Shown piece by piece: positions 1 through 64,000 of a stretch of 64,000 bases of DNA. Each line of letters begins with the position of its first letter. Positions within the stretch are counted from its first letter, which is position 1. The translations under genes and the position numbers were made by a program. Under the pieces are notes generated by a model. The model did no database searches and was not told the origin of the DNA. It saw only the letters and a program-made list of their open reading frames with translations. The stretch is from an uncultured delta proteobacterium (GTDB taxonomy: Bacteria > Desulfobacterota > Desulfobacteria > Desulfobacterales > Desulfosalsimonadaceae), in contig CAWGYD010000006.1 of the NCBI GenBank assembly GCA_963826785.1, forward strand, positions 288,001 to 352,000. Direction: 5' to 3'.

Positions 1-301
1 AGCACATCACCTCATCCCTGAGCGCCCGCAGGGCATTGATGCGATTTTCGATCTGGCCGCTTTCCAGTGATTCCAGCAGGTGAATCACCGCATAGGCGAT
101 TCTCAATCCCTTGGATTCGGCCATCTCCTTTATGCCCCGGGGATGGAGAAAATGGAAGAAACGCCGCTGGGAGTGAATCTGCAGCTTGTCGCTTTCCAGC
201 ATCTCATTGACCATGGTCAGCAGGAGATGATCCCGGCGGTCGAAAAAGACCTTGGGGATACGGGGCGGGGCCATTCGTTTCACGTCATGTTTTTGGGTCA
301 T
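1..301 (-). CDS. 5' part of a hypothetical protein (runs off the window edge)
   Basis: Open minus-strand frame from ATG at 301, translated by hand: MTQKHDVKRMAPPRIPKVFFDRRDHLLL...HPRGIKEMAESKGLRIAYAVIHLLESLE...NALRALRDEVMC; absent from the ORF track because it has no stop in the window. Confidence 0.7.
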   Translation of the reverse strand, partial: MTQKHDVKRMAPPRIPKVFFDRRDHLLLTMVNEMLESDKLQIHSQRRFFHFLHPRGIKEMAESKGLRIAYAVIHLLESLESGQIENRINALRALRDEVMC

Positions 302-484
302 TGGCTCGCAACATTATAATAAATCTGTTAATTTGATTCATTTTACCTTTTTTGCCCGGGCGTGTCCATTTAAAAGAAGCCCGGGCCTGGAAGGCTCAAG
401 GTGAAAAATCCCCCTTGATTTCCAATACACGGGCTGATAACAACAAGAGCCTGAATCCAAATGACAAACGAACGAAGAGCTGCC

Positions 485-1234
485 ATGTATAATGATAAAA
501 CAGTGATTGTCATCATGCCCGCCTACAATGCAGCGGCGACCCTGCGCCGGACCTATGATGAGGTCATGGCCCAGGGGATTGTGGATCGGGTCATCGTGGT
601 GGATGATGCCAGCAGCGATGAGACCGTGCAAATCGCCCGGACCCTGCCCCATGCCCTGGTCCATCCGCATCCGCAAAACCGGGGATACGGCGGAAACCAG
701 AAAACCTGCTACCGGCTGGCCCTGGAACAGGGGGGAGATATCATCATCATGGTGCATCCCGATTACCAGTATACGCCGAAACTGATTCCGGCCATGGCCT
801 CCCTGATTGCAAACGACCTGTATCACTGCGTGCTGGGATCGCGCATTTTAGGGGGGTATGCCCTAAAAGGCGGAATGCCGGGATGGAAGTATATCGCCAA
901 CCGGGTGCTCACGTTTGCGGAAAACCTGCTGACCGGCGCCAAGCTGTCGGAATATCACACCGGCTACCGGGCCTTTTCACGCAGATTGCTGGAACAGCTG
1001 CCCCTGGATCAGAATTCCGATGATTTCGTCTTCGACAACCAGATGCTGCTGCAGATCCTGTGGCAGAATCACATGATCGCAGAAGTTTCCTGCCCCACCC
1101 GCTACTCCCCGGACTCCTCCTCCATCAATTTCAAGCGAAGCGTCACCTACGGATTCGGCTGCCTGTTCATGGCGTTAAAATTCCGCCTGGCCCGGATCGG
1201 GCTGATCCGCGCAAATGAATTTGCCGGCAGGTGA
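485..1234 (+). CDS. Glycosyltransferase family 2, DPM1/polyprenol-phosphate-sugar synthase-like
   Basis: VIMPAYNA, VVDDASSDET, NRGYGG and GYRAFSR motifs; start at ATG 485 (the ORF track extends to 461). Confidence 0.9.
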   Translation: MYNDKTVIVIMPAYNAAATLRRTYDEVMAQGIVDRVIVVDDASSDETVQIARTLPHALVHPHPQNRGYGGNQKTCYRLALEQGGDIIIMVHPDYQYTPKLIPAMASLIANDLYHCVLGSRILGGYALKGGMPGWKYIANRVLTFAENLLTGAKLSEYHTGYRAFSRRLLEQLPLDQNSDDFVFDNQMLLQILWQNHMIAEVSCPTRYSPDSSSINFKRSVTYGFGCLFMALKFRLARIGLIRANEFAGR

Positions 1235-1235
1235 C

Positions 1236-1416
1236 TCAGGGATTTTTCTCTTTTTTGAAGATTTGCCGCCTTTTTATAATTATCACTTGCAATGGCGCTT
1301 TCCGGAAATTTTTCCGCGGCTTCCCTGAAACAGTCCATGGCTTTTTCAGTCTCCCCCATCTGAAACAGCGTCACACAGAGATTATTCATGGCCTGCTCGT
1401 AATCGGGTTTTTTCAA
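1236..1416 (-). pseudogene. Isolated TPR-repeat fragment
   Basis: KPDYEQAMNNLCVTLFQMGETEKAMDCFREAAEKFPESAIASDNY is TPR-like; no convincing start codon or RBS; the frame runs into the convergent GT2 gene. Confidence 0.45.
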
Positions 1417-1494
1417 TCTTGATATCTTTTTCTTGGATGATCATCTCCCATGCGCATTCATATTTAAAGCAGCCACGCCGGTTATACAGCCGGG

Positions 1495-2622
1495 TCATCT
1501 GGCGGCGGTTATTCTTTCATATACGTTGACGTATTTTGCAGCCACCATATCCCAGGAAAATTTCTCTTCCAAACGCTGTCTTGCGCTCCGGCCCAGGCTG
1601 CGGCACAGATCAGGATCAGAAGCCAGTTCAATAACGGTCGCCCGCAGCCCCTGGACGTCCCCCGGATCGATCAGCCGCGCCGACTCGCCGACCGCTTCCT
1701 GGCAGCCCGTTCCCCGGGTGGTGACGATGGCCAGTCCGGCAGCCATGGCTTCCAGCAGAACCATCGGAAAATTTTCGGACATGGAGGGAAAGACAAAGAT
1801 CGAAGATGTTTCAAACAGCTGAATCAATTGTTCGCTGCTGTTTTCCAAATGGCCGTAAAATCTGATCCGTGGGCTGAGGCCAAGGCCTTTTGCCATCCGC
1901 TTGAGATCACTCAGGTACGGACCGTCTCCCACGATGTGGATTTCATGATCGAGGTTTAATCCGTCCACCGCCTCCAGAAGATGCTGAATGCCTTTGCGCT
2001 TGAACATTCGCGAGACCACCAGGATTTTCCGGGTCCTTTTCCCTTCTCCCTTAAATCGCAGCGGATCGATCCCGTTGGGGATTACTTTCACATTGGCGGA
2101 AGGCAGGGCCCGGGCAACCAGGGTTTCAAGATACCGGCTCAGGCAGATGATATTCGTACTCGACCTGACGATGATCCGCCAGAAGGGCAGCAGCAGGCGA
2201 TGAAGCATCTTGAATCGATCCGGATTGTACCCCGGAACGTCCGAACCATGAGCGGTGATGATATAGGGCAGCCCGGTCGCCTTGGAAAGCATATAGGCCA
2301 GGACCCCGTCAGGGAAAATAAAATGCGCGTGGATGAGGTCATATTTCTTTTTCGACGTCATCATCAGTGCGATGGGAAAAGCAGCGCATATATAGCTGAT
2401 CATCTCCGGGCTGTGGCTTAAAACTTTACTGGTGCGGATAGAAGGGATGCGCCGAAGGGAAAAATTGCCGGCAAATTCCGTTGCCGGCAGCCCTCGATAT
2501 TTCATAGACAGCAGGTCAACCAAATGGCCGGATTCCGCCAGTTGGCGGCACAGACCCGCCACCACATGGCCGCCGCCGCCGCCCAGGGGCGGGTATTCAT
2601 AACAGCACATGAGGATCTTCAA
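1495..2622 (-). CDS. Glycosyltransferase family 4 (GT-B)
   Basis: YEYPPLGGGGG N-terminus, HAHF, HGSDV, IPNGID, ENFPMVLLEAMAAG (EX7E) motifs. Confidence 0.93.
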   Translation of the reverse strand: MKILMCCYEYPPLGGGGGHVVAGLCRQLAESGHLVDLLSMKYRGLPATEFAGNFSLRRIPSIRTSKVLSHSPEMISYICAAFPIALMMTSKKKYDLIHAHFIFPDGVLAYMLSKATGLPYIITAHGSDVPGYNPDRFKMLHRLLLPFWRIIVRSSTNIICLSRYLETLVARALPSANVKVIPNGIDPLRFKGEGKRTRKILVVSRMFKRKGIQHLLEAVDGLNLDHEIHIVGDGPYLSDLKRMAKGLGLSPRIRFYGHLENSSEQLIQLFETSSIFVFPSMSENFPMVLLEAMAAGLAIVTTRGTGCQEAVGESARLIDPGDVQGLRATVIELASDPDLCRSLGRSARQRLEEKFSWDMVAAKYVNVYERITAAR

Positions 2623-2843
2623 GATTCGGCTCGTCCTTAAATTTCAATTCACTTGGCTTTTGACAATCATCATCCGGTCAACTATACTCCGGAACTTGAA
2701 ACGACGTGTTACGATAACCGAAAAATAAACGCAAATTCAACCATCATTTCATGATTGCAACCGGTCCGTGGCGGAGCCCCCCATAGCGCCAGACGCCCGT
2801 TGGCTGACCGGGTGTGCCGGAATGGATCAAAAAGTGTCCCTAA

Positions 2844-5320
2844 ATGAGCAGACGCAAAAAGAAGTGCGCACCTGCGCCATCCGATAAGACAACCGCCCCC
2901 TGCCCGATGCCCCCTGACGTTGCGCCGATCTCTGTGCCGGATCGGTTAACGGAAAAAGGTGCGTTCTTTTTGCTGTTATTTTTGATTCTCATGGTCCAGC
3001 TGTTCGTCTATTCCGATTTCATCCTGTTCAACCGGTTATACCTGTTTCTGGATATCGGGAGTGATTCATACAACCTGTTTTATCCTGGATTTGTGCACAT
3101 CGCCAGTTATCTGCGCACAGAAGGCCTTCCCACCTGGTCGTTTGCGGAAGGCATGGGCAAAAACATCTTTGCCGGGGGGATCAACAATCCGTTTCAGCTG
3201 ATCTTATACCTGATCGGTCCGGAACGGCTGGCATTCGGCATCGTGTTTGTGGAGATGCTCAAGGGGCTCATTACCGGCATCCTCTTTTTCCTCTACCTGC
3301 GCATCCGGCAGTTTTCCGGCGCGATCTGCCTCTTTGGCGGGATACTGGCAGCATTTCTGGGGTACCTGGTGCTGGGCGGCAGTGGCTGGTACGGCCATTC
3401 CACCAATGTGGTCTACTTCATGCTGCTGGTATATGCCTTTGAGCTTTGTTTCCAAAAAGGCAACTGGCTGCTGCTGCCCTTGGCCGTATTCTTTGTGGCC
3501 ACCAACCCCTTCCGGCTCTACATCTTCGGCGTCTTCATGCTGACCTACGTTCTTTTTCGCATGATGACGAAAAACGAATACGACTGGAAGAAAAGCATCT
3601 TTTTTCTGCTGCGGCTGGGTGGTTTCGGCCTGCTTGGTATCGGGCTGAGCGCCCTTTTTTCATTCGATAATCTGATGGGTATGCTCAACAGTCCGAGGGT
3701 TTCCGGAGACGTCTCCGCCGTCGGTGCGCTCTCCGCATCTCCGTGGTGGCATCTCCCCGACCGGTTGCAGGGGGCGACGGTGCTCATGCGGATGTTTTCC
3801 AACGACCTGATGGGGACCGGAAGCGATTATCGCGGCTGGTACAATTACATGGAAGCGCCGATCTTCTATGCGGGCCTGCTGCCGCTTATTCTGATTCCCC
3901 AGGCATTTTCCGTATCCGACCGGCGCAGACGGATCGCATATCTGTCGTTTCTCGCGTTGTGGTCGATTCCGCTGATCTTTCCATATGCCCGGCATGCCCT
4001 GTATGCGTTCATGGGCGATTATTACAAACATGGGCTTTCCATGTTCATCCCTTTTATCATACTGATATTTGGCATGTGGGGCCTTGAACGGGTCTGGCGC
4101 CATAAACTCCAGCCGCTTGTATTGGTTTTCACCACGGCGATTCTTCTCATCATCCTTTTTTACCCCTATTTTGACGGAACCGTTTATGAAGGGCAGACGA
4201 TAATCGACAACCACCTGAGACTTATCATCAGCCTGTTTCTGATCACATACACGGGGCTGCTTTATGCCATGCAGTACAAGGCCCTGAAACACTACATTTT
4301 CTATATGCTCTTACTTACCATCTGCATTGAAGCCGCTTTTATGTCCACCATCACCGTCAACCACCGGTCGACAATGACCCGGAAGCAATTTGAAAGCCGG
4401 GTGGGATATAACGATTATACCCTGGAGGCGATCGAGTACCTGAAAACCATCGATACGGGATTTTACAGGGTCAACAAGGATTATTCCTCCTCTCTTGCCG
4501 AGATCAACAGCTTAAATGACGCCAAAATTCAAGGGTATTTCGGAACGCCGTCCTATTCATCCTTCAACAGCCAGGATTACATCGAGTTTTTAAAAGCAAC
4601 CGAAATCATTCCCAAAGGTCAAGAGACTAAAACAAGATGGGCCATGGGTCTGCTCCAGCGCCCGCTCCTTCAGGCCCTTGCCGGGGTGAAGTATAATCTG
4701 GTAAGGACTGAAGAACTGCCAAAAAAAAGAATGGACGCGCTGTTTGACAAAACCTATACACCGATGGCGCAATTTGGGGATATCACGGTATTAAAAAACG
4801 AATTTTCGCTCCCCCCGGGCATCCCCTATGATGCCGCCATAAATTTAGCCGAGTTCAATCAATTGTCCCGGGTCCAGAAAGACATCATCCTGTTTAATGC
4901 CTGTATTCTGGAATCAGACCTGCCCGGCATCGACTTTCTATCCAGGGATGAAATCAAAACCATTCTCGGCGATGCCTCCTTGAGCCGCTTTTGGGAACTG
5001 TCAGCTCAGAAACGATCAGACGCCATGCAATTGACCCGTTTTACTCAAAAGCGATTCAAGGGTTTGATGACGCTGAAAAAGCAGAAGCTGGTCTTTTTTG
5101 CCATCCCCTTTGATGAGGGCTGGCAGGCGTTTGATAACGGCGCCCGGATTCCCTGATCAAAGCCAACATCGGTTTTACAGGTATTCTGCTTGGAAAGGGG
5201 GAACATGCCATAGAACTGAAGTATAAGGTGAAAAATCTGCCCCTGCTCATGTCTGTTTCAATGATTTCATTACTGATCTATTCTGGATTGGCGCTGATGC
5301 ATGTCCGCCGTAAAGCTTAA
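2844..5320 (+). CDS. YfhO-family multi-pass membrane protein (GT-C glycosyltransferase); one frameshift near 5152
   Basis: Many TM helices, DSYNLFYP first-loop motif, PFDEGWQAFDNG C-terminal motif; a second frame continues LIKANIGFTGILLGKGEHAIELKY...VRRKA to TAA 5318-5320, overlapping the flippase stop (TTAA). Confidence 0.85.
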
Positions 5321-6606
5321 CCGGCAAATCGCGGCCTGCAGGATATTCTGAAATAGAATTCCTTGATCAGGGTCAGTATCAGATAGGCAATCGATGTGGC
5401 ATACGCCGCACCGATATACCCCATGCGGCTCACCAGGATGAAATCGAGCCCCAGGTTGATGAGAAGTGCAAAAACAGTGGCGGACTGGAGAAATCTGAAC
5501 TGTTTCAGGGTGTCGAAAATGGGATCATAAAAGATGCCGTATAAGTTAAACATGGATCCTGCCAGCAAAATCTGCAAAACAGCCGCGCTTTCTGCGTACT
5601 GCGGCTTAAAGAACCAGGAGACCAGAATCGGAATCATCAAAAAAACAGCCCCGAAACCCGCTCCACCCAACATCAGGAGCTTAGTCCGCTTAACGTGCAG
5701 ATAATAGCGGATTTTGTCCGGATCATGGATGTGGCCGGCGATAAACGGCAGAAAATAAATCTGGAGGATGGCGGAAAGAAAAATCGTCCCCTTGAAAAAC
5801 TGGTATCCCAGATTGTAAATACCGATTTCGTTCATGCTCGAAAAGTGCCGAAGGATGATATTGTCTCCCCAGTTCAGCAGGTAGACCGCAGTGCCGCCCA
5901 GGACCATCCACTTGGTCAAATCGGCCATTTTAAAAAGCATCTTCTTGTCATATGCCGGGGGGAGAAGTTACTTGGTTTCTATTTTCGGAAGCATCAGCCC
6001 CGCTGAAAGAACTGCCGAAATCAAAAACATCATGAATGCAACCCCGATCGTGATCTCAAAAAAGAGGAAGAACAGCAGCAGGTACAGGATGGAAAACAAA
6101 GCTTTCAAAAAATGAAAGATCGACTGCAGGATCAGCCGGTCAAGGGCGATGAACAGTGAACCGATGAGCGCTTCTATTATTTTGCCGATAAAGACCAGCA
6201 TGAGAAAATAGACCTGGGACTCGGGTCAACCCGGTAAATGCCATGATCTGGTTTTGAACTGAAAGCAGGATGACCAGGAATATGCCAAGCGCCGCCGCAA
6301 GCATGACGGTTCGGGCCGTAATCGAAGCATTGATGCGTCCACTGGCCTTCAATTCCTCGCTTCCCAGAATAATCAGCGGCTTGTTGGATGAATTGACCAG
6401 CACGGCAACGAAAAAATAAGCGATCATCATGGAAAGCGAATAGATGCCGAAAACTTGGGGGAAAACCGGGTGGCCAGAAGGATGGGAACCACAAAATCAA
6501 GGCCGTACCCGAAACTGCGGATCGCGCCATAGGAGATCAGCCTTTTTCCCTCTTGCAATTCTTTTATCAACCAGTCAAATAGTTTAGAATTGAAAATGGC
6601 CAACAA
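5317..6606 (-). CDS. Wzx/MOP-family oligosaccharide flippase; split by several frameshifts
   Basis: Consecutive hydrophobic fragments 6427-6606, 6140-6430, 5968-6201, 5317-5940; DNIILRHFSSMNEIGIYNLGY and GYIGAAYATSIAY are typical of polysaccharide-biosynthesis flippases; start approximate. Confidence 0.8.
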
Positions 6607-6703
6607 GAACCTCTTTATTAAACCGCGACTGCCTTTAAAAATGAAGGCCGTATCCCCTGAAAAAACCAATACGTTCTTGGCCCGCCGAAAAATAACCAGG
6701 AAA

Positions 6704-6733
6704 AATTCCCCCCGGGGGGGGGGCAAGGGGGGA
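6704..6733. repeat. REP-like GC palindrome (CCCCCC/G-run-CAAGGGGGG)
   Basis: attccccccggggggggggcaagggggg resembles ccccccttgaggggggaatcaaagggg at 7565-7591. Confidence 0.45.
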
Positions 6734-6735
6734 AA

Positions 6736-8670
6736 ATGACCGACTTGATCAGAACACCGCCCTTCAAAAGCCAGCATTTCCGGGCCGCAATCTGATCATC
6801 GCAATTATGCTGTGCCTCGGCACCTTCATGCTTTACAGCCAAGTCACCCATTTTGATTTTATCAACTATGATGACATCGATTATGTATCACAGAATCCCC
6901 ATATTCAAAACGGCATAAATATCGAATCGATCACCTGGGCGTTCACCGCCTTTCATGGGGCAACTGGCACCCCCTGACCTGGATTTCCCATATGCTCGAT
7001 TATGAGATATACGGGCTTGACCCCGGGGGACACCACCTCACCAGCCTGATCTTCCACATCCTCAACACCTTGCTGCTGTTTGCCATCCTATTTCAGATGA
7101 CCGGGCGTTCCTATGCTGCCGGCTTTGCCGCAGCCCTGTTTGCCTTGCACCCCCTGCACGTGGAATCCGTGGCCTGGGTGTCGGAGCGAAAGGATGTGTT
7201 GAGCGCCTTTTTCGGCCTGCTCACCATCCGGGCCTATATCCGGTATGTCCTAAAGCCCGCTCTAAGCCGCTACCTGATGGTAATGATTTTCTTCGCCCTG
7301 GGTCTGATGAGCAAACCCATGCTGGTGACCCTTCCCTTTCTCCTGCTGCTGCTGATTCCTGGCCTGAACCGGTTTGGGCATTCAGAAATACTTCCCCTCC
7401 AAAGCAAGAATAAAAATTCGCCCAATTCCCCCCAGAAGGCCACATCCGCCAGCCCCCCCTTGAAAACATCCCCTCCGACCGATCCTTCCGTGAGAACGAC
7501 CGTCCCCAATTCCCCATCGAGGGGCACAGTCCTTACTTCCCCCTTGAGGCCCACCCCTCCCACTCCCCCCTTGAGGGGGGAATCAAAGGGGAGATGTCCG
7601 GGTGCATGGAGGAGTGTCCGGGGTGCCATCCTCGAAAAAGTCCCCCTGATCCTCCTGGTGATCCTCTCCAGCATCATCACCCTCTATGCCCAGGAGCACG
7701 GCGGGGCCATCCGGACCCTGGAGTTCAGCCCGCTCCATTTCCGGATTGCAAACGCCCTGACGGCATACTTACTCTACCTGGTCAAGATGGTCTATCCGGT
7801 CAACCTGGCCTTTTTGTATCCCTATCCGGACCACCTCCGGCCTGGAAAATCGCTGGATCGGCCCTTTTGCTGGGAATGATCACCTTTTTTGCCTTCAGGT
7901 TCCGGAAAGACCGACCCTGGCTGGCGGTGGGATGGGGATGGTATCTGATCAGCCTGGTGCCGGTGATCGGGATCATCCAGGTGGGCATGCAGGCCATGGC
8001 GGACCGCTACACCTACCTTCCCCTGATCGGCATCTTTATGATCATTTCCTGGGGAGCGGGAGATCTTGCTGCCAAACTCAACTTGTCCAAAAAGGTGACT
8101 GCAGCTGCAGCATTCATGGTGATAGCCGTCCTGACCGCGCTTTCTTTTGCCCAGATCGGCTACTGGAAAAACAGCATCACGTTATTTGAACACGCCATCG
8201 CCGTAACCCAAAACAACTACATTGCCCATTACAACCTGGGAAATGCGATAGCGGGAAAACAGCAATACGAGAAGGCACTTGCGCATTATCTTGCAGCCGT
8301 CGAGATCCGCCCCGCGTTTGCCGATGCCCACAATAATGCCGGCAACGTCTATCTCCTGCAAAAAAATCTGGATTCCGCCATCGAGCGCTATGAGAAGACG
8401 GTAAAACTCGACCCGGGCCGCACCGGCGCGCACTATAACCTGGGAATCGCCTATGAAAAAAAGGGGTGGACGGCAGAGGCGGCAATGCATTACAAACAGG
8501 CCCTGGCGTTAAATCCGGAATGGGAAAGTGCCTGGTATAAGCTCGGCATTGCGCTCTACCATCAGGGGGATATTGAAGGGGCGGTTGAAGCTTTCCAGGA
8601 GGGATTGAAAATTAATCCGGAAAATTCAGATGCAAGGCAAAACCTGGAGAAATTGCAAAAGCTGGGATAA
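6736..8670 (+). CDS. TMTC-like membrane glycosyltransferase (GT-C) with C-terminal TPR array; frameshifted near 6780, 6960, 7355 and 7836
   Basis: Reconstructed FDFINYDDIDYV (DD motif), NWHPLTWISHMLD, HPLHVESVAWVSERKDVL, SKPM, MADRYTYLP, then about four TPRs (AHYNLG, AHNNAG, AHYNLG, AWYKLG). Confidence 0.85.
7421..7591 (+). repeat. Degenerate ~27-nt in-frame tandem repeat ending in a REP-like palindrome
   Basis: Units PNSPQKATS / ASPPLKTSP / PTDPSVRTTV / PNSPSRGTV / LTSPLRPTP / PTPPLRGES; the last contains CCCCCCTTGAGGGGGG. Confidence 0.65.
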
Positions 8671-8740
8671 AAAATCATTGGAAGTATCGAAGAAGTAAAA
8701 ATCAGATGCCAGAAAATTCATTTAATCAGAGATCTTGTAT

Positions 8741-9211
8741 CTATGTCGTCTTTTTACCGGTTTGAATCCGTTTAAGGTATTTTACATCAACCCTATCCTG
8801 GTCTCTGCCGGTTGCTTCTTTATTTCTGATAAGGTCTTCCCTTGAAAGATACCACACATCAACATCGCCGTATTTTCCCATCGCCCGGCGGGTCCAAGCG
8901 TTTTCAAAGCCGGTGATTCCGGCAATTCTTGCCATCAAATCGATACGAACCGGTGCAACGCCCAATTGAACAATGGACTCGGGATTGCAAAGATCATCGG
9001 CGGTTAATCCCATGTCGGATCCGCCAAAAAATTCCCGGATGGTTTTTAAAATGGCGTTTGCAGATGAGGGGATGGCTTCATGGAGAATATCGATATCCTT
9101 GGTCGCCCTCGGACGGGCATGAAAGGCAACCGCGTGAGCACCGATGATCAGGTATTTAACGTGATTTGCGTTTAATAACTCGAAAAACTCTTCGTAGTCT
9201 TTCTGTGCCAT
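8741..9211 (-). CDS. Pol-beta-superfamily nucleotidyltransferase, putative TA component
   Basis: IIGAHAVAFHARPRATKDIDIL (G-x-x-A...DxD) and C-terminal LIRNKEATGRDQDRVD. Confidence 0.8.
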   Translation of the reverse strand: MAQKDYEEFFELLNANHVKYLIIGAHAVAFHARPRATKDIDILHEAIPSSANAILKTIREFFGGSDMGLTADDLCNPESIVQLGVAPVRIDLMARIAGITGFENAWTRRAMGKYGDVDVWYLSREDLIRNKEATGRDQDRVDVKYLKRIQTGKKTT

Positions 9212-9389
9212 GCGCACCCTTTGTTTTCAGGCAGCCCTGCAGACATTCATCCACGGCATCGACCCGCTCTTCCGGAGAAAGGCCTTCAAACCAGAACCGA
9301 AAATCCGCTTCTTCGGCCTTATCCATGGGAACGACCCTTGCCGTCCACAGCCGGCCATATTTATCTTTTGCGCTTCCCCGTTCATCCAT
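9156..9389 (-). CDS. Small hypothetical protein, upstream overlapping partner of the nucleotidyltransferase
   Basis: MDERG...EEADFRFWFEGLSPEERVDAVDEC...RLRRVFRVIKRKSR; overlaps the NTase start by 56 nt; retained in the decayed copy at 12.2-12.6 kb. Confidence 0.7.
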   Translation of the reverse strand: MDERGSAKDKYGRLWTARVVPMDKAEEADFRFWFEGLSPEERVDAVDECLQGCLKTKGAHGTERLRRVFRVIKRKSR

Positions 9390-9474
9390 ACTGAAATACT
9401 GCCTCAATTTTTGATCAGTTTAACCATAATACCATCATTTCTTGCAAAAAACAAAATGGATCTGCAGTAGATAG

Positions 9475-9709
9475 AACCCAAAGACGGCTGAAAAGAAGCG
9501 CTTTCGTGGAAAAGGTGATCGAGTCGTTTCCCATATATATATCCTTTTGAAGTTCCCGTCGCCAGAATATATGCACAACTATAGGCAAATCTGATCCAGC
9601 GAGGATTGCAGATCGGCGCCCATGAACTCATCATCGGCGCCACCTCCTTATCCCTCGAGTTTTCAGTCGCAACCTTCAGTAAAAGGCATTTTGAACGTAT
9701 CGAGGGGCT
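9475..9709 (+). pseudogene. Decayed copy of the 3' half of vapC
   Basis: Aligns with 10203-10433 (aacccaaagacggctgaaaagaagcgcttt...tatcgaggggctt); TGG to TAG change and an ATAT expansion frameshift. Confidence 0.9.
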
Positions 9710-9718
9710 TTCTGACCC

Positions 9719-9746
9719 TTGACAATTTCCAAACAATATGTAAATT
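9719..9746 (+). promoter_or_regulatory. Putative sigma70 promoter of vapBC
   Basis: TTGACA-16 nt-TAAATT upstream of a GGAGG RBS and ATG 9779. Confidence 0.5.
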
Positions 9747-9778
9747 TTGATTATCATATTTTACATGGAGGCTGAAGA

Positions 9779-10060
9779 ATGGAAAAACGTATCTCCGCTA
9801 CGCAGACGGTAAGAAAATTTTCAGAAGTGCTCAATACCGTGATTTTTAAAAAAACGCGTTACATCATCGAAAGAGGCGGTAAGCCAGTGGCCTCGATACA
9901 ACCCATTGGCGACAAACCGGACTTAAAAACATTGGATGAACTAACTGACCTGATGAAAAAACTGCCAAGGCTGGGGGATGAATTGGATGCCTTCGCCAAA
10001 GACCTTGCCGATATTGGAAAGGAGCAGCCGCCAGTGACAGCTGAGGATTTATGGGCGTAA
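9779..10060 (+). CDS. Phd/YefM-family antitoxin
   Basis: ISATQTVRKFSEVLNTV...IIERGGKPVASI Phd signature; overlaps the PIN toxin gene. Confidence 0.88.
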   Translation: MEKRISATQTVRKFSEVLNTVIFKKTRYIIERGGKPVASIQPIGDKPDLKTLDELTDLMKKLPRLGDELDAFAKDLADIGKEQPPVTAEDLWA

Positions 10061-10458
10061 TCCTCGACACAAGCGTTCTTATCGAAGCTGAACGACAGGC
10101 CTCCGACATCCGGGTATTTATCGAAAATCGGAGAGAAGAGGTCTTCGGGTTAAGTGTGATATCGATTGCCGAACTCCTTCACGGCGTGCACCGGGCTGAT
10201 TCAACCCAAAGACGGCTGAAAAGAAGCGCTTTTGTGGAAAAGGTGATCGAATTGTTTCCAATCTATCCTTTTGAAGTCCCCGTCGCCAGAATATATGCAC
10301 AACTCTGGGCGGATCTGATCAAGAAAGGATTGCAGATCGGCGCCCATGATCTCATCATCGGCGCTACCGCCTTATCCCTCGGGTTTTCAGTCGCCACCTT
10401 CAATAAACGGCACTTTGAACATATCGAGGGGCTTAAAATTGAGATGATCAATTTGTAA
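10051..10458 (+). CDS. vapC: PIN-domain ribonuclease toxin (VapC)
   Basis: ILDTSVLI, SIAELLHG, DLIIGATAL, TFNKRHF acidic PIN motifs. Confidence 0.92.
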   Translation: MGVILDTSVLIEAERQASDIRVFIENRREEVFGLSVISIAELLHGVHRADSTQRRLKRSAFVEKVIELFPIYPFEVPVARIYAQLWADLIKKGLQIGAHDLIIGATALSLGFSVATFNKRHFEHIEGLKIEMINL

Positions 10459-10460
10459 AT

Positions 10461-10502
10461 TTAACGCGGTTTGCGTTTAATAACTCGAAAAACGCTTCGT
10501 AG
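10461..10502 (-). repeat. 42-bp fragment of the nucleotidyltransferase-pair junction
   Basis: ttaacgcggtttgcgtttaataactcgaaaaacgcttcgtag vs ttaacgtgatttgcgtttaataactcgaaaaactcttcgtag at 9156-9197. Confidence 0.85.
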
Positions 10503-10620
10503 GTAAGTCAAGCCACTCCAGAACATGCCGAAGGGCTCGCGGTAATCTGACAATTCCGTATCAATCCATCTCACTATCAAACCCAAATGCGGAGGTGCCC
10601 GACCATGGCTTCTTATGGCC
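10503..10620 (+). mobile_element. Probable left-end remnant of an IS110-family element (structured non-coding end, RBS and first codons)
   Basis: Nested inverted repeats; GGAGG (10591-10595) 9 nt before ATG GCT TCT TAT GGC (MASYG), which resembles the M-x-x-Y-G-x-I-D-L-H start of IS110 transposases before the sequence breaks off; family assignment is from recognition, not a search. Confidence 0.4.
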
Positions 10621-10708
10621 GACCGATTCCAATTTATCAATTTTAATGATTTGATCCCGCTCAGACAAGAAAGCAGTCCGCAACACCTTTCCGGAATTAC
10701 AATAACAG

Positions 10709-10727
10709 GTATACTGTCCCCCGAATT
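10709..10727 (+). repeat. Junction motif copy A (GTATACTGTCCCCCGAATT)
   Basis: Direct similarity to copies at 10788 and 11817. Confidence 0.75.
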
Positions 10728-10742
10728 CCACTGCGGTGCTCG

Positions 10743-10818
10743 GCTGCGGGACAATGGGAAAGAACAAGCACTATGGCTCTCTAATGGGTATTATGTCCAT
10801 GGAATTGGGACCGGAATT
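10743..10818 (+). repeat. Junction repeat copy B (GCTGCGGGACAATGGGAA..AACAAGCA..CTAAT..GTATTATGTCCATGGAATT, plus an extra CCGGAATT)
   Basis: Direct repeat with 11765-11835, flanking the GNAT TA pair. Confidence 0.85.
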
Positions 10819-11316
10819 GAAAGATTTTATAGCCAGAAACAGTCTCTGGCCGTCATCTCTTAATGGATTAAATCCAAAACGCTCATAAAAACGCTTGGCA
10901 TTATTATTGACGGCATCCACAACCAAGGCATAAACGGCGACTTCATCACTGACAGACAAAAGGCGCTTAACTGCGTCAGCAAGCAGCATTTTGCCGACTC
11001 CCTTTCCCTGGGCGAATTGGCTGACCGCCAGCCGGCCAATCAAGACGGCGGGGACCGGGTGTTTAGGTAATTTTCGAGATAGATTTTCAGGTAATTGGCT
11101 TAACTCGATCGACAAGCTGCTCAAAGTATAATAACCAACCACTTCCTTGGGGCGGTCTTTTTCCACGGCTACAAATACACGGCTGATATGGCGTTTAATA
11201 TCCTGTGTTGCCTGTTTCTGAAGGTAGTTGTCGAATATTTCAATCCCGCAAGAAAAATTTGGCCGGTCATGAGTCGTGTTGAGCGGTTCAATGATCAAAT
11301 TATAAAAATCATTCAT
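10771..11316 (-). CDS. GNAT acetyltransferase toxin (TacT/AtaT-like)
   Basis: HDRPNFSCG, FDNYL, GYYTLS, PAVLIGRLAVSQFAQGKGVGKMLL, VDAVNNNAKRFYERFGF. Confidence 0.92.
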   Translation of the reverse strand: MNDFYNLIIEPLNTTHDRPNFSCGIEIFDNYLQKQATQDIKRHISRVFVAVEKDRPKEVVGYYTLSSLSIELSQLPENLSRKLPKHPVPAVLIGRLAVSQFAQGKGVGKMLLADAVKRLLSVSDEVAVYALVVDAVNNNAKRFYERFGFNPLRDDGQRLFLAIKSFNSGPNSMDIIPIREP

Positions 11317-11606
11317 TTGCTAATGACACGCTGAGAGTGTTCTTCAAGGGCGTCCGTCAGTTCGCTGTTGAAGCGACCCTTAGCTGCCAAAGCATCGAAG
11401 AAAGCCTTTGAGTTCTTGGCATTTAAAGATATAAACTCATGATCATGAACGGTTTTTTTGGCCTGCTCCAAAGCACTATGTAAAACAAATTTACTGACAC
11501 TCTTTCCTTCAAGGCCGGCAGCACGCGTTAAAAGGCTTTTAACGCTACTCTCCAACCGGATGTTAATCCGTTCTTTATTGGTTTGCGTCGAATTTTTCAA
11601 AATCAA
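11313..11606 (-). CDS. DUF1778 ribbon-helix-helix antitoxin (TacA/AtaR-like)
   Basis: ERINIRL...LLTRAAGLEGKSVSKFVLHSALEQA...ISLNAKNSKAFFDAL; 4-nt overlap with the GNAT gene. Confidence 0.92.
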   Translation of the reverse strand: MILKNSTQTNKERINIRLESSVKSLLTRAAGLEGKSVSKFVLHSALEQAKKTVHDHEFISLNAKNSKAFFDALAAKGRFNSELTDALEEHSQRVISK

Positions 11607-11633
11607 TGTCCTTTTATTTCAAGGTATATTGGC

Positions 11634-11672
11634 GTTGACAAAAATGTACGTCATAATGGTGCCTTTGTCAAC
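11634..11672 (-). promoter_or_regulatory. Promoter/operator of the DUF1778-GNAT operon
   Basis: Minus strand TTGACA-17-TACATT inside the inverted repeat GTTGACAAA...TTTGTCAAC, consistent with autorepression. Confidence 0.65.
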
Positions 11673-11764
11673 AGGGGTTTGGTCGGAGATTTTCAATCAA
11701 TATATTGTGGCCTGTTTTTCAGATTACAGTGAGATTAATTGGTTACCCACTCATACATTGCCCT

Positions 11765-11835
11765 GCTGCGGGACGATGGGAACAAGCAGGCCTTATCCCT
11801 CCTCCCTAATAATTTAGTATTATGTCCCCGGAATT
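11765..11835 (+). repeat. Junction repeat copy C (GCTGCGGGACGATGGGAACAAGCA..CTAAT..GTATTATGTCCCCGGAATT)
   Basis: Direct repeat with 10743-10806. Confidence 0.85.
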
Positions 11836-12139
11836 CCCTATCCTATTTAATCCCCGCTACGCCCAGACCGCCACTATATTTCAGATCCTGCTGGTCGGAT
11901 TATTTTTTAATTTCTACTCAATGTTCTATGACCCGATCTTCGACAGTCTCAAGCGCTACCGGTTCATCCAGACCGCCACCATCGCCTGCGTAGCTTTCAA
12001 CCTGCTGCTCGACTATATCCTGGTGATGCGCATCGGCTATACGGGCGCGGCGGTTGCCACCGCCCTGACCTATTTTCTGTTTGCGGTGATCAAGGAGGTT
12101 TACTTCAGGACCCGGTGCAAAAATGCTTTGCCGGATTGA
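11822..12139 (+). pseudogene. C-terminal fragment of a flippase paralogue fused to the repeat-derived start MSPEF
   Basis: FNPRYAQTATIFQILLVG..FYDPIFDSLKRYRFIQ..GYTGAAVATALTY..IKEVYFR aligns with the C-terminus of the 5317 flippase (FKPQYAESAAVLQILLAG..FYDPIFDTLKQFRFLQ..GYIGAAYATSIAY..IKEFYFR). Confidence 0.8.
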
Positions 12140-12237
12140 AAGGTGAAATTATGGCATGGTGCGGGCGGTAATCAATTTTTTCTTTTTTTCCGGACTAAAC
12201 CGGTTGGTATTCAAGATGAGGATTTCGGATTTGGGTG

Positions 12238-12596
12238 TGGCTTCACGGAGAATATCGATATCATTAGTCACCCCAGGCCGGAATGTACGGCAGCTGCATG
12301 AGTACCGATGATCAGGTTTTACGAGATTTGCGTTTTATAACTCAAAGAACGCTTCGTCGCTTTTCTTGCCATGCTCACCCTCTGTTTTCAGGCAGCCGGA
12401 CGACATTCATTTATGGCGTTTAGCCGCTCTTCCGGAGAAAGGCCTTCAAACCAGAACCAAAAATCCGCCTCTTCGGCCTTGTCCATGGGAACACCCCTTG
12501 CCCTCCACTGCCGGCTATAATGTCTTCGCGCTTCCCCGTTCTTCCATACTGAGGTATCGCCTGAAATTTCAAGATTCCGTTATAATTCATCATTTC
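12238..12596 (-). pseudogene. Decayed second copy of the small-protein/nucleotidyltransferase pair
   Basis: Collinear with 9073-9440, e.g. identical ccgctcttccggagaaaggccttcaaaccagaacc; indels; NTase truncated after the DxD motif. Confidence 0.9.
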
Positions 12597-12701
12597 AGTG
12601 GGGAACAAAAGGATTGCGGGATAATTCGAAAAATCACGGGGACTTTTCACAAAAGATAACGACCTACGCATGGCGGCAGGTTAAAGGAGGGAAAGGCGTG
12701 C

Positions 12702-12738
12702 AAAGGAGGCGCCTATTAATTCCAGGCGCCTCCTTTTT
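12702..12738. terminator. Bidirectional intrinsic terminator
   Basis: AAAGGAGGCGCCT-loop-AGGCGCCTCCTTTTT just past the stop of the Ig-domain gene. Confidence 0.85.
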
Positions 12739-12758
12739 CATAATTTAACTATGATCTA

Positions 12759-15700
12759 TTAAGGCACTGTTCCACAAGGTAGCACATTAAAGGGTGATTC
12801 TGGGAACGCTTCTGCAATCACTGATTTTTCACTCGTCATGAGCGGTAGCCATTTCCGGGAATTGGTAATGTATTCCGTTCCGTATACCATACAGATGGCG
12901 GTAATCTGGTCCTCGACCCACCAAGCGTATTCCTTTTGGAAGATCAATTTGAAACTGGCCACACCGCTGTCATCGGTCATCACGGATGCTGGGATCGTGC
13001 CAGCTGCCGACTGACCTGGGGTGAGCGTGCCATTTCCCAAACCCGGCACCCGGTCACCTGAGGCCATATCCATTGAAATAATCCGGTAAATTCGGATTTC
13101 CGATATTATGCAGTCGCCGCATCTTCATCACCGTCAAGAAAAGCATTGTTATTGAGATCTTCATTGACGAAGTAAAAGGGAGGTTCCCGCGAGAGGATCT
13201 CGAGTATACAGTCGGTATTTGATTCCCGTCGCAGGGATTATCATAGCACAACATTCCACTCGTCATTCCAGTATTTCGTCCAGAACCCGTGGCATAACGC
13301 GTCGGGCATCAAGACTAAGAGATACCAAGAGTATCCCGGAACAGGATTGCCGTTAGTATCAGCGACCAAAAGAAATCGTCTGCTCATAAAGAGTATTGTC
13401 GGATTGGAGATTTGATATTGGTGGCATATCCGATGAAATATTCGCCACCCGGCCGGTGATCACTATAGAAACACCGTTATCTTCGCGATATCCCAGATCC
13501 TCACCTTGAATAATATCATTAATCGTAAAGCCAGTGCCGCCCCGATCATCACATCTGCATCCGTGACATCCCCGCAGGTTTCTATATGTAGCGTGCACTT
13601 CTTATCAGAATAATAATAAAACCGGTGGATTCCGGGCGCAGCATGGTTGGTTACAGGCCCCGCGGAAGTTACTGTAACTGTACTCCCGCTAATTGTTGCA
13701 TGAAACCCGGAATTAATTCAAGCGCATTCCACGTATTCTGAGCTATGCCCGTTGCAGATTCATTTGCGGCAATGGGAACTTGAACTCCGGTCTCCCAGGC
13801 ACAAGGGATCGTATAAGGAACATATGTCCACCAGAGACACAATACCACACATAATAATTTCGCCTGGGGTTGAAATTGTAAAATTTTACCAAGCAGACTT
13901 TCCGATAAATCAGCTTCGCATGTAATGGTGGTAATTTCCCTTTCGGTATAAGATGAATCAAATCCTGCCATAGCGTCAATGGCATTCTCTTGTTGCTGAA
14001 GTCACTTCACACTGGGATGCCCCAGAAACGATCCAACTTCAATCGGCGTTGATCCCGCCGGTGCCGGGTCAGTCCCCATCCCATCGATATTATACAAGTA
14101 ATAAGGGACATCGGGTTCGGCGGCATAGAAGCAAATAAATGGTGAAATAATCGTTATTGTCCAGTGTCGCTTCATCGACACACTGGATTCAGTGGTTTCA
14201 TTTGCACATCCCTTGGGATTCGCCCCCGGGCCCTGATCCGAACTGCGGATGCAGGATCGCTTCCGGTGCTCAATGAACGGAAGTAAACGTTGTCCTGGCG
14301 ATGCCTGCGGAATTGGTTACCGCGGAAACAGGAGAAATATACTCTCCGCCACCGGTGGTATTCTCCAGATAAAAATCAACAACCGCATCCCCAACCGGCC
14401 CCATACAAATCGATGATCTTTGCCTCAATAACAAGGCTATATTTAGATATCTCTGTACTGGGCGGAATATTGGTCTGGTTTGCATTAATCATGATATCAT
14501 GTGCCTGACTGGCCGGTGTATAAAATGAAATCTGGGTAAGATCGACCAATCAAGGATAAGTGGCTTTATCTCAGCATACGACCTGAATGGTGGCCACTCC
14601 GGCTTGCGCACTGGACAGATTCAATGTCACATTTAGATTATCATTATTGATCAGGTATTGGCTTTATGACTGTTTTTCCAGTTTCACCTTCCCATGCCCC
14701 AAAACTCGTGACAAAAACAATATTCTCTAATTGTTCATTCCGCCGGCGTGAATGGTGACCGCTACGTTTCCGCCGCAGCTGGGGCGGAATAGGGGCTGAT
14801 ACTGGGCATGGTAATATTGAATAGGTCATCTGGCTCACCAATGGTGTAAGTCCCCTCGACCGTCATATCCAGGCCTGTAGCAATGATGGTAGCTTCTCCT
14901 GTCAGGTCTCTCGCAGTTAAAACAATGCTCGATTTCGCCGTGCATAATTGGTTTTTGGATTACCGGTCGGCGGTAAGCCGGAAAGGGTAGCGTTGCTTAA
15001 ACCAGCATTAAAGGATACAACAAATTCCGCATTGTAAATGGGCATGCCATTTTCCGCATCCACTACTTTAATGATGATCTCCTGCTGTTCATAGGGCGCT
15101 GTCAGACTTGTACTGAGTTGTGCAGTGGAAGGAGTGATAGTGACTTCCGTTCCATATCGTTGAATCGGGATACTTGCGGATTTTTCGGCCAACTTGCGGT
15201 GATAGATGTATCATTGAATGGTTATCAGGTCCTGGATTTGATGATAACGGAAGCTTCGCCAGCTGCATCTGTATCCACGCTGGATGCGCTCATCTGACCA
15301 CCGGTGGTTTCAAAGCTGACGGCCACACCTTCAAGGGGGACAAAATTATCGTCCAGGATCAGCGCGGTGGTAGTCGCACTGTCTGTCCCATTGGTTTTAA
15401 TGGATGTCTTAGATGCTGATAAGGTAACGCTGTTTACAATAGGCACACCGGATGATCCACTGATGGAAACAGATCGGACTGAGTCACGTTTCCGGATTTT
15501 GCAACCACTATCTGATTGCCCGCAATGTCCCCCGCAATTAGAGAGGTATCAACTACGCCGGTATCCGTAATTAAAAGGATTGATATCAGAAAGCGTGCCA
15601 AAATCGTAAAGCAACGAAAATTCGATCAAATGTTCCTATCGGCACCGGCTTTCCATCCGTCCCCTTTCACAGACGCCGTGATCTTCGATAAACTCCTTGC

Positions 15701-18700
15701 CGTCTGCCGGAATCTCATCCCGAAAAGCTGTTAAAGTTATGGAGCTCACAATAGTCGGATTGTAAAATAAAACCTCAATGTCTGGGTGACACTTCCCGAA
15801 GTCGCTTTTACAATGGCAGTCCCCAGGAATAGCACTCGAAATCAAAGAAACGAAAACAGTACCGTCGTTTCCGGCTATGGTCGCAGAGTCAGGAACCAAG
15901 GTCCCTATTGCTCCGCCCGTACCAAAGCTAAAGATGATTTCGGTGCCCTGTGGCATCGGATCGCCGTTGGTGTCTGTAACAACGGCTTTTATGGTAGTTG
16001 AACTGATACCATTCGCAATTATAGTGTCATCAGGGGTTGATAAAGAAATCCCCCCAACGACAGCATCATTTGTTCCTTCGCCGGTAAATGTGATCAACAT
16101 GGATTGCGATTTGGATCCAGCCGTGGCTGTCACCTTGGCCACATCAGGCGAATCGGCTGCAATTAATGATGTGGTGACCGTGCCGGTGCTTCCGGTGGTA
16201 TAGAGGGTGACAGACTGCACCAGCGGCAATGTCCCAAAAGCGAAGCTGCCGCTATTGGTTGTAAAGACTACCGGGGTTCCCACGGGCACCGGATTGCCTG
16301 AAGTATTTTTAACGGTTGCGGTGATGGCGGTTGAACTTGAACCGTCAGCCGGAATGCTGGTCCTGGAAGCAGCCAGTGTAATCGAACCGACGACCACCGA
16401 ACCATCATCGATGATGATATTGAGCACCTGTGTGACGCTTCCGGAAACAGCGGTGATTTTGGCCACTCCGCCATCTTCGCCGGCCATCAGGGACGTGATG
16501 ATGGTTCCGGAATTATCGGCCGTATAAAGCGTTCTCTGGCTGGTTAAACGCTGTGCCTTCGCCATCCGGGTCGGTTCCGCCGGGGAATTCCCCCCGTGTG
16601 GTCTTGAAGGTGATGCCGGTTCCTTCCGGCATGGGGTTGCCGGTGGTATCGAATACTTTGGCGGTAATCGATGTCGAACCGGTTCCGGCCGGAATCGTGC
16701 TGGCTCCCGACGTAAGGGTCATATACCCCACAATTCCGGAAGGGATTCGGACATCAACACTGGTGGTGTCCACGATGCTGCTGTTGCTTGCGGCCCGGAC
16801 GCGGATCCGGTCGGTTCCTTCGGTAACACCGGCAATATAATTGACCGTGGCCCGGCCGTTGACGTCGGTGGTCTGTTTGACGGCGGAAAGGCTGCCGTTG
16901 GTGTTGTTGTCGTAAAGATCGAAGTAGAGCATTTCCCCTTCCACCGGCTGTCCGGCGCCGTTGTTGAGTTCGGCGATGATGGTGGACTGCGCGCCCGGCA
17001 GGACGGTTTCCGGCACGGCCTCGACATTCATGCCGCCGGCTTTTCCTGAGGTCAGCAGCACATCGACCCGGGCCTTGAATCCGTTGGCGTCTGCGGTGAC
17101 GGTGGCGGTGCCCCAGGTGGTGCCGCTGCGCAGGGTCACTTCGGCAAAGCCGTTCTGGTCCGTGGTTTTCTGGGACAGATTCAACGATCCCAGGGTGGTG
17201 GAAAAATCCACCGTGATTCCCGGCGCCGGCTGGTTGTTGTAATCCAGCACGGTGGCCCGGATGGTGGTGGTCGACCGGCCGTCCGCCTCCATTTTATCGG
17301 TACCGGCTTTGACGCTGATGGCGCCGACAATAACGGCATCGGGATCGACGGTGACGATTACCTTCTTGTTGACCCCGTTGCTGACCCGGGCCATGATCTC
17401 CAGATCAAAATTGCCGTAGACAGCGCCCAATGTCGAACGATAGACGCCGTCTTCCGCCTGGTCCGGTGTCATTTCCTTGGAATCGAGCACCTCGCCATTG
17501 CCGTAAGCCTGCCGCACCAAAAACGTCAGCCGCTGGTCATCCAGGCGATTGTTGTAATAATCCATGACGATGGCGGCGATGTTGAACTGGCCATTGGGCG
17601 GAACGATATCGGGAAGCGCATACATGACGATGTGATCGGCGGGACCGGGGATGAACTGGATATCCACCTGGGCGATAAAGCCGTCGCATTCCGCGCTGAC
17701 CGTGGCCGGTCCGGCAAATGTCGAGGAGAGCAGCATGACCTCGGCCAGGCCGATGTCACTGGAGGTGGCGCTTGCGGCTTTCAGCACCCCCGCGGTGGTT
17801 TTGAAGGTCACGGTCTTTCCGGCGGCGGGATTTCCGTCAATGTCGGTTACGGTGGCCCGGATCTTGACCTGGCTCTTGCCGTCCGCCACGATGGAAGGTG
17901 ATCCGGAGACTTACGGTAATCTCTCCCATCACAATGGCGCCCGGCTCGACCACGATGGTTGCGGTCGCTTTCATGCCGGCATCCTTTGCCAGCGATCCCT
18001 GCACCACATCGGATCCGGCATCTTTGCCGCAGGTGAAGGGCACTTCGGCCACGCCATTCATATTGGTGACAGCGGAAAGCGTATCGAGCCCGCCGCCGCT
18101 GGCGATGATCAGATTGGAAAAGTTGACGGTGACGCCCTCAATGGGGTTGTCATTGATATCGAGAACCTGTGCGTAAACGGTGGTGGCCCCCTTCGGACGG
18201 ACGGTGGATGGCGCGGCCCGCAAAGCCAAGGTGGCGGGATCGCCGGCGGTGAAGGTGACGGATGCGGCTGCAAAGAGACCGTTGGTCGAAGCGGTGATAT
18301 CGGCCGTACCGATGGATGTGCCGCTGATCAGCATTAAGGGCGCTTCACCATCCACATCGGTCACTGCCGTCTGGTTCCGGTTTAAAATACCCGGATCGAT
18401 GGGGTTTTCCTCAAAAAACTGCCCCAGGGTGGTTTTGAAATGAACGGTCACCCCGGGTTCGGGATTGCCGTTGGCATCGAGAACGGTGGCAATGACCGCC
18501 ACCTGGCTGCTGCCGTCGGCCTGAATGGCGTCGCTGCCGGTCCGCAGGGTGATGGTGCCCACCTTGTGGGGATCAAAAAAACGGACCTCGACTGCCTGGC
18601 GGGACCCATTGGCTTCCGCCGTCACCTCGGCGGTGCCGGAGGCATTGGCGGCGATCAGCTGGGCGATGGCAATTCCCGAGGCCTCAACGGTGGCCACCGC

Positions 18701-18973
18701 ATATTTCTTTTCCCCGTTGGGGAATTTTCCCAGGTTGGTCCTGAAGGTGACCTGTGTCCGTTTGTCCACCGGCTTTCCTTCAAAATCGGTCACCAGCGCC
18801 CGAATCGCGGTTGAAGATACCCCGTCGGCAGGCAGTTCAGCTTCTGCTGCAGAGAGACTGATTGACGCCGCATCATAACCAGGAGTTCCTTGATCGCTGC
18901 ACCCTATCAGTAAAAATGCAAGAAAACTTACCAGTAATAAACGAAAAGTTATCTTTGCATATGCGTTTCTCAT
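12759..18973 (-). CDS. Giant (~2000 aa) invasin/intimin-like Big_1 Ig-repeat lipoprotein; many frameshifts in the 3' part
   Basis: Signal peptide with lipobox LLIGC; repeated ADGxSxxxIxAxVxDxxGNP...VxFxTxxG units across ORFs 17837-18973, 16513-17889, 15636-16565, 15225-15446, 14917-15192; Ca-loop-like NEDLNNNAFLDGDED near 13120-13166; C-terminal fragment 12759-13073. Confidence 0.8.
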
Positions 18974-19032
18974 GGAAAAGATCCTTTCAATTTCTATTTT
19001 ACGGCGGCCTGCCTGTTTCACTTTTCGTCTCA

Positions 19033-21453
19033 TTACCGGGTCTCCACCTGAACCAGATTTTTCTGTTCAAGCTGTACAATTCGGGGGGTTATGAATATCA
19101 GCAGTTCATTCTTGGTATTTTCCTTGCTCACACTTTTAAACAGCCACCCGACGATGGGCATGTCCTTTAATACCGGGAATCCGGATTCACTTTCCTGCAG
19201 AGTGGTCTTCACCACCCCGCCGATGACGATGGTATCACCGTCATCCACCAGGAGGCGCGTCTGGGCCTCATTGGTGGAGGTGATCAGATCGCCGCTGGGG
19301 GCTTCGCCCACGATCTCATTCTTTGTGGTGGTGATATTCAATGAAATTCGGCGATCTGCGGTCACCTGGGGTGTGACTTCCAGCAGCAGGTCCACATCCT
19401 CAAACGCGATGTTGACTTCATTGTCTTCAACCGTCTGGTAAGGAACCCGCAGTCCCTGCTTGATCATGGCGGACTGATTATCCAGGGTGAGAATTTTAGG
19501 CGAGGAAATGATCTTGCCCTTGCCTTGCTGCTCCATCGCCCGCAGGGCGGCGTCAAGAACGAAGGGGGTCCCCCACGCGTCCAGTCTCTCGAAATTAAAG
19601 GCAAGCAGCCCGGTGCTGTCGTTGTTGCCTTTATAAGGCGTATTCATGACCAGATTGTATCCGTACTGGCCGCCCAGGTCATTGCTGTAGATCTCCTCGC
19701 CCGAAGCACCCCATTGAAATCCGAGTTCCCGGGTATAATCATCATTGACTTCAACGATTCTGGCCTCGATCTGGACCTGCATCGGCACCGTATCAATCTT
19801 TTCGATCACCTGTTTGGCTTTTTGAATGGCATCCTGCGTATCGGTGATGATCAATTGGTTGTTGCGCTTATCCACCGTGATTTTGCCGCGGGGGGTTTTG
19901 ATGTCGCTGAGATGGCTGACAATTTCCTTATCCGCATTCGCATAACTGATTTCGATAAATTCCGTGAACAGGGGTTCCAGTGTCTTTTCCTGCTCTTCCC
20001 GCTCCTTCATGGCCTTAATCTGCTCCTGGCGGGCTTTTTCCTCATTCTTTATCGTACTCAGGGTGGCCACCCGGATGATATCGCCTTCCGGAATGGTTCC
20101 CAGCTGATTCATCCGGCAAACCAAATCCAGCACCTGGTCCCATGGGACCGGTTTGTCCAGAGAGATGGTCACTTCCCCGTTGACATTCTTGTCAATGGCG
20201 TAATTTTTACCGCTGATCTGCTGCAGGATGCGAAATACGTTCTTGATATCGGTTTTGTAGAAATCAAGAGCGATTTTCTGACCTTTATAATCCTTCCGGG
20301 CCATCACCAGTTTCGCATAGGGGTCGTCGGAAACCGCCTGAATGTCGGTCACCTGAGCATCAGATGTCGATGCGGTTGGAATTTCATCAACTGTTTCCGC
20401 TTTATTCAGAACCTGCTGCCAATCGGGGAGATTTGCCGCCTCCAATGGCCGGGGGCCGATGGAAGACGGATCAAAATACACTGTGATATCGGTTCCGTCC
20501 TGAATGGGACGGTAGGGAACGGTTTCCCGCAGCTCGATAATAATATCGGTGATGTTTTCTTTTTCGGATGTCTGTACCGGGCTGACGCGGTCCACGGCGC
20601 TTTCAAACCGGGTGGTGATCAGGGGCCGGTTGCGCCTGAATTGCGGCAGTTTGCTGTTAAACAACCGGATCCGCAGGGTGCGATCCGAAACTTTACTGAT
20701 ATCAAACTCGACCGGTTCGGTGGTGCCGATAATCACCGCTGATTTTCCGGATTCCTGGCTGGAAAAATCAATCCGGTCGATTACCGCCGGGCGGCCGCTC
20801 TTTGCCAAGGGGGCCTGTTGTTTCTGCGGGGACTGTTGCGCCGGGATGATTTGGGCCAAAGCAACCGGTTCTTCTTCCAGCGCCAGGATCGGCTGCGCTT
20901 CAGATAACATTGCGCCGGACTGCTCATCGATCTGTTCGACGCCAATTTCATTTTCCATTATGGGATTACTGACGGATGCGGCGGCGATGGCGTTGAACAA
21001 GACCTCGAGATCCGGCCCTTTGCGCTCCACCGTGTATTCCGCATCCTTTTTCAGATCGATTTCGATCCGGGCGTTGTTCTGATCCGGCTGCTGATACGTT
21101 TTGATCGATGCGATGATATTGCTGTTCGGCTGTGTTTCAGCCTGAATATCGGCAAGCGATGTCTGCGGAAAATAAAGAACCACACCGACGGGCTGGTTCT
21201 TTTTGACGGACGTATACTGAAGTTCTGTGTTTCCGCTGATGATGAGCCGATCCAATGCGGTCGAATCCGCGCTTCGGCTGCCCGATACCATAATCCCGGT
21301 AATCTGCTTGGGAACAGCGGCCTTTTCAGCAACGGCATCTTCCTTGGCCGGCAGGGACCGGCAGCCGGCACCGCATGCCACCAGGATCAGCAAGGCACAT
21401 AAAAAATTTCCTACATGGCGCTTCGTCGACATCACATTCCTAAGATCATGCAT
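19033..21453 (-). CDS. pilQ: Type IV pilus secretin with AMIN-like N-terminal domains
   Basis: Lipobox GAGC; QVQIEARIVEV, IISSPKILTLDNQSAMIKQG, PVLKDMPIVGWLF, ELLIFITPRIV. Confidence 0.95.
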   Translation of the reverse strand: MHDLRNVMSTKRHVGNFLCALLILVACGAGCRSLPAKEDAVAEKAAVPKQITGIMVSGSRSADSTALDRLIISGNTELQYTSVKKNQPVGVVLYFPQTSLADIQAETQPNSNIIASIKTYQQPDQNNARIEIDLKKDAEYTVERKGPDLEVLFNAIAAASVSNPIMENEIGVEQIDEQSGAMLSEAQPILALEEEPVALAQIIPAQQSPQKQQAPLAKSGRPAVIDRIDFSSQESGKSAVIIGTTEPVEFDISKVSDRTLRIRLFNSKLPQFRRNRPLITTRFESAVDRVSPVQTSEKENITDIIIELRETVPYRPIQDGTDITVYFDPSSIGPRPLEAANLPDWQQVLNKAETVDEIPTASTSDAQVTDIQAVSDDPYAKLVMARKDYKGQKIALDFYKTDIKNVFRILQQISGKNYAIDKNVNGEVTISLDKPVPWDQVLDLVCRMNQLGTIPEGDIIRVATLSTIKNEEKARQEQIKAMKEREEQEKTLEPLFTEFIEISYANADKEIVSHLSDIKTPRGKITVDKRNNQLIITDTQDAIQKAKQVIEKIDTVPMQVQIEARIVEVNDDYTRELGFQWGASGEEIYSNDLGGQYGYNLVMNTPYKGNNDSTGLLAFNFERLDAWGTPFVLDAALRAMEQQGKGKIISSPKILTLDNQSAMIKQGLRVPYQTVEDNEVNIAFEDVDLLLEVTPQVTADRRISLNITTTKNEIVGEAPSGDLITSTNEAQTRLLVDDGDTIVIGGVVKTTLQESESGFPVLKDMPIVGWLFKSVSKENTKNELLIFITPRIVQLEQKNLVQVETR

Positions 21454-21469
21454 CTTTATGTTCTCCAGG

Positions 21470-22198
21470 CTAGTTCTGAAGTTTCAATTCTTTTTCTCGA
21501 ACAGCTATTTTTCCAAACATGTCCAGATACTTTTCCTCAACCACGATACGGTCCTTCAATATCTTTGATATCTGACCGCCTTTATTGCCGATATAGGTAT
21601 TTTCAGATACCACATACCCTTTCCCCGATGACTCTTCCACCAGTGCGCTGTTCTTGCTGGGGGTCCGCAACACGGCAGTCAGTCGAAGCTGGCTGAGATC
21701 GACCATTTCCAGAGGCGTCTGAGGCGGCCGGATCTGAAGCTTCTCCTTGTCGGTGGAAGTGATTTCGGGCTCCGGCTTTTTTAAAAACGGTTCAAACGGG
21801 TCAATCCGGTCTTTGCGGCTGTACAATCGCTGCTTTTTCCCGATGAGGCTTTCGATTTCCGCCTTGATGGACTGGGTTTCATCCTTCTTATCGTCACCGG
21901 TTCCATCTACCGAAACGGCCGGGTTGCTCTGACCGGGAACTTCGGAATCGACCTGCTGATCAGGTGAATTCGTGCGGTCAATGGCGGCGGTTTCAATGGG
22001 TGCAGCGGAGGGGCTCGGGGCGGCGGCCTCGGGGCTGGCGGTCGGCGTTGCTTCGACAGAGGGGGGTTCAGGCCGCTCGATTTTGATCCGATTGCTGATA
22101 AACCGCACGGATTCTGCGGCAATGGAGTCGGTGAGGCTGCCCCATAAAATCATTCCCATACAAACGAATAAACATAAATAGCGAATGATCCTGGTCAT
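21470..22198 (-). CDS. pilP: Type IV pilus assembly protein PilP
   Basis: RIDPFEPF, TPLEMVDLSQLRLTAV, ALVEESSGKGYVV..YIG; operon position. Confidence 0.9.
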   Translation of the reverse strand: MTRIIRYLCLFVCMGMILWGSLTDSIAAESVRFISNRIKIERPEPPSVEATPTASPEAAAPSPSAAPIETAAIDRTNSPDQQVDSEVPGQSNPAVSVDGTGDDKKDETQSIKAEIESLIGKKQRLYSRKDRIDPFEPFLKKPEPEITSTDKEKLQIRPPQTPLEMVDLSQLRLTAVLRTPSKNSALVEESSGKGYVVSENTYIGNKGGQISKILKDRIVVEEKYLDMFGKIAVREKELKLQN

Positions 22199-22200
22199 AA

Positions 22201-22833
22201 TTATCTTCTCTTCTTTTTCTTGCCCTTGGCGGGTTTGCTCTCAGGGGCGGATTCGATGAACTTGTAAGTTTCGGCCATGCAGGATATCGAGAGGGCCGCG
22301 CCTCTTTTGGTTTTCATGTCGAAATCCTTGATGTTGACGATTCGGCTCATGCCGGCCAGCTGGTCGAAAAATTCACCCAGATCATGATATGTTCCGTCCA
22401 GCTGCATCCGGATGGGAAGCTCCGCGTAAAAATTCTGCTTTTTTTCCGCTTCCGGCTTGAACAGCAGAAACGTGAGCCCCGAGTCTTTTCCGGATTCGGA
22501 AATGCTGGTCAGCAGGGACGGAATTTCATCGGTTACCGGCAGCGCCTTTGCCACTGCATTGAATTTGGCCTGGGCTTCCTCCATCTTCTTCTTGTACATG
22601 GCATACTGGGCGGCGGTGGCTTTGGTCTTTGCCAGTAGGTCTTCCTGTTTCGAAATCTCGGCTTTGAGCTTCTTGATTTCCTCAAGCTGAGGCTTGAATG
22701 CGAACCAGCCGAACAGGCCGATAATCACCACAAAGGAGACGATGCTGATAATGATCCGCTGAACCCGGGTGAGGTCACTGATTTTCTGGATAAGCGGTTC
22801 AATCGAATTTAATGAAAAACTGATCTTCTTCAT
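22201..22833 (-). CDS. pilO: Type IV pilus assembly protein PilO
   Basis: TM plus coiled coil; LPVTDEIPSLL, FYAELPI, GTYHDLGEFFDQLAGMSRIVNI. Confidence 0.92.
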   Translation of the reverse strand: MKKISFSLNSIEPLIQKISDLTRVQRIIISIVSFVVIIGLFGWFAFKPQLEEIKKLKAEISKQEDLLAKTKATAAQYAMYKKKMEEAQAKFNAVAKALPVTDEIPSLLTSISESGKDSGLTFLLFKPEAEKKQNFYAELPIRMQLDGTYHDLGEFFDQLAGMSRIVNIKDFDMKTKRGAALSISCMAETYKFIESAPESKPAKGKKKKRR

Positions 22834-22848
22834 TATCTTTCTGCCCTT

Positions 22849-23424
22849 TTATTTTGCGGCCAGTTTAGCGGCCGGCGGCTTGTCCTTGGCCCTTTGACAT
22901 ACGATCTGAAACTGTTTCATATTGATGCCGTATCTGGAAACCTGCTTGGCACTGGTCAGATCGACCTTGCTGAACTGCTTGGATTGTTCAAGCCGGATCA
23001 TGAACTTGGCCACCGTTTCATTGTCCAGGGCCACACCGTCGATAACGGCCCTGGCCGAATTGACATTGAGCCGGAGAAGTTCCATTCGGCCCGGAACCAC
23101 GGTCTCGGTCATTTCGGAAAGCAGGATAGGTGGTTTTTCGCGATCGGCCTTCAGCTGATTGACGATTTCAATCTGCTTTTCCAGTGTCGCCAGCTTTTTC
23201 TTGATATCCTCGACTTCCTTGGCCTTGGCCTCATAGATGGCGACTTCTTTTTTAACCTGATCCAGCCGGCCGGCAAGTTGTCCCACCTTTGATTTCAGAA
23301 AACCGAACCCGACCCCCAAGATGACGATTAAAAGGACAAGAGACAGTAAAAACACCGACACCTGTCTCCGGATATTCTCCTTGGTCCGCGCCGCCCGGTA
23401 GGGCAGTAAGTTAATGCGTATCAT
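22849..23424 (-). CDS. pilN: Type IV pilus assembly protein PilN
   Basis: MIRINLLP N-terminal motif, TM helix, coiled coil. Confidence 0.93.
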   Translation of the reverse strand: MIRINLLPYRAARTKENIRRQVSVFLLSLVLLIVILGVGFGFLKSKVGQLAGRLDQVKKEVAIYEAKAKEVEDIKKKLATLEKQIEIVNQLKADREKPPILLSEMTETVVPGRMELLRLNVNSARAVIDGVALDNETVAKFMIRLEQSKQFSKVDLTSAKQVSRYGINMKQFQIVCQRAKDKPPAAKLAAK

Positions 23425-24476
23425 TTGTCGTCCACTCTTCTAATTGCAAGCCCCAGGGAGATGGCCGCCTGTGGTGCCATCTGTTTCAGAAAAGCCGCAT
23501 CCAGCTGATCATCTCCGATTTCAAATTTCTCGAAAGGATTGATCGATTTTACCTCAGCCGAGGACTGCAGCGCCAGCAGTTCACGAAATTCCTTGATGTT
23601 GGCGCCGCCGCCGCTCAACACAATCTGTTTGATTTCCTCTTCGGGATTGGTGGAATAGAAAAAATCAAGCGCCCGTCGGATTTCATCACACCAGTCGGAT
23701 ACAACCGAAGAGGTGATTTCCTTGAGTTCCTCGGGAGAGATTTTGTCGGGCTTTTCGCTGTACTTGATTTCCTCCGCTTCCGCCATCGAGCAGTTTGCAG
23801 AAGATGCGATCCGCTGGTTGATTTGATTGCAGCCCAGGGAAACATCACGCATGAATACAGATGTTTTGCCTTTCAGGATATTAACCGATGTTTTACTCGC
23901 CCCGATATCGATCAGGGCGATATTGCCGCCCATGGCTTCATAGTTGAGTTCATAAATATTCTGCAGGGCGAACGCATCGATATCGATGATGCACAGGTTC
24001 AGGTTGGCCATATCGATTAAGTTTATGTAATCGTTAACCATATCCTTTTTGGCGGCCACCAGCAGGACGTTCATCTGGTTCGGATTGCTCTCACTTTCGC
24101 CCAGTATTTGAAAATCAAGATTCACATCGTTAATGTCGAATGGAATGTACTGTTCGGCTTCGAAATTGATGGATTCAAAAAGCTGGTCTTCCGGCATGTT
24201 CTGTATGGAGATGTTTTTCACGATGACCGAATACCCGCCGATGGATATGGCCACATTGTTCTGCTTGAAATTATACATCTGAAACAGCTGCCGGATCGCA
24301 TTGGCCACGTTCTGAGGGTCTTTGACAACCCCTTCCTCGATCACGCCGGGATCGATGTCGATTGAACCGAACTTCTTCAAGGTCCAGCCTTTTTTGGATC
24401 CAACCGCTTCCGCCGCCTTGATTGTCCGGGATCCGATATCCAACCCGACCAGTTGATTTTTGGGCCCAAATACCAT
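23421..24476 (-). CDS. pilM: Type IV pilus assembly protein PilM
   Basis: VGLDIGS, EAEQYIPF, VLLVAAKK, LIDIGASKT, LSGGGA, LGLAIR. Confidence 0.95.
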   Translation of the reverse strand: MVFGPKNQLVGLDIGSRTIKAAEAVGSKKGWTLKKFGSIDIDPGVIEEGVVKDPQNVANAIRQLFQMYNFKQNNVAISIGGYSVIVKNISIQNMPEDQLFESINFEAEQYIPFDINDVNLDFQILGESESNPNQMNVLLVAAKKDMVNDYINLIDMANLNLCIIDIDAFALQNIYELNYEAMGGNIALIDIGASKTSVNILKGKTSVFMRDVSLGCNQINQRIASSANCSMAEAEEIKYSEKPDKISPEELKEITSSVVSDWCDEIRRALDFFYSTNPEEEIKQIVLSGGGANIKEFRELLALQSSAEVKSINPFEKFEIGDDQLDAAFLKQMAPQAAISLGLAIRRVDDK

Positions 24477-24811
24477 AGTTTTTTCTCTATTCGTCCATGA
24501 AAGTTCGCATCTACGGACAACCTTGGAAAACAGAAGCGGATGCCCATTGACAGATCATATATCGTTGATACGCGTGTTGGTATGTGGCCGGATGAATATT
24601 CCGGTTAATGAACGGAAGGGAAAGAAAAGAAAAATGATCGGGATTGCGGGCTGTGCAGTAACGATTTTCTGAAGCTGTATCCTTCAAATCACATACCTTA
24701 CATTTAATCGGCTGCTTGGTTTCATATGCCAGTGTCCATCAATGCCCGCTTTAGGAAGCCGCCCGTCCTCATCATGCCAAACAAAACAGGGCGGGTAGTA
24801 CGTGTAGGACC

Positions 24812-24840
24812 GGTATAAGCTTAAATTGTTGTTATGTCAA
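24812..24840 (-). promoter_or_regulatory. Putative sigma70 promoter of pilMNOPQ
   Basis: Minus strand TTGACA-17-TATACC. Confidence 0.5.
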
Positions 24841-25139
24841 GGAAATTATTGTAACAAATATTTCACTCCGCATTTATTCCCAATAAAAACCATTATATAT
24901 TTTTCCGTCCCCGCTACACGAAATATCAAACATTGCCGGGGCGTATTCTGGCCTGAATATGCAAGGTCGAGAATATCTTCAACTGATTTGCAGGGTCAAT
25001 ATAAATAATCCGTATGCTTTGAAAAAAATTTAAATATAATTCCACTATCGTTTGCTTCAGTATCATCTGGTGAAAAGCCCAATCTGATTCCGCAGCTCAG
25101 TTGGATAAAGAAATTCATACGACGGGATGCAGTTAAGTC

Positions 25140-25156
25140 TGCAAGTCCAATGCCAA
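25140..25156 (-). promoter_or_regulatory. Putative sigma54 (-24/-12) promoter facing pilM
   Basis: Minus strand TTGGCATTGGACTTGCA (GG-N10-GC). Confidence 0.6.
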
Positions 25157-25467
25157 TTACGACTATTTATCTAAACAAACCGACACGGCCTCAAGGCATT
25201 TTAATCAAAAAGGCGTGCTGACTTCTTTTGGCGAACAATGTCTTGAATTCACATCCATATGATCGAGCAACTGAAAATTCATTTGTATGGCTTTGGCCGG
25301 AAATACCCGGACTTGCGCGCAAGGGTTTGGTTTTGCCGATTCTAAGGCGGGACGATGCGTGTACATTAATGCACCATAGTGATCAAATGTATACAATCAT
25401 AGTATTGGGCGATCGAACAGATATGTTGAGGGGAAAGAAAAAGCGAAAAGATTTGCAGGAAAGACAG

Positions 25468-27027
25468 CTAAAAGGCGAATGCGCCGTACACGGGTTCGAA
25501 CCGGCCGGCCCGGCACAGATCCATGAAAATATGGACGATTTCCGGATCAAACTGCGTTCCTTTTGCGGAATCGATGATCTTTAAAACTTCTCCGTGTGAC
25601 ATTTCTTTGCGGTATGCCCGATCCGAAACCATGGCATCATAGGCATCGGCAACCGAGAGAATCCTGGACAACAGGGGAATCGTGGACTCTTTTAACCCGT
25701 CGGGATAACCCGAGCCGTCATATCGCTCATGATGGTGACGGATAATTTTCTTTTCCCGGTCCCACATGCCCAGTTGACCGATAATGCTCTCGCCGATGAT
25801 GGGATGTTCCTTGATCTTCAGGTATTCCTCGCCTGACAGGCGGCCCGGTTTCAGCAGGATATCATCTCGAATTCCGATTTTTCCGATATCATGGAGACGG
25901 CCGGCGAAATTGAGAACATCCAGCTCCTCCTTGGAGCACCCCATTGCGCCGGCGATAATCATGGCGGTATCCGTTACCCGGTTGGAGTGTTCCTTGGTAT
26001 AAGCGTCCCTTGCCTCCACCGTGGTGACGAAAGCGGAAAGCGTCGAGAACAGATTGTCATAGATATTTTCGTACAGCGCGATGTTTTCGATCAGGAAAGC
26101 CGCCTGCTGGTTCATGAAGGAAAGATAATACAGGTCTTTTTCCGTCAGGGTCCGGCCTGCGGTATATGTCAGAACAATCTGCACGCCAAAGACCTTATCC
26201 CGGATTTTCAAGGGAATCCCCACCAGGGACCGAACCTCCGGCATCAGCGCCTGGCCGGCATTTTCCGAAATCAGCAGGGGCATTTCTTCTTTTGCAATGT
26301 CATGAATCAGACGATGCAGACCGTTTCGGTCTCCCCGGGCGATGAGCGCCGGTGCATTTTCCGGTTTATCATCATTTTTAAAGCGGGATATCAGCTCAAA
26401 AGGCAGTTCCACGGATTGACTGACGATGTAAAAAGAAGAAAAATCAGCCGGTGTGATGGAAATGGCCATATCGACAATGTGATTGAAAATCTCGGTGCCG
26501 GTTCGCACGGACATCAGTTCGGACATGATCTTGTTGAGCACCCGGAGTTCATCCACCTTGACCACCAGCTCACGGTTTAGCCGCTCCAATCTTTGCTTGC
26601 CCTCCAGCTCCTTGTTGAGGATGATGTTGCGGATGAACAGATCGCGTTCACGGAGCACCCGCTGAAGGCAAAGCGTCAGTTGGCTGAGGTTCACCGGCTT
26701 GATCAAATAATCGACGACGCCATTTTTTAAGGTGCGGATGGTGTTGTCCAGAGAAGGATATCCCGTCATGATCACCACGGGGATGGTGTTATCGGTTTTC
26801 CGGAGATATTCGGCCAACTCCAGGCCGTCCATCTCCGGCATATTGATATCCGTAAAACAGCAGTCAATAACGTTTTCAGGTTTTTCGATGATCTCGATGG
26901 CCTCTTTCCCGTTCCGGGCCGTCAGCACATCATATCCCATGTTCTGAAAGTGCTCGCTGGCCACTTCCAGAATGGATTCCTCATCATCGACAAACAGGAT
27001 TGATTTCTTCGATTCGCTGTCCATCAT
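25468..27027 (-). CDS. Response regulator with REC-GAF-HD-GYP domains (cyclic dinucleotide phosphodiesterase)
   Basis: FVDDE, DINMPEMDG, KP; HSNRV, HDIGKIG, HHERYDGSGYPDGL, ADAYDAM. Confidence 0.92.
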   Translation of the reverse strand: MMDSESKKSILFVDDEESILEVASEHFQNMGYDVLTARNGKEAIEIIEKPENVIDCCFTDINMPEMDGLELAEYLRKTDNTIPVVIMTGYPSLDNTIRTLKNGVVDYLIKPVNLSQLTLCLQRVLRERDLFIRNIILNKELEGKQRLERLNRELVVKVDELRVLNKIMSELMSVRTGTEIFNHIVDMAISITPADFSSFYIVSQSVELPFELISRFKNDDKPENAPALIARGDRNGLHRLIHDIAKEEMPLLISENAGQALMPEVRSLVGIPLKIRDKVFGVQIVLTYTAGRTLTEKDLYYLSFMNQQAAFLIENIALYENIYDNLFSTLSAFVTTVEARDAYTKEHSNRVTDTAMIIAGAMGCSKEELDVLNFAGRLHDIGKIGIRDDILLKPGRLSGEEYLKIKEHPIIGESIIGQLGMWDREKKIIRHHHERYDGSGYPDGLKESTIPLLSRILSVADAYDAMVSDRAYRKEMSHGEVLKIIDSAKGTQFDPEIVHIFMDLCRAGRFEPVYGAFAF

Positions 27028-27197
27028 GCATCCAAGTCACTTTGGGTCAAAAGAAGTCCTGCCGTGCTGCATCCATGTGGATCAACCACATAGAAAGAAA
27101 ACGTTACCATCGTTGACGCCAAGTCAACGCCCATGATTTCAAATTCCGACATATGGCCGTTTTTGTCAAGATTTATGCCGACTTGAACCGTCTTTAC

Positions 27198-27226
27198 TTG
27201 AAAATCGAATAACCTCAGGTTATGGT
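27198..27226 (+). promoter_or_regulatory. Putative sigma70 promoter of lysA with an overlapping palindrome
   Basis: TTGAAA-17-TATGGT containing ATAACCT-C-AGGTTAT. Confidence 0.4.
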
Positions 27227-27299
27227 GCAATCTTTCATATGAACAACCGGGCGGAAACACACATCAGGAATTTTCCGCCTTCAATAAGGAGACGTTCCC

Positions 27300-28568
27300 A
27301 TGCCCATGTCAAATGATTTCAGAAAGCGGCTGTTTCCGGTGCTGCCTGAGATCGCGGATCATTTTGGCACCCCCTTTCACCTCTATGATGAAAGGGGCAT
27401 CCTGCAAACCGGGGATGCGCTGAAAACTGCATTTGCTTCCATGGCCGGCTTTAAGGAGTATTTTGCCGTAAAAGCCCTGCCCAATCCGCAGATACTGCGG
27501 ATCATGAAAAAAATGGGATTCGGATTCGACTGCAGTTCCGGGCCGGAATTGACGTTGAGCCGCATGATCGGCGCTTCCGGTGAAGACCTGATGTTCACTT
27601 CCAACAATACCACCGAAGCAGAATTTTTGCAGGCATTTTCCAACGGCGGCAGCATCATCAATTTAGATGATGTCAATCTGATCCAAAAGCTTCCGGAAAT
27701 CCCGGACCTGATCTGCTTTCGATACAACCCGGGGCCGCGGCGGACCGGAAACGCCATCATCGGAAATCCGGTGGAAGCCAAGTACGGGGTGAGCCACGAT
27801 CAGATGCTGGATGCTTACCGGCTGATGCGGGAAAAGGGATCGACCCGGTTCGGCCTGCACACCATGCTGGTATCAAACGAACTCCACCACGAATATATGG
27901 TGGAAACCGCCGCCATGCTTCTGGACCTGGTGGAGTGGATATCGGACGAACTCGGCATTACCTTCGAATTTATCAACATTGGAGGCGGGCTGGGCATTCC
28001 CTACCGGCCGGAGGACCCGCCGCTGGATCTTGCAGCCCTGGGCGGGCAAATCGGCAAGCTGTTTGCGTCCTTTCAGGACCGGCACGGATACATGCCCAGG
28101 CTGTTCATGGAAAGCGGCCGGTATATGACCGGTCCGCACGGCATCCTGGTCACCCGGGCGATCAATGAAAAAAACGTTTACCGGAAATATATCGGGGTGG
28201 ATGCGTGCATGTCCGCCCTGATGCGGCCGGGCATGTACGGCGCTTATCATCACATCGAGGTGATCGGAAAAAATAACGATTCGCACTCCGAGGAAACCGT
28301 TGATGTGGTGGGTTCCCTGTGCGAAAACATCGATAAATTCGCGGTGCAGCGATCCTTGCCAATCATCGCGCCCGGCGACCTGCTGGTGATTCAGGACACC
28401 GGCGCCCATGGACACGCCATGGGATTCAACTACAACGCCAAGCTCAGACCCCAGGAACTGCTGCTGAAAAAAGACGGTTCGGTCGAACTGATCCGCAGGG
28501 AAGAAACCGAGGCCGATTATTTCGCCACCCTGCAGTTTCCCCAAAACAGATGGACACACAACAGCTGA
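27300..28568 (+). CDS. lysA: Diaminopimelate decarboxylase
   Basis: FAVKA (PLP lysine), NIGGGLG, ESGRY, GSLCEN, GAHGHAMGFNYN. Confidence 0.92.
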   Translation: MPMSNDFRKRLFPVLPEIADHFGTPFHLYDERGILQTGDALKTAFASMAGFKEYFAVKALPNPQILRIMKKMGFGFDCSSGPELTLSRMIGASGEDLMFTSNNTTEAEFLQAFSNGGSIINLDDVNLIQKLPEIPDLICFRYNPGPRRTGNAIIGNPVEAKYGVSHDQMLDAYRLMREKGSTRFGLHTMLVSNELHHEYMVETAAMLLDLVEWISDELGITFEFINIGGGLGIPYRPEDPPLDLAALGGQIGKLFASFQDRHGYMPRLFMESGRYMTGPHGILVTRAINEKNVYRKYIGVDACMSALMRPGMYGAYHHIEVIGKNNDSHSEETVDVVGSLCENIDKFAVQRSLPIIAPGDLLVIQDTGAHGHAMGFNYNAKLRPQELLLKKDGSVELIRREETEADYFATLQFPQNRWTHNS

Positions 28569-28642
28569 GGCGGCAGGAAGCCCCGCAACGCACACCCGGA
28601 GAATAAATCCGATAAAGTCTTTACGAATTAAATTTTTCCATC

Positions 28643-28678
28643 AATGAAAAGGGGCGGCCTGGGCCGCCCCTTTTCATT
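28643..28678. terminator. Bidirectional intrinsic terminator
   Basis: AATGAAAAGGGGCGGCC-TG-GGCCGCCCCTTTTCATT between convergent genes. Confidence 0.9.
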
Positions 28679-28701
28679 ATTTTAAATGCGCAACCAAAAA
28701 T

Positions 28702-30336
28702 TTACATGGAGAAGAAATCCTGCAGATCCATGGTATCATCGAGGGTGATGATCTTTGACATCATGGATCGCATTTCCTCGGGCACGATGTCCTCATACTG
28801 CTCAAAATTTTTCAAAAACTCGGCCACCAGCCGGGCGGCGCGGAACTCATATTCCCCCACATCCTCGGCCGATTCTCTGGGACTTAACGCACGGGGCGCC
28901 ACCGCATCTCCCGGACAGCATCTGGGGATTTCAAACTGAAATACCGGGTCGGTCTCAAATTCCACCCTGGCCAGTTCCCCGGAAATGGCCGCCCGGATCA
29001 GGGCCCGGGAGGTGGCGATGCTGATCCGTTTTCCGCGGTGGCTGGGCTCTCCGCTCCAGCCGGTGTTCACCAGCCAGCAGGTGATGTTGTGTTTGACTAT
29101 CTTTTCCAGCAGCAGCCGGCCATAGACGTAGGAGGGCTGCGCCAGCATGGTATCGCCAAAGGCGATGCTGAACAGGACATGGGGTACAAATTCGCCGGTT
29201 CCGGTCTGGGTGATGGTAGACGTGTACGCCGACATGAAGGCGTACACCGCCTGTTCCGGGGTCAGCCGGGCGATGGGCGGCAGCACGCCCATGGCGTCGC
29301 AGGTCATGAGGAACAGGTTTCGGGGATGGCCGAAAACTTCGCCCCGGTTGGCCCCGGGGATATGGGAAATCGGGTAGACCGCCCGGGTGTTTTGCGCCAG
29401 GCTGCTGTCATTTAAATCAATACGCCGGTTATTCTGGTTAATGGTGACGTTTTCCAGAATGGTGCCGAATTTCCGCGTGCACTCATAGATAAGCGGTTGG
29501 TCCTCTTTTGCCATATTCAGAAGTTTGGCATACCCGCCCCCCTCGAGATTAAAAATCCCTTCTTCGGTCCATCCGTGGGCATGATCGCCGATCAGTTTCC
29601 GTTGCTCATCCATGGCCAGCGTGGTCTTGCCCGTTTCTTCCCGGCCCAGGAAAATGGCCACATCCCCATCATGTCCCACGTTTGCCGAACATCTCATGCA
29701 AAACACCGATTCGGGCATCAGGTAATTGGCTATGGTAAACACGGCGTGCTTGATGTCCCCGCCGTAGCCGGCGCCGCCGATGAGGACCAGCTTCCGGCTT
29801 AAATTCACGATCATGAATTTCGAGGAATGGGTGCCGTCCGCCTCCGGAAGGGTGCGAAATCCCGGTATATGGATGATGGTGAACGCGGGTTCGAAGCCTT
29901 TTAATTTTTCGTCATCCTTGATCTGAACAAACATGTTCCGGGCAAAGAGGCTGTGCCATGCCGTTTCGGTGAGAATCCGGATGGGGATGCCGTAATCGGG
30001 CGCATTGCCCACCATGCAATCCTGCACGAAGGCTTCCTTGTCGTCCATATAGGACAGGAGCCGGTGGAACAGATTATCGAAATGCGCTTCGGACAGGGCG
30101 TTTTTTTCTTCGCTCCAGATAACCCTGGAATCACTCATATCGTCTTTGACGATAAATTTATCTTCCGGCGACATGGGAAACTGCTGGCCGGTGCGGATCA
30201 CGATGGGACCCAGATGGGCCATCTGGCCTTCCCGGTTGTTGACTATTTTCTCATAGAGCATCGGCGTGGGCAGATTCCGGTAAATCCGCCGCAGATGTTT
30301 TTGCCCGTAATATTCAAGATTGATGCGTTCGGTCAT
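28702..30336 (-). CDS. ATP-dependent PEP carboxykinase homologue with substituted catalytic residues
   Basis: Full-length PckA fold (SPEDKF, CSAN, GKTT, EGGxYAK, NTR, LVNTGW, RISI), but Mn/substrate ligands are altered (see findings). Confidence 0.85.
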   Translation of the reverse strand: MTERINLEYYGQKHLRRIYRNLPTPMLYEKIVNNREGQMAHLGPIVIRTGQQFPMSPEDKFIVKDDMSDSRVIWSEEKNALSEAHFDNLFHRLLSYMDDKEAFVQDCMVGNAPDYGIPIRILTETAWHSLFARNMFVQIKDDEKLKGFEPAFTIIHIPGFRTLPEADGTHSSKFMIVNLSRKLVLIGGAGYGGDIKHAVFTIANYLMPESVFCMRCSANVGHDGDVAIFLGREETGKTTLAMDEQRKLIGDHAHGWTEEGIFNLEGGGYAKLLNMAKEDQPLIYECTRKFGTILENVTINQNNRRIDLNDSSLAQNTRAVYPISHIPGANRGEVFGHPRNLFLMTCDAMGVLPPIARLTPEQAVYAFMSAYTSTITQTGTGEFVPHVLFSIAFGDTMLAQPSYVYGRLLLEKIVKHNITCWLVNTGWSGEPSHRGKRISIATSRALIRAAISGELARVEFETDPVFQFEIPRCCPGDAVAPRALSPRESAEDVGEYEFRAARLVAEFLKNFEQYEDIVPEEMRSMMSKIITLDDTMDLQDFFSM

Positions 30337-30368
30337 GGTATCTCCTTTCCCCTAAATTAATAACCTTC

Positions 30369-32558
30369 TCAAATGCTTCCCTGGGCGGACAGGGCGTAAA
30401 TGACCAGCTTTTGCATCATTTTTTCCTTGGCCGATTCGGGCTTATCCAACCCCAGCCGTTCCAGGTAGGGCCGGGCCGTTTCCGGAACCGTCCGGATGGT
30501 CATGGCCTTGCCCAGTCCCTTGACCTTGCTGAATCCTTCGGTCATCTGGGCCTTGAGCCATTTTAACGATTTTCCGATCACCAGTTCTTCATCGGTGAAA
30601 TCGGTGCCAAAGGGAAAGGGCGGAAAATATCCTTTTTTCTTATAGGGTGCCAGCTCATCCTCCAGCCGCTGGGGATAATTGTTTTTAAACCGGTCGGGGA
30701 TGGCAAAATCGGCCGGAACTTTCTTCGCATCCTTGACTTTTTGCAGCAGTTCATCCTGGAACCGTGAATCCGTGATCTGCAGCAGCTGCATGACCACTTC
30801 CTTGTCGGTCTTGCCCCGCAAATCCGCAATCCCGTATTCGGTGATGACAAAATCCCTCAAGTGGCGGGGGATGGTGGTGTGTCCATAATTGAACACGATA
30901 TTGGAGGCCACCTGCTTGCCGCTGGCCCGAACCCCTTTGCACATGAGGATGGAGCGCGCATCGGCCAGGGCATGTGCCTGGGATACAAAATTATACTGCC
31001 CGCCCACGCCGCTGACCACCTGTCCGTTTTCAAGGCCGTCGGACACCACGGCACCGAAAAGGGTAACCATCAGGCAGGCGTTGACGAATCTGCCGTGTCT
31101 TCTCTGCAGGATTTTCAACTCCTCGCTGCTGTATCGATTGTTCCCGTAAAGCTGATTGACATTTAAAACGCTGGTCATGAATATTTTCCGGCGCTGCTCC
31201 TCGGTCATGTCGTTGAGCATTTTATAAAACCCCTCGGGCCCGAGGAAAAACCCGCCGTGGATCAGAATATCGTTTTTCAGCACCGAACCCAGGCAGGTTT
31301 CGGCCACCTGTTTCAGGTTGGCGGCATCGGACAGGTCGGCACTGAGCTCGGCCGGCCCGTTTCGGATGACACCGTTTTCATAAGTGAGGCCGTCTTTGAA
31401 GATACCGAAATATTGCAAGAAATTAAAATCCTTCTCGGTCAACACCGGACAAACCGCCCCTTCTTCCAGCAGGCAGGAAAGGGTGTCGGGAGTGACGGTT
31501 TCGGTGATTTTTTTCTCATTGATCAGGCGCTGAATCGCCACATGATTGTAGGTCTTGCGTTTGACCACACCGCTGTTGATCAGGTGAAGGTAGCCGTCCA
31601 CCAGCATTTCCGTCGAACCGGTGATGCCTTCTTCAAACGTCCCGGTGCCGCCGATGCGATCGATCACACCGGCAAATTTCTTCGTAATCCCTGAATCTTC
31701 CAGAAACCTGCGGTATTCGGAATTATTCTGGTTTCTCCACTGCAGTCCATAGCACAGGGCATCCCCCAGGGAACCGATGCCGATCTGCAGCGTGCCGCCG
31801 TCCTTGATCAGGGTGCTGGCATGCAGCCCGATCATATAATCCGGTGTGGTGATGGACATTTTCGGGGCGCCGAACAGGCGGGTATAGTACTTGGGCGTAT
31901 CGATCACGGCATCGAATGTTTCGGGCGGGACCACCGCATCCCCGTACATGAACGGCAGGTTCTGATTCACCTGGGCGATGATGGCGATCTTGCGCCCCTC
32001 TTTCTCCAGTTCCCGCATGGCCGGGGCAATATCCGAGGAAACTTCCGGGTTGCAGCTCATGGAGAGCATGGTCTTGCCGTCGATTTCTTTTTTGCTGACC
32101 ATCTGGGCGATCACATTCACCCCGTTGTCGATGGTGTCCCGCCAGGCATGGGTGTAATTGGAGCTGATATAGTTCTGCTGGGTGTGGGCCACGTTCAGGT
32201 AGGAACCGGCCTTGGCATAAAATTCCCGCAGTTCGAAATTTTCAGGCAGGGCGCCCTTGCGCAGGTCCAGCATGTATTCGAGTTCCACATACCCGTTGAA
32301 CAGGCGCTCCACAAAGGGGCCCAGAAATTTTTGTTCCAGGTCGCTTGATCCTTTCGGCTTCTCCAGGGAAAGGGCAGTGCAAAAAACCAGCTGCATGGAG
32401 GGGTCTGCTTTGGCCCGGCGGTACAGGGCATTGGCGAACTGGTTGGGCTTTCCCAGCCCCAGGGGCATTCCAAATACGATGTTTTTGCCTACCTTGCGGA
32501 TCACATCATCGACGCACTTTTCCACATCCTGATAATACAACGGCTGTTTTCCCTCCAT
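30369..32558 (-). CDS. Acetyl-CoA hydrolase/transferase family protein (long form)
   Basis: PLGLGKPN, GTLQIGIG, TEMLVDG, VVSGVGGQYNFV, TTIPRHLRDFVITEYGIADLRG. Confidence 0.9.
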   Translation of the reverse strand: MEGKQPLYYQDVEKCVDDVIRKVGKNIVFGMPLGLGKPNQFANALYRRAKADPSMQLVFCTALSLEKPKGSSDLEQKFLGPFVERLFNGYVELEYMLDLRKGALPENFELREFYAKAGSYLNVAHTQQNYISSNYTHAWRDTIDNGVNVIAQMVSKKEIDGKTMLSMSCNPEVSSDIAPAMRELEKEGRKIAIIAQVNQNLPFMYGDAVVPPETFDAVIDTPKYYTRLFGAPKMSITTPDYMIGLHASTLIKDGGTLQIGIGSLGDALCYGLQWRNQNNSEYRRFLEDSGITKKFAGVIDRIGGTGTFEEGITGSTEMLVDGYLHLINSGVVKRKTYNHVAIQRLINEKKITETVTPDTLSCLLEEGAVCPVLTEKDFNFLQYFGIFKDGLTYENGVIRNGPAELSADLSDAANLKQVAETCLGSVLKNDILIHGGFFLGPEGFYKMLNDMTEEQRRKIFMTSVLNVNQLYGNNRYSSEELKILQRRHGRFVNACLMVTLFGAVVSDGLENGQVVSGVGGQYNFVSQAHALADARSILMCKGVRASGKQVASNIVFNYGHTTIPRHLRDFVITEYGIADLRGKTDKEVVMQLLQITDSRFQDELLQKVKDAKKVPADFAIPDRFKNNYPQRLEDELAPYKKKGYFPPFPFGTDFTDEELVIGKSLKWLKAQMTEGFSKVKGLGKAMTIRTVPETARPYLERLGLDKPESAKEKMMQKLVIYALSAQGSI

Positions 32559-32958
32559 TTTACCCTCCGGGACCTCACCTCATTTTCGTGAACGATGCTT
32601 GTTGCCAAACATCGATTGCCAGTGTCCGTTACACATCCACATGCGGATGACGCGATGATAACTGACGATGCCTGGGCGGCTTTTGAATTGTTTTGAATTT
32701 ACGGGCTTGATCAAACTGAAACGAACTTTACGAGATCATTTTATCCCAAAAAAGTCAATATCATTTCACCAGCATAGGACCGGCACGCATGGGAGCTGTA
32801 TGGGAAAATTCAGACTCAGCGGGTGATATCTTTTGTCGCCTGTTTTTAATATCAAGCGCAGAAAAAATAGGGTTTCTCAATGAGATTCGGAAAATGGGTT
32901 TGATTTTTTCATGGCGGCCCGGACGGCCCGGCGCGAGCGCTGCCGGCCATACTCGGTT

Positions 32959-34242
32959 TTAGTCGGCCCAGAGTTCGATGACGTGCCGGACCGGGATCGG
33001 CCGGTCTGTTTTGGACAGCAGGTCTGTCAGCTGGATCATGCAGGCGGGGCAGGCGGTGGCCACTTCGGCTGCGCCGGTGGCATGCAGAGAAGCGATTTTC
33101 TTTGCCCCGATCTTTGTGGAAAGGTCGTAGTGCTTGAGAGAAAAACTGCCGCCCATGCCGCAGCAGCTGTCGGCTTCCCGCATTTCCAAAAACCGGTATG
33201 CGGGATTGGCCATGATCAGCCGGCGCGGCTGTTCAAATATGTTCAGTGATTTCCGCAAATGGCAGGGATCATGGTAGGTGACGGGAATGGCGGATGCACC
33301 CTTTTCAACAGATAGCTTCAAACCCATGATATCCACCAGGAATTGACTGATATCCATTGTTTTTTCCGAAAGGCGGCGGACATCCCCCCCATCGGAAGGC
33401 AGCATGGCCGGCCAGAGGTTTTTGATGGTGGCGGTGCAGGTGGCGCAGCCGGTGACCAGATAATCGCAGGTATCCGGCGAGAAGAGGTCTATATGGTAGC
33501 GGGCCATCCGGTGAAATGCGTTCATGTCACCGGCGGCCAGGGCGGGAATGCCGCAGCACCCCTGGGCATCCGGGATGATCACCCGGGCGCCGCGGGCGGT
33601 CAGCACATCCGCGATTTTTTCGGCGACCCGCGGAAAAACCTTGTCGAGCAGACACCCGACAAAGAAGGCCACCCGGATAGCCTTGCCATCCGAAACGGCG
33701 ATCGGCTTCTTCATCTGATGATAGGCAATCGGCGCCAGAGGCATGATCCGGCGGTTTGACAGCAGCGGGGATACCAGCCGCGCACAGGATGCATCCGGAT
33801 ACGGTGCGGATGGTTTTAAGATCAAATGCTGCCATTTCGACCCCCATGCCACAAACCGGTTAAAACGGGAGGGATCAGCCATCAGTCTTTGAAAAAGAAC
33901 TTTCTGGCCCACCGGCAGTCCCTGATAAGCACGGATAATCGACCGCGCCTGTAAAAACAGGGCTACGGCATCCACCCCCCTGGGGCAGTTTTTTGCACAC
34001 GACCCGCACAGCAGGCAGCGATCCAGGCGATCGTACGCCCCCCCCGGATTTGAAAACAAATCCCCCATCAACCCCTTCAGCAGTTCCAGCTTGCCCCGGG
34101 TTACATCCGCTTCTCTTCCGGTTACCCCGTAGACGGGACAGACCGCCTGGCACATGCCGCATCCGGAACAGCGCGCCACTGCATCGGCCAGTTCATTCAT
34201 CATTATCGCCAGTCGGGCCATTCCGGTTTTTCTTGTTTTCAT
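32959..34242 (-). CDS. GlcF-like Fe-S oxidoreductase subunit (2x[4Fe-4S] plus two CCG domains)
   Basis: CSGCGMCQAVCP, CLLCGSCAKNCP, GCCG, HDPCHL, CCGMGG, CPAC. Confidence 0.9.
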   Translation of the reverse strand: MKTRKTGMARLAIMMNELADAVARCSGCGMCQAVCPVYGVTGREADVTRGKLELLKGLMGDLFSNPGGAYDRLDRCLLCGSCAKNCPRGVDAVALFLQARSIIRAYQGLPVGQKVLFQRLMADPSRFNRFVAWGSKWQHLILKPSAPYPDASCARLVSPLLSNRRIMPLAPIAYHQMKKPIAVSDGKAIRVAFFVGCLLDKVFPRVAEKIADVLTARGARVIIPDAQGCCGIPALAAGDMNAFHRMARYHIDLFSPDTCDYLVTGCATCTATIKNLWPAMLPSDGGDVRRLSEKTMDISQFLVDIMGLKLSVEKGASAIPVTYHDPCHLRKSLNIFEQPRRLIMANPAYRFLEMREADSCCGMGGSFSLKHYDLSTKIGAKKIASLHATGAAEVATACPACMIQLTDLLSKTDRPIPVRHVIELWAD

Positions 34243-34418
34243 GATCAATCTTCGGGTAAAGAACGATTTTGTGTTTTTTCAATTCGCATGAGATTGCATC
34301 CGTTTTTAAAACACCTTATTTGCAATATCATCATTTACACTCATTTTTAAATGGTGATCAAAAAAATTGCGCTCATAAATGCGTCAATATGGAAAATAAG
34401 TAAAAAGGAAGCACACAA

Positions 34419-34676
34419 ATGGAAGACCAGCAGGGAAAATATTATTATCCCTTTCCCCAGAACCGGCGGGTCCGCATGTATGTCAAAAAAGACAAGGGCA
34501 TGATCTGTTTCCGGCTCTGGAGCGCCGAAGACGAAAAACTGTGGGAAGAACACGGATGGGTGCCCTATGAGGCGATTAAGCAGGCGGCCTCCCGCTACGA
34601 CGGGAAATCGTTTGATCCCGGACAGGCCTATGACATCGAAATTGCACAAGCCCTGCTGAAAGAATCCGGTTTGTAA
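34419..34676 (+). CDS. Hypothetical protein
   Basis: 85-aa ORF with AAGGA RBS, between minus-strand genes. Confidence 0.7.
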   Translation: MEDQQGKYYYPFPQNRRVRMYVKKDKGMICFRLWSAEDEKLWEEHGWVPYEAIKQAASRYDGKSFDPGQAYDIEIAQALLKESGL

Positions 34677-34683
34677 ACTGTAA

Positions 34684-36240
34684 TCAGTTGGCCGTATATT
34701 TTGCCTTTAATACGGGCTTTTCGATTTTTCCGGTGGGGTTTCGGGGAACTTCACCGAAAAAAATCCTGCGGGGCCGCTTATAGCGGGGCAGGGCTTCACA
34801 GAACCGGACGACTTCCTGCTCTGAAAGGCTTTGGCCGGGCTTGACCGAAATCACGGCGGCCGCGATTTCCCCCAGTCGGCTGTCCGGAAGCCCGAATACG
34901 CCGGCATCCAGAATCCGGTCATGGGACATGAGCACCGATTCGATCTCCACCGGGTAAATGTTTTCCCCGCCGGTGATGATAATATCCTTCTTCCGGTCCA
35001 TCAGCCAGATGAATCCGTCTTCGTCCATGCGGCCGATGTCCCCGGTGTGCAGCCATCCGCCTTGAAGGGCCGCCCGGGTAGCCTCCGGGTTCCGATAGTA
35101 TTTGTTCATCACCCCCGGGCCCCGCACCAGGATTTCCCCGGGGTGGCCTGCCGGCACCGGCTGATTCTGGTCATCGACGATCCGGCATTCCCAGTCAAAG
35201 CCGGGGATGCCGATGGACCCGATTTTATGTGAATTTTCAATCCCCAGGTGAATGCAACCCGGACCGGTGGCTTCGGTCAGGCCGTAATTGGTATCATAGG
35301 CGTGATGCGGAAAGATTTTCATCCATTTATCGATCAGGGCGGGTGGAACCGGCTGGGCCCCGATATGCATCAGCCGCCATTGATCCAGTCGAAATTTTTT
35401 AAGATCGATGTCACCATTTTCAATCGCCACCAGAATATCATGCGCCCAGGGAACCAGCAGCCACACGATGGTGGCGCTTTCTTCCGAGACCGCCTCCAGA
35501 ATTGCAGCCGGACTCACCCCTTTTAAAATGACGGCTTTGGCCCCCACGATGAAATTACCGAACCAGTGCATTTTTGCACCGGTATGATACAGCGGCGGAA
35601 TGCACAGGAAATTGTCCGTGTGGACCTGGTGATGATGATGATTTTCCACGTAGCAGGAAAACTCCAGCTGCCGATGAAGCAGATAAACCCCCTTGGGACG
35701 GCCGGTGGTCCCCGACGTGAAATATATGCCTGCGCCGTCGCTCAACTCCAGGTCCACATCCGGGTCCTTGGGGGAGACGCCCGCAATCAGATCTTTTAGC
35801 GAAAGGGCGTAATCAGGGAGAAGATGATCCTCTCCAACGAAGATATAGGTACTGACGACGGCATCCAGATCGGCTTTGATGCGGTTGATCCGCTCGGTAA
35901 ATTCAGGGCCGAATATCAGCACCCTGGCTTCGGCCAGGCTGCTGCAGCGCAGGATATCTCTGGAATCGAACCGGAAATTCAAGGGGACCGCCACTGCACC
36001 GGCGCGCAGGATGCCGAAATAGACCGGTAGCCACTCGATGCAGTTCATCATCAATTGCACCACCCGGCCGCCTTTTTCAATGCCGAGGGCGCCCAGGGCA
36101 TTGGCGAGCCGGTTGGATTGCGCATGAAACTCGCTCCAGGTGATTTCCAACCGGCGGCCGGCAGACGGTTCGCGCTCGACCAGGGCGGTTTCGGTCCCGT
36201 ACAGCCGGGCATTTCGGGCCAGGATATCGGTTATCAGCAT
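34684..36240 (-). CDS. Acyl-CoA synthetase (class I adenylate-forming enzyme)
   Basis: FTSGTTGRPKG, YGLTEA, HTGDIG, DRKKDIIITGGENIYP, GKIEK. Confidence 0.93.
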   Translation of the reverse strand: MLITDILARNARLYGTETALVEREPSAGRRLEITWSEFHAQSNRLANALGALGIEKGGRVVQLMMNCIEWLPVYFGILRAGAVAVPLNFRFDSRDILRCSSLAEARVLIFGPEFTERINRIKADLDAVVSTYIFVGEDHLLPDYALSLKDLIAGVSPKDPDVDLELSDGAGIYFTSGTTGRPKGVYLLHRQLEFSCYVENHHHHQVHTDNFLCIPPLYHTGAKMHWFGNFIVGAKAVILKGVSPAAILEAVSEESATIVWLLVPWAHDILVAIENGDIDLKKFRLDQWRLMHIGAQPVPPALIDKWMKIFPHHAYDTNYGLTEATGPGCIHLGIENSHKIGSIGIPGFDWECRIVDDQNQPVPAGHPGEILVRGPGVMNKYYRNPEATRAALQGGWLHTGDIGRMDEDGFIWLMDRKKDIIITGGENIYPVEIESVLMSHDRILDAGVFGLPDSRLGEIAAAVISVKPGQSLSEQEVVRFCEALPRYKRPRRIFFGEVPRNPTGKIEKPVLKAKYTAN

Positions 36241-36429
36241 TTTTTACCAGGAGCCGTTTTTAGCGGTGATTCACATTGGATTTTCGCCGCTGTACAATAG
36301 TAAATAGAAGTTGTCTTTTCATTAAGTGAAAAAAGCACCTATCATATGGGGCTGAAAAGTCAACCGGAATCAAAATAAGATCCATGCCGGCGGTGATTTG
36401 AGCTCAGACAGGATCTGATTTGTCGGGGC

Positions 36430-36472
36430 AAAAAAAGAGCGCCCCGCCGGAATCTCATCCGACGGGGCGCTC
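36430..36472 (-). terminator. Intrinsic terminator of grpE-dnaK
   Basis: GAGCGCCCCG/CGGGGCGCTC stem with a U-tract on the minus strand. Confidence 0.85.
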
Positions 36473-36494
36473 GTGTTTTTATGTAAGGCCGGAT

Positions 36495-38402
36495 TTATTT
36501 GTTATCCTGCTTTACCTCTTCATAATCGGCATCCACCACGTCCTCGTCTTCTGCCCCGGCCTGGGCCTGTCCGCCCGCTTCCTGGGCACCCGCCTGGGAT
36601 GCCTGCTGGTACATGGCTTCGGCCAGCTTATGAGAAGCCTGGGTCAGCTCTTCGGAAAGGCGCCTGATTTCGGCGCTGTCATCCCCTTCCATGGCCTTTC
36701 TCAGATCCGCTGAAATCCGCTCGATGTTGGTTCGGGTTTCGCTGTCGACCTTGTCACCCAGTTCCTTCATGGATTTTTCCGTTGAGTATACCAGGGAATC
36801 CGCATTGTTTTTGGCTTCCACCAGTTCTCGCTGCGTCTTGTCCTCTTCCGCATGCATCTCCGCATCCTTGACCAGCCGGTCAATCTCATCCTTTGACAGA
36901 CCCGAAGATGCGGTAATCCGGATGGACTGCTGTTTGCTGGTGGCCATATCCTTGGCCGACACGTTGACGATGCCGTTGGCGTCGATGTCAAAGGTCACTT
37001 CGATCTGGGGCACCCCACGGGGCGCCGGCGGGATATCGGACAGCTCGAAGCGGCCCAGGGTCTTGTTATTGGAGGCCATTTCCCGTTCCCCCTGGAGCAC
37101 GTGAATCGTCACCGCCGGCTGGCTGTCCTGGGCGGTGGAAAAGATCTGGCTCTTCCGGGTGGGGATCGTGGTGTTCTTCTCGATCAGCTTGGTCATCACG
37201 CCGCCAAGGGTTTCAATTCCCAGCGACAGCGGAGTGACATCCAGCAGCAGCACGTCTTTGACGTCGCCCTTGAGCACACCGCCCTGGATGGCTGCCCCGA
37301 TGGCCACCACTTCGTCCGGATTCACCCCTTTGTGGGGCTCTTTTCCGAAAATCGATTTCACCCGGTCCTGAACCGAGGGCATGCGGGTCATGCCGCCCAC
37401 CAGGATGACTTCGTCGATCTCAGATGCGCTCAGTCCCGAATCCTTCAACGCGGTTTTGCAGGGGCCTTCCAGGTTGTCCAGAAGGTCGCTCACCAGGGAT
37501 TCGAGTTTGGCCCGGGTAATCTTGATATTCAAGTGCTTCGGACCATTGGCGTCTGCAGTGATAAACGGCAGGTTTACATCCGTCTGCAGGGCGGAAGACA
37601 ACTCCATCTTGGCTTTTTCCGCCGCCTCTTTCAGCCGCTGCAGCGCCATCTTGTCACTTCTGAGATCAATACCGTTTTCGCGCTTGAATTCGTTGGCCAG
37701 GAAATCAATCAGCCGGAGGTCGAAATCGTCGCCCCCCAGATGGGTGTCGCCGTTGGTGGCCTTGACCTCGAATACGCCGTCACCGATTTCCAGAATGGAA
37801 ATATCAAAAGTTCCACCGCCGAGATCGAATACGGCGATTTTTTCATCGGCTTTTTTGTCCAGCCCGTAGGCCAGGGATGCCGCGGTGGGCTCGTTGATAA
37901 TCCGAAGCACGTTCAAGCCCGCGATCTGTCCGGCATCCTTGGTGGCCTGCCGCTGACTGTCATCAAAATAAGCAGGAACAGTGATGACCGCGTCGGTCAC
38001 TTTTTCACCCAGATATTCTTCCACCGTATGCTTGATGTCGGCCAATATAAAGGATGAAATTTCCGCCGGACTGTGCTGTTTGCCCCGTAAATTGATCCTC
38101 AGATCGCCGTTGGGCGCCTTTTCGATTTTATAAGGCAGGTTCTTGATGTCCCGCTGAACTTCCGCGGATTCGAATTTCCGTCCGATAAGGCGTTTTACTC
38201 CGAAAACGGTATTTTCCGGATTGGTGATGGACTGGCGCTTCGCCACCTGGCCCACCAGCCGCTCACCGCTTTCCGTAATGGCCACAACCGACGGAGTGGT
38301 CCGCCCCCCCTCGGGGTTTGTAATCACAACCGTTTCATTCTGCTCCCGAATAGCGACACATGAATTGGTGGTTCCGAGATCAATTCCGATCACTCTTCCC
38401 AT
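36495..38402 (-). CDS. dnaK: Chaperone DnaK
   Basis: [41 protein letters not shown]. Confidence 0.98.
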
Positions 38403-38461
38403 TATTCATCCTCCTTGTTATCCATATATCATTAATTTATTACGAAGTTCTAATTGAAGCG

Positions 38462-39073
38462 TCATTTACCCTTGGAGACGATCACCATCGCCGGTCGAAG
38501 CAGCCGGTCGTGGATCATATAGCCTTTCTGGAATTCATTGATGACGGTGTTCTCAGGGTAGGCATCCGTCTCTTCCTGGAGTACGGCCTCATGAAATGCC
38601 GGATTGAACATCTCTCCCACAGATTCGATCGGTGTAACATGATAGTTTTTGAGGATTTTCAATATGTCATTCAACGTCATTTCCACACCCTCAATCAGGC
38701 AGGCTTTGCTGTTGGCGCCATCTGAATCAGATGCGGTCGAATTGAGCGCCCGCTCGAGGTTATCCACCACCGGCAACAGGTCCTTGAAGAGGGATTCATT
38801 GGCGTATTTCTTGAACTCCTCCATTTGCCGATTCATCCGTTTTTTGTAATTTTCAAATTCGGCAGATACGCGAAGCAAATGATCCCGGGCTTCCATGCTT
38901 TCATTTTTAAATTTTTCCATTTCGGCCCTGATCTCTTCCGCCGCACTCAGATCTGTATCGTCTGATGAATCGGATTCATCGTTTTGCGACGCCTCTTCTG
39001 GTTCGCATCCTTCCTTTGCATCTTCCAGATCATCGAAAAACGCATTTTTTTTCTCATCAGATCTTTTTGCCAA
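38462..39073 (-). CDS. grpE: Nucleotide exchange factor GrpE
   Basis: AEFENYKKR, LLPVVDNLERAL, FNPAFHEAV, QKGY..HDRLLRPAMV. Confidence 0.96.
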   Translation of the reverse strand: MAKRSDEKKNAFFDDLEDAKEGCEPEEASQNDESDSSDDTDLSAAEEIRAEMEKFKNESMEARDHLLRVSAEFENYKKRMNRQMEEFKKYANESLFKDLLPVVDNLERALNSTASDSDGANSKACLIEGVEMTLNDILKILKNYHVTPIESVGEMFNPAFHEAVLQEETDAYPENTVINEFQKGYMIHDRLLRPAMVIVSKGK

Positions 39074-39173
39074 TTTTTACGCTCCCTTGCACTGGTTTCA
39101 AAGAATTCTTATCCCGTTTTTTGCGACTGAAAAAACGCTCAAGATATTCAAACCACATTGAATTTTTACAAAA

Positions 39174-39201
39174 AAATAAGGCTGAAAAGGCCGATGTCAA
39201 G
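39174..39201 (-). promoter_or_regulatory. Putative sigma32 (RpoH)-type promoter of grpE-dnaK
   Basis: Minus strand CTTGACA-13-CCTTATTT, close to CTTGAAA-N13-CCCCAT; no CIRCE seen. Confidence 0.4.
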
Positions 39202-39274
39202 CTTGGAATGATCTGAAAAAAAGTCTGAAAGAAAGGATTCTTTCAAGAGAAAGGGGGGAATTTTCAGGGTGTGA

Positions 39275-39444
39275 ACCGCATCGAGTTCCTGACAGAACCT
39301 GAAGCATAACTGAACCGGGATCGATCCGCGACACAGACGAAATTACTTATCGCTGCTTCCTTCCGGACCTGACGAGGTTCGCAACCGTCTGTTGCACGGC
39401 GGCCGGATAGAATGCCTCAGGCTCTGTCAGAAACTCGATGCGGT
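39275..39444 (-). ncRNA. ffs: Signal recognition particle RNA with extended terminal helix
   Basis: Minus strand GAACCTCGTCAGGTCCGGAAGGAAGCAGCGATAAG (helix 8/domain IV) at the apex of a ~170-nt hairpin; exact ends uncertain. Confidence 0.92.
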
Positions 39445-39679
39445 GGGATTTCGAAACCGCATGAATTCCAATTTCGAGCGCAGGGTATTAGTACAATACC
39501 CTGTCCATCAGAATCAAGACCTTCAATATAACCCCCCTGGCACTTGTTTTCAAGTCCTATTCCCATCCACATGCATCCGATGGAATTGAAACCGGGGATC
39601 TATGCCTTTATTTATTCCATTTTCTGTTATATATTCGTTGAGTTGAAAAAATTTTCGCAGGCAGATGCCGTGAATACAG

Positions 39680-41155
39680 ATGAAAGGAAGTAAAAACGGA
39701 TTGCCCCGGTCAATTTTAGAATCAGCATGGAACATTGTTCGAACACATGAAATGCTAAAACCGGGTATGGCCGTCCTGGTGGGCGTATCCGGCGGGCCCG
39801 ACTCCGTTGCCCTCCTTGATATCCTGCTCGAATTTTCGGCTTCCCTGGAACTCCGTTTGGGCGTTGCGCATTTAAATCATGGCCTGCGGGGGACGGAAGC
39901 CGATCTGGATGCAAATTTCGTTCAATCGCTTGCCAAGGACCGTGGACTGCCTTACCTTGGCCAGTTAAAAAATATTCGCGATGAACAGAAGCGTACGGGA
40001 CGGTCACTGGAAGAGGCCGCCCGGGATGCCCGGCTCAAATTCCTGCATGAGGAGGCAAAACGCCACGGATATGAAAAAATTGCACTGGGCCACCACAGGG
40101 ATGACCACGCCGAACAGGTGCTGATCAACCTGCTGAGGGGAAGCGGGCCCGATGGTTTATGCGGCATCCCCCCCATACGGGGCAGGATTATCCGCCCCCT
40201 GATCCGTTCCACCCGGGCAGAGATTTTAGAATATCTTTCCTCCCGCCATCTTTCTTTTCGGATCGATCGTTCCAATGAAGATTTGTGCTTTTTGCGAAAC
40301 CGGATCCGCTTGCATTTGCTGCCGGAACTCCAAAACAAATATAACCCGGGCATTGCAGACGGACTCAGCCGTCTGGGAGAAATTCTGCAGGCGGAAAAAG
40401 AATGGATAAGCGGGCTGGTCGATCCGATTTTTGACTCGATCGTCTGCTTGCAGGAGGCCCGAAGAATCGAAATCCGCATATCAGCCATGTTGCCCTGCCA
40501 TCCGGCCTTGCAAAGGCGGCTGGTGCGAAAGGCCATTAAGAGGGTAAAAGGGGACCTAAGACGCATCACCCTTTCCCATGTGGAATCGGTGACAGACCTC
40601 ATCAAACCGGACCGCGATGGTTCCCGCATCGATTTGCCGGACCGCATCCGGGCTTCGCGCAGTCCCCATCGGTTGGTCATCACCCGGGAAAACATGCCCC
40701 TGCGGTCGATTCCGAAAGAAGAAGCGCCAGGCGCCGAAGCCTATGCTTATATTGTTTCGAAAGATCGGATATTGACGAAACAGCCGATCTGCGTCCCTGA
40801 AGCCGGCGTTTTTCTGACGTTTGAAAAAATTTCAGCTTCAGGAAGCGCGATCATGGCCGATCTCCGGAATATTAAAAAGGAAGAAGCCTTCCTGGACCTC
40901 GCGAAGCTGACGTTTCCCCTGACCATCCGGAATTGCCGGCCGGGGGACCGGTTTGTCCCTCTCGGGATGCATGGCTCGCAGAAACTGAAAAAATTCTGGA
41001 TCGATCATAAAGTGGAAAGCAAAAGACGCAACATCCTGCCGCTGCTGGTCAGCGGAAATGATATCGTCTGGGCAGCCGGTTTTCGGATTGCGGAATCCGT
41101 AAAGATCACTCCGTCTACCCGAATGGTCCTGCGGGTGGCATTATCTATCAAGTAA
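39680..41155 (+). CDS. tilS: tRNA(Ile)-lysidine synthetase
   Basis: VSGGPDSVALL, AHLNHGLR, GHHRDDHAE, RPLI, RNRIR. Confidence 0.95.
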   Translation: MKGSKNGLPRSILESAWNIVRTHEMLKPGMAVLVGVSGGPDSVALLDILLEFSASLELRLGVAHLNHGLRGTEADLDANFVQSLAKDRGLPYLGQLKNIRDEQKRTGRSLEEAARDARLKFLHEEAKRHGYEKIALGHHRDDHAEQVLINLLRGSGPDGLCGIPPIRGRIIRPLIRSTRAEILEYLSSRHLSFRIDRSNEDLCFLRNRIRLHLLPELQNKYNPGIADGLSRLGEILQAEKEWISGLVDPIFDSIVCLQEARRIEIRISAMLPCHPALQRRLVRKAIKRVKGDLRRITLSHVESVTDLIKPDRDGSRIDLPDRIRASRSPHRLVITRENMPLRSIPKEEAPGAEAYAYIVSKDRILTKQPICVPEAGVFLTFEKISASGSAIMADLRNIKKEEAFLDLAKLTFPLTIRNCRPGDRFVPLGMHGSQKLKKFWIDHKVESKRRNILPLLVSGNDIVWAAGFRIAESVKITPSTRMVLRVALSIK

Positions 41156-41502
41156 TTGATTGATTTTTAAAATCCAGTGTTTAATTTAACCATTGTTGTA
41201 ATATACGCAGACCGGTGCCGGGACGGTCTTTTTGGAAAAAACTGAAAATAATTGACAATATATCCAAAAGGACCGATTAAAAAAAGAAAAGCCCTGAAAA
41301 AATCGTGTATTATTTATCTTGCCACATCGCGTGGCAAAGAAGCCTTTTTTCCGCTGATCAAGGGCACGATAGCTATTCAATATATGCCGCATGTGGCAAG
41401 CATTCGGTCTTTTTTAATATTTTACTATTTTCACGGGGGAAAAAACCCCTCGAATAAATTTACGGCTGTAAAGCGCATCTTTTCCGATCTGGAGGTAATC
41501 CG

Positions 41503-43395
41503 TTGAACCCTTTCAATAAAAATTTAGCCTTGTGGGTCGTGATCGTCCTGATGATGGTCATGCTCTATAGCATATTCAGCCAGCAGCAGCATACGGACGC
41601 CCAACTCAATTACTCCGAATTTCTGAACCGGGTGGAGAGCAACAAGGTCAAAAGCGTGACGATCGAAGGCGACAAGCTGAATGTAATCGACGACAACGGC
41701 AGCCAGTTCAGTGTATACGCCCCGGCGGACAATGATCTCATCAGCACGCTGCGCAAGAATAACGTGATCATCAAAGTCAAACCGGAACAATCCACCCCCT
41801 GGTTCGTGTCCGTGCTGATTTCCTGGTTTCCCATGATCCTTTTGATCGGGGTATGGATTTTTTTCATGCGGCAGATGCAGAGCGGGGGCGGAAAAGCGCT
41901 GTCTTTCGGCAAGAGCAGCGCCCGGATGCTCTCGGATCAGGCGGAAAAAGTGACCTTTGCCGATGTGGCCGGAGTCGATGAAGCCAAAGAAGAAGTCGGT
42001 GAAATTGTCGAATTCCTGAGAGATCCCAAGAAATACACCCGGCTGGGCGGGCGCATTCCCAAGGGCGTGCTCATGGTGGGCGCGCCGGGCACGGGTAAAA
42101 CCCTTCTGGCCCGCGCCATTGCCGGAGAAGCCGGGGTACCGTTTTTTTCCATCAGCGGATCGGATTTTGTGGAAATGTTCGTGGGGGTGGGCGCTTCCCG
42201 TGTACGGGATCTGTTTGTCCAGGGGAAGAAGAATGCCCCCTGCATCATTTTCATCGATGAAATCGACGCCGTGGGCCGTCATCGCGGTGCGGGGCTTGGC
42301 GGCGGTCATGACGAACGGGAACAGACCCTGAATCAACTCCTGGTGGAAATGGACGGTTTTGAAGCCAACGAAGGGGTGATCCTCATCGCCTCCACCAACC
42401 GGCCGGATGTGTTGGACCCGGCGCTCCTCCGGCCCGGCCGGTTCGACCGGCAGGTAGTGGTCCCCCTGCCGGATATCCAGGGGCGCAAGGAAATCATCAA
42501 GGTCTACCTGAAAAAATCCCCCATTGGTCCGGACGTGAATCCGGACATCCTGGCCAGGGGAACGCCCGGCTTTTCGGGCGCGGATCTTGAAAACATGGTC
42601 AACGAAGCCGCCCTGATCGCCGCTAAAAAGGATAAGGAACGCCTGGCGATGGAGGATTTTGAAGATGCCAAGGACAAGATCTTCATGGGCCTGGAACGCA
42701 AATCCAAGGTCATGCGGGAAGAGGACAAGCGGACCACCGCCTACCACGAAGGCGGGCATGCCATTGTGGCCCGTATGCTGCCGGAAACCGACTCCATCAA
42801 TAAAATCACGATTATTCCCAGGGGACGCGCTGCCGGGGTGACCTGGTTCCTCCCCGAGGAAAAGGACTTTATCTTCAAGGATCAGCTCCAGAGTAAACTG
42901 GCGGTGGCTTTAGGCGGCCGGGTGGCGGAGGAACTGGTATTCAACCGCATCAGCACGGGGGCATCCAACGATATCAAGCAGGCCACGGAGATTGCATCCA
43001 ACATGGTGCGTTCCTGGGGAATGAGCGATGCACTGGGGCCGCTCTCCTATGCCAAGGGCGAGGAACAGATCTTTCTGGGCAGGGAAATCTCCCAGCACCG
43101 GGATTATTCCGAAGACACCGCTAAAAAAATCGATGATGAAATCTCACGGTTCATCAACGAAAGCTATGTTCGGGCCAAAGGCGTTTTGACCGAAAACCGT
43201 GACATTCTGGATAAACTATCCGAAATGCTGCTGGAAAAGGAAACGGTCATGGGCAAAGAACTCGATGAGCTCATTTATGCCCTGCGCCCGGGGATCAAGC
43301 TTCCATCTTACCAGAGCACGGACACATTGAAGGAAGCGATTCACCATCCGACAACCGCCTCTGAAGAAGGAAGCAGTGAAAACCTTTCGTCTTGA
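41503..43395 (+). CDS. ftsH: ATP-dependent zinc metalloprotease FtsH
   Basis: Two TMs, [26 protein letters not shown]. Confidence 0.98.
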
Positions 43396-44251
43396 ATGGG
43401 CCGGTCATCAACTGGAACTGGGCGCCACCACCCGCATCATGGGCATTTTAAACGTCACCCCGGATTCCTTTTCGGACGGCGGCCGGTTTTTCGGCCTGGA
43501 TGCGGCATTGCGGCAGGCCGAACGGCTGGTGGGAGAAGGGGCGGATATTCTCGATATCGGAGGGGAATCCACGCGCCCGTTTTCGGATCCGGTTTCGGTT
43601 GAAGAAGAGCTGCGGCGCGTCCTGCCGGTGATTGAATACCTGGCACCGAAAATCCCCATCCCCATTTCCATAGATACCTGCAAGGCGGCTGTGGCCAAAG
43701 CGGCCATTTCCGCAGGGGCATCCATCATCAACGACATCAGTGCGCTGCGGTTTGACCCCATGATGGCGGACACCGCCGCAAAGCACCCGGTGCTTGCGAT
43801 TCTGATGCACATGAAGGGTACGCCCAAGAATATGCAGGCCGAACCGGTCTATGATGATCCGGTAAAGGAGATTCATGGATTTCTCTGTGATGCGGTTTTC
43901 CGGGCAGAGGCTGCCGGTATTCCAAAGAAGCGTCTCATCATCGATCCGGGCATCGGCTTTGGCAAAACCATGATGCACAACCTGTATCTGATCAAACATC
44001 TCGATGCATTTCTGGATATCGGCGTCCCGATCATGATCGGAACCTCGCGCAAAGCGTTTATCCGCAGACTGTTAAAATCAGAAGCGGGAGCTGAACTATC
44101 TCCCGAAGATGACCGCGTCATTACCGGCACCCAGGCGACGGTCGCCTGCGCTGTCTTGAAAGGCGCCCATCTGGTGCGGGTGCATGACGTGGCCGCTGCA
44201 TCGGCCACCTGCAGGATTGCCGATGCAATTAGAGCCGCGGTGAATGCCTGA
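43376..44251 (+). CDS. folP: Dihydropteroate synthase
   Basis: MGILNVTPDSFSDGG, GGESTRP, DPGIGFGK, SRK, RVHDV. Confidence 0.96.
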   Translation: MKTFRLEWAGHQLELGATTRIMGILNVTPDSFSDGGRFFGLDAALRQAERLVGEGADILDIGGESTRPFSDPVSVEEELRRVLPVIEYLAPKIPIPISIDTCKAAVAKAAISAGASIINDISALRFDPMMADTAAKHPVLAILMHMKGTPKNMQAEPVYDDPVKEIHGFLCDAVFRAEAAGIPKKRLIIDPGIGFGKTMMHNLYLIKHLDAFLDIGVPIMIGTSRKAFIRRLLKSEAGAELSPEDDRVITGTQATVACAVLKGAHLVRVHDVAAASATCRIADAIRAAVNA

Positions 44252-44309
44252 TCGAAAAACCGCATATTTTTGTTTTTTGGCCCAGACCTCGAATTACAGG
44301 ACCGCTCAT

Positions 44310-45077
44310 ATGCTGCTGGTAGTAGACGTCGGCAACACCCACACGGTAATCGGATTGTTTGAAAACGACCGCCTGAAAAAAGACTGGCGCATTCATACCG
44401 AACCGGCGGCCACAGAAGATGAACTCAACATCCTGCTTTCGGGTCTGTTTGCCGCCGAATCCATTGAGCGCAAACAAATCCGGCGGACAGTGGCTTCCTG
44501 CGTGGTCCCTCCCATGATGAAACTGCTGGATGCTTACTGCCGCAAATATCTGGGGCATGCCCCCGTTTGGATTGAGGCGTCGAATGTCCGCATGCCGGTA
44601 CTTTACGATAATCCGGGGGAAGTGGGGGCAGACCGGCTGGTCAATGCGGTGGCCGCCTATCACCTTTATCCCACCAGCCTGATTGTGATCGATTTTGGCA
44701 CCGCCACCACCTTCGATGCGATTTCGGCAAAAGGGGAATACATTGGCGGGGCCATCGCGCCCGGGATCGGAATTTCCGCCGAAGCCCTGTTTCAGAGGGC
44801 TTCGAAGCTCCCCCGGGTGGAACTCTTCAATCCTCCGGCCACCGTTATCGGCAAAAATACAGCCAACAGCATGAAATCGGGCATTATCTATGGATACGCG
44901 GAAATGGTGGATGGCATGGTCGGCCGCATGGCCGCGGAAATGGGCGAACCTGCGCCCAGGGTGATCGCCACCGGGGGGCTGGCGGTGCTCATCAAACCCA
45001 TTTCACGCACCATCGAACAGGTGGAGACCGGATTAACGCTGGAGGGGTTGAGGCTGTTGAGCAAGGATCTGAACTGA
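44310..45077 (+). CDS. coaX: Type III pantothenate kinase
   Basis: LLVVDVGNTH, VGADR, DFGTATT, GGAIAPG, IATGG. Confidence 0.94.
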   Translation: MLLVVDVGNTHTVIGLFENDRLKKDWRIHTEPAATEDELNILLSGLFAAESIERKQIRRTVASCVVPPMMKLLDAYCRKYLGHAPVWIEASNVRMPVLYDNPGEVGADRLVNAVAAYHLYPTSLIVIDFGTATTFDAISAKGEYIGGAIAPGIGISAEALFQRASKLPRVELFNPPATVIGKNTANSMKSGIIYGYAEMVDGMVGRMAAEMGEPAPRVIATGGLAVLIKPISRTIEQVETGLTLEGLRLLSKDLN

Positions 45078-45108
45078 TTTCTAAATATCAAAAGGGCGTA
45101 AACGGGCT

Positions 45109-45270
45109 CTATCGCATCTGCATATCGGTTTCCAGCTGCGCAATTTCATGTTGCAGCTGTTCTTTTTCCGCATCCGTGAGTCCTTCCCGGTTCAATCGCC
45201 TCCGCAGCCCCAGCAGCATCATTTCCTGACGGTATTCATTGCAGGTGTAAGGACTCTTTTTCCCTTCCAT
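45109..45270 (-). CDS. 53-aa small protein (below the ORF-track cutoff)
   Basis: MEGKKSPYTCNEYRQEMMLLGLRRRLNREGLTDAEKEQLQHEIAQLETDMQMR*; its ATG overlaps the upstream stop (TGATG). Confidence 0.7.
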   Translation of the reverse strand: MEGKKSPYTCNEYRQEMMLLGLRRRLNREGLTDAEKEQLQHEIAQLETDMQMR

Positions 45271-45935
45271 CAGGCCAGCCCCATCCGCTTCTGGCCTTCT
45301 TTGAACACCGCATAAAAGAGCTCGTATTCACGGATACCGCGGCTTAAAACCCGGTCCAATTCTCCCATATCATTGGAATTGAGAATCATGTTGACGCTGT
45401 TTAAAAATGCGGCCATGTTGTCCATGGTGGAAAAACGGCGGGTGATGAGGACGACAAAGATATTTCGCCGAACATCCATGCTCAGCCGCTCCAGATAGAT
45501 CAGCACCCCGTTGGTGGCGGGATCACTGCCGGCAAATGAATCGTTTACCATCACCAGATCATAGGTGTGATATTTCATTTTTCTCAGCGCATCCCTGACG
45601 TCTTCAGCAACGGTGATATGGTATTCCATGATGTTGAGCACCGTTTTGATCTGCTCCAGCGCAATCGGATCCTCCTCGCACAGGATGGCGGTCTTGCCTT
45701 CTTCTTCCAGAAAGTCAAACGGCTTTTCGGAGACATCGTACTCGTCTGATTCCGGGTTTGCGTCAAAGCCGTGGGCCTTTTTCGCCGGAAGCGGCTCGGC
45801 AGTGCCCGACACCGACCGGTCCACCACGATCCGGCCCTTGCATTTCGGGCATCTCAAGGAAGAAACCTTGCCTTCGGCAACCTTTTCGTCGGCAATGGTA
45901 AACTTGCTTCTGCAATGCTCGCAGCTGATATCCAT
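45270..45935 (-). CDS. MJ0042-type zinc-ribbon protein with degenerate receiver-like domain
   Basis: CEHC...CPKC N-terminus; AILCEED...YDLVMVND CheY-like fold. Confidence 0.8.
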   Translation of the reverse strand: MDISCEHCRSKFTIADEKVAEGKVSSLRCPKCKGRIVVDRSVSGTAEPLPAKKAHGFDANPESDEYDVSEKPFDFLEEEGKTAILCEEDPIALEQIKTVLNIMEYHITVAEDVRDALRKMKYHTYDLVMVNDSFAGSDPATNGVLIYLERLSMDVRRNIFVVLITRRFSTMDNMAAFLNSVNMILNSNDMGELDRVLSRGIREYELFYAVFKEGQKRMGLA

Positions 45936-46018
45936 TTGTTCTAATATCCCCTTTGATTAAAGAAAGCGACTGCGGTTAAGGATCGATATGAATTTTGTTC
46001 AGTATTCCGGAGGATGTC

Positions 46019-47188
46019 TTACCACCGCTTTTTGCCGTATCCCATATCGATTTCCAGCTTGTCGATTTCGGTGGTCATCTGGCCCCGGGAGCTTTTGACC
46101 GTATCGATCCCCCTTCCCACAATCGACCGGCGGGAGGAATAGCCGATGGCGGTTTCTTCGGAGATCAGTCCTTTTTCGAACAGGCCGATGATGTAGTTGT
46201 CAAAGGTGGTCCAGCCAAACGCTCTGCCGGCCTCCATCATGTCATAGAAGGTCTTCCCCTCATCTTCTCCGTTCAGGATGGAATCCTTTACCCGCAGGCT
46301 GGTTCCCAGGATTTCAAAGGCGGCGATCCGCCCGCCGCCGGATTTGGGGAGCAGGCGCTGACAAACCACCCATCGGAGGGTATCGGAGAGCCGGGTCCGG
46401 ACCTGATTTTCCTCTTCGGTTGAAAAAAGGCCGAGTACCCGGTTGATGGTCTGGCCCGCATCCACCGTATGAAGGGTGGTCAGCACCAGATGTCCGGTTT
46501 CTGCGGCGGTCAGGCCAATTTCAACGGTTTCCCGATCCCGCATTTCACCCACCAGGATCACCTTGGGCGCCTGGCGAAGCGCGGCCCGAAGCCCCTTGGA
46601 AAACTCGCTGAAATCCTTGCCCAGTTCCCGCTGGTTGAAGGTGGCTTTCTTGTGAGAATGGATATACTCAATGGGATCTTCCAGGGTGACGATGTGCACG
46701 GCCTTGTTTCTGTTGATTTCTTCCAGGATGGCCGCAAGGGAGGTGGTTTTACCCGTTCCGGTGGCGCCGGTAAAAATAATGATGCCGTTTCTTTCCTGGG
46801 CGATTTTAAAGAACACCTCCGGCAGGTTCATCTCCTTTACCGTCGGGATCTTGGTTTCCAGCTGCCGGAGGACGATGGAATAATTGCCGGACTGAGAAAA
46901 GACGTTCACCCGGAACCGGGCCTTTCCGGGAAGCGCATAGGACAGATCGCAGGAGCCTTCTTTTAAAAGGATTTCCGTCAGCCGACGGTCCCGGTTGACC
47001 AGGTTTAATGCCACGGTCTCGGTTTGAAACGGGGTCAGCGTTTTTAATGCCGGCTTCATTTCCACCGGCGCCAGTTCCCCATACGATTCCACCTGAAGCG
47101 GTTTGCCCACGGTAAAGTTAAGGTCGGAGACGCTTTCATGCGAATCGAGCATGGTGGTCAGTATATGATCGATTTCCGGTTTTTTCAT
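46019..47188 (-). CDS. PilT/PilU-family retraction ATPase
   Basis: GATGTGKTT, TLEDPIEY, ALRQAPKVILVGEMRD, ETGHLVLTTLH. Confidence 0.93.
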   Translation of the reverse strand: MKKPEIDHILTTMLDSHESVSDLNFTVGKPLQVESYGELAPVEMKPALKTLTPFQTETVALNLVNRDRRLTEILLKEGSCDLSYALPGKARFRVNVFSQSGNYSIVLRQLETKIPTVKEMNLPEVFFKIAQERNGIIIFTGATGTGKTTSLAAILEEINRNKAVHIVTLEDPIEYIHSHKKATFNQRELGKDFSEFSKGLRAALRQAPKVILVGEMRDRETVEIGLTAAETGHLVLTTLHTVDAGQTINRVLGLFSTEEENQVRTRLSDTLRWVVCQRLLPKSGGGRIAAFEILGTSLRVKDSILNGEDEGKTFYDMMEAGRAFGWTTFDNYIIGLFEKGLISEETAIGYSSRRSIVGRGIDTVKSSRGQMTTEIDKLEIDMGYGKKRW

Positions 47189-47215
47189 ACCTCAACCCCT
47201 TTTTGATGTTTTAGA

Positions 47216-48298
47216 TCAAGCCTCGGTGAAATCGACGGGCGGCGATTTCAGCAACGGTCTAAACCGCTGTTTTTCATTGGACTTGCTATAGGCATCCTCC
47301 GCGCTGATCCACCCCTTGTTGTAAAGATTCATGACGGCATCATCTAAAAGCTGCATGCCGTATTTCTTCCCCGTCTGCATGGACGAGGGAAGCTGGTGGG
47401 TCTTGGCCTCCCGGATCAGGTTTCTCACCGCCGGGGTGGCGATGAGGACTTCCAGGGCGGGACATCGGCCCTTGCGGTCGATCCGCTTGAACAGCACCTG
47501 GGCAATCACCGCCCGGATGCTGTCGGACAGGGTGGACCGGATCTGATCCTGCTTTTCGGAAGGGAAAACCTCGACAATACGGTCCACGGTTTTCATGGCG
47601 CTGGAAGTATGCAGCGTGGAGAAAACCAGATGCCCGGTGGAAGCCGCTTCAATGGCCAGCTGCATGGTTTCCAGATCCCGCATTTCCCCCACCATGATCA
47701 CATCGGGGTCTTCCCGGAGCGCACCCCTCAGAGCAGACGCGAACGATTTGGTATGCACCCCGATCTCCCGCTGGTTGACAATACAGCCCTGGCTTTCATG
47801 CACGAATTCGATGGGGTCTTCCACCGTGATGATGTGATCCTTGCGCAGCCGGTTGGCCTCGTCGATTACCGCGGCCAGGGTCGTGGATTTGCCGCTTCCC
47901 GTGGGGCCGGTGACAATCACCAGTCCCCGGGGGAGGGTGGCCAGTTTGGCGATGACCGACGGCAGGCCGAGCTGTTCACAGGACATGATATTGTTGGGAA
48001 TCTGCCTGAACACCGCCCCTACGCCGTTTCGCTGCATGAAAAAATTCGCCCGGTACCGCGCCAGGCCGGGAATCTCATAGCCGAAGTCCACGTCACCGGT
48101 TTCCTCAAAATGCTTGATCTTGTCTTCCGGCGCGATTTCATAGACCATGCTGCGCAGATCATTGTTGTTCAGGACCTTGTACTTGATTCGCTCGATGTCT
48201 CCCCGGATCCGCAAGGCGGGCTGCTGCCCGGATACCAGATGCAGATCGGAGGCGCCCTGATCATTCATCAGCTTGAAAAAGGCATCAATTTTGGCCAT
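47216..48298 (-). CDS. pilT: Type IV pilus retraction ATPase PilT
   Basis: ASDLHL, GPTGSGKSTT, EDPIEF, ALREDPD, AVRNLIRE. Confidence 0.95.
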   Translation of the reverse strand: MAKIDAFFKLMNDQGASDLHLVSGQQPALRIRGDIERIKYKVLNNNDLRSMVYEIAPEDKIKHFEETGDVDFGYEIPGLARYRANFFMQRNGVGAVFRQIPNNIMSCEQLGLPSVIAKLATLPRGLVIVTGPTGSGKSTTLAAVIDEANRLRKDHIITVEDPIEFVHESQGCIVNQREIGVHTKSFASALRGALREDPDVIMVGEMRDLETMQLAIEAASTGHLVFSTLHTSSAMKTVDRIVEVFPSEKQDQIRSTLSDSIRAVIAQVLFKRIDRKGRCPALEVLIATPAVRNLIREAKTHQLPSSMQTGKKYGMQLLDDAVMNLYNKGWISAEDAYSKSNEKQRFRPLLKSPPVDFTEA

Positions 48299-48385
48299 GC
48301 ACGATACTCCTGATAAAGATGAATTTTGAGATTAAACCGCTTGAACGATTTCGTGCTTACAAATATCAGGTGATGGTAAAGCCGA

Positions 48386-48712
48386 TTATCGGATCGGGAC
48401 AAAACCCCTTGCGCCGACCAGGTTTCCGGCGGCCATAAATAAGGTATCGACGATCAGGACACGCAAAAACACGATGGCCAGGATAATGAGAATCGGTGAG
48501 AAATCGATTCCGCTGAACACCGTGGGGATACGTGATCGGACCTGATACAGCACCGGTTCCGTCGCCTGATTGATAAACCGGACGATGGGGTTGTAGGGAT
48601 CAGGGCTCACCCACGACAAGATGGCATGCGCGATGATGATCCACATGTACAGGGTCAGGCCGATATCGATCACCTGGGCAATGGCTTTGATGAAGTTCGC
48701 AAGCACTATCAT
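48386..48712 (-). CDS. yggT: YggT family membrane protein
   Basis: LSWVSPDPYNPIVRFINQATEPVL..IDFSPI. Confidence 0.92.
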   Translation of the reverse strand: MIVLANFIKAIAQVIDIGLTLYMWIIIAHAILSWVSPDPYNPIVRFINQATEPVLYQVRSRIPTVFSGIDFSPILIILAIVFLRVLIVDTLFMAAGNLVGARGFVPIR

Positions 48713-48925
48713 TTTAGAACTCTTTGCGGGTGCAGGGTGTCGGGAAGTGCGTTATCAAAGAATAGAACAGACATTGCTTATAAATAAGGTTTTTTTCCGT
48801 TTAAAGTCAAGTCCATTTCCAAGTTAGCAATTGACATTAGCGCCCATAATGACGATATTAAGCGTTAATTGTAAAATCTCTTCGAAACCGGTTCAATGCT
48901 TAAGTGATTGTATTAATGGGATTAA

Positions 48926-49780
48926 ATGAAAATGATTGAGGTGAACATCGGATTTATCGGCGCCGGCAACATGGGCGAGGCCATGATCGCCGCTTTGCTC
49001 TCGTCTGGCCTGTCCGCACCGAAGCACCTGTTTGCCTGCGATGCCGACGCGTCCCGAATCGATTTTCTGAAAACCAAATATGCCATCCATGCTCTGCCCG
49101 CCGCCAGCGACATCGTCAGCGCCTGCGACGTCATCATTTTCGCGGTAAAGCCCCAGTCCATGGGGGAACTCCTCAATACGCTGCAGTCCAAAGGCGTGTT
49201 TAAAACCATTGCCGGCCGCAAGCGCTTCATCTCCATTGCTGCGGGCATCCGAATCGAAAAACTGGAAGAATCGATCTACGCGGGCCTGGACAAAAACATG
49301 CAATCGCGGCTGCCGGTCATCCGGGTGATGCCCAATACCCCTGCGCTGGTGGGCGAAGGCATTTCAGGCATTTGTGCAAATGCGCATGCCGATAAAGAGG
49401 ATCTTGAAATCGCCAAAGCGATACTTTCGGCCATGGGGAACGTTTTCGAGTGCCGGGAAGCGGAAATGGATGCCGTGACCGCCCTGTCCGGATCCGGGCC
49501 GGCCTACTGTTTCTATCTGGCCGAAGCCATGATCAACGCCGGATGTCATCTGGGTTTCGACCTGAAGCGCTCCAGCGAACTGGTGCTTTCTACCCTGAAG
49601 GGGGCGGTCGCCCTCATCGAAAAGCTTGGCCAGCCGGCAGAAGAGCTCCGCCGACGGGTCACATCTCCCGGCGGCACCACCGAGGCTGCCATTCGGCATT
49701 TAGACGACCGAAATGTCAAGCAGGCCATCGAAGAGGCGATCTTCGCTGCGGCAAAACGTTCCAGCGAACTCAGCGCCTGA
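48926..49780 (+). CDS. proC: Pyrroline-5-carboxylate reductase
   Basis: GFIGAGNMG, AVKPQ, RVMPNTP, SGSGPAY, VTSPGGTT. Confidence 0.96.
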   Translation: MKMIEVNIGFIGAGNMGEAMIAALLSSGLSAPKHLFACDADASRIDFLKTKYAIHALPAASDIVSACDVIIFAVKPQSMGELLNTLQSKGVFKTIAGRKRFISIAAGIRIEKLEESIYAGLDKNMQSRLPVIRVMPNTPALVGEGISGICANAHADKEDLEIAKAILSAMGNVFECREAEMDAVTALSGSGPAYCFYLAEAMINAGCHLGFDLKRSSELVLSTLKGAVALIEKLGQPAEELRRRVTSPGGTTEAAIRHLDDRNVKQAIEEAIFAAAKRSSELSA

Positions 49781-49813
49781 TTTTATCAACCCCATTTATC
49801 CCAAAAGATATCG

Positions 49814-50521
49814 ATGTTTACCGAGACCGTATCATACTCCGCCGCATTTTTCTTCGGCCTTCTGTCTTTTCTGTCCCCCTGCGTGCTGCCGCTGATCCCG
49901 GCATACTTCAGTTTTATCACCGGATTATCCCTCGATGAACTCCTGAGCGGAAATGTCAGCGGCATCCGGGGAAAGGTCTTTTTCTCCACACTGTCCTTTG
50001 TCTGCGGATTTTCATTGTTGTTTATCATCCTGGGCGCCTCCGCCACATATCTGGGCAACATCATCGCCCAATACAAGGAGTACATCCGCATCATCGGCGG
50101 CGTCATCATCATCATTTTAGGAATTCACCTGATGGGGGTATTGCGCATCCGGCGGCTGGATGCGGAAAAACGGATCCATCTGGAGAGAAAGCCGCTTCAT
50201 TTCCTGGGCGCTTTTGTGGTGGGGATGGCCTTCGGCGCCGGTTGGAGCCCCTGCATCGGACCGCTTCTGGGATCCATTCTGGTGATTGCCAGCAGCAAGG
50301 AGACCATCCAGCAGGGAATCCTTCTCCTGGGGATCTATGCGGCCGGTCTGGCCCTGCCGTTTATCCTCATTTCCCTGTTTATCAATTTCATGCTGGAATT
50401 TTTGCACCGGGCATCCCGGTTTTTAAAATATGCCAACCGGGCATCCGGGGCATTGCTGATCATTGTCGGCATCCTTCTGATCACCAACAGCTTTACCTTC
50501 ATCAGCACATGGTTTGTTTAG
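49814..50521 (+). CDS. ccdA: CcdA/DsbD-beta thiol-disulfide transporter
   Basis: SFLSPCVLPL and WSPCIGP. Confidence 0.92.
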   Translation: MFTETVSYSAAFFFGLLSFLSPCVLPLIPAYFSFITGLSLDELLSGNVSGIRGKVFFSTLSFVCGFSLLFIILGASATYLGNIIAQYKEYIRIIGGVIIIILGIHLMGVLRIRRLDAEKRIHLERKPLHFLGAFVVGMAFGAGWSPCIGPLLGSILVIASSKETIQQGILLLGIYAAGLALPFILISLFINFMLEFLHRASRFLKYANRASGALLIIVGILLITNSFTFISTWFV

Positions 50522-50545
50522 GACTCAACCCATAAGGAGATTCTC

Positions 50546-51040
50546 ATGCAGCGCAAATTCATATATATGCTCGGATTTTTGATCTGCCTGTCTTTGCTGG
50601 CGGGTCCGGTGATATCCGCTTCGGACAACACCGCTTCCACCACCGCCACTGCCGAAACCGGAATCAAATGGATTTCGTACACGGACGGCATCAAGAAAAT
50701 CAAGGAGGAGAACAAAAAAGGATTCCTTCATTTTTACACCGACTGGTGTACCTACTGCAAGATCATGAACAAAAATACGTTTGCGGACAAGGCCGTGATC
50801 GACTATTTGAATGAAAATTTCGTTCCCATCCGGGTCAATGCGGAAAAAGAGCGGGACCCGGCCAAGAAATACAATGTCGACCGGTTCCCCACCAACTTCT
50901 TTATCGCCGGGGACGGAAGCACCATCGGCAACCGTCCGGGATACATCCCTCCGGATATGATGCTGAACATGTTGAAATACATCAAGACGGACAGCTACAA
51001 AAGCATCAGCTTCAGTGATTTTCTCGCAAAGAAAAATTGA
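50546..51040 (+). CDS. Exported thioredoxin-fold protein
   Basis: Signal peptide, WCTYC, FPT; directly follows ccdA. Confidence 0.88.
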   Translation: MQRKFIYMLGFLICLSLLAGPVISASDNTASTTATAETGIKWISYTDGIKKIKEENKKGFLHFYTDWCTYCKIMNKNTFADKAVIDYLNENFVPIRVNAEKERDPAKKYNVDRFPTNFFIAGDGSTIGNRPGYIPPDMMLNMLKYIKTDSYKSISFSDFLAKKN

Positions 51041-51681
51041 CGGGGATTTCACGCCCCATGCAGACCCCGAAGCTGCCGCGGTTTGACGCTCCTTTTTTAA
51101 AACAACTGCTCGGTTCCGCCGCCCACCCGGGCAGCCCCGCTGCCGCCGCCGATTATGACCTTACCTGCGTGTTCATGCTGATTTTCCACAAAGGAGGGGA
51201 GCCTCACATCCTGGCGGTGCTCAAAGCCGACACGCCCGGTTATCCCTGGCGAAACCAGGTGGCTCTGCCGGGTGGGCATGTGGATCCTGAAGACATCGAT
51301 TCCCTGGCCGCCGCCTACCGTGAGCTTCAGGAAGAAATCGGCATTGACCGGAAACACGTGGAGTATATCGGGTCAATGGGGCATTTTCAAACGATTCGGA
51401 ACAAAGACATTCAGGTCTTTGTGGGATTGTGGAAGGAGGACCGTGCCGAACTTCGTTGTGAGGCCAAGGAAATTGCAGAAATAATTGAAATCCCAATTGA
51501 GTCCCTGCTGAAGACGCATCTGCAGGGAAATTTCAATGGATGCCTTCCTGATATACCGGATCTGCTTTATCCCTATGGACGGGTGACGGTCTGGGGCGCG
51601 ACGGCCCGCATCTTCCATTATTTCATGGAGCTGATCCTGGCCAACTTGGACCCGAACATCATAGAGGGGCTAAATGCCTGA
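51037..51681 (+). CDS. Nudix hydrolase, CoA pyrophosphatase-like
   Basis: QVALPGG...AAYRELQEEIG and VWGATA; start may be ATG 51058. Confidence 0.88.
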   Translation: MTGISRPMQTPKLPRFDAPFLKQLLGSAAHPGSPAAAADYDLTCVFMLIFHKGGEPHILAVLKADTPGYPWRNQVALPGGHVDPEDIDSLAAAYRELQEEIGIDRKHVEYIGSMGHFQTIRNKDIQVFVGLWKEDRAELRCEAKEIAEIIEIPIESLLKTHLQGNFNGCLPDIPDLLYPYGRVTVWGATARIFHYFMELILANLDPNIIEGLNA

Positions 51682-51695
51682 AGCGGCGGGAATTC

Positions 51696-51953
51696 CTACA
51701 TCGGCGGTTTATGAAAATGACGCCCGACCAGGCGAATGAGAATGGAGACGCCTGTGCCGGCGCTCAAAACAACGATGAGCAGCGGTATCCAGACGTGGGC
51801 ACGAAAATCGGGGCAGAGTCGCGCCACCTTTATCCCGGTAAATCCGAACAGCGCCGCTGCCAGCATAAACAAAAAAACAATCGCACAGGCCAGATCCGAA
51901 TCATACCAGGGGATCAGGTTTTTGCGGAAAAAAGGGTTCGAATCGATTTGCAT
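51696..51953 (-). CDS. Small two-TM hypothetical protein
   Basis: NPFFRKNLIPWYDSD followed by two hydrophobic helices. Confidence 0.65.
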   Translation of the reverse strand: MQIDSNPFFRKNLIPWYDSDLACAIVFLFMLAAALFGFTGIKVARLCPDFRAHVWIPLLIVVLSAGTGVSILIRLVGRHFHKPPM

Positions 51954-52024
51954 GGCGCATGTCTTTCAAGCGATCATCGGTAAGACGCATATCGCTGCTA
52001 ATCTGAACTGGGAGGAGGCCCCTC

Positions 52025-52981
52025 ATGGACTGCAGACATGTAAATACCATATCTTCCGAGCGCACGCAAGCACGACGATCAGGCCTTCGGATACCGCGCC
52101 TGATGGGCTGCATTCTAATCTGCCTGTGGCTTGCCGCCTGTGCGGCAGGGCCCAAGATGCTTAAGATAAAAGAGATTTCCACATCCTATCCCCCGGGAAC
52201 GATATTTTCCACTCAAAAGAAGGCGGTGGTCTCTTTTGCGGAATTGATGGCCGATCTGAACACCGTTCGTGTGGTGTATGCGGGGGAGCAGCATACCAAT
52301 CCCGCCCATCATGCCATTCAGCTCAAGATACTGACGGCTCTGCACGAGCAGCATCCGGGCCTGAAGGTGGGCATGGAGATGTTCGATCAGACCTATCAGC
52401 CGGTGCTCGACCAGTGGTCCGCCGGAGACCTGGACCGAAAAACATTCATTGAAAAAGTGCACTGGTATGTCAACTGGAAATTTGATTTTGACCTGTACAG
52501 CGGTATTCTCGATTATATCAAGGCAAACCACATCCCCCTGATCGGCTTGAACATCCCGCCATGCATTCCCCCCAAAATCGCCGCCGGTGGGATTGATAAC
52601 CTTCAGAAAAGAGACAAGGCCTTTTTGCCCGAAACACTTCACCTGTCAAATTCCGGCTACCGGGACTATCTCCAAAAAATCTTTAAAATGCACCATTTCA
52701 TGATGCATAGTAATTTTGAAAATTTCTATGTCGCCCAGAATGTATGGGACGATGTCATGGCCGAATCCGTGGTATCTCACATAGACGATCATGTCATGCT
52801 GGTATTGGCCGGAAACGGGCATCTCATATACGGATTCGGCATTCCCGATCGGGTGAATCAGCATTTGGCGGTGCCTTATCGCACCATTCTGCCGCTGCCG
52901 GCCGGCGAGTCGGCCGATCTGGATATGGCAGATTACCTATGGGTAACCGCATCTGAAACCGACCATGGGCTCACCGAATAG
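52025..52981 (+). CDS. ChaN-family lipoprotein
   Basis: Lipobox LAAC, VYAGEQH, GMEMF, AQNVWDDVMA, LAGNGH; true start may be downstream. Confidence 0.82.
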   Translation: MDCRHVNTISSERTQARRSGLRIPRLMGCILICLWLAACAAGPKMLKIKEISTSYPPGTIFSTQKKAVVSFAELMADLNTVRVVYAGEQHTNPAHHAIQLKILTALHEQHPGLKVGMEMFDQTYQPVLDQWSAGDLDRKTFIEKVHWYVNWKFDFDLYSGILDYIKANHIPLIGLNIPPCIPPKIAAGGIDNLQKRDKAFLPETLHLSNSGYRDYLQKIFKMHHFMMHSNFENFYVAQNVWDDVMAESVVSHIDDHVMLVLAGNGHLIYGFGIPDRVNQHLAVPYRTILPLPAGESADLDMADYLWVTASETDHGLTE

Positions 52982-52983
52982 AA

Positions 52984-53030
52984 ACACAATATATTGATTT
53001 TTTTGTTTGACAAAATCCAATATATTGTGA
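52984..53030. promoter_or_regulatory. Tandem NrdR boxes overlapping the nrdD promoter
   Basis: ACACAATATATTGATT (52984) and ATCCAATATATTGTGA (53015), 31 bp apart, flanking TTGACA at 53007. Confidence 0.88.
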
Positions 53031-53139
53031 TAGCTTGTTTTCTCACATCATTGAAAAATCCCGTGTGCATCCTTACTTTAACCTGAAGAAACGGCGGCGC
53101 CCCTGAATGCAGCGCCAGGGAGTCACAGAAGGAGTCGAA

Positions 53140-55236
53140 ATGTATTATACCACGATCAAAAAACGGAACGGGCGGGTTGTTGAATTTGATTCTTCCAAAA
53201 TCACGGCGGCCATCGCCAAGGCGGGACAGGCCTCCGGGGAATTTGACGATAAGGAAGCCCGAAAGATGACCCTCCGGGTGATGACCCTGGCCCATGCCAT
53301 GCGGCTGGAAACACCACCGGATGTAGAAGAGATCCAGGATATCGTGGAACGGGTGCTTCTCGATTCTCCCTACTATAAAACCGCCAAGGCCTATATCATC
53401 TACCGGGAGCAGCATGCCCAGATCCGCAGCATTTCCACCAGGGCCAATGTGGCGCTGGTGGAAAACTATGTGCAGAAGCTGGACTGGAAGATCCGGGAAA
53501 ACAGCAACATGAGCTATTCCCTGCAGGGGCTGAACAATTATATTTCATCCGATATCACCGGGGAATACTGGCTCAACCGGATTTACCCGCCCGAAGTCCG
53601 CAACGCCCATAAAAAGGGGGATCTGCATATCCATGACCTGAGCCTGCTGTCGATATACTGTGTCGGATGGGATCTGCAGGATCTGCTCACCGTGGGTTTC
53701 CGGGGGGTGCCGGGAAAAGTGGAAAGCGCACCGCCCAAGCATCTCCGTTCGGCCCTCGGCCAGATCGTCAATTTTTTCTATACCCTCCAGGGTGAGGCGG
53801 CCGGCGCACAGGCCGTCTCCAACTTCGATACCATGCTGGCGCCCTTCATCCGCTACGACCATCTGTCGTACAAAGAGGTGAAGCAGGCGCTGCAGGAATT
53901 CGTGTTTAATATCAACATTCCCACCCGGGTGGGCTTTCAGACCCCGTTTACCAACATCACCATGGACCTGACGGTTCCCTCCACCCTCAGGACCTTCCGG
54001 TGATTATCGGCGGACAGCACCAAAAGGAAACCTATGGGGAGTTCCAGGAGGAAATGGATATCCTCAACAGCGCCTTTGCCGAAGTGATGATGGAGGGAGA
54101 TGCCAAGGGGCGCGTGTTCACCTTTCCGATCCCCACCTACAACATCACCAAGGATTTTGACTGGGACAATCCCGAAACTGGAAAATATCTGGAAAATGAC
54201 CGGGAAATACGGCATCCCCTATTTTTCCAATTTCGTCAATTCGGATATGTCGCCGGAAGACGCCCGGTCCATGTGCTGCCGGCTTCGGCTGGACAACCGT
54301 GAACTCATGAAACGCGGAGGCGGACTGTTCGGGGCAAATCCCCTGACCGGTTCCATCGGCGTGGTCACCATCAATCTCCCCCGGATCGGATACACGGCCA
54401 CCACCATGGACGAATTCCTCAGCCAGCTCAAACGGATGGTGGAAGTGGCCAAAGACAGCCTTTCCATTAAACGCAAGGTTCTCGAAAAGTTTACCGAAGA
54501 GAAATCTGTACCCCTACTCGAAATTCTATCTGCGGGACCATCAAGGAAAGATCCGGCGCCTACTGGACCAATCATTTTTCCACCATCGGCATCATGGGGA
54601 TGAACGAAGCCTGCATCAATCTTCATGGGAAAAAATATTGGAACGCCCGAGGGCCATGCATTTGCGGTGGAGGTCATGGATTTTCTGCGCCAGGCCATCG
54701 AAAAAATACAGGAAGAAAGCGGCGAGATCTACAACCTGGAAGCCACTCCCGGCGAAGGGACTGCTTTTCGCCTGGCCATGCTGGATAAAAAATCACATCC
54801 GGACATCGTGTGCGCCAATGACGTTCAGTTTCAGAATGGAGAAGATCCGTTCTACACCAATTCCAGCCAGCTGCCGGTAAATTATACCGATGATATTTTC
54901 GAAGCGCTGGAACTCCAGGACGAGCTTCAAACCAAATATACCGGCGGAACCGTATTTCACATCTTCCTGGGCGAACGGATCGGCGATACGGAAACCACCA
55001 AAAACCTGGTCAAAAAGATTACCTCGGGTTTCCGGTTGCCGTATTTCACCATCTCCCCCACCTTCAGCATCTGCGATACCCACGGATATCTGACGGGCGA
55101 ACATGATATTTGTCCCACCTGCCTTCATAAAACCGAGGTGTATTCCCGGATCGTGGGGTACCTGCGTCCCGTCAACCAGTGGAACAACGGAAAACAATCC
55201 GAGTTCAAGATCCGGCAGACCTTCAAGGTGGCTTAA
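53140..55236 (+). CDS. nrdD: Class III anaerobic ribonucleoside-triphosphate reductase with ATP cone; about five frameshifts at 53990-54630
   Basis: ATP cone (KKRNGRVVEFD), YCVGW, RSMCCRL, NLEATPGEG, CxxH/CxxC Zn site, glycyl-radical RIVGYL. Confidence 0.92.
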
Positions 55237-55246
55237 ATCTCAAGAT

Positions 55247-55942
55247 ATGATTATCGGCGGCCTTCAAAAAAATTCGCTTATCGATTATCCGCCGCATATC
55301 AGCTGCGTGATCTTCACCCAGGGATGCAACTTCAGGTGCCCATACTGCCATAATCCGGATCTGGTCGCGGAAGTGCCGCCGGAATATCTGCCCCTGGAGG
55401 AGGAGGATATTTTTGAATTTCTGGCCAAACGCAAGACATACCTGGACGGGGTGGTCATCTCCGGCGGGGAACCCACCCTTCATCCAGACCTGTTTTACTG
55501 GTGCCGGCGGATCCGGGAAATGGGCTATCTTGTAAAGGTCGACACCAATGGCAGCCGGCCCGAAATCATCAGTCGGCTGATCGACGACGGACTGGTGGAC
55601 TTCATCGCCATGGACATCAAGACCGATCCGGAGCGGTATGCCCCGCATATCGTTACAAAGATCAACACCGACCGGATTCGTTTAGCTGTCGATCTGATCC
55701 TGGACTCCGGCGTGCCCCACGAATTTCGAACCACCTGCGTCAATCCCATTGTAGACGAAGCGGCCATAACCGAGATTGCAAAGCTGATCACCGGCGCAAA
55801 GCGGTATGCGCTTCAGCGGCCGAACCTGAAAACCACGCTCAATCCGGCTTTTTTTGAAAACATGATCCCCCATGATGAATCCACCCTTCGCTTTTTCCAG
55901 TCCATTGCCGCCCCGCATGTAGATTCCTGCATCCTGCGGTAA
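55247..55942 (+). CDS. nrdG: Radical-SAM activase of class III RNR
   Basis: CNFRCPYCHN, ISGGEP, DTNGS; follows nrdD. Confidence 0.92.
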   Translation: MIIGGLQKNSLIDYPPHISCVIFTQGCNFRCPYCHNPDLVAEVPPEYLPLEEEDIFEFLAKRKTYLDGVVISGGEPTLHPDLFYWCRRIREMGYLVKVDTNGSRPEIISRLIDDGLVDFIAMDIKTDPERYAPHIVTKINTDRIRLAVDLILDSGVPHEFRTTCVNPIVDEAAITEIAKLITGAKRYALQRPNLKTTLNPAFFENMIPHDESTLRFFQSIAAPHVDSCILR

Positions 55943-56042
55943 TCTTCGCCAGATTCCACTTAGCGCAAATCCTTGATCTCAATCGACGCAAGTTCAAAAT
56001 TCGCTCATATATGATTGACAAACCGGTCAGCATGCCGCTAAA

Positions 56043-56058
56043 TTGACGTAAACGTCAA
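56043..56058. promoter_or_regulatory. LiuR-like operator palindrome
   Basis: TTGACGTAAACGTCAA overlapping the end of the TTGACA-18-TAAATT promoter, upstream of an acyl-CoA dehydrogenase. Confidence 0.6.
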
Positions 56059-56106
56059 CCTTGATGCGTCATTTTCATTTAATCTTCTGCTGAAGGAAAC
56101 ATATCG

Positions 56107-57348
56107 ATGATTGATCACCTGCTGTCAAAAGAGGCCTTGAAGATCCGGGATGAGGCCAGAGAACTGGTCCGCTGGGTTCCCCGCCAGATGATCCTGGATA
56201 TGGACCAGGACAAAATTCGATTCCCCAGGGAATTTCTCCAGGAAGCCGGCCGCCGCAATCTGATGGGATGCCGGTATCCCGTGCAATGGGGTGGGCGGGG
56301 ATTGGACTGGGTTACCACCACCGCTGTTATGGAAGAAATCGGCACCCTGGGATATATTTTCGCCTGCACTTTTGGCGTCGGCGCCGAACTGGTCTGTGAC
56401 GCGATCATCCAGCACGGGACCGATTTACAGAAGGAAAAATATGTCAAACCCCTGCTCAAGGGTGATATTTTTGCCGCCGAATGCCTGACCGAACCCCGTG
56501 GTGGATCGGATTTTTTCGGCACCACCACGACCGCCGAAGACAGGGGAGATCACTTCGTGATCAACGGGCAAAAACGGTTCATCGTGGGAGCCGAGGGCGC
56601 GGACTTCTTTTTGGTATATGCCAGGACCGATCCGGCCGCCGAACCCCACAAGGCCCTGACCTGTCTGATTGTGGACCGGGTGCCGGGAGTGGAAACCCAG
56701 TATCTTTATGGCCTGATGGGTTGCCGGGGCGGTGGTGCCGGTCGGCTTGTCTTCAAAGACGTGAAGGTCCCCAAGGAAAATGTTGTCGGGAAAATCAACG
56801 GCGCCTACCCGGTATTTAAAACCATGATGATTCCCGAACGGCTGGGGACGGCCGCCATGACCATCGGCAGCGCCCGGCCGGCCCTGGAAGTCGCCACCAC
56901 TTATACCACCCGACGAAAGGCATTCGGCACCACCATCAACAATTTCCAGGGCGTCAATTTTCAGATCGCCGAAGCGGTCATGCTCATGGATGCGTGCCGT
57001 TCCATCATATATACCACTGCCAGCGCAGTGGACCATCAGGTCGATCCGGCAAAGGTCCGTCGGATGGTTTCGGAGGCCAAGAAATTTGTCACCGAATCGT
57101 GCCAGAAGGTGGCGGATCGGGCCATGCAGGTGATGGGCGGCATCGGCTACACGACCGTCTTTCCGATTGAAAGGATCGTGAGGGATCTTCGCCTGGCGAC
57201 GATCTGGACGGGAAGCAACGAAATTATGTCGGTGATCATCGGCCATGAATGGTACCGGGAGCACGCTGCCCATAGGGGCGGCGCACCCCGTGATCATGAA
57301 TTCGATGCGGCCGAAGCCGATGCTCCTGACGAAAAAATATACGAATAG
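56107..57348 (+). CDS. Acyl-CoA dehydrogenase
   Basis: CLTEPRGGSD, INGQKRFI, RKAFG, QVMGGIGY, IWTGSNEI. Confidence 0.93.
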   Translation: MIDHLLSKEALKIRDEARELVRWVPRQMILDMDQDKIRFPREFLQEAGRRNLMGCRYPVQWGGRGLDWVTTTAVMEEIGTLGYIFACTFGVGAELVCDAIIQHGTDLQKEKYVKPLLKGDIFAAECLTEPRGGSDFFGTTTTAEDRGDHFVINGQKRFIVGAEGADFFLVYARTDPAAEPHKALTCLIVDRVPGVETQYLYGLMGCRGGGAGRLVFKDVKVPKENVVGKINGAYPVFKTMMIPERLGTAAMTIGSARPALEVATTYTTRRKAFGTTINNFQGVNFQIAEAVMLMDACRSIIYTTASAVDHQVDPAKVRRMVSEAKKFVTESCQKVADRAMQVMGGIGYTTVFPIERIVRDLRLATIWTGSNEIMSVIIGHEWYREHAAHRGGAPRDHEFDAAEADAPDEKIYE

Positions 57349-57359
57349 GCGAAAAATCA

Positions 57360-57554
57360 ATGCTGTTAGATTTGATCAAAGTCGCAGCGGTGCTCACTGC
57401 TGCCGGTATTCTGGGATCTTCCTTCCTGGCCGAGGTCAAGAAAAACAAACTGCAGGGCGGCGCATGGTATCGGCCGTACATCTCCTTTCCCGGCCTGATC
57501 ATCTGCTTCGCCATCCTTCTGCCGGTGCTGGTGTGGTGGATCAATAAAGGATGA
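57360..57554 (+). CDS. Small membrane protein
   Basis: 64 aa, two hydrophobic segments, 11 nt after the dehydrogenase stop. Confidence 0.65.
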   Translation: MLLDLIKVAAVLTAAGILGSSFLAEVKKNKLQGGAWYRPYISFPGLIICFAILLPVLVWWINKG

Positions 57555-57603
57555 AAAAAACCCCCGACTTAGCCGAACGATTTCGACCGGCAAGTCGGGG
57601 GTT
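57554..57603 (-). terminator. Intrinsic terminator
   Basis: AACCCCCGACTT...AAGTCGGGGGTT stem with a U7 tract on the minus strand. Confidence 0.75.
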
Positions 57604-57944
57604 CAAATCATGCTCCATCAAGGACGGCATCAAAAATCCGGCGTCCATCGTATTGAACTAAAAAGTGCGATGCGCTTCAAGGAATTGCGGGATTACATTT
57701 TGCATTCCTTGCAAGAAAGACTTTCAATTTTATGATCAGCTGATCGATTTTTTTTGCGATCCCTGGAATTTTCGACTTCCTGAAATCGCTAAAATCAAGC
57801 GATCACCGCCTCTGCCATAGGCTGATATTCCCGCAATGGCGGCTGCCTATATGAAGACGTCAGCGCCTTAAAAACGGTTTTTCTTTCTGGAAGCACAGCG
57901 CCCTGACTGAAGATCCGTACCAAATGATCATTATCGGATCATAT

Positions 57945-58298
57945 CTATTTTTCTTCAGGAGTCGGCCCCGAATTTCGGATCAATGCCGAATACCAGCAGG
58001 CGAAATCGAACATTCCCATGAACCGATCATCTTCATTGATAATACCCAGGCAAAGGTCAAACGCGCCTTTTCCGTATTCATTGTTATATTTCTTCGGATC
58101 GACTGTCTGCATGAATTCCCGAATGAGCGTCTGGGTGGTCCGATTGGTCTGATCTTTTCGAATATCAATGGGATCATTGGGCAAAAGGAACGGGTCCCAT
58201 TGTTCATAACCCCGCTTCAGAATCTGTTTCTGGCGTCGGGGAGCCATACTGTCGAATATCGCTTTTTTTCGAATTTCCGCATCATCATGCTGCTCCAT
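57945..58298 (-). CDS. Hypothetical protein
   Basis: 117-aa ORF 2 nt after the upstream stop, with a GGAGG RBS. Confidence 0.75.
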   Translation of the reverse strand: MEQHDDAEIRKKAIFDSMAPRRQKQILKRGYEQWDPFLLPNDPIDIRKDQTNRTTQTLIREFMQTVDPKKYNNEYGKGAFDLCLGIINEDDRFMGMFDFACWYSALIRNSGPTPEEK

Positions 58299-58300
58299 GA

Positions 58301-58987
58301 TTATTTTTCCTCCTTACAGACCGCTTGTTCGTCCGATGCTTCCGGTAACCCGAGATATTTTGCATCATATTCAGTGAGCAGCGCCATGGACACGGGCACC
58401 AGCATATCTCCCATCCTGGAGTTCTTGGATTTGAGAAAAACGATCAACTCCTCGGAAAGCGCGAGCAGTTGATCGTGAATGATGTCCTGATTTAAGGTGG
58501 GGTAACGCTCGCCTTCCTTGAACCCCGAAATCCCACAGGTGTGCCCCTTGCCGCCAAATGCCGTGGGAATGCCGTAACTCCGGCAGGCAATGGGCCGAAA
58601 ATCATAGAGGCTGCACATCTGTTCCTGATTCAACAGGGGGCATTCAATCCGCTCCAGGGCAATTTCCCGCAGGATCGTTTCATCGTCTTTTCCGGCCTGG
58701 GACGCTTTAAATGCCGCTCTTTTGATTTTGTGTATCCGACGGTCTGCCGTGTCGGCCTTATCCATGATCTGCGCCCCCTTGCCATCTCCGTACACCCGAT
58801 TGAAACGATTATTCAAATACATGGCCTCTATGAGCGTCAAATCAAAAAGCGCATGGCAGCAGTCCGAGCACCCCTGCTTGCACGCAATTTCGTTGGGGTA
58901 GGACGCTTTCATCCGGCTGAATGCCGCTTCTACTTTTTCCACCAGAGCTTCGTATCGCTTAAAAAATGCTTCAATTTCAATATTCAT
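58301..58987 (-). CDS. YkgJ-family cysteine-cluster (CxxxCxxCC) protein
   Basis: CKQGCSDCCH, CPLL, CSLYDFRPIACR. Confidence 0.88.
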   Translation of the reverse strand: MNIEIEAFFKRYEALVEKVEAAFSRMKASYPNEIACKQGCSDCCHALFDLTLIEAMYLNNRFNRVYGDGKGAQIMDKADTADRRIHKIKRAAFKASQAGKDDETILREIALERIECPLLNQEQMCSLYDFRPIACRSYGIPTAFGGKGHTCGISGFKEGERYPTLNQDIIHDQLLALSEELIVFLKSKNSRMGDMLVPVSMALLTEYDAKYLGLPEASDEQAVCKEEK

Positions 58988-59036
58988 ATAATCGAGTCCC
59001 CCTCATCAGATTTCAGATTGTATATAGTTTCTTTAT

Positions 59037-59052
59037 TGTTTCACGTGGAACA
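59037..59052. other. parS centromere-like site
   Basis: TGTTTCACGTGGAACA (one mismatch to TGTTTCACGTGAAACA) inside the extended palindrome 59032-59057, next to the mnmE-yidC-rnpA origin cluster. Confidence 0.88.
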
Positions 59053-59108
59053 ATAAATCGGTCGAGACGTCGGTAAGAATTGCAAATGACCTTCGAGATG
59101 TCATATGG

Positions 59109-60509
59109 CTACTTACCGATACAAAATTGATTGAATATGGCATCCAACACATCGAAGGAAACGGATTGCCCTGAAATTTCCGCCAGCGATTGCAGCGCCG
59201 AGTTCAAATCTATTGACAGCAGTTCGGGCGGGGCGCAAGCCGCTATCCCGTCGGCAAAATGCGTTAACGATCGAAAGCAGGCATCCAGCGCAATCTTTTG
59301 CCGGACGTTGGGCACGATTGGATCATCCATGTCAGGAATCGGGCCGGTGATGATGGATGTCATGAGCGTTTTTAGCCTCCCGATGCCGGTACCGTGTAAT
59401 GCAGAAATCTCCACCTTGGGGATCTTTTGCCAATCGAATGGCAGCGGGCAGGCGTGTTCGGGTGACAGCAGATCGATTTTATTGATCACCAAAACCCTGT
59501 TCCTGTCCGGCAGGCTTTTCAGGAGTGAAATTTCCGATGCGGAAACGCCCCTTCCGGCATCAATCACAAACAGCAAAAGATCTGCAGATTGAGCGGCTTG
59601 CCAGGCCCGATCGATTCCAAGCTTTTCGATGGGATCTATCGAGTCGTGCAGTCCGGCGGTATCGGTGAGGACAATGGGCAGGCCCTGCAGGGTAAAGACA
59701 TCTTCGATAAAATCCCGCGTGGTGCCTGGCGTATCGGTTACGATTGCGCGTTCACGCTCAACCAGCCGGTTCAGGAGGCTGGACTTGCCGACATTGGGGC
59801 TCCCGGCGATCACAACCCGGATGCCGTCACGGAGGCAGTGCATGGATTCATGTGATTCGATCAGGCGATGAATGACCGGAAAAACGGATTCCTGTAAAAG
59901 CAGCGTAAACTTAGCGGGATCATAAGCCCCTTCCATATCCTCCGGAAAATCGATGTCCGCTTCCAGTTCCACCAGGATATCCTGCAGGATCACCCTAATT
60001 CCGGATAGCGCTTCACCGAGCTGGCCGCTTAGATGTGCCGCACCCATCTCCATGGACCGAAGGGTTTTGGCATTGATCAGATCGATCACCGCTTCGGCCT
60101 GGCTGAGATCGATGCGACCGTTTAAAAACGCACGACGGGTGAACTCTCCGGGCTCCGCGATTCTGGCGCCAGCGGCGATCACCAGGGAGAGAAGGACCTG
60201 CATCACCAGGGGGCCGCCGTGGCACTGTAATTCCACGACATCCTCGCCCGTATATGTGTGCGGAGCAGACATATACACCCAAAGGGCCTCGTCAATGACT
60301 GCGCCGGTATGCGGATGGATGATCCGCCCGTAATACATGTACCGGGGAACGGGAAATGGATTGCCGGCGTGTGCGGTCGAACCTGCGGCGGTGTTTGGCC
60401 TAAACAGGGACAGGCCGATTTCTGCGGCACGAAGGCCGGAAATTTTGAGGATCCCGATCCCCCCAGTTCCTGGCGGGGTGGAGATGGCGGCGATGGTTGA
60501 CAATGGCAT
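59109..60509 (-). CDS. mnmE: tRNA modification GTPase MnmE
   Basis: TIAAISTP, GSPNVGKSSLLN, PGTTRD, DTAG, NKID, FCIGK. Confidence 0.97.
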   Translation of the reverse strand: MPLSTIAAISTPPGTGGIGILKISGLRAAEIGLSLFRPNTAAGSTAHAGNPFPVPRYMYYGRIIHPHTGAVIDEALWVYMSAPHTYTGEDVVELQCHGGPLVMQVLLSLVIAAGARIAEPGEFTRRAFLNGRIDLSQAEAVIDLINAKTLRSMEMGAAHLSGQLGEALSGIRVILQDILVELEADIDFPEDMEGAYDPAKFTLLLQESVFPVIHRLIESHESMHCLRDGIRVVIAGSPNVGKSSLLNRLVERERAIVTDTPGTTRDFIEDVFTLQGLPIVLTDTAGLHDSIDPIEKLGIDRAWQAAQSADLLLFVIDAGRGVSASEISLLKSLPDRNRVLVINKIDLLSPEHACPLPFDWQKIPKVEISALHGTGIGRLKTLMTSIITGPIPDMDDPIVPNVRQKIALDACFRSLTHFADGIAACAPPELLSIDLNSALQSLAEISGQSVSFDVLDAIFNQFCIGK

Positions 60510-60537
60510 GATAAAACATCAAAGGATGCTCAAGAGG

Positions 60538-61533
60538 CTATTCCGTCGAGGTCTCCTGGTTTTGAGCGGCCTTTTTCTTTGGATAGATGATCAGTTTCCG
60601 AAAGTAGCCGCTCCCTACGCTCTGGGTACGGACCGCTTTGTTGTTTTTCAGGGCCATGTGCACCACTCTTCGGTCCTGGGCATTCATCCGGTTGATGGAT
60701 GCCGGCTTGCCGGTATCCTGGGCCTTCTGAGCCATGCGGACGGCCAATTCCTTGAGTTCCGCTTTCCGGCTTTCGAGATAATCTTCGATATCGATGACCA
60801 CCGGGTTGGCCTGATTGCATTGCTTGTTCACCACTTTGTCTACCAGGTACTGAATGGCCTCCAGGTTCTGCCCTTTTTTGCCGATCAACATCCCGGCGTC
60901 TTGTCCCCGGATATGAATGCGGGGCCGTCTGCCCGGCCTGGATTTTTCCACTGTCACTTCCGCCCCTGCAGCCAAAGAATCGACAATGGTGCGGATCAAG
61001 GCTTCGGCCACGCCGATGGTCGCCTCCCGGGCTTCATCCGTCATGGGCTGATCAGTTTCCGTTTCCGGCGGTGCCTGCGCTTCCGGCCGTGCCTGCGCTT
61101 CCGGCGCTTCGGGCGCTTTGGGCGCTTTGGTCCGGGTTCGGCGCCGGCCCTCTCCGCGCGTCTTTGTTTTTTCTGCCTGGGGCACAACCTTGGTTTCCGC
61201 TGCGATTTCGGGTGCGGGGGCCCTTTCGGTTTCCGCCGGGGCAATGCCAAAAGCTTCATCCACGAGTGCGCTGACCGCTTCACGGTTGGCGGCTGCGATT
61301 TCCGCATCGGATGCCACTGGAGCGATGGTCTCTGTGGCGGCTGTGGCCATTTGGTTGTCGGTTACCTGGACCCGGATCAGCGCTTTTTTGGCGCCGACCA
61401 GACCGAAAATTCCCGATGAACCATGAGAAATAATGTCATACTTTAATTTCTCCGGTGCAATGTTGAGTTCCGCGCATGCTTTTTGAACGGCTTTTTCGAC
61501 GCTCTTTTCTTCAAAGTCCATGGAAGACTTCAT
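60538..61533 (-). CDS. jag: Jag/EloR/KhpB RNA-binding protein (Jag-N, KH, R3H)
   Basis: GIFGLVG, LIGKKGQNLEAIQYL, DRRVVH, TQSVGSG. Confidence 0.93.
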   Translation of the reverse strand: MKSSMDFEEKSVEKAVQKACAELNIAPEKLKYDIISHGSSGIFGLVGAKKALIRVQVTDNQMATAATETIAPVASDAEIAAANREAVSALVDEAFGIAPAETERAPAPEIAAETKVVPQAEKTKTRGEGRRRTRTKAPKAPEAPEAQARPEAQAPPETETDQPMTDEAREATIGVAEALIRTIVDSLAAGAEVTVEKSRPGRRPRIHIRGQDAGMLIGKKGQNLEAIQYLVDKVVNKQCNQANPVVIDIEDYLESRKAELKELAVRMAQKAQDTGKPASINRMNAQDRRVVHMALKNNKAVRTQSVGSGYFRKLIIYPKKKAAQNQETSTE

Positions 61534-61550
61534 GAAAAAATCCCTCCGCA

Positions 61551-63215
61551 CTAAGCTATTTTCCTTGTGATATAGTACTGTTGCGCAATAGACAGGACAT
61601 TGTTGACCAGCCAGTAAAGCACCAGCCCGGATGGAAAATTGATGAAAATCACGGTGAAAACCAGTGGCATCAGCATCATGATTTTGGCCTGGGACGGGTC
61701 TCCGGGCGGGGGTGACAGTTTCTGCTGCAGAAACATGGTGGCACCCATGATAATGGTCAGCACCGGAATACCATAAGGCGGCGCCATAAAGGGAATGGCA
61801 AAATTAAAATGCAGCAGCCGGTCCGGTGCAGACAGATCGTTGATCCACAGGAAAAAAGGCGCATGCCGCAGTTCAATGGCCCCATACAACATCCGATAAA
61901 ACGCAAGAAATACAGGTATCTGAACAACCATAGGGAGGCATCCGCTCATGGGATTGACCTTGTATGTCCGGTACAGCCCCATGATCTCCTCATTCATTTT
62001 TTTCTTGTCGTCCTTATATTTCTTCCGGATTTCGGTCATCAACGGCTGCAGCTTCTTCATCTCCGCCATCGATTTATAGCTTTTGGAGCCCAGCGGCCAG
62101 AAAATCAGCTTGAACAGAATCGTCAATAAAATAATGGCAATTCCATAATTTGCAATCAAATGATCGTGGACATAATCCATCAGCCTCAGGCAGGGCTTGG
62201 CAATCACGTCAAAGAAACCGAAATTCACCGCCTTGGTCAGATGATGACCGAATTTTTCCAGCAGCGGCAACCGCTTGGGACCCAGAAACATTGAATACTC
62301 GGATGTATGCTGAGCGCCGGGCGCGATGGCCGGCACGGGATCGGCATACGCTATTTTAACCAGCTCACTTTGCGGATCGACAGACAAATGAATCATCGAC
62401 TTTTCGGAGATGGTTTCCGGAACCAAGGTGGTGATGAAATACTGCTCTTCGATGCCGGCCCATGCAATCGAGCCGGTATAGGTATTCTTTTTCTTAATAT
62501 CTTTTATCTTGATCTGTTCCAGATCATTGTTGATCAGCGAGACCGGTCCGGTGAAGGAATAGCTGTTGTTTTTGGAGACCGGATTGGCGAGCATCACCGC
62601 CAGGGGTTTATCAACGGGCTGATCCGAAAAGTTTTTAACCGTGACGGCCAGATTGATCTTATAATCGTCCGGAAAGAAGGTAAATCGCTTTTCGATCGCA
62701 ATACCGGACGGCGAGCGCCAGTAAAAAGTAACGGACTGGCTTTGTGCATCCACCCGGATCATATGAGAAGAGGCATCGGTGGTGAATACCGACCGTGGAG
62801 ACAGCAGATCGTTTCCGACAAAATCGAGCAGGGCGGTCCCGATTTCATTTTCTTTCGGAATCAATTGCTTCGGCCCGGAATTTTGCGCCATGGTTTCTTT
62901 ATAGTCTTTCAGCAAAAAGCTGGTGAAAGCAGCGCCGTTTGCTGAAATTTCCGCCGTGTACAACGAATTTTCCACCCGCAGGGTCTCGAAACGGGTGCCG
63001 GGCTGGTCAGCGGGGACCGGTTCGGCCGGGGGCGGCTGCTCCTTTTCCACAGCCACCGGGGGGCGGGGTTCAACCGATGGCGCCGCGGGAGTTTGTACGG
63101 CCTTATCGGAAACAGTGCGGGGAGGGTGTTCGGGTTTGGGTTCAAAAAACAGTCCCCAAACCAGAAACACCAGAAATGACAAGGCTATGGCAATCAGTAA
63201 TCGCCCTTGTTCCAT
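61551..63215 (-). CDS. yidC: Membrane protein insertase YidC
   Basis: NYGIAIILLT, NPMSGCLP, WINDLSAPD, GLVLYWLVNN. Confidence 0.97.
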   Translation of the reverse strand: MEQGRLLIAIALSFLVFLVWGLFFEPKPEHPPRTVSDKAVQTPAAPSVEPRPPVAVEKEQPPPAEPVPADQPGTRFETLRVENSLYTAEISANGAAFTSFLLKDYKETMAQNSGPKQLIPKENEIGTALLDFVGNDLLSPRSVFTTDASSHMIRVDAQSQSVTFYWRSPSGIAIEKRFTFFPDDYKINLAVTVKNFSDQPVDKPLAVMLANPVSKNNSYSFTGPVSLINNDLEQIKIKDIKKKNTYTGSIAWAGIEEQYFITTLVPETISEKSMIHLSVDPQSELVKIAYADPVPAIAPGAQHTSEYSMFLGPKRLPLLEKFGHHLTKAVNFGFFDVIAKPCLRLMDYVHDHLIANYGIAIILLTILFKLIFWPLGSKSYKSMAEMKKLQPLMTEIRKKYKDDKKKMNEEIMGLYRTYKVNPMSGCLPMVVQIPVFLAFYRMLYGAIELRHAPFFLWINDLSAPDRLLHFNFAIPFMAPPYGIPVLTIIMGATMFLQQKLSPPPGDPSQAKIMMLMPLVFTVIFINFPSGLVLYWLVNNVLSIAQQYYITRKIA

Positions 63216-63543
63216 AATTTACTCCTGATCGCCGCAAAGGGCGAATTTAAATTTGCTCGGTCTTGAATTTAACCAATTCGTAAATTAAACAGATACCCGT
63301 GGTGATGGAAACGGTGTTGCGCAGGACGAAACGGGAGGCGGATGGCATGATGAAAAAAGGGGATCGCCCGTCTTTAGACGCGGTGTTTACGGGATCAGCA
63401 TAGTCGGCTTTTTCAGAATCAACCCTGTCTGTCGGCATCGGGAAATCGGGCGATGATGCGCCGGCGGTTCTATGGACGGGCGGAAACATCATCGATTCCC
63501 CTGCATAGAGGCCGGGTTTGAAATCATATGTTGGCGATACGGT

Positions 63544-63777
63544 TCAGGGAACAGGATCCACTCCGCCCGGATGGAACGGGTGGCATCGCAGGACCCGTCT
63601 TACCGCCAGACAGCCCCCCCGGATGATGCCATGGCGCAAAATCGCCTCATAGGCATACTGGGAACACGACGGATAAAACCGGCAGGCAGGTCCCAGCAAC
63701 GGTGAAAGCACCACCTGATATATCCGGATCAGAATCAATGCCAAATATTTAATGAGCGATCTCCCTTGTCTTCTCAA
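63544..63777 (-). CDS. yidD: Membrane protein insertion efficiency factor YidD
   Basis: [10 protein letters not shown]...[14 protein letters not shown]; start uncertain. Confidence 0.93.
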
Positions 63778-64000
63778 ACAATCGCGTCAGCGAGGCGAAT
63801 ATCTGTGCAGTGGATAGATTCGCGGCCGCCTGCCTCGCAATGACATTCATGTCCCATGAGCCGTTCAAAAGGTTCCGGTTCACCCGAAAATGTTCCCGCA
63901 CCAGCCGCTTGATCCGGTTGCGGGTCACGGCATTTCCGACCCGCTTGGAAACGGTCAGGCCGATTCGGCTGGAACCCGCAGGATTGCAAATGAGTATCAG
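63749..64000 (-). CDS. rnpA: Ribonuclease P protein component (3' part)
   Basis: Frame from 64000, translated by hand: ...[28 protein letters not shown]...IAH* (RNR motif). Confidence 0.93.

Follow-up and report, generated by a model that had tools for sequence, protein, structure and literature searches.

Three copies of a short repeat, A, B and C, in the window (the whole 64,000-nt stretch of DNA analysed here, from an uncultured delta proteobacterium) are orphan terminal inverted repeats (TIRs) of a TIRtron, an element whose gene, TIRYT, belongs to TnpA-Y1 subclass 2.1, that is, the Group 1 RAYTs. The kind is already known. At this locus of the window it is represented by a degraded example, and the assembly contains no functional cognate enzyme. 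Junctions of such ends with unrelated or conserved DNA lie 1-5 nt outside the GAATT that terminates the repeat, ends of this type carry no target duplication, and stubs of the repeat stutter at the outer ends. Comparisons of sequence with relatives suggest how the enzyme may cut and point to no dedicated gene-collecting system. The interest comes not from an integron-like system but from these junction and stub signatures, which are open to testing, and from the contrast between an enzyme class known for single-strand hairpin ends and the inverted-repeat ends seen here.

Orphan TIRs in the window and their family

The first-pass annotation had described three same-strand copies of a 19-nt motif. 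All three are present on the plus strand, at 10709, 10788 (two mismatches) and 11817, and a count of three was never reached in 100 shuffles (mean 0.16 copies). The repeat is longer than had been stated, 25 nt instead of 19, as six further positions are conserved on its 5' side (consensus AATTAA, up to 1.2 bits; 153 copies among the matches listed). On the 3' side of GAATT the same 153 listed copies carry at most 0.16 bits per position. The search pattern itself fixes the 19 central positions, and therefore the asymmetry of the flanks is the informative part. A sharp conservation boundary 3' of GAATT, which had been named as something to look for, is thus found, and it is also seen in the junction comparisons described below.

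Copy A occupies 10703..10727 on the plus strand (PWM score 31.4 bits), with GAATT at its outer end (10723-10727), and abuts the start of the inner block of copy B (10728..10781, plus strand). Copy B (10782..10806, plus strand, 22.4 bits) is decayed; copy C (11811..11835, plus strand, 41.5 bits) is the best kept of the three and supplies an in-frame ATG at 11822. On the minus strand, copy A fits the GGGGWSAS core, from which copy C deviates at the last base. The block upstream of B, a diverged local duplicate of the inner block of C (11747..11810, plus strand), had been recognized as common to both copies, and the alignment confirms it (74% over 43 nt). The global alignment of the two blocks scores 39, against -6±7.5 for 2000 random window segments; the single random draw above 39 scored 100 and can therefore only be B's own region. 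The divergence of the two blocks suggests that the underlying events may be old. Both CCGGAATT stubs that had been pointed out, at 10691 and 10811, are present in the sequence. The stub on the inner side of A (10691..10698, plus strand) is possibly a remnant of an older end, and the one after B belongs to an end stub (10807..10818, plus strand) of four flank bases and an 8-nt TIR suffix, the stutter typical of the family.

The block shared by B and C has no TIR beside it in any of the 4 matches of a metagenome scan or in the 7 of 300 other genomes that matched in an order-wide scan. It is therefore a local duplicate outside the family's end, and was dropped as a family feature; it was also dropped as a worn inverted TIR, with PWM scores far below 0. 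As the first-pass annotation had observed, the window has no integrase or transposase: no match to these families was found among the 73 window ORFs scanned (18 + 55). An Rfam search of 8000-14000 gave nothing above the gathering score and only two matches below it. Among 40 relatives compared with the window, matches were limited to the TacAT module and single genes, and a public sequencing run holding 8% of the window words gave six contigs, which are paralogous TA pieces and leave the junctions uncovered.

An exact scan of GTDB representatives found the motif in at least 133 stretches, the titles of the matches listed including Planctomycetota, several proteobacterial classes, Desulfobacterota, Bacillota and Campylobacterota; it is thus far from confined to this locus. 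In the host family it occurs at up to two mismatches in 47 of 58 genomes, with far fewer matches for a reversed control. The proposed association with Y1 genes holds, a Y1 match lying within 400 nt of 35 of the 155 distinct exact copies among the matches listed, of which 62 have flanks of only about 300 nt. All of these 35 matches are on the GTAT side of the motif, 21 with their gene start and 14 with their gene end towards it, and so GAATT is the outer end. The idea that the motif is a junction site, polar and with a fixed end, and that it goes with a Y1-HUH enzyme absent from the window, is well supported by this 35/35 polarity and by the gene on contig C4 described below. The 93 listed copies that have flanks of up to 2.5 kb comprise 19 with a Y1 gene inside, 16 mini-pairs, 47 solo ends and 11 with a short inner flank. 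Intact elements have 692-729 nt between their TIRs, mini-pairs are numerous as well, and a Y1 gene lies inside 15 of the 51 inverted pairs among the matches listed.

The repeat had been put forward as the best candidate for an undescribed system, but it is the TIR of the TIRtrons. In the accessible text of Di Nocera et al. 2013 (PMC3733652), RAYT-like genes lie between TIRs with GGGGWSAS, and these TIRs are found alone, in dimers and in clusters. The available parts of Quentin et al. 2018 (PMC6006769) place TIRtron genes in TnpA-Y1 subclass 2.1, with the key motifs NHVH, W[EQ] and YIELNP, give this subclass as prevalent in delta-proteobacteria (Table 1), and rank it as the second-largest Y1-HUH subclass, found in 14.9% of strains; the subclass corresponds to the Group 1 RAYTs of Bertels et al. 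2017 (PMC5581495). The elements studied here agree with these accounts in the Y1-HUH gene between TIRs, the GGGGWSAS core, the singles, dimers and clusters, the subclass 2.1 motifs and the delta-proteobacterial prevalence. The core fits 141 of the 155 exact copies among the matches listed, partly by construction of the search pattern. The proteins of two intact relatives (locus L198) carry the subclass 2.1 key motifs as NHVH, WQ and YIENNP, followed by a conserved C-terminal tail of about 95 aa with no Pfam HTH hits at E up to 1. The accessible portions of the TIRtron descriptions mention no cut position, target deletion, absence of target site duplication (TSD), stub stutter or TA association.

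In the assembly (4.43 Mb, 87.8% complete), a genome-wide scan at up to two mismatches found two copies beyond the window, both on contig C4. The first directly precedes the start of the genome's best Y1_Tnp hit, and just after the stop of that gene lies a decayed opposite-facing TIR that has 17 identical nt in common with copy C (by eye); the second sits beyond a HicA-type pair. Contig C4 has the TIRtron arrangement, with a broken gene and one decayed TIR, and the window contains orphan ends only. The C4 Y1 gene (motifs NHIH, WQ and FIELNS) has internal stops, and its protein has Phe where relatives have the catalytic Tyr; given the stop codons, nothing shows current activity. A PWM scan of the genome gave 6 sites of at least 20 bits (three in the window, two on C4 and one on C1, the last adjoining ParE-Phd) and 0 in the reversed control. 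Four other Y1_Tnp hits were dropped as cognate enzymes, none having a TIR site of at least 13 bits beside it. Other repeats are present at L002 and L005, and L003 has its own palindromic repeats.

Junctions and stubs at the outer ends

Among the 51 inverted pairs in the matches listed, 39 share 0 nt at their outer flanks, 9 share 1, 2 share 2 and 1 shares 3. Nine junctions were aligned with TIR-less or differently joined alleles of sister species, comparisons that are cross-species, mostly involve fragmented assemblies, were read by eye and include non-independent kin. Homology resumes 1-5 nt past GAATT (offsets +1/+2, +2, +2, +2, +2, +2/+3, +4, +4 and +5), 2 being the commonest value, and at a tenth junction a stub and 6 nt precede the homology. 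Some junctions are mid-gene, with the remainder of the gene absent on the far side (G052 against three genomes), others are at or just after stop codons, and at one junction the corresponding position in the relatives is taken by a remnant of an older TIR. None of the junction comparisons made showed a contiguous empty site.

The first-pass annotation had placed cargo on the 3' side of GAATT. The loci L275 and L307 (G061, G008) indicate the opposite: they share the TIR and 1.5 kb on its inner side but not the outer flanks. The outer side varies between relatives and the inner side stays with the TIR, and hence the DNA 3' of GAATT acts like target DNA. L266 and L286, too, differ in the junction of a single TIR. 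An identical 66-nt mini-pair is present at unrelated sites in two genomes, and a 61-63 nt unit of block plus TIR (L263/L277; G060, G008) occupies two different positions in one locus, and G008 lacks about 1 kb next to it. In L272, and in L266 against three genomes, homology ends 100-200 nt before the TIR. L264 gave no match for a junction comparison, and the polysaccharide array L194 has no close relative among 15 genomes.

A GAATT stub lies within 40 nt outside the end in 52 of 145 ends among the matches listed; the more distant control windows have one in 13 and 10 of 145 (Fisher p=4e-8), and the inner 40-nt window has GAATT in 24 of 145 listed ends. The typical stub consists of a TIR suffix of 5-25 nt and the first 1-4 flank bases; its outer boundary is fixed and its inner boundary variable. 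Stub arrays reach up to 12 units, long ones being present at L013 and L028.

DNA beside copies B and C

The outer side of copy B holds a TacAT module on the minus strand. It comprises a TacT-type GNAT toxin gene (10822..11316; Pfam PF00583), a TacA antitoxin gene (11313..11606; Pfam PF08681, E=8e-21) and a conserved upstream element (11645..11671), where homology with six relatives ends and which is probably the tacAT promoter/operator. Between B and tacT lie a stub and then about 3 foreign nt. The toxin gene, described earlier as cut mid-gene, proves on comparison with the six relatives to lack only about its last codon and the stop; TacT ends with KSI/QSI-stop in four of them and one or two residues later in two, and the window ORF reads on via the stub and TIR B to 10771. 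All six relatives have the same module at 67-84% identity, with no TIR motif within the loci compared.

Copy C is followed, as the first-pass annotation had noted, by the last ~100 codons of a polysaccharide flippase gene (11840..12139, plus strand), the homology starting within about 4 nt of the outer end of C. The fragment corresponds to residues ~322-417 in proteins of ~420 aa; a separate 5' part was not found in the assembly by tblastn. A second flippase gene, full-length but frameshifted and 54% identical to the fragment (5317..6582, minus strand), is on the opposite strand to a yfhO-like gene recognized by homology (2844..5320, plus strand; frameshift near 5150). In the seven relatives holding the flippase, it comes after yfhO and shares its strand. 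The fragment, too, has the orientation of yfhO. Its identity to the flippases of two of these relatives is 62% and 59%, and that of the inverted full-length copy is 47% and 49%; the fragment may therefore be a resident yfhO-linked gene truncated by C rather than cargo. The relative L159 shows the opposite trend (51% for the fragment and 53% for the full-length copy), and a tree of flippase C-termini gave no resolution on the placement of the fragment.

The surroundings form a patch rich in TA genes, bordered on one side by a glycosylation cluster and on the other by a fragmented Ig-domain gene. A Phd-VapC (PIN) toxin-antitoxin pair (9779..10458, plus strand; family matches) flanks A on its inner side, and a DUF6036 nucleotidyltransferase gene with a small upstream partner (8741..9407, minus strand; family match) is inferred to be a TA-like pair. 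Three duplicates accompany them: a partial vapC copy of 89% identity (9470..9710, plus strand) and, by local alignment, a ~45-nt fragment of the gene junction of the DUF6036 pair (10460..10509, minus strand) and a truncated copy of that pair at 81% (12200..12569, minus strand). These duplicates have no TIR at their ends, and thus not all reshuffling in the patch is TIR-made.

Proposed joining of single ends and alternative explanations

The explanation that we consider reasonably probable is that a Y1-HUH enzyme nicks just outside the TIR and that each end is joined singly to new DNA with deletion. HUH enzymes, in the accessible text of PMC8266576, form a 5'-phosphotyrosine and leave a 3'-OH able to prime synthesis or attack. 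The enzyme would act in trans, from the C4 gene before its breakage or from an unassembled copy, and would nick the strand that reads into the element, at a point about 2-4 nt outside the TIR, remaining on the element's 5' end with the flank's 3'-OH pointing into the element. The 5' end would then be transferred to a 3'-OH elsewhere, as at the oriIS of IS91, producing a fixed-end joint that has no TSD and has lost its previous neighbour; because each end is joined on its own, target DNA beside the outer end would be deleted or exchanged, not duplicated. The flank's 3'-OH might be extended by a few bases and re-ligated, which would produce a stub whose outer edge is constant and whose inner edge varies. 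In the window, C would have joined inside the flippase gene, with loss of three-quarters of that gene from its 5' side; B, as a duplicate of C together with its inner block, would have joined at the tacT stop, and A would later have joined into the block of B. TA genes would gather at TIR sites because accessory hotspots tolerate such events, and they may sometimes ride along on the inner side. If single-end joining is correct, the GAATT side would be the target, the reverse of the polarity proposed at first. Unrelated later deletions could have removed the 'other half' at junctions, and the junction offsets vary from 1 to 5 nt, with GAATT in 24 of 145 inner windows among the matches listed; these points count against the joining model.

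Ordinary intergenic insertions of TIRtrons or MITEs, later eroded by host recombination and slippage, would leave orphan ends, cut genes and stubs as decay products that are uninformative on chemistry. Most outer neighbours indeed look complete and ordinary (EF-G, chorismate synthase, LuxS), mini-pairs and internally deleted elements are common, L270 has a 9-nt microhomology deletion 119 nt from its junction, and the L263/L277 unit resembles by eye a mini-pair with a worn end, at a PWM score below 0. We nevertheless regard erosion as rather unlikely, since the breakpoints of nine junctions cluster only 1-5 nt from the outer end, which would not be expected of random decay, the outer boundary of the stubs is constant and their inner one is not, and neither a TSD nor a contiguous empty site was seen in the comparisons made. 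Far less credible is a simple local duplication of an arbitrary sequence, or a set of dif-like Xer sites. The block common to B and C is purely local, and the motif resembles a XerD arm. The motif is, however, exact in at least 133 stretches from many phyla and present at up to two mismatches in most genomes of the host family (47/58), and it is tied to Y1 genes with strict polarity, observations that refute this reading for the motif itself. The family consensus is without the two-arm dif layout, for which reason the dif/Xer reading was dropped; none of the Xer papers listed has a title on these repeats.

The integron-like arrays proposed by the first-pass annotation would amount to dedicated capture: TIRYT, supplied in trans, would build and reshuffle TA/defence cassette arrays between same-orientation sites. 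Group 1 RAYTs have reportedly been seen in TA cassette arrays. No account of this was found in the accessible text of PMC5581495, in that of its preprint, or in the literature searched. In the genome studied here all three TIR-bearing loci adjoin TA pairs (the window; HicA and VapC-Phd on C4; ParE-Phd on C1), and elsewhere TA pairs stand between same-orientation TIRs in L206 and L207, 16 direct pairs are 401-2000 nt apart, and mini-pairs sit at gene borders along the L194 polysaccharide cluster. TIR clusters of the host family coincide with TA, RHS-like and polysaccharide loci, these loci having been picked for many TIRs. The expected TA/defence neighbours are enriched but are a minority: with a crude purpose-made gene caller, the nearest outer gene is of this type in 11 of 73 cases (6 TA-type and 5 restriction/defence-type), against 0 of 43 window genes at 19-63 kb (p=0.007, a weak control), and 5 of 50 inner genes of solo ends are TA-type. 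The other 62 outer and 45 inner neighbours have no TA/defence family, and many of them match no family at all. We consider dedicated capture improbable, since adjacent TIRs are found in all three orientations (47 direct, 41 inner-facing and 20 outer-facing), cassette anatomy is not fixed and genes are cut, the TacAT module occurs in six relatives with no TIR motif nearby, and one TIR-bounded cargo at two sites was never seen. The TA association is hotspot co-occurrence with possible passive carriage, not cassette architecture.

Single-end joining, if right, would make orphan TIRs an overlooked source of gene truncation, of new starts (such as the in-frame ATG of copy C) and of accessory-locus reshuffling. 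The junction and stub patterns predict which strand is cut, 2-4 nt outside the TIR, and intact candidate genes are available at L198 (for example 2721-3383), L021, L034 and L037. A broader proposal, which we put forward tentatively and with some doubt, is that TIRtrons with this type of TIR are not domesticated genes and instead spread horizontally through a chemistry not yet described, in which each TIR would be an independent oriIS-like end that is nicked 2-4 nt outside and joined with deletion, inner DNA (sometimes TA modules) would be dragged along, and telomere-like stub arrays would come from abortive cycles of nicking, extension and re-ligation. In that case, orphan ends like A, B and C would serve repeatedly as sites of rearrangement in the TA, defence, RHS and polysaccharide loci of many phyla. 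In the accessible literature on TIRYT and TIRtrons, subscription papers being largely outside the search, we found no account of the junction and stub signatures and no enzymatic test of TIRYT.

The transposases of IS91 form a different, larger HUH family. In the accessible text of PMC13181058, IS91/ISCR elements have in common with the ends studied here an HUH enzyme, the absence of TSD and one fixed end joined to the target; IS91/ISCR elements mobilise neighbouring DNA by one-ended events, and the ends studied here may do likewise. They differ in having distinct oriIS and terIS, whereas both ends of the TIRtron are the same inverted repeat, and in using a tetranucleotide target, whereas at most 0.16 bits follow GAATT in the 153 copies among the matches listed. 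The L275/L307 flanks and the solo ends (47 of 93 among the matches listed) fit one-ended carriage of inner DNA; adjacent deletions fit too. The REP/REPIN-RAYT systems (subclasses 2.2 and 2.5) likewise combine a Y1-HUH enzyme with short repeats that spread in trans and form doublets. Their hairpin has a GTAG foot, whereas the TIR has none and folds at -1 to -5 kcal/mol; the copy number is low in comparison, with 6 sites of at least 20 bits, and NCBIfam REP_Tyr_transpos scores 67-70 bits, below its cut-off of 80. Integrons (IntI, attI, attC) similarly have repeated sites beside TA genes in accessory clusters. They differ from this locus, where no tyrosine recombinase was found among the 73 window ORFs, orientations are mixed and genes are cut. 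Their attC are hairpin sites; the TIRs fold weakly. Finally, Group 1 RAYTs are described as unable to duplicate in the available text of Bertels and Rainey (10.1101/2021.07.10.451892), in contrast to G017, which holds two intact copies, 90% identical and within 7 kb, together with a deleted third.

Intact elements, stub arrays and mini-pairs

Two intact TIRtrons (Y1-HUH transposase elements; 90% amino acid identity) and one deleted copy were found in a single compared locus, L198:2664-9729, where they have an RHS-like gene as a neighbour, along with small repeated genes. In this locus the terminal inverted repeat (TIR) also provides a lipoprotein-like hydrolase gene with its start. At six loci (L013, L012, L028:3280-3445, L081, L093 and L044), the outer ends of TIRs carry telomere-like stub arrays of up to 12 units, each unit consisting of a TIR suffix of variable length and the first flank bases.

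Close inverted TIRs, or mini-pairs, also occur among genes. The polysaccharide biosynthesis cluster of L194 (G015:C4:113500-128000) has six mini-pairs along its length, several of them at gene borders; an empty site was sought for these pairs, and no close relative was found among 15 genomes. A 54-nt mini-pair (L098:301-354) separates a convergent pair of genes, and at the junction each of the two genes seems to have lost its stop codon.

The toxin-antitoxin patch of the window

The patch contains partial duplicates of its own modules (one matching set at 9035-9411, 12200-12569 and 10460-10509, another at 9470-9710 and 10198-10434), and no TIR was found at the ends of these duplicates. Upstream of phd-vapC is a near-perfect palindrome (9737-9765), conserved in one relative (L148), which is probably an autoregulatory operator.

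Frameshifted genes

Frameshifts split several window genes (12759-19033, 5317-8670, 53107-55236), namely the Ig-like/invasin-domain gene that follows the pilMNOPQ operon, the flippase, the PMT-TPR gene and nrdD, which suggests that the assembly carries uncorrected indels.

Other repeats and Y1 genes

L002 (G000:C4:321312-324641) contains a second Y1 gene, which is of a different type and appears to be intact; this gene has inverted repeats of its own, which are tandemly repeated downstream. Additional repeat types are present in L003 and L005. Within the host family, genus g9 has two more high-copy repeat families (L202:4003-4223 and 7054-7160), which match dozens of times in each genome.
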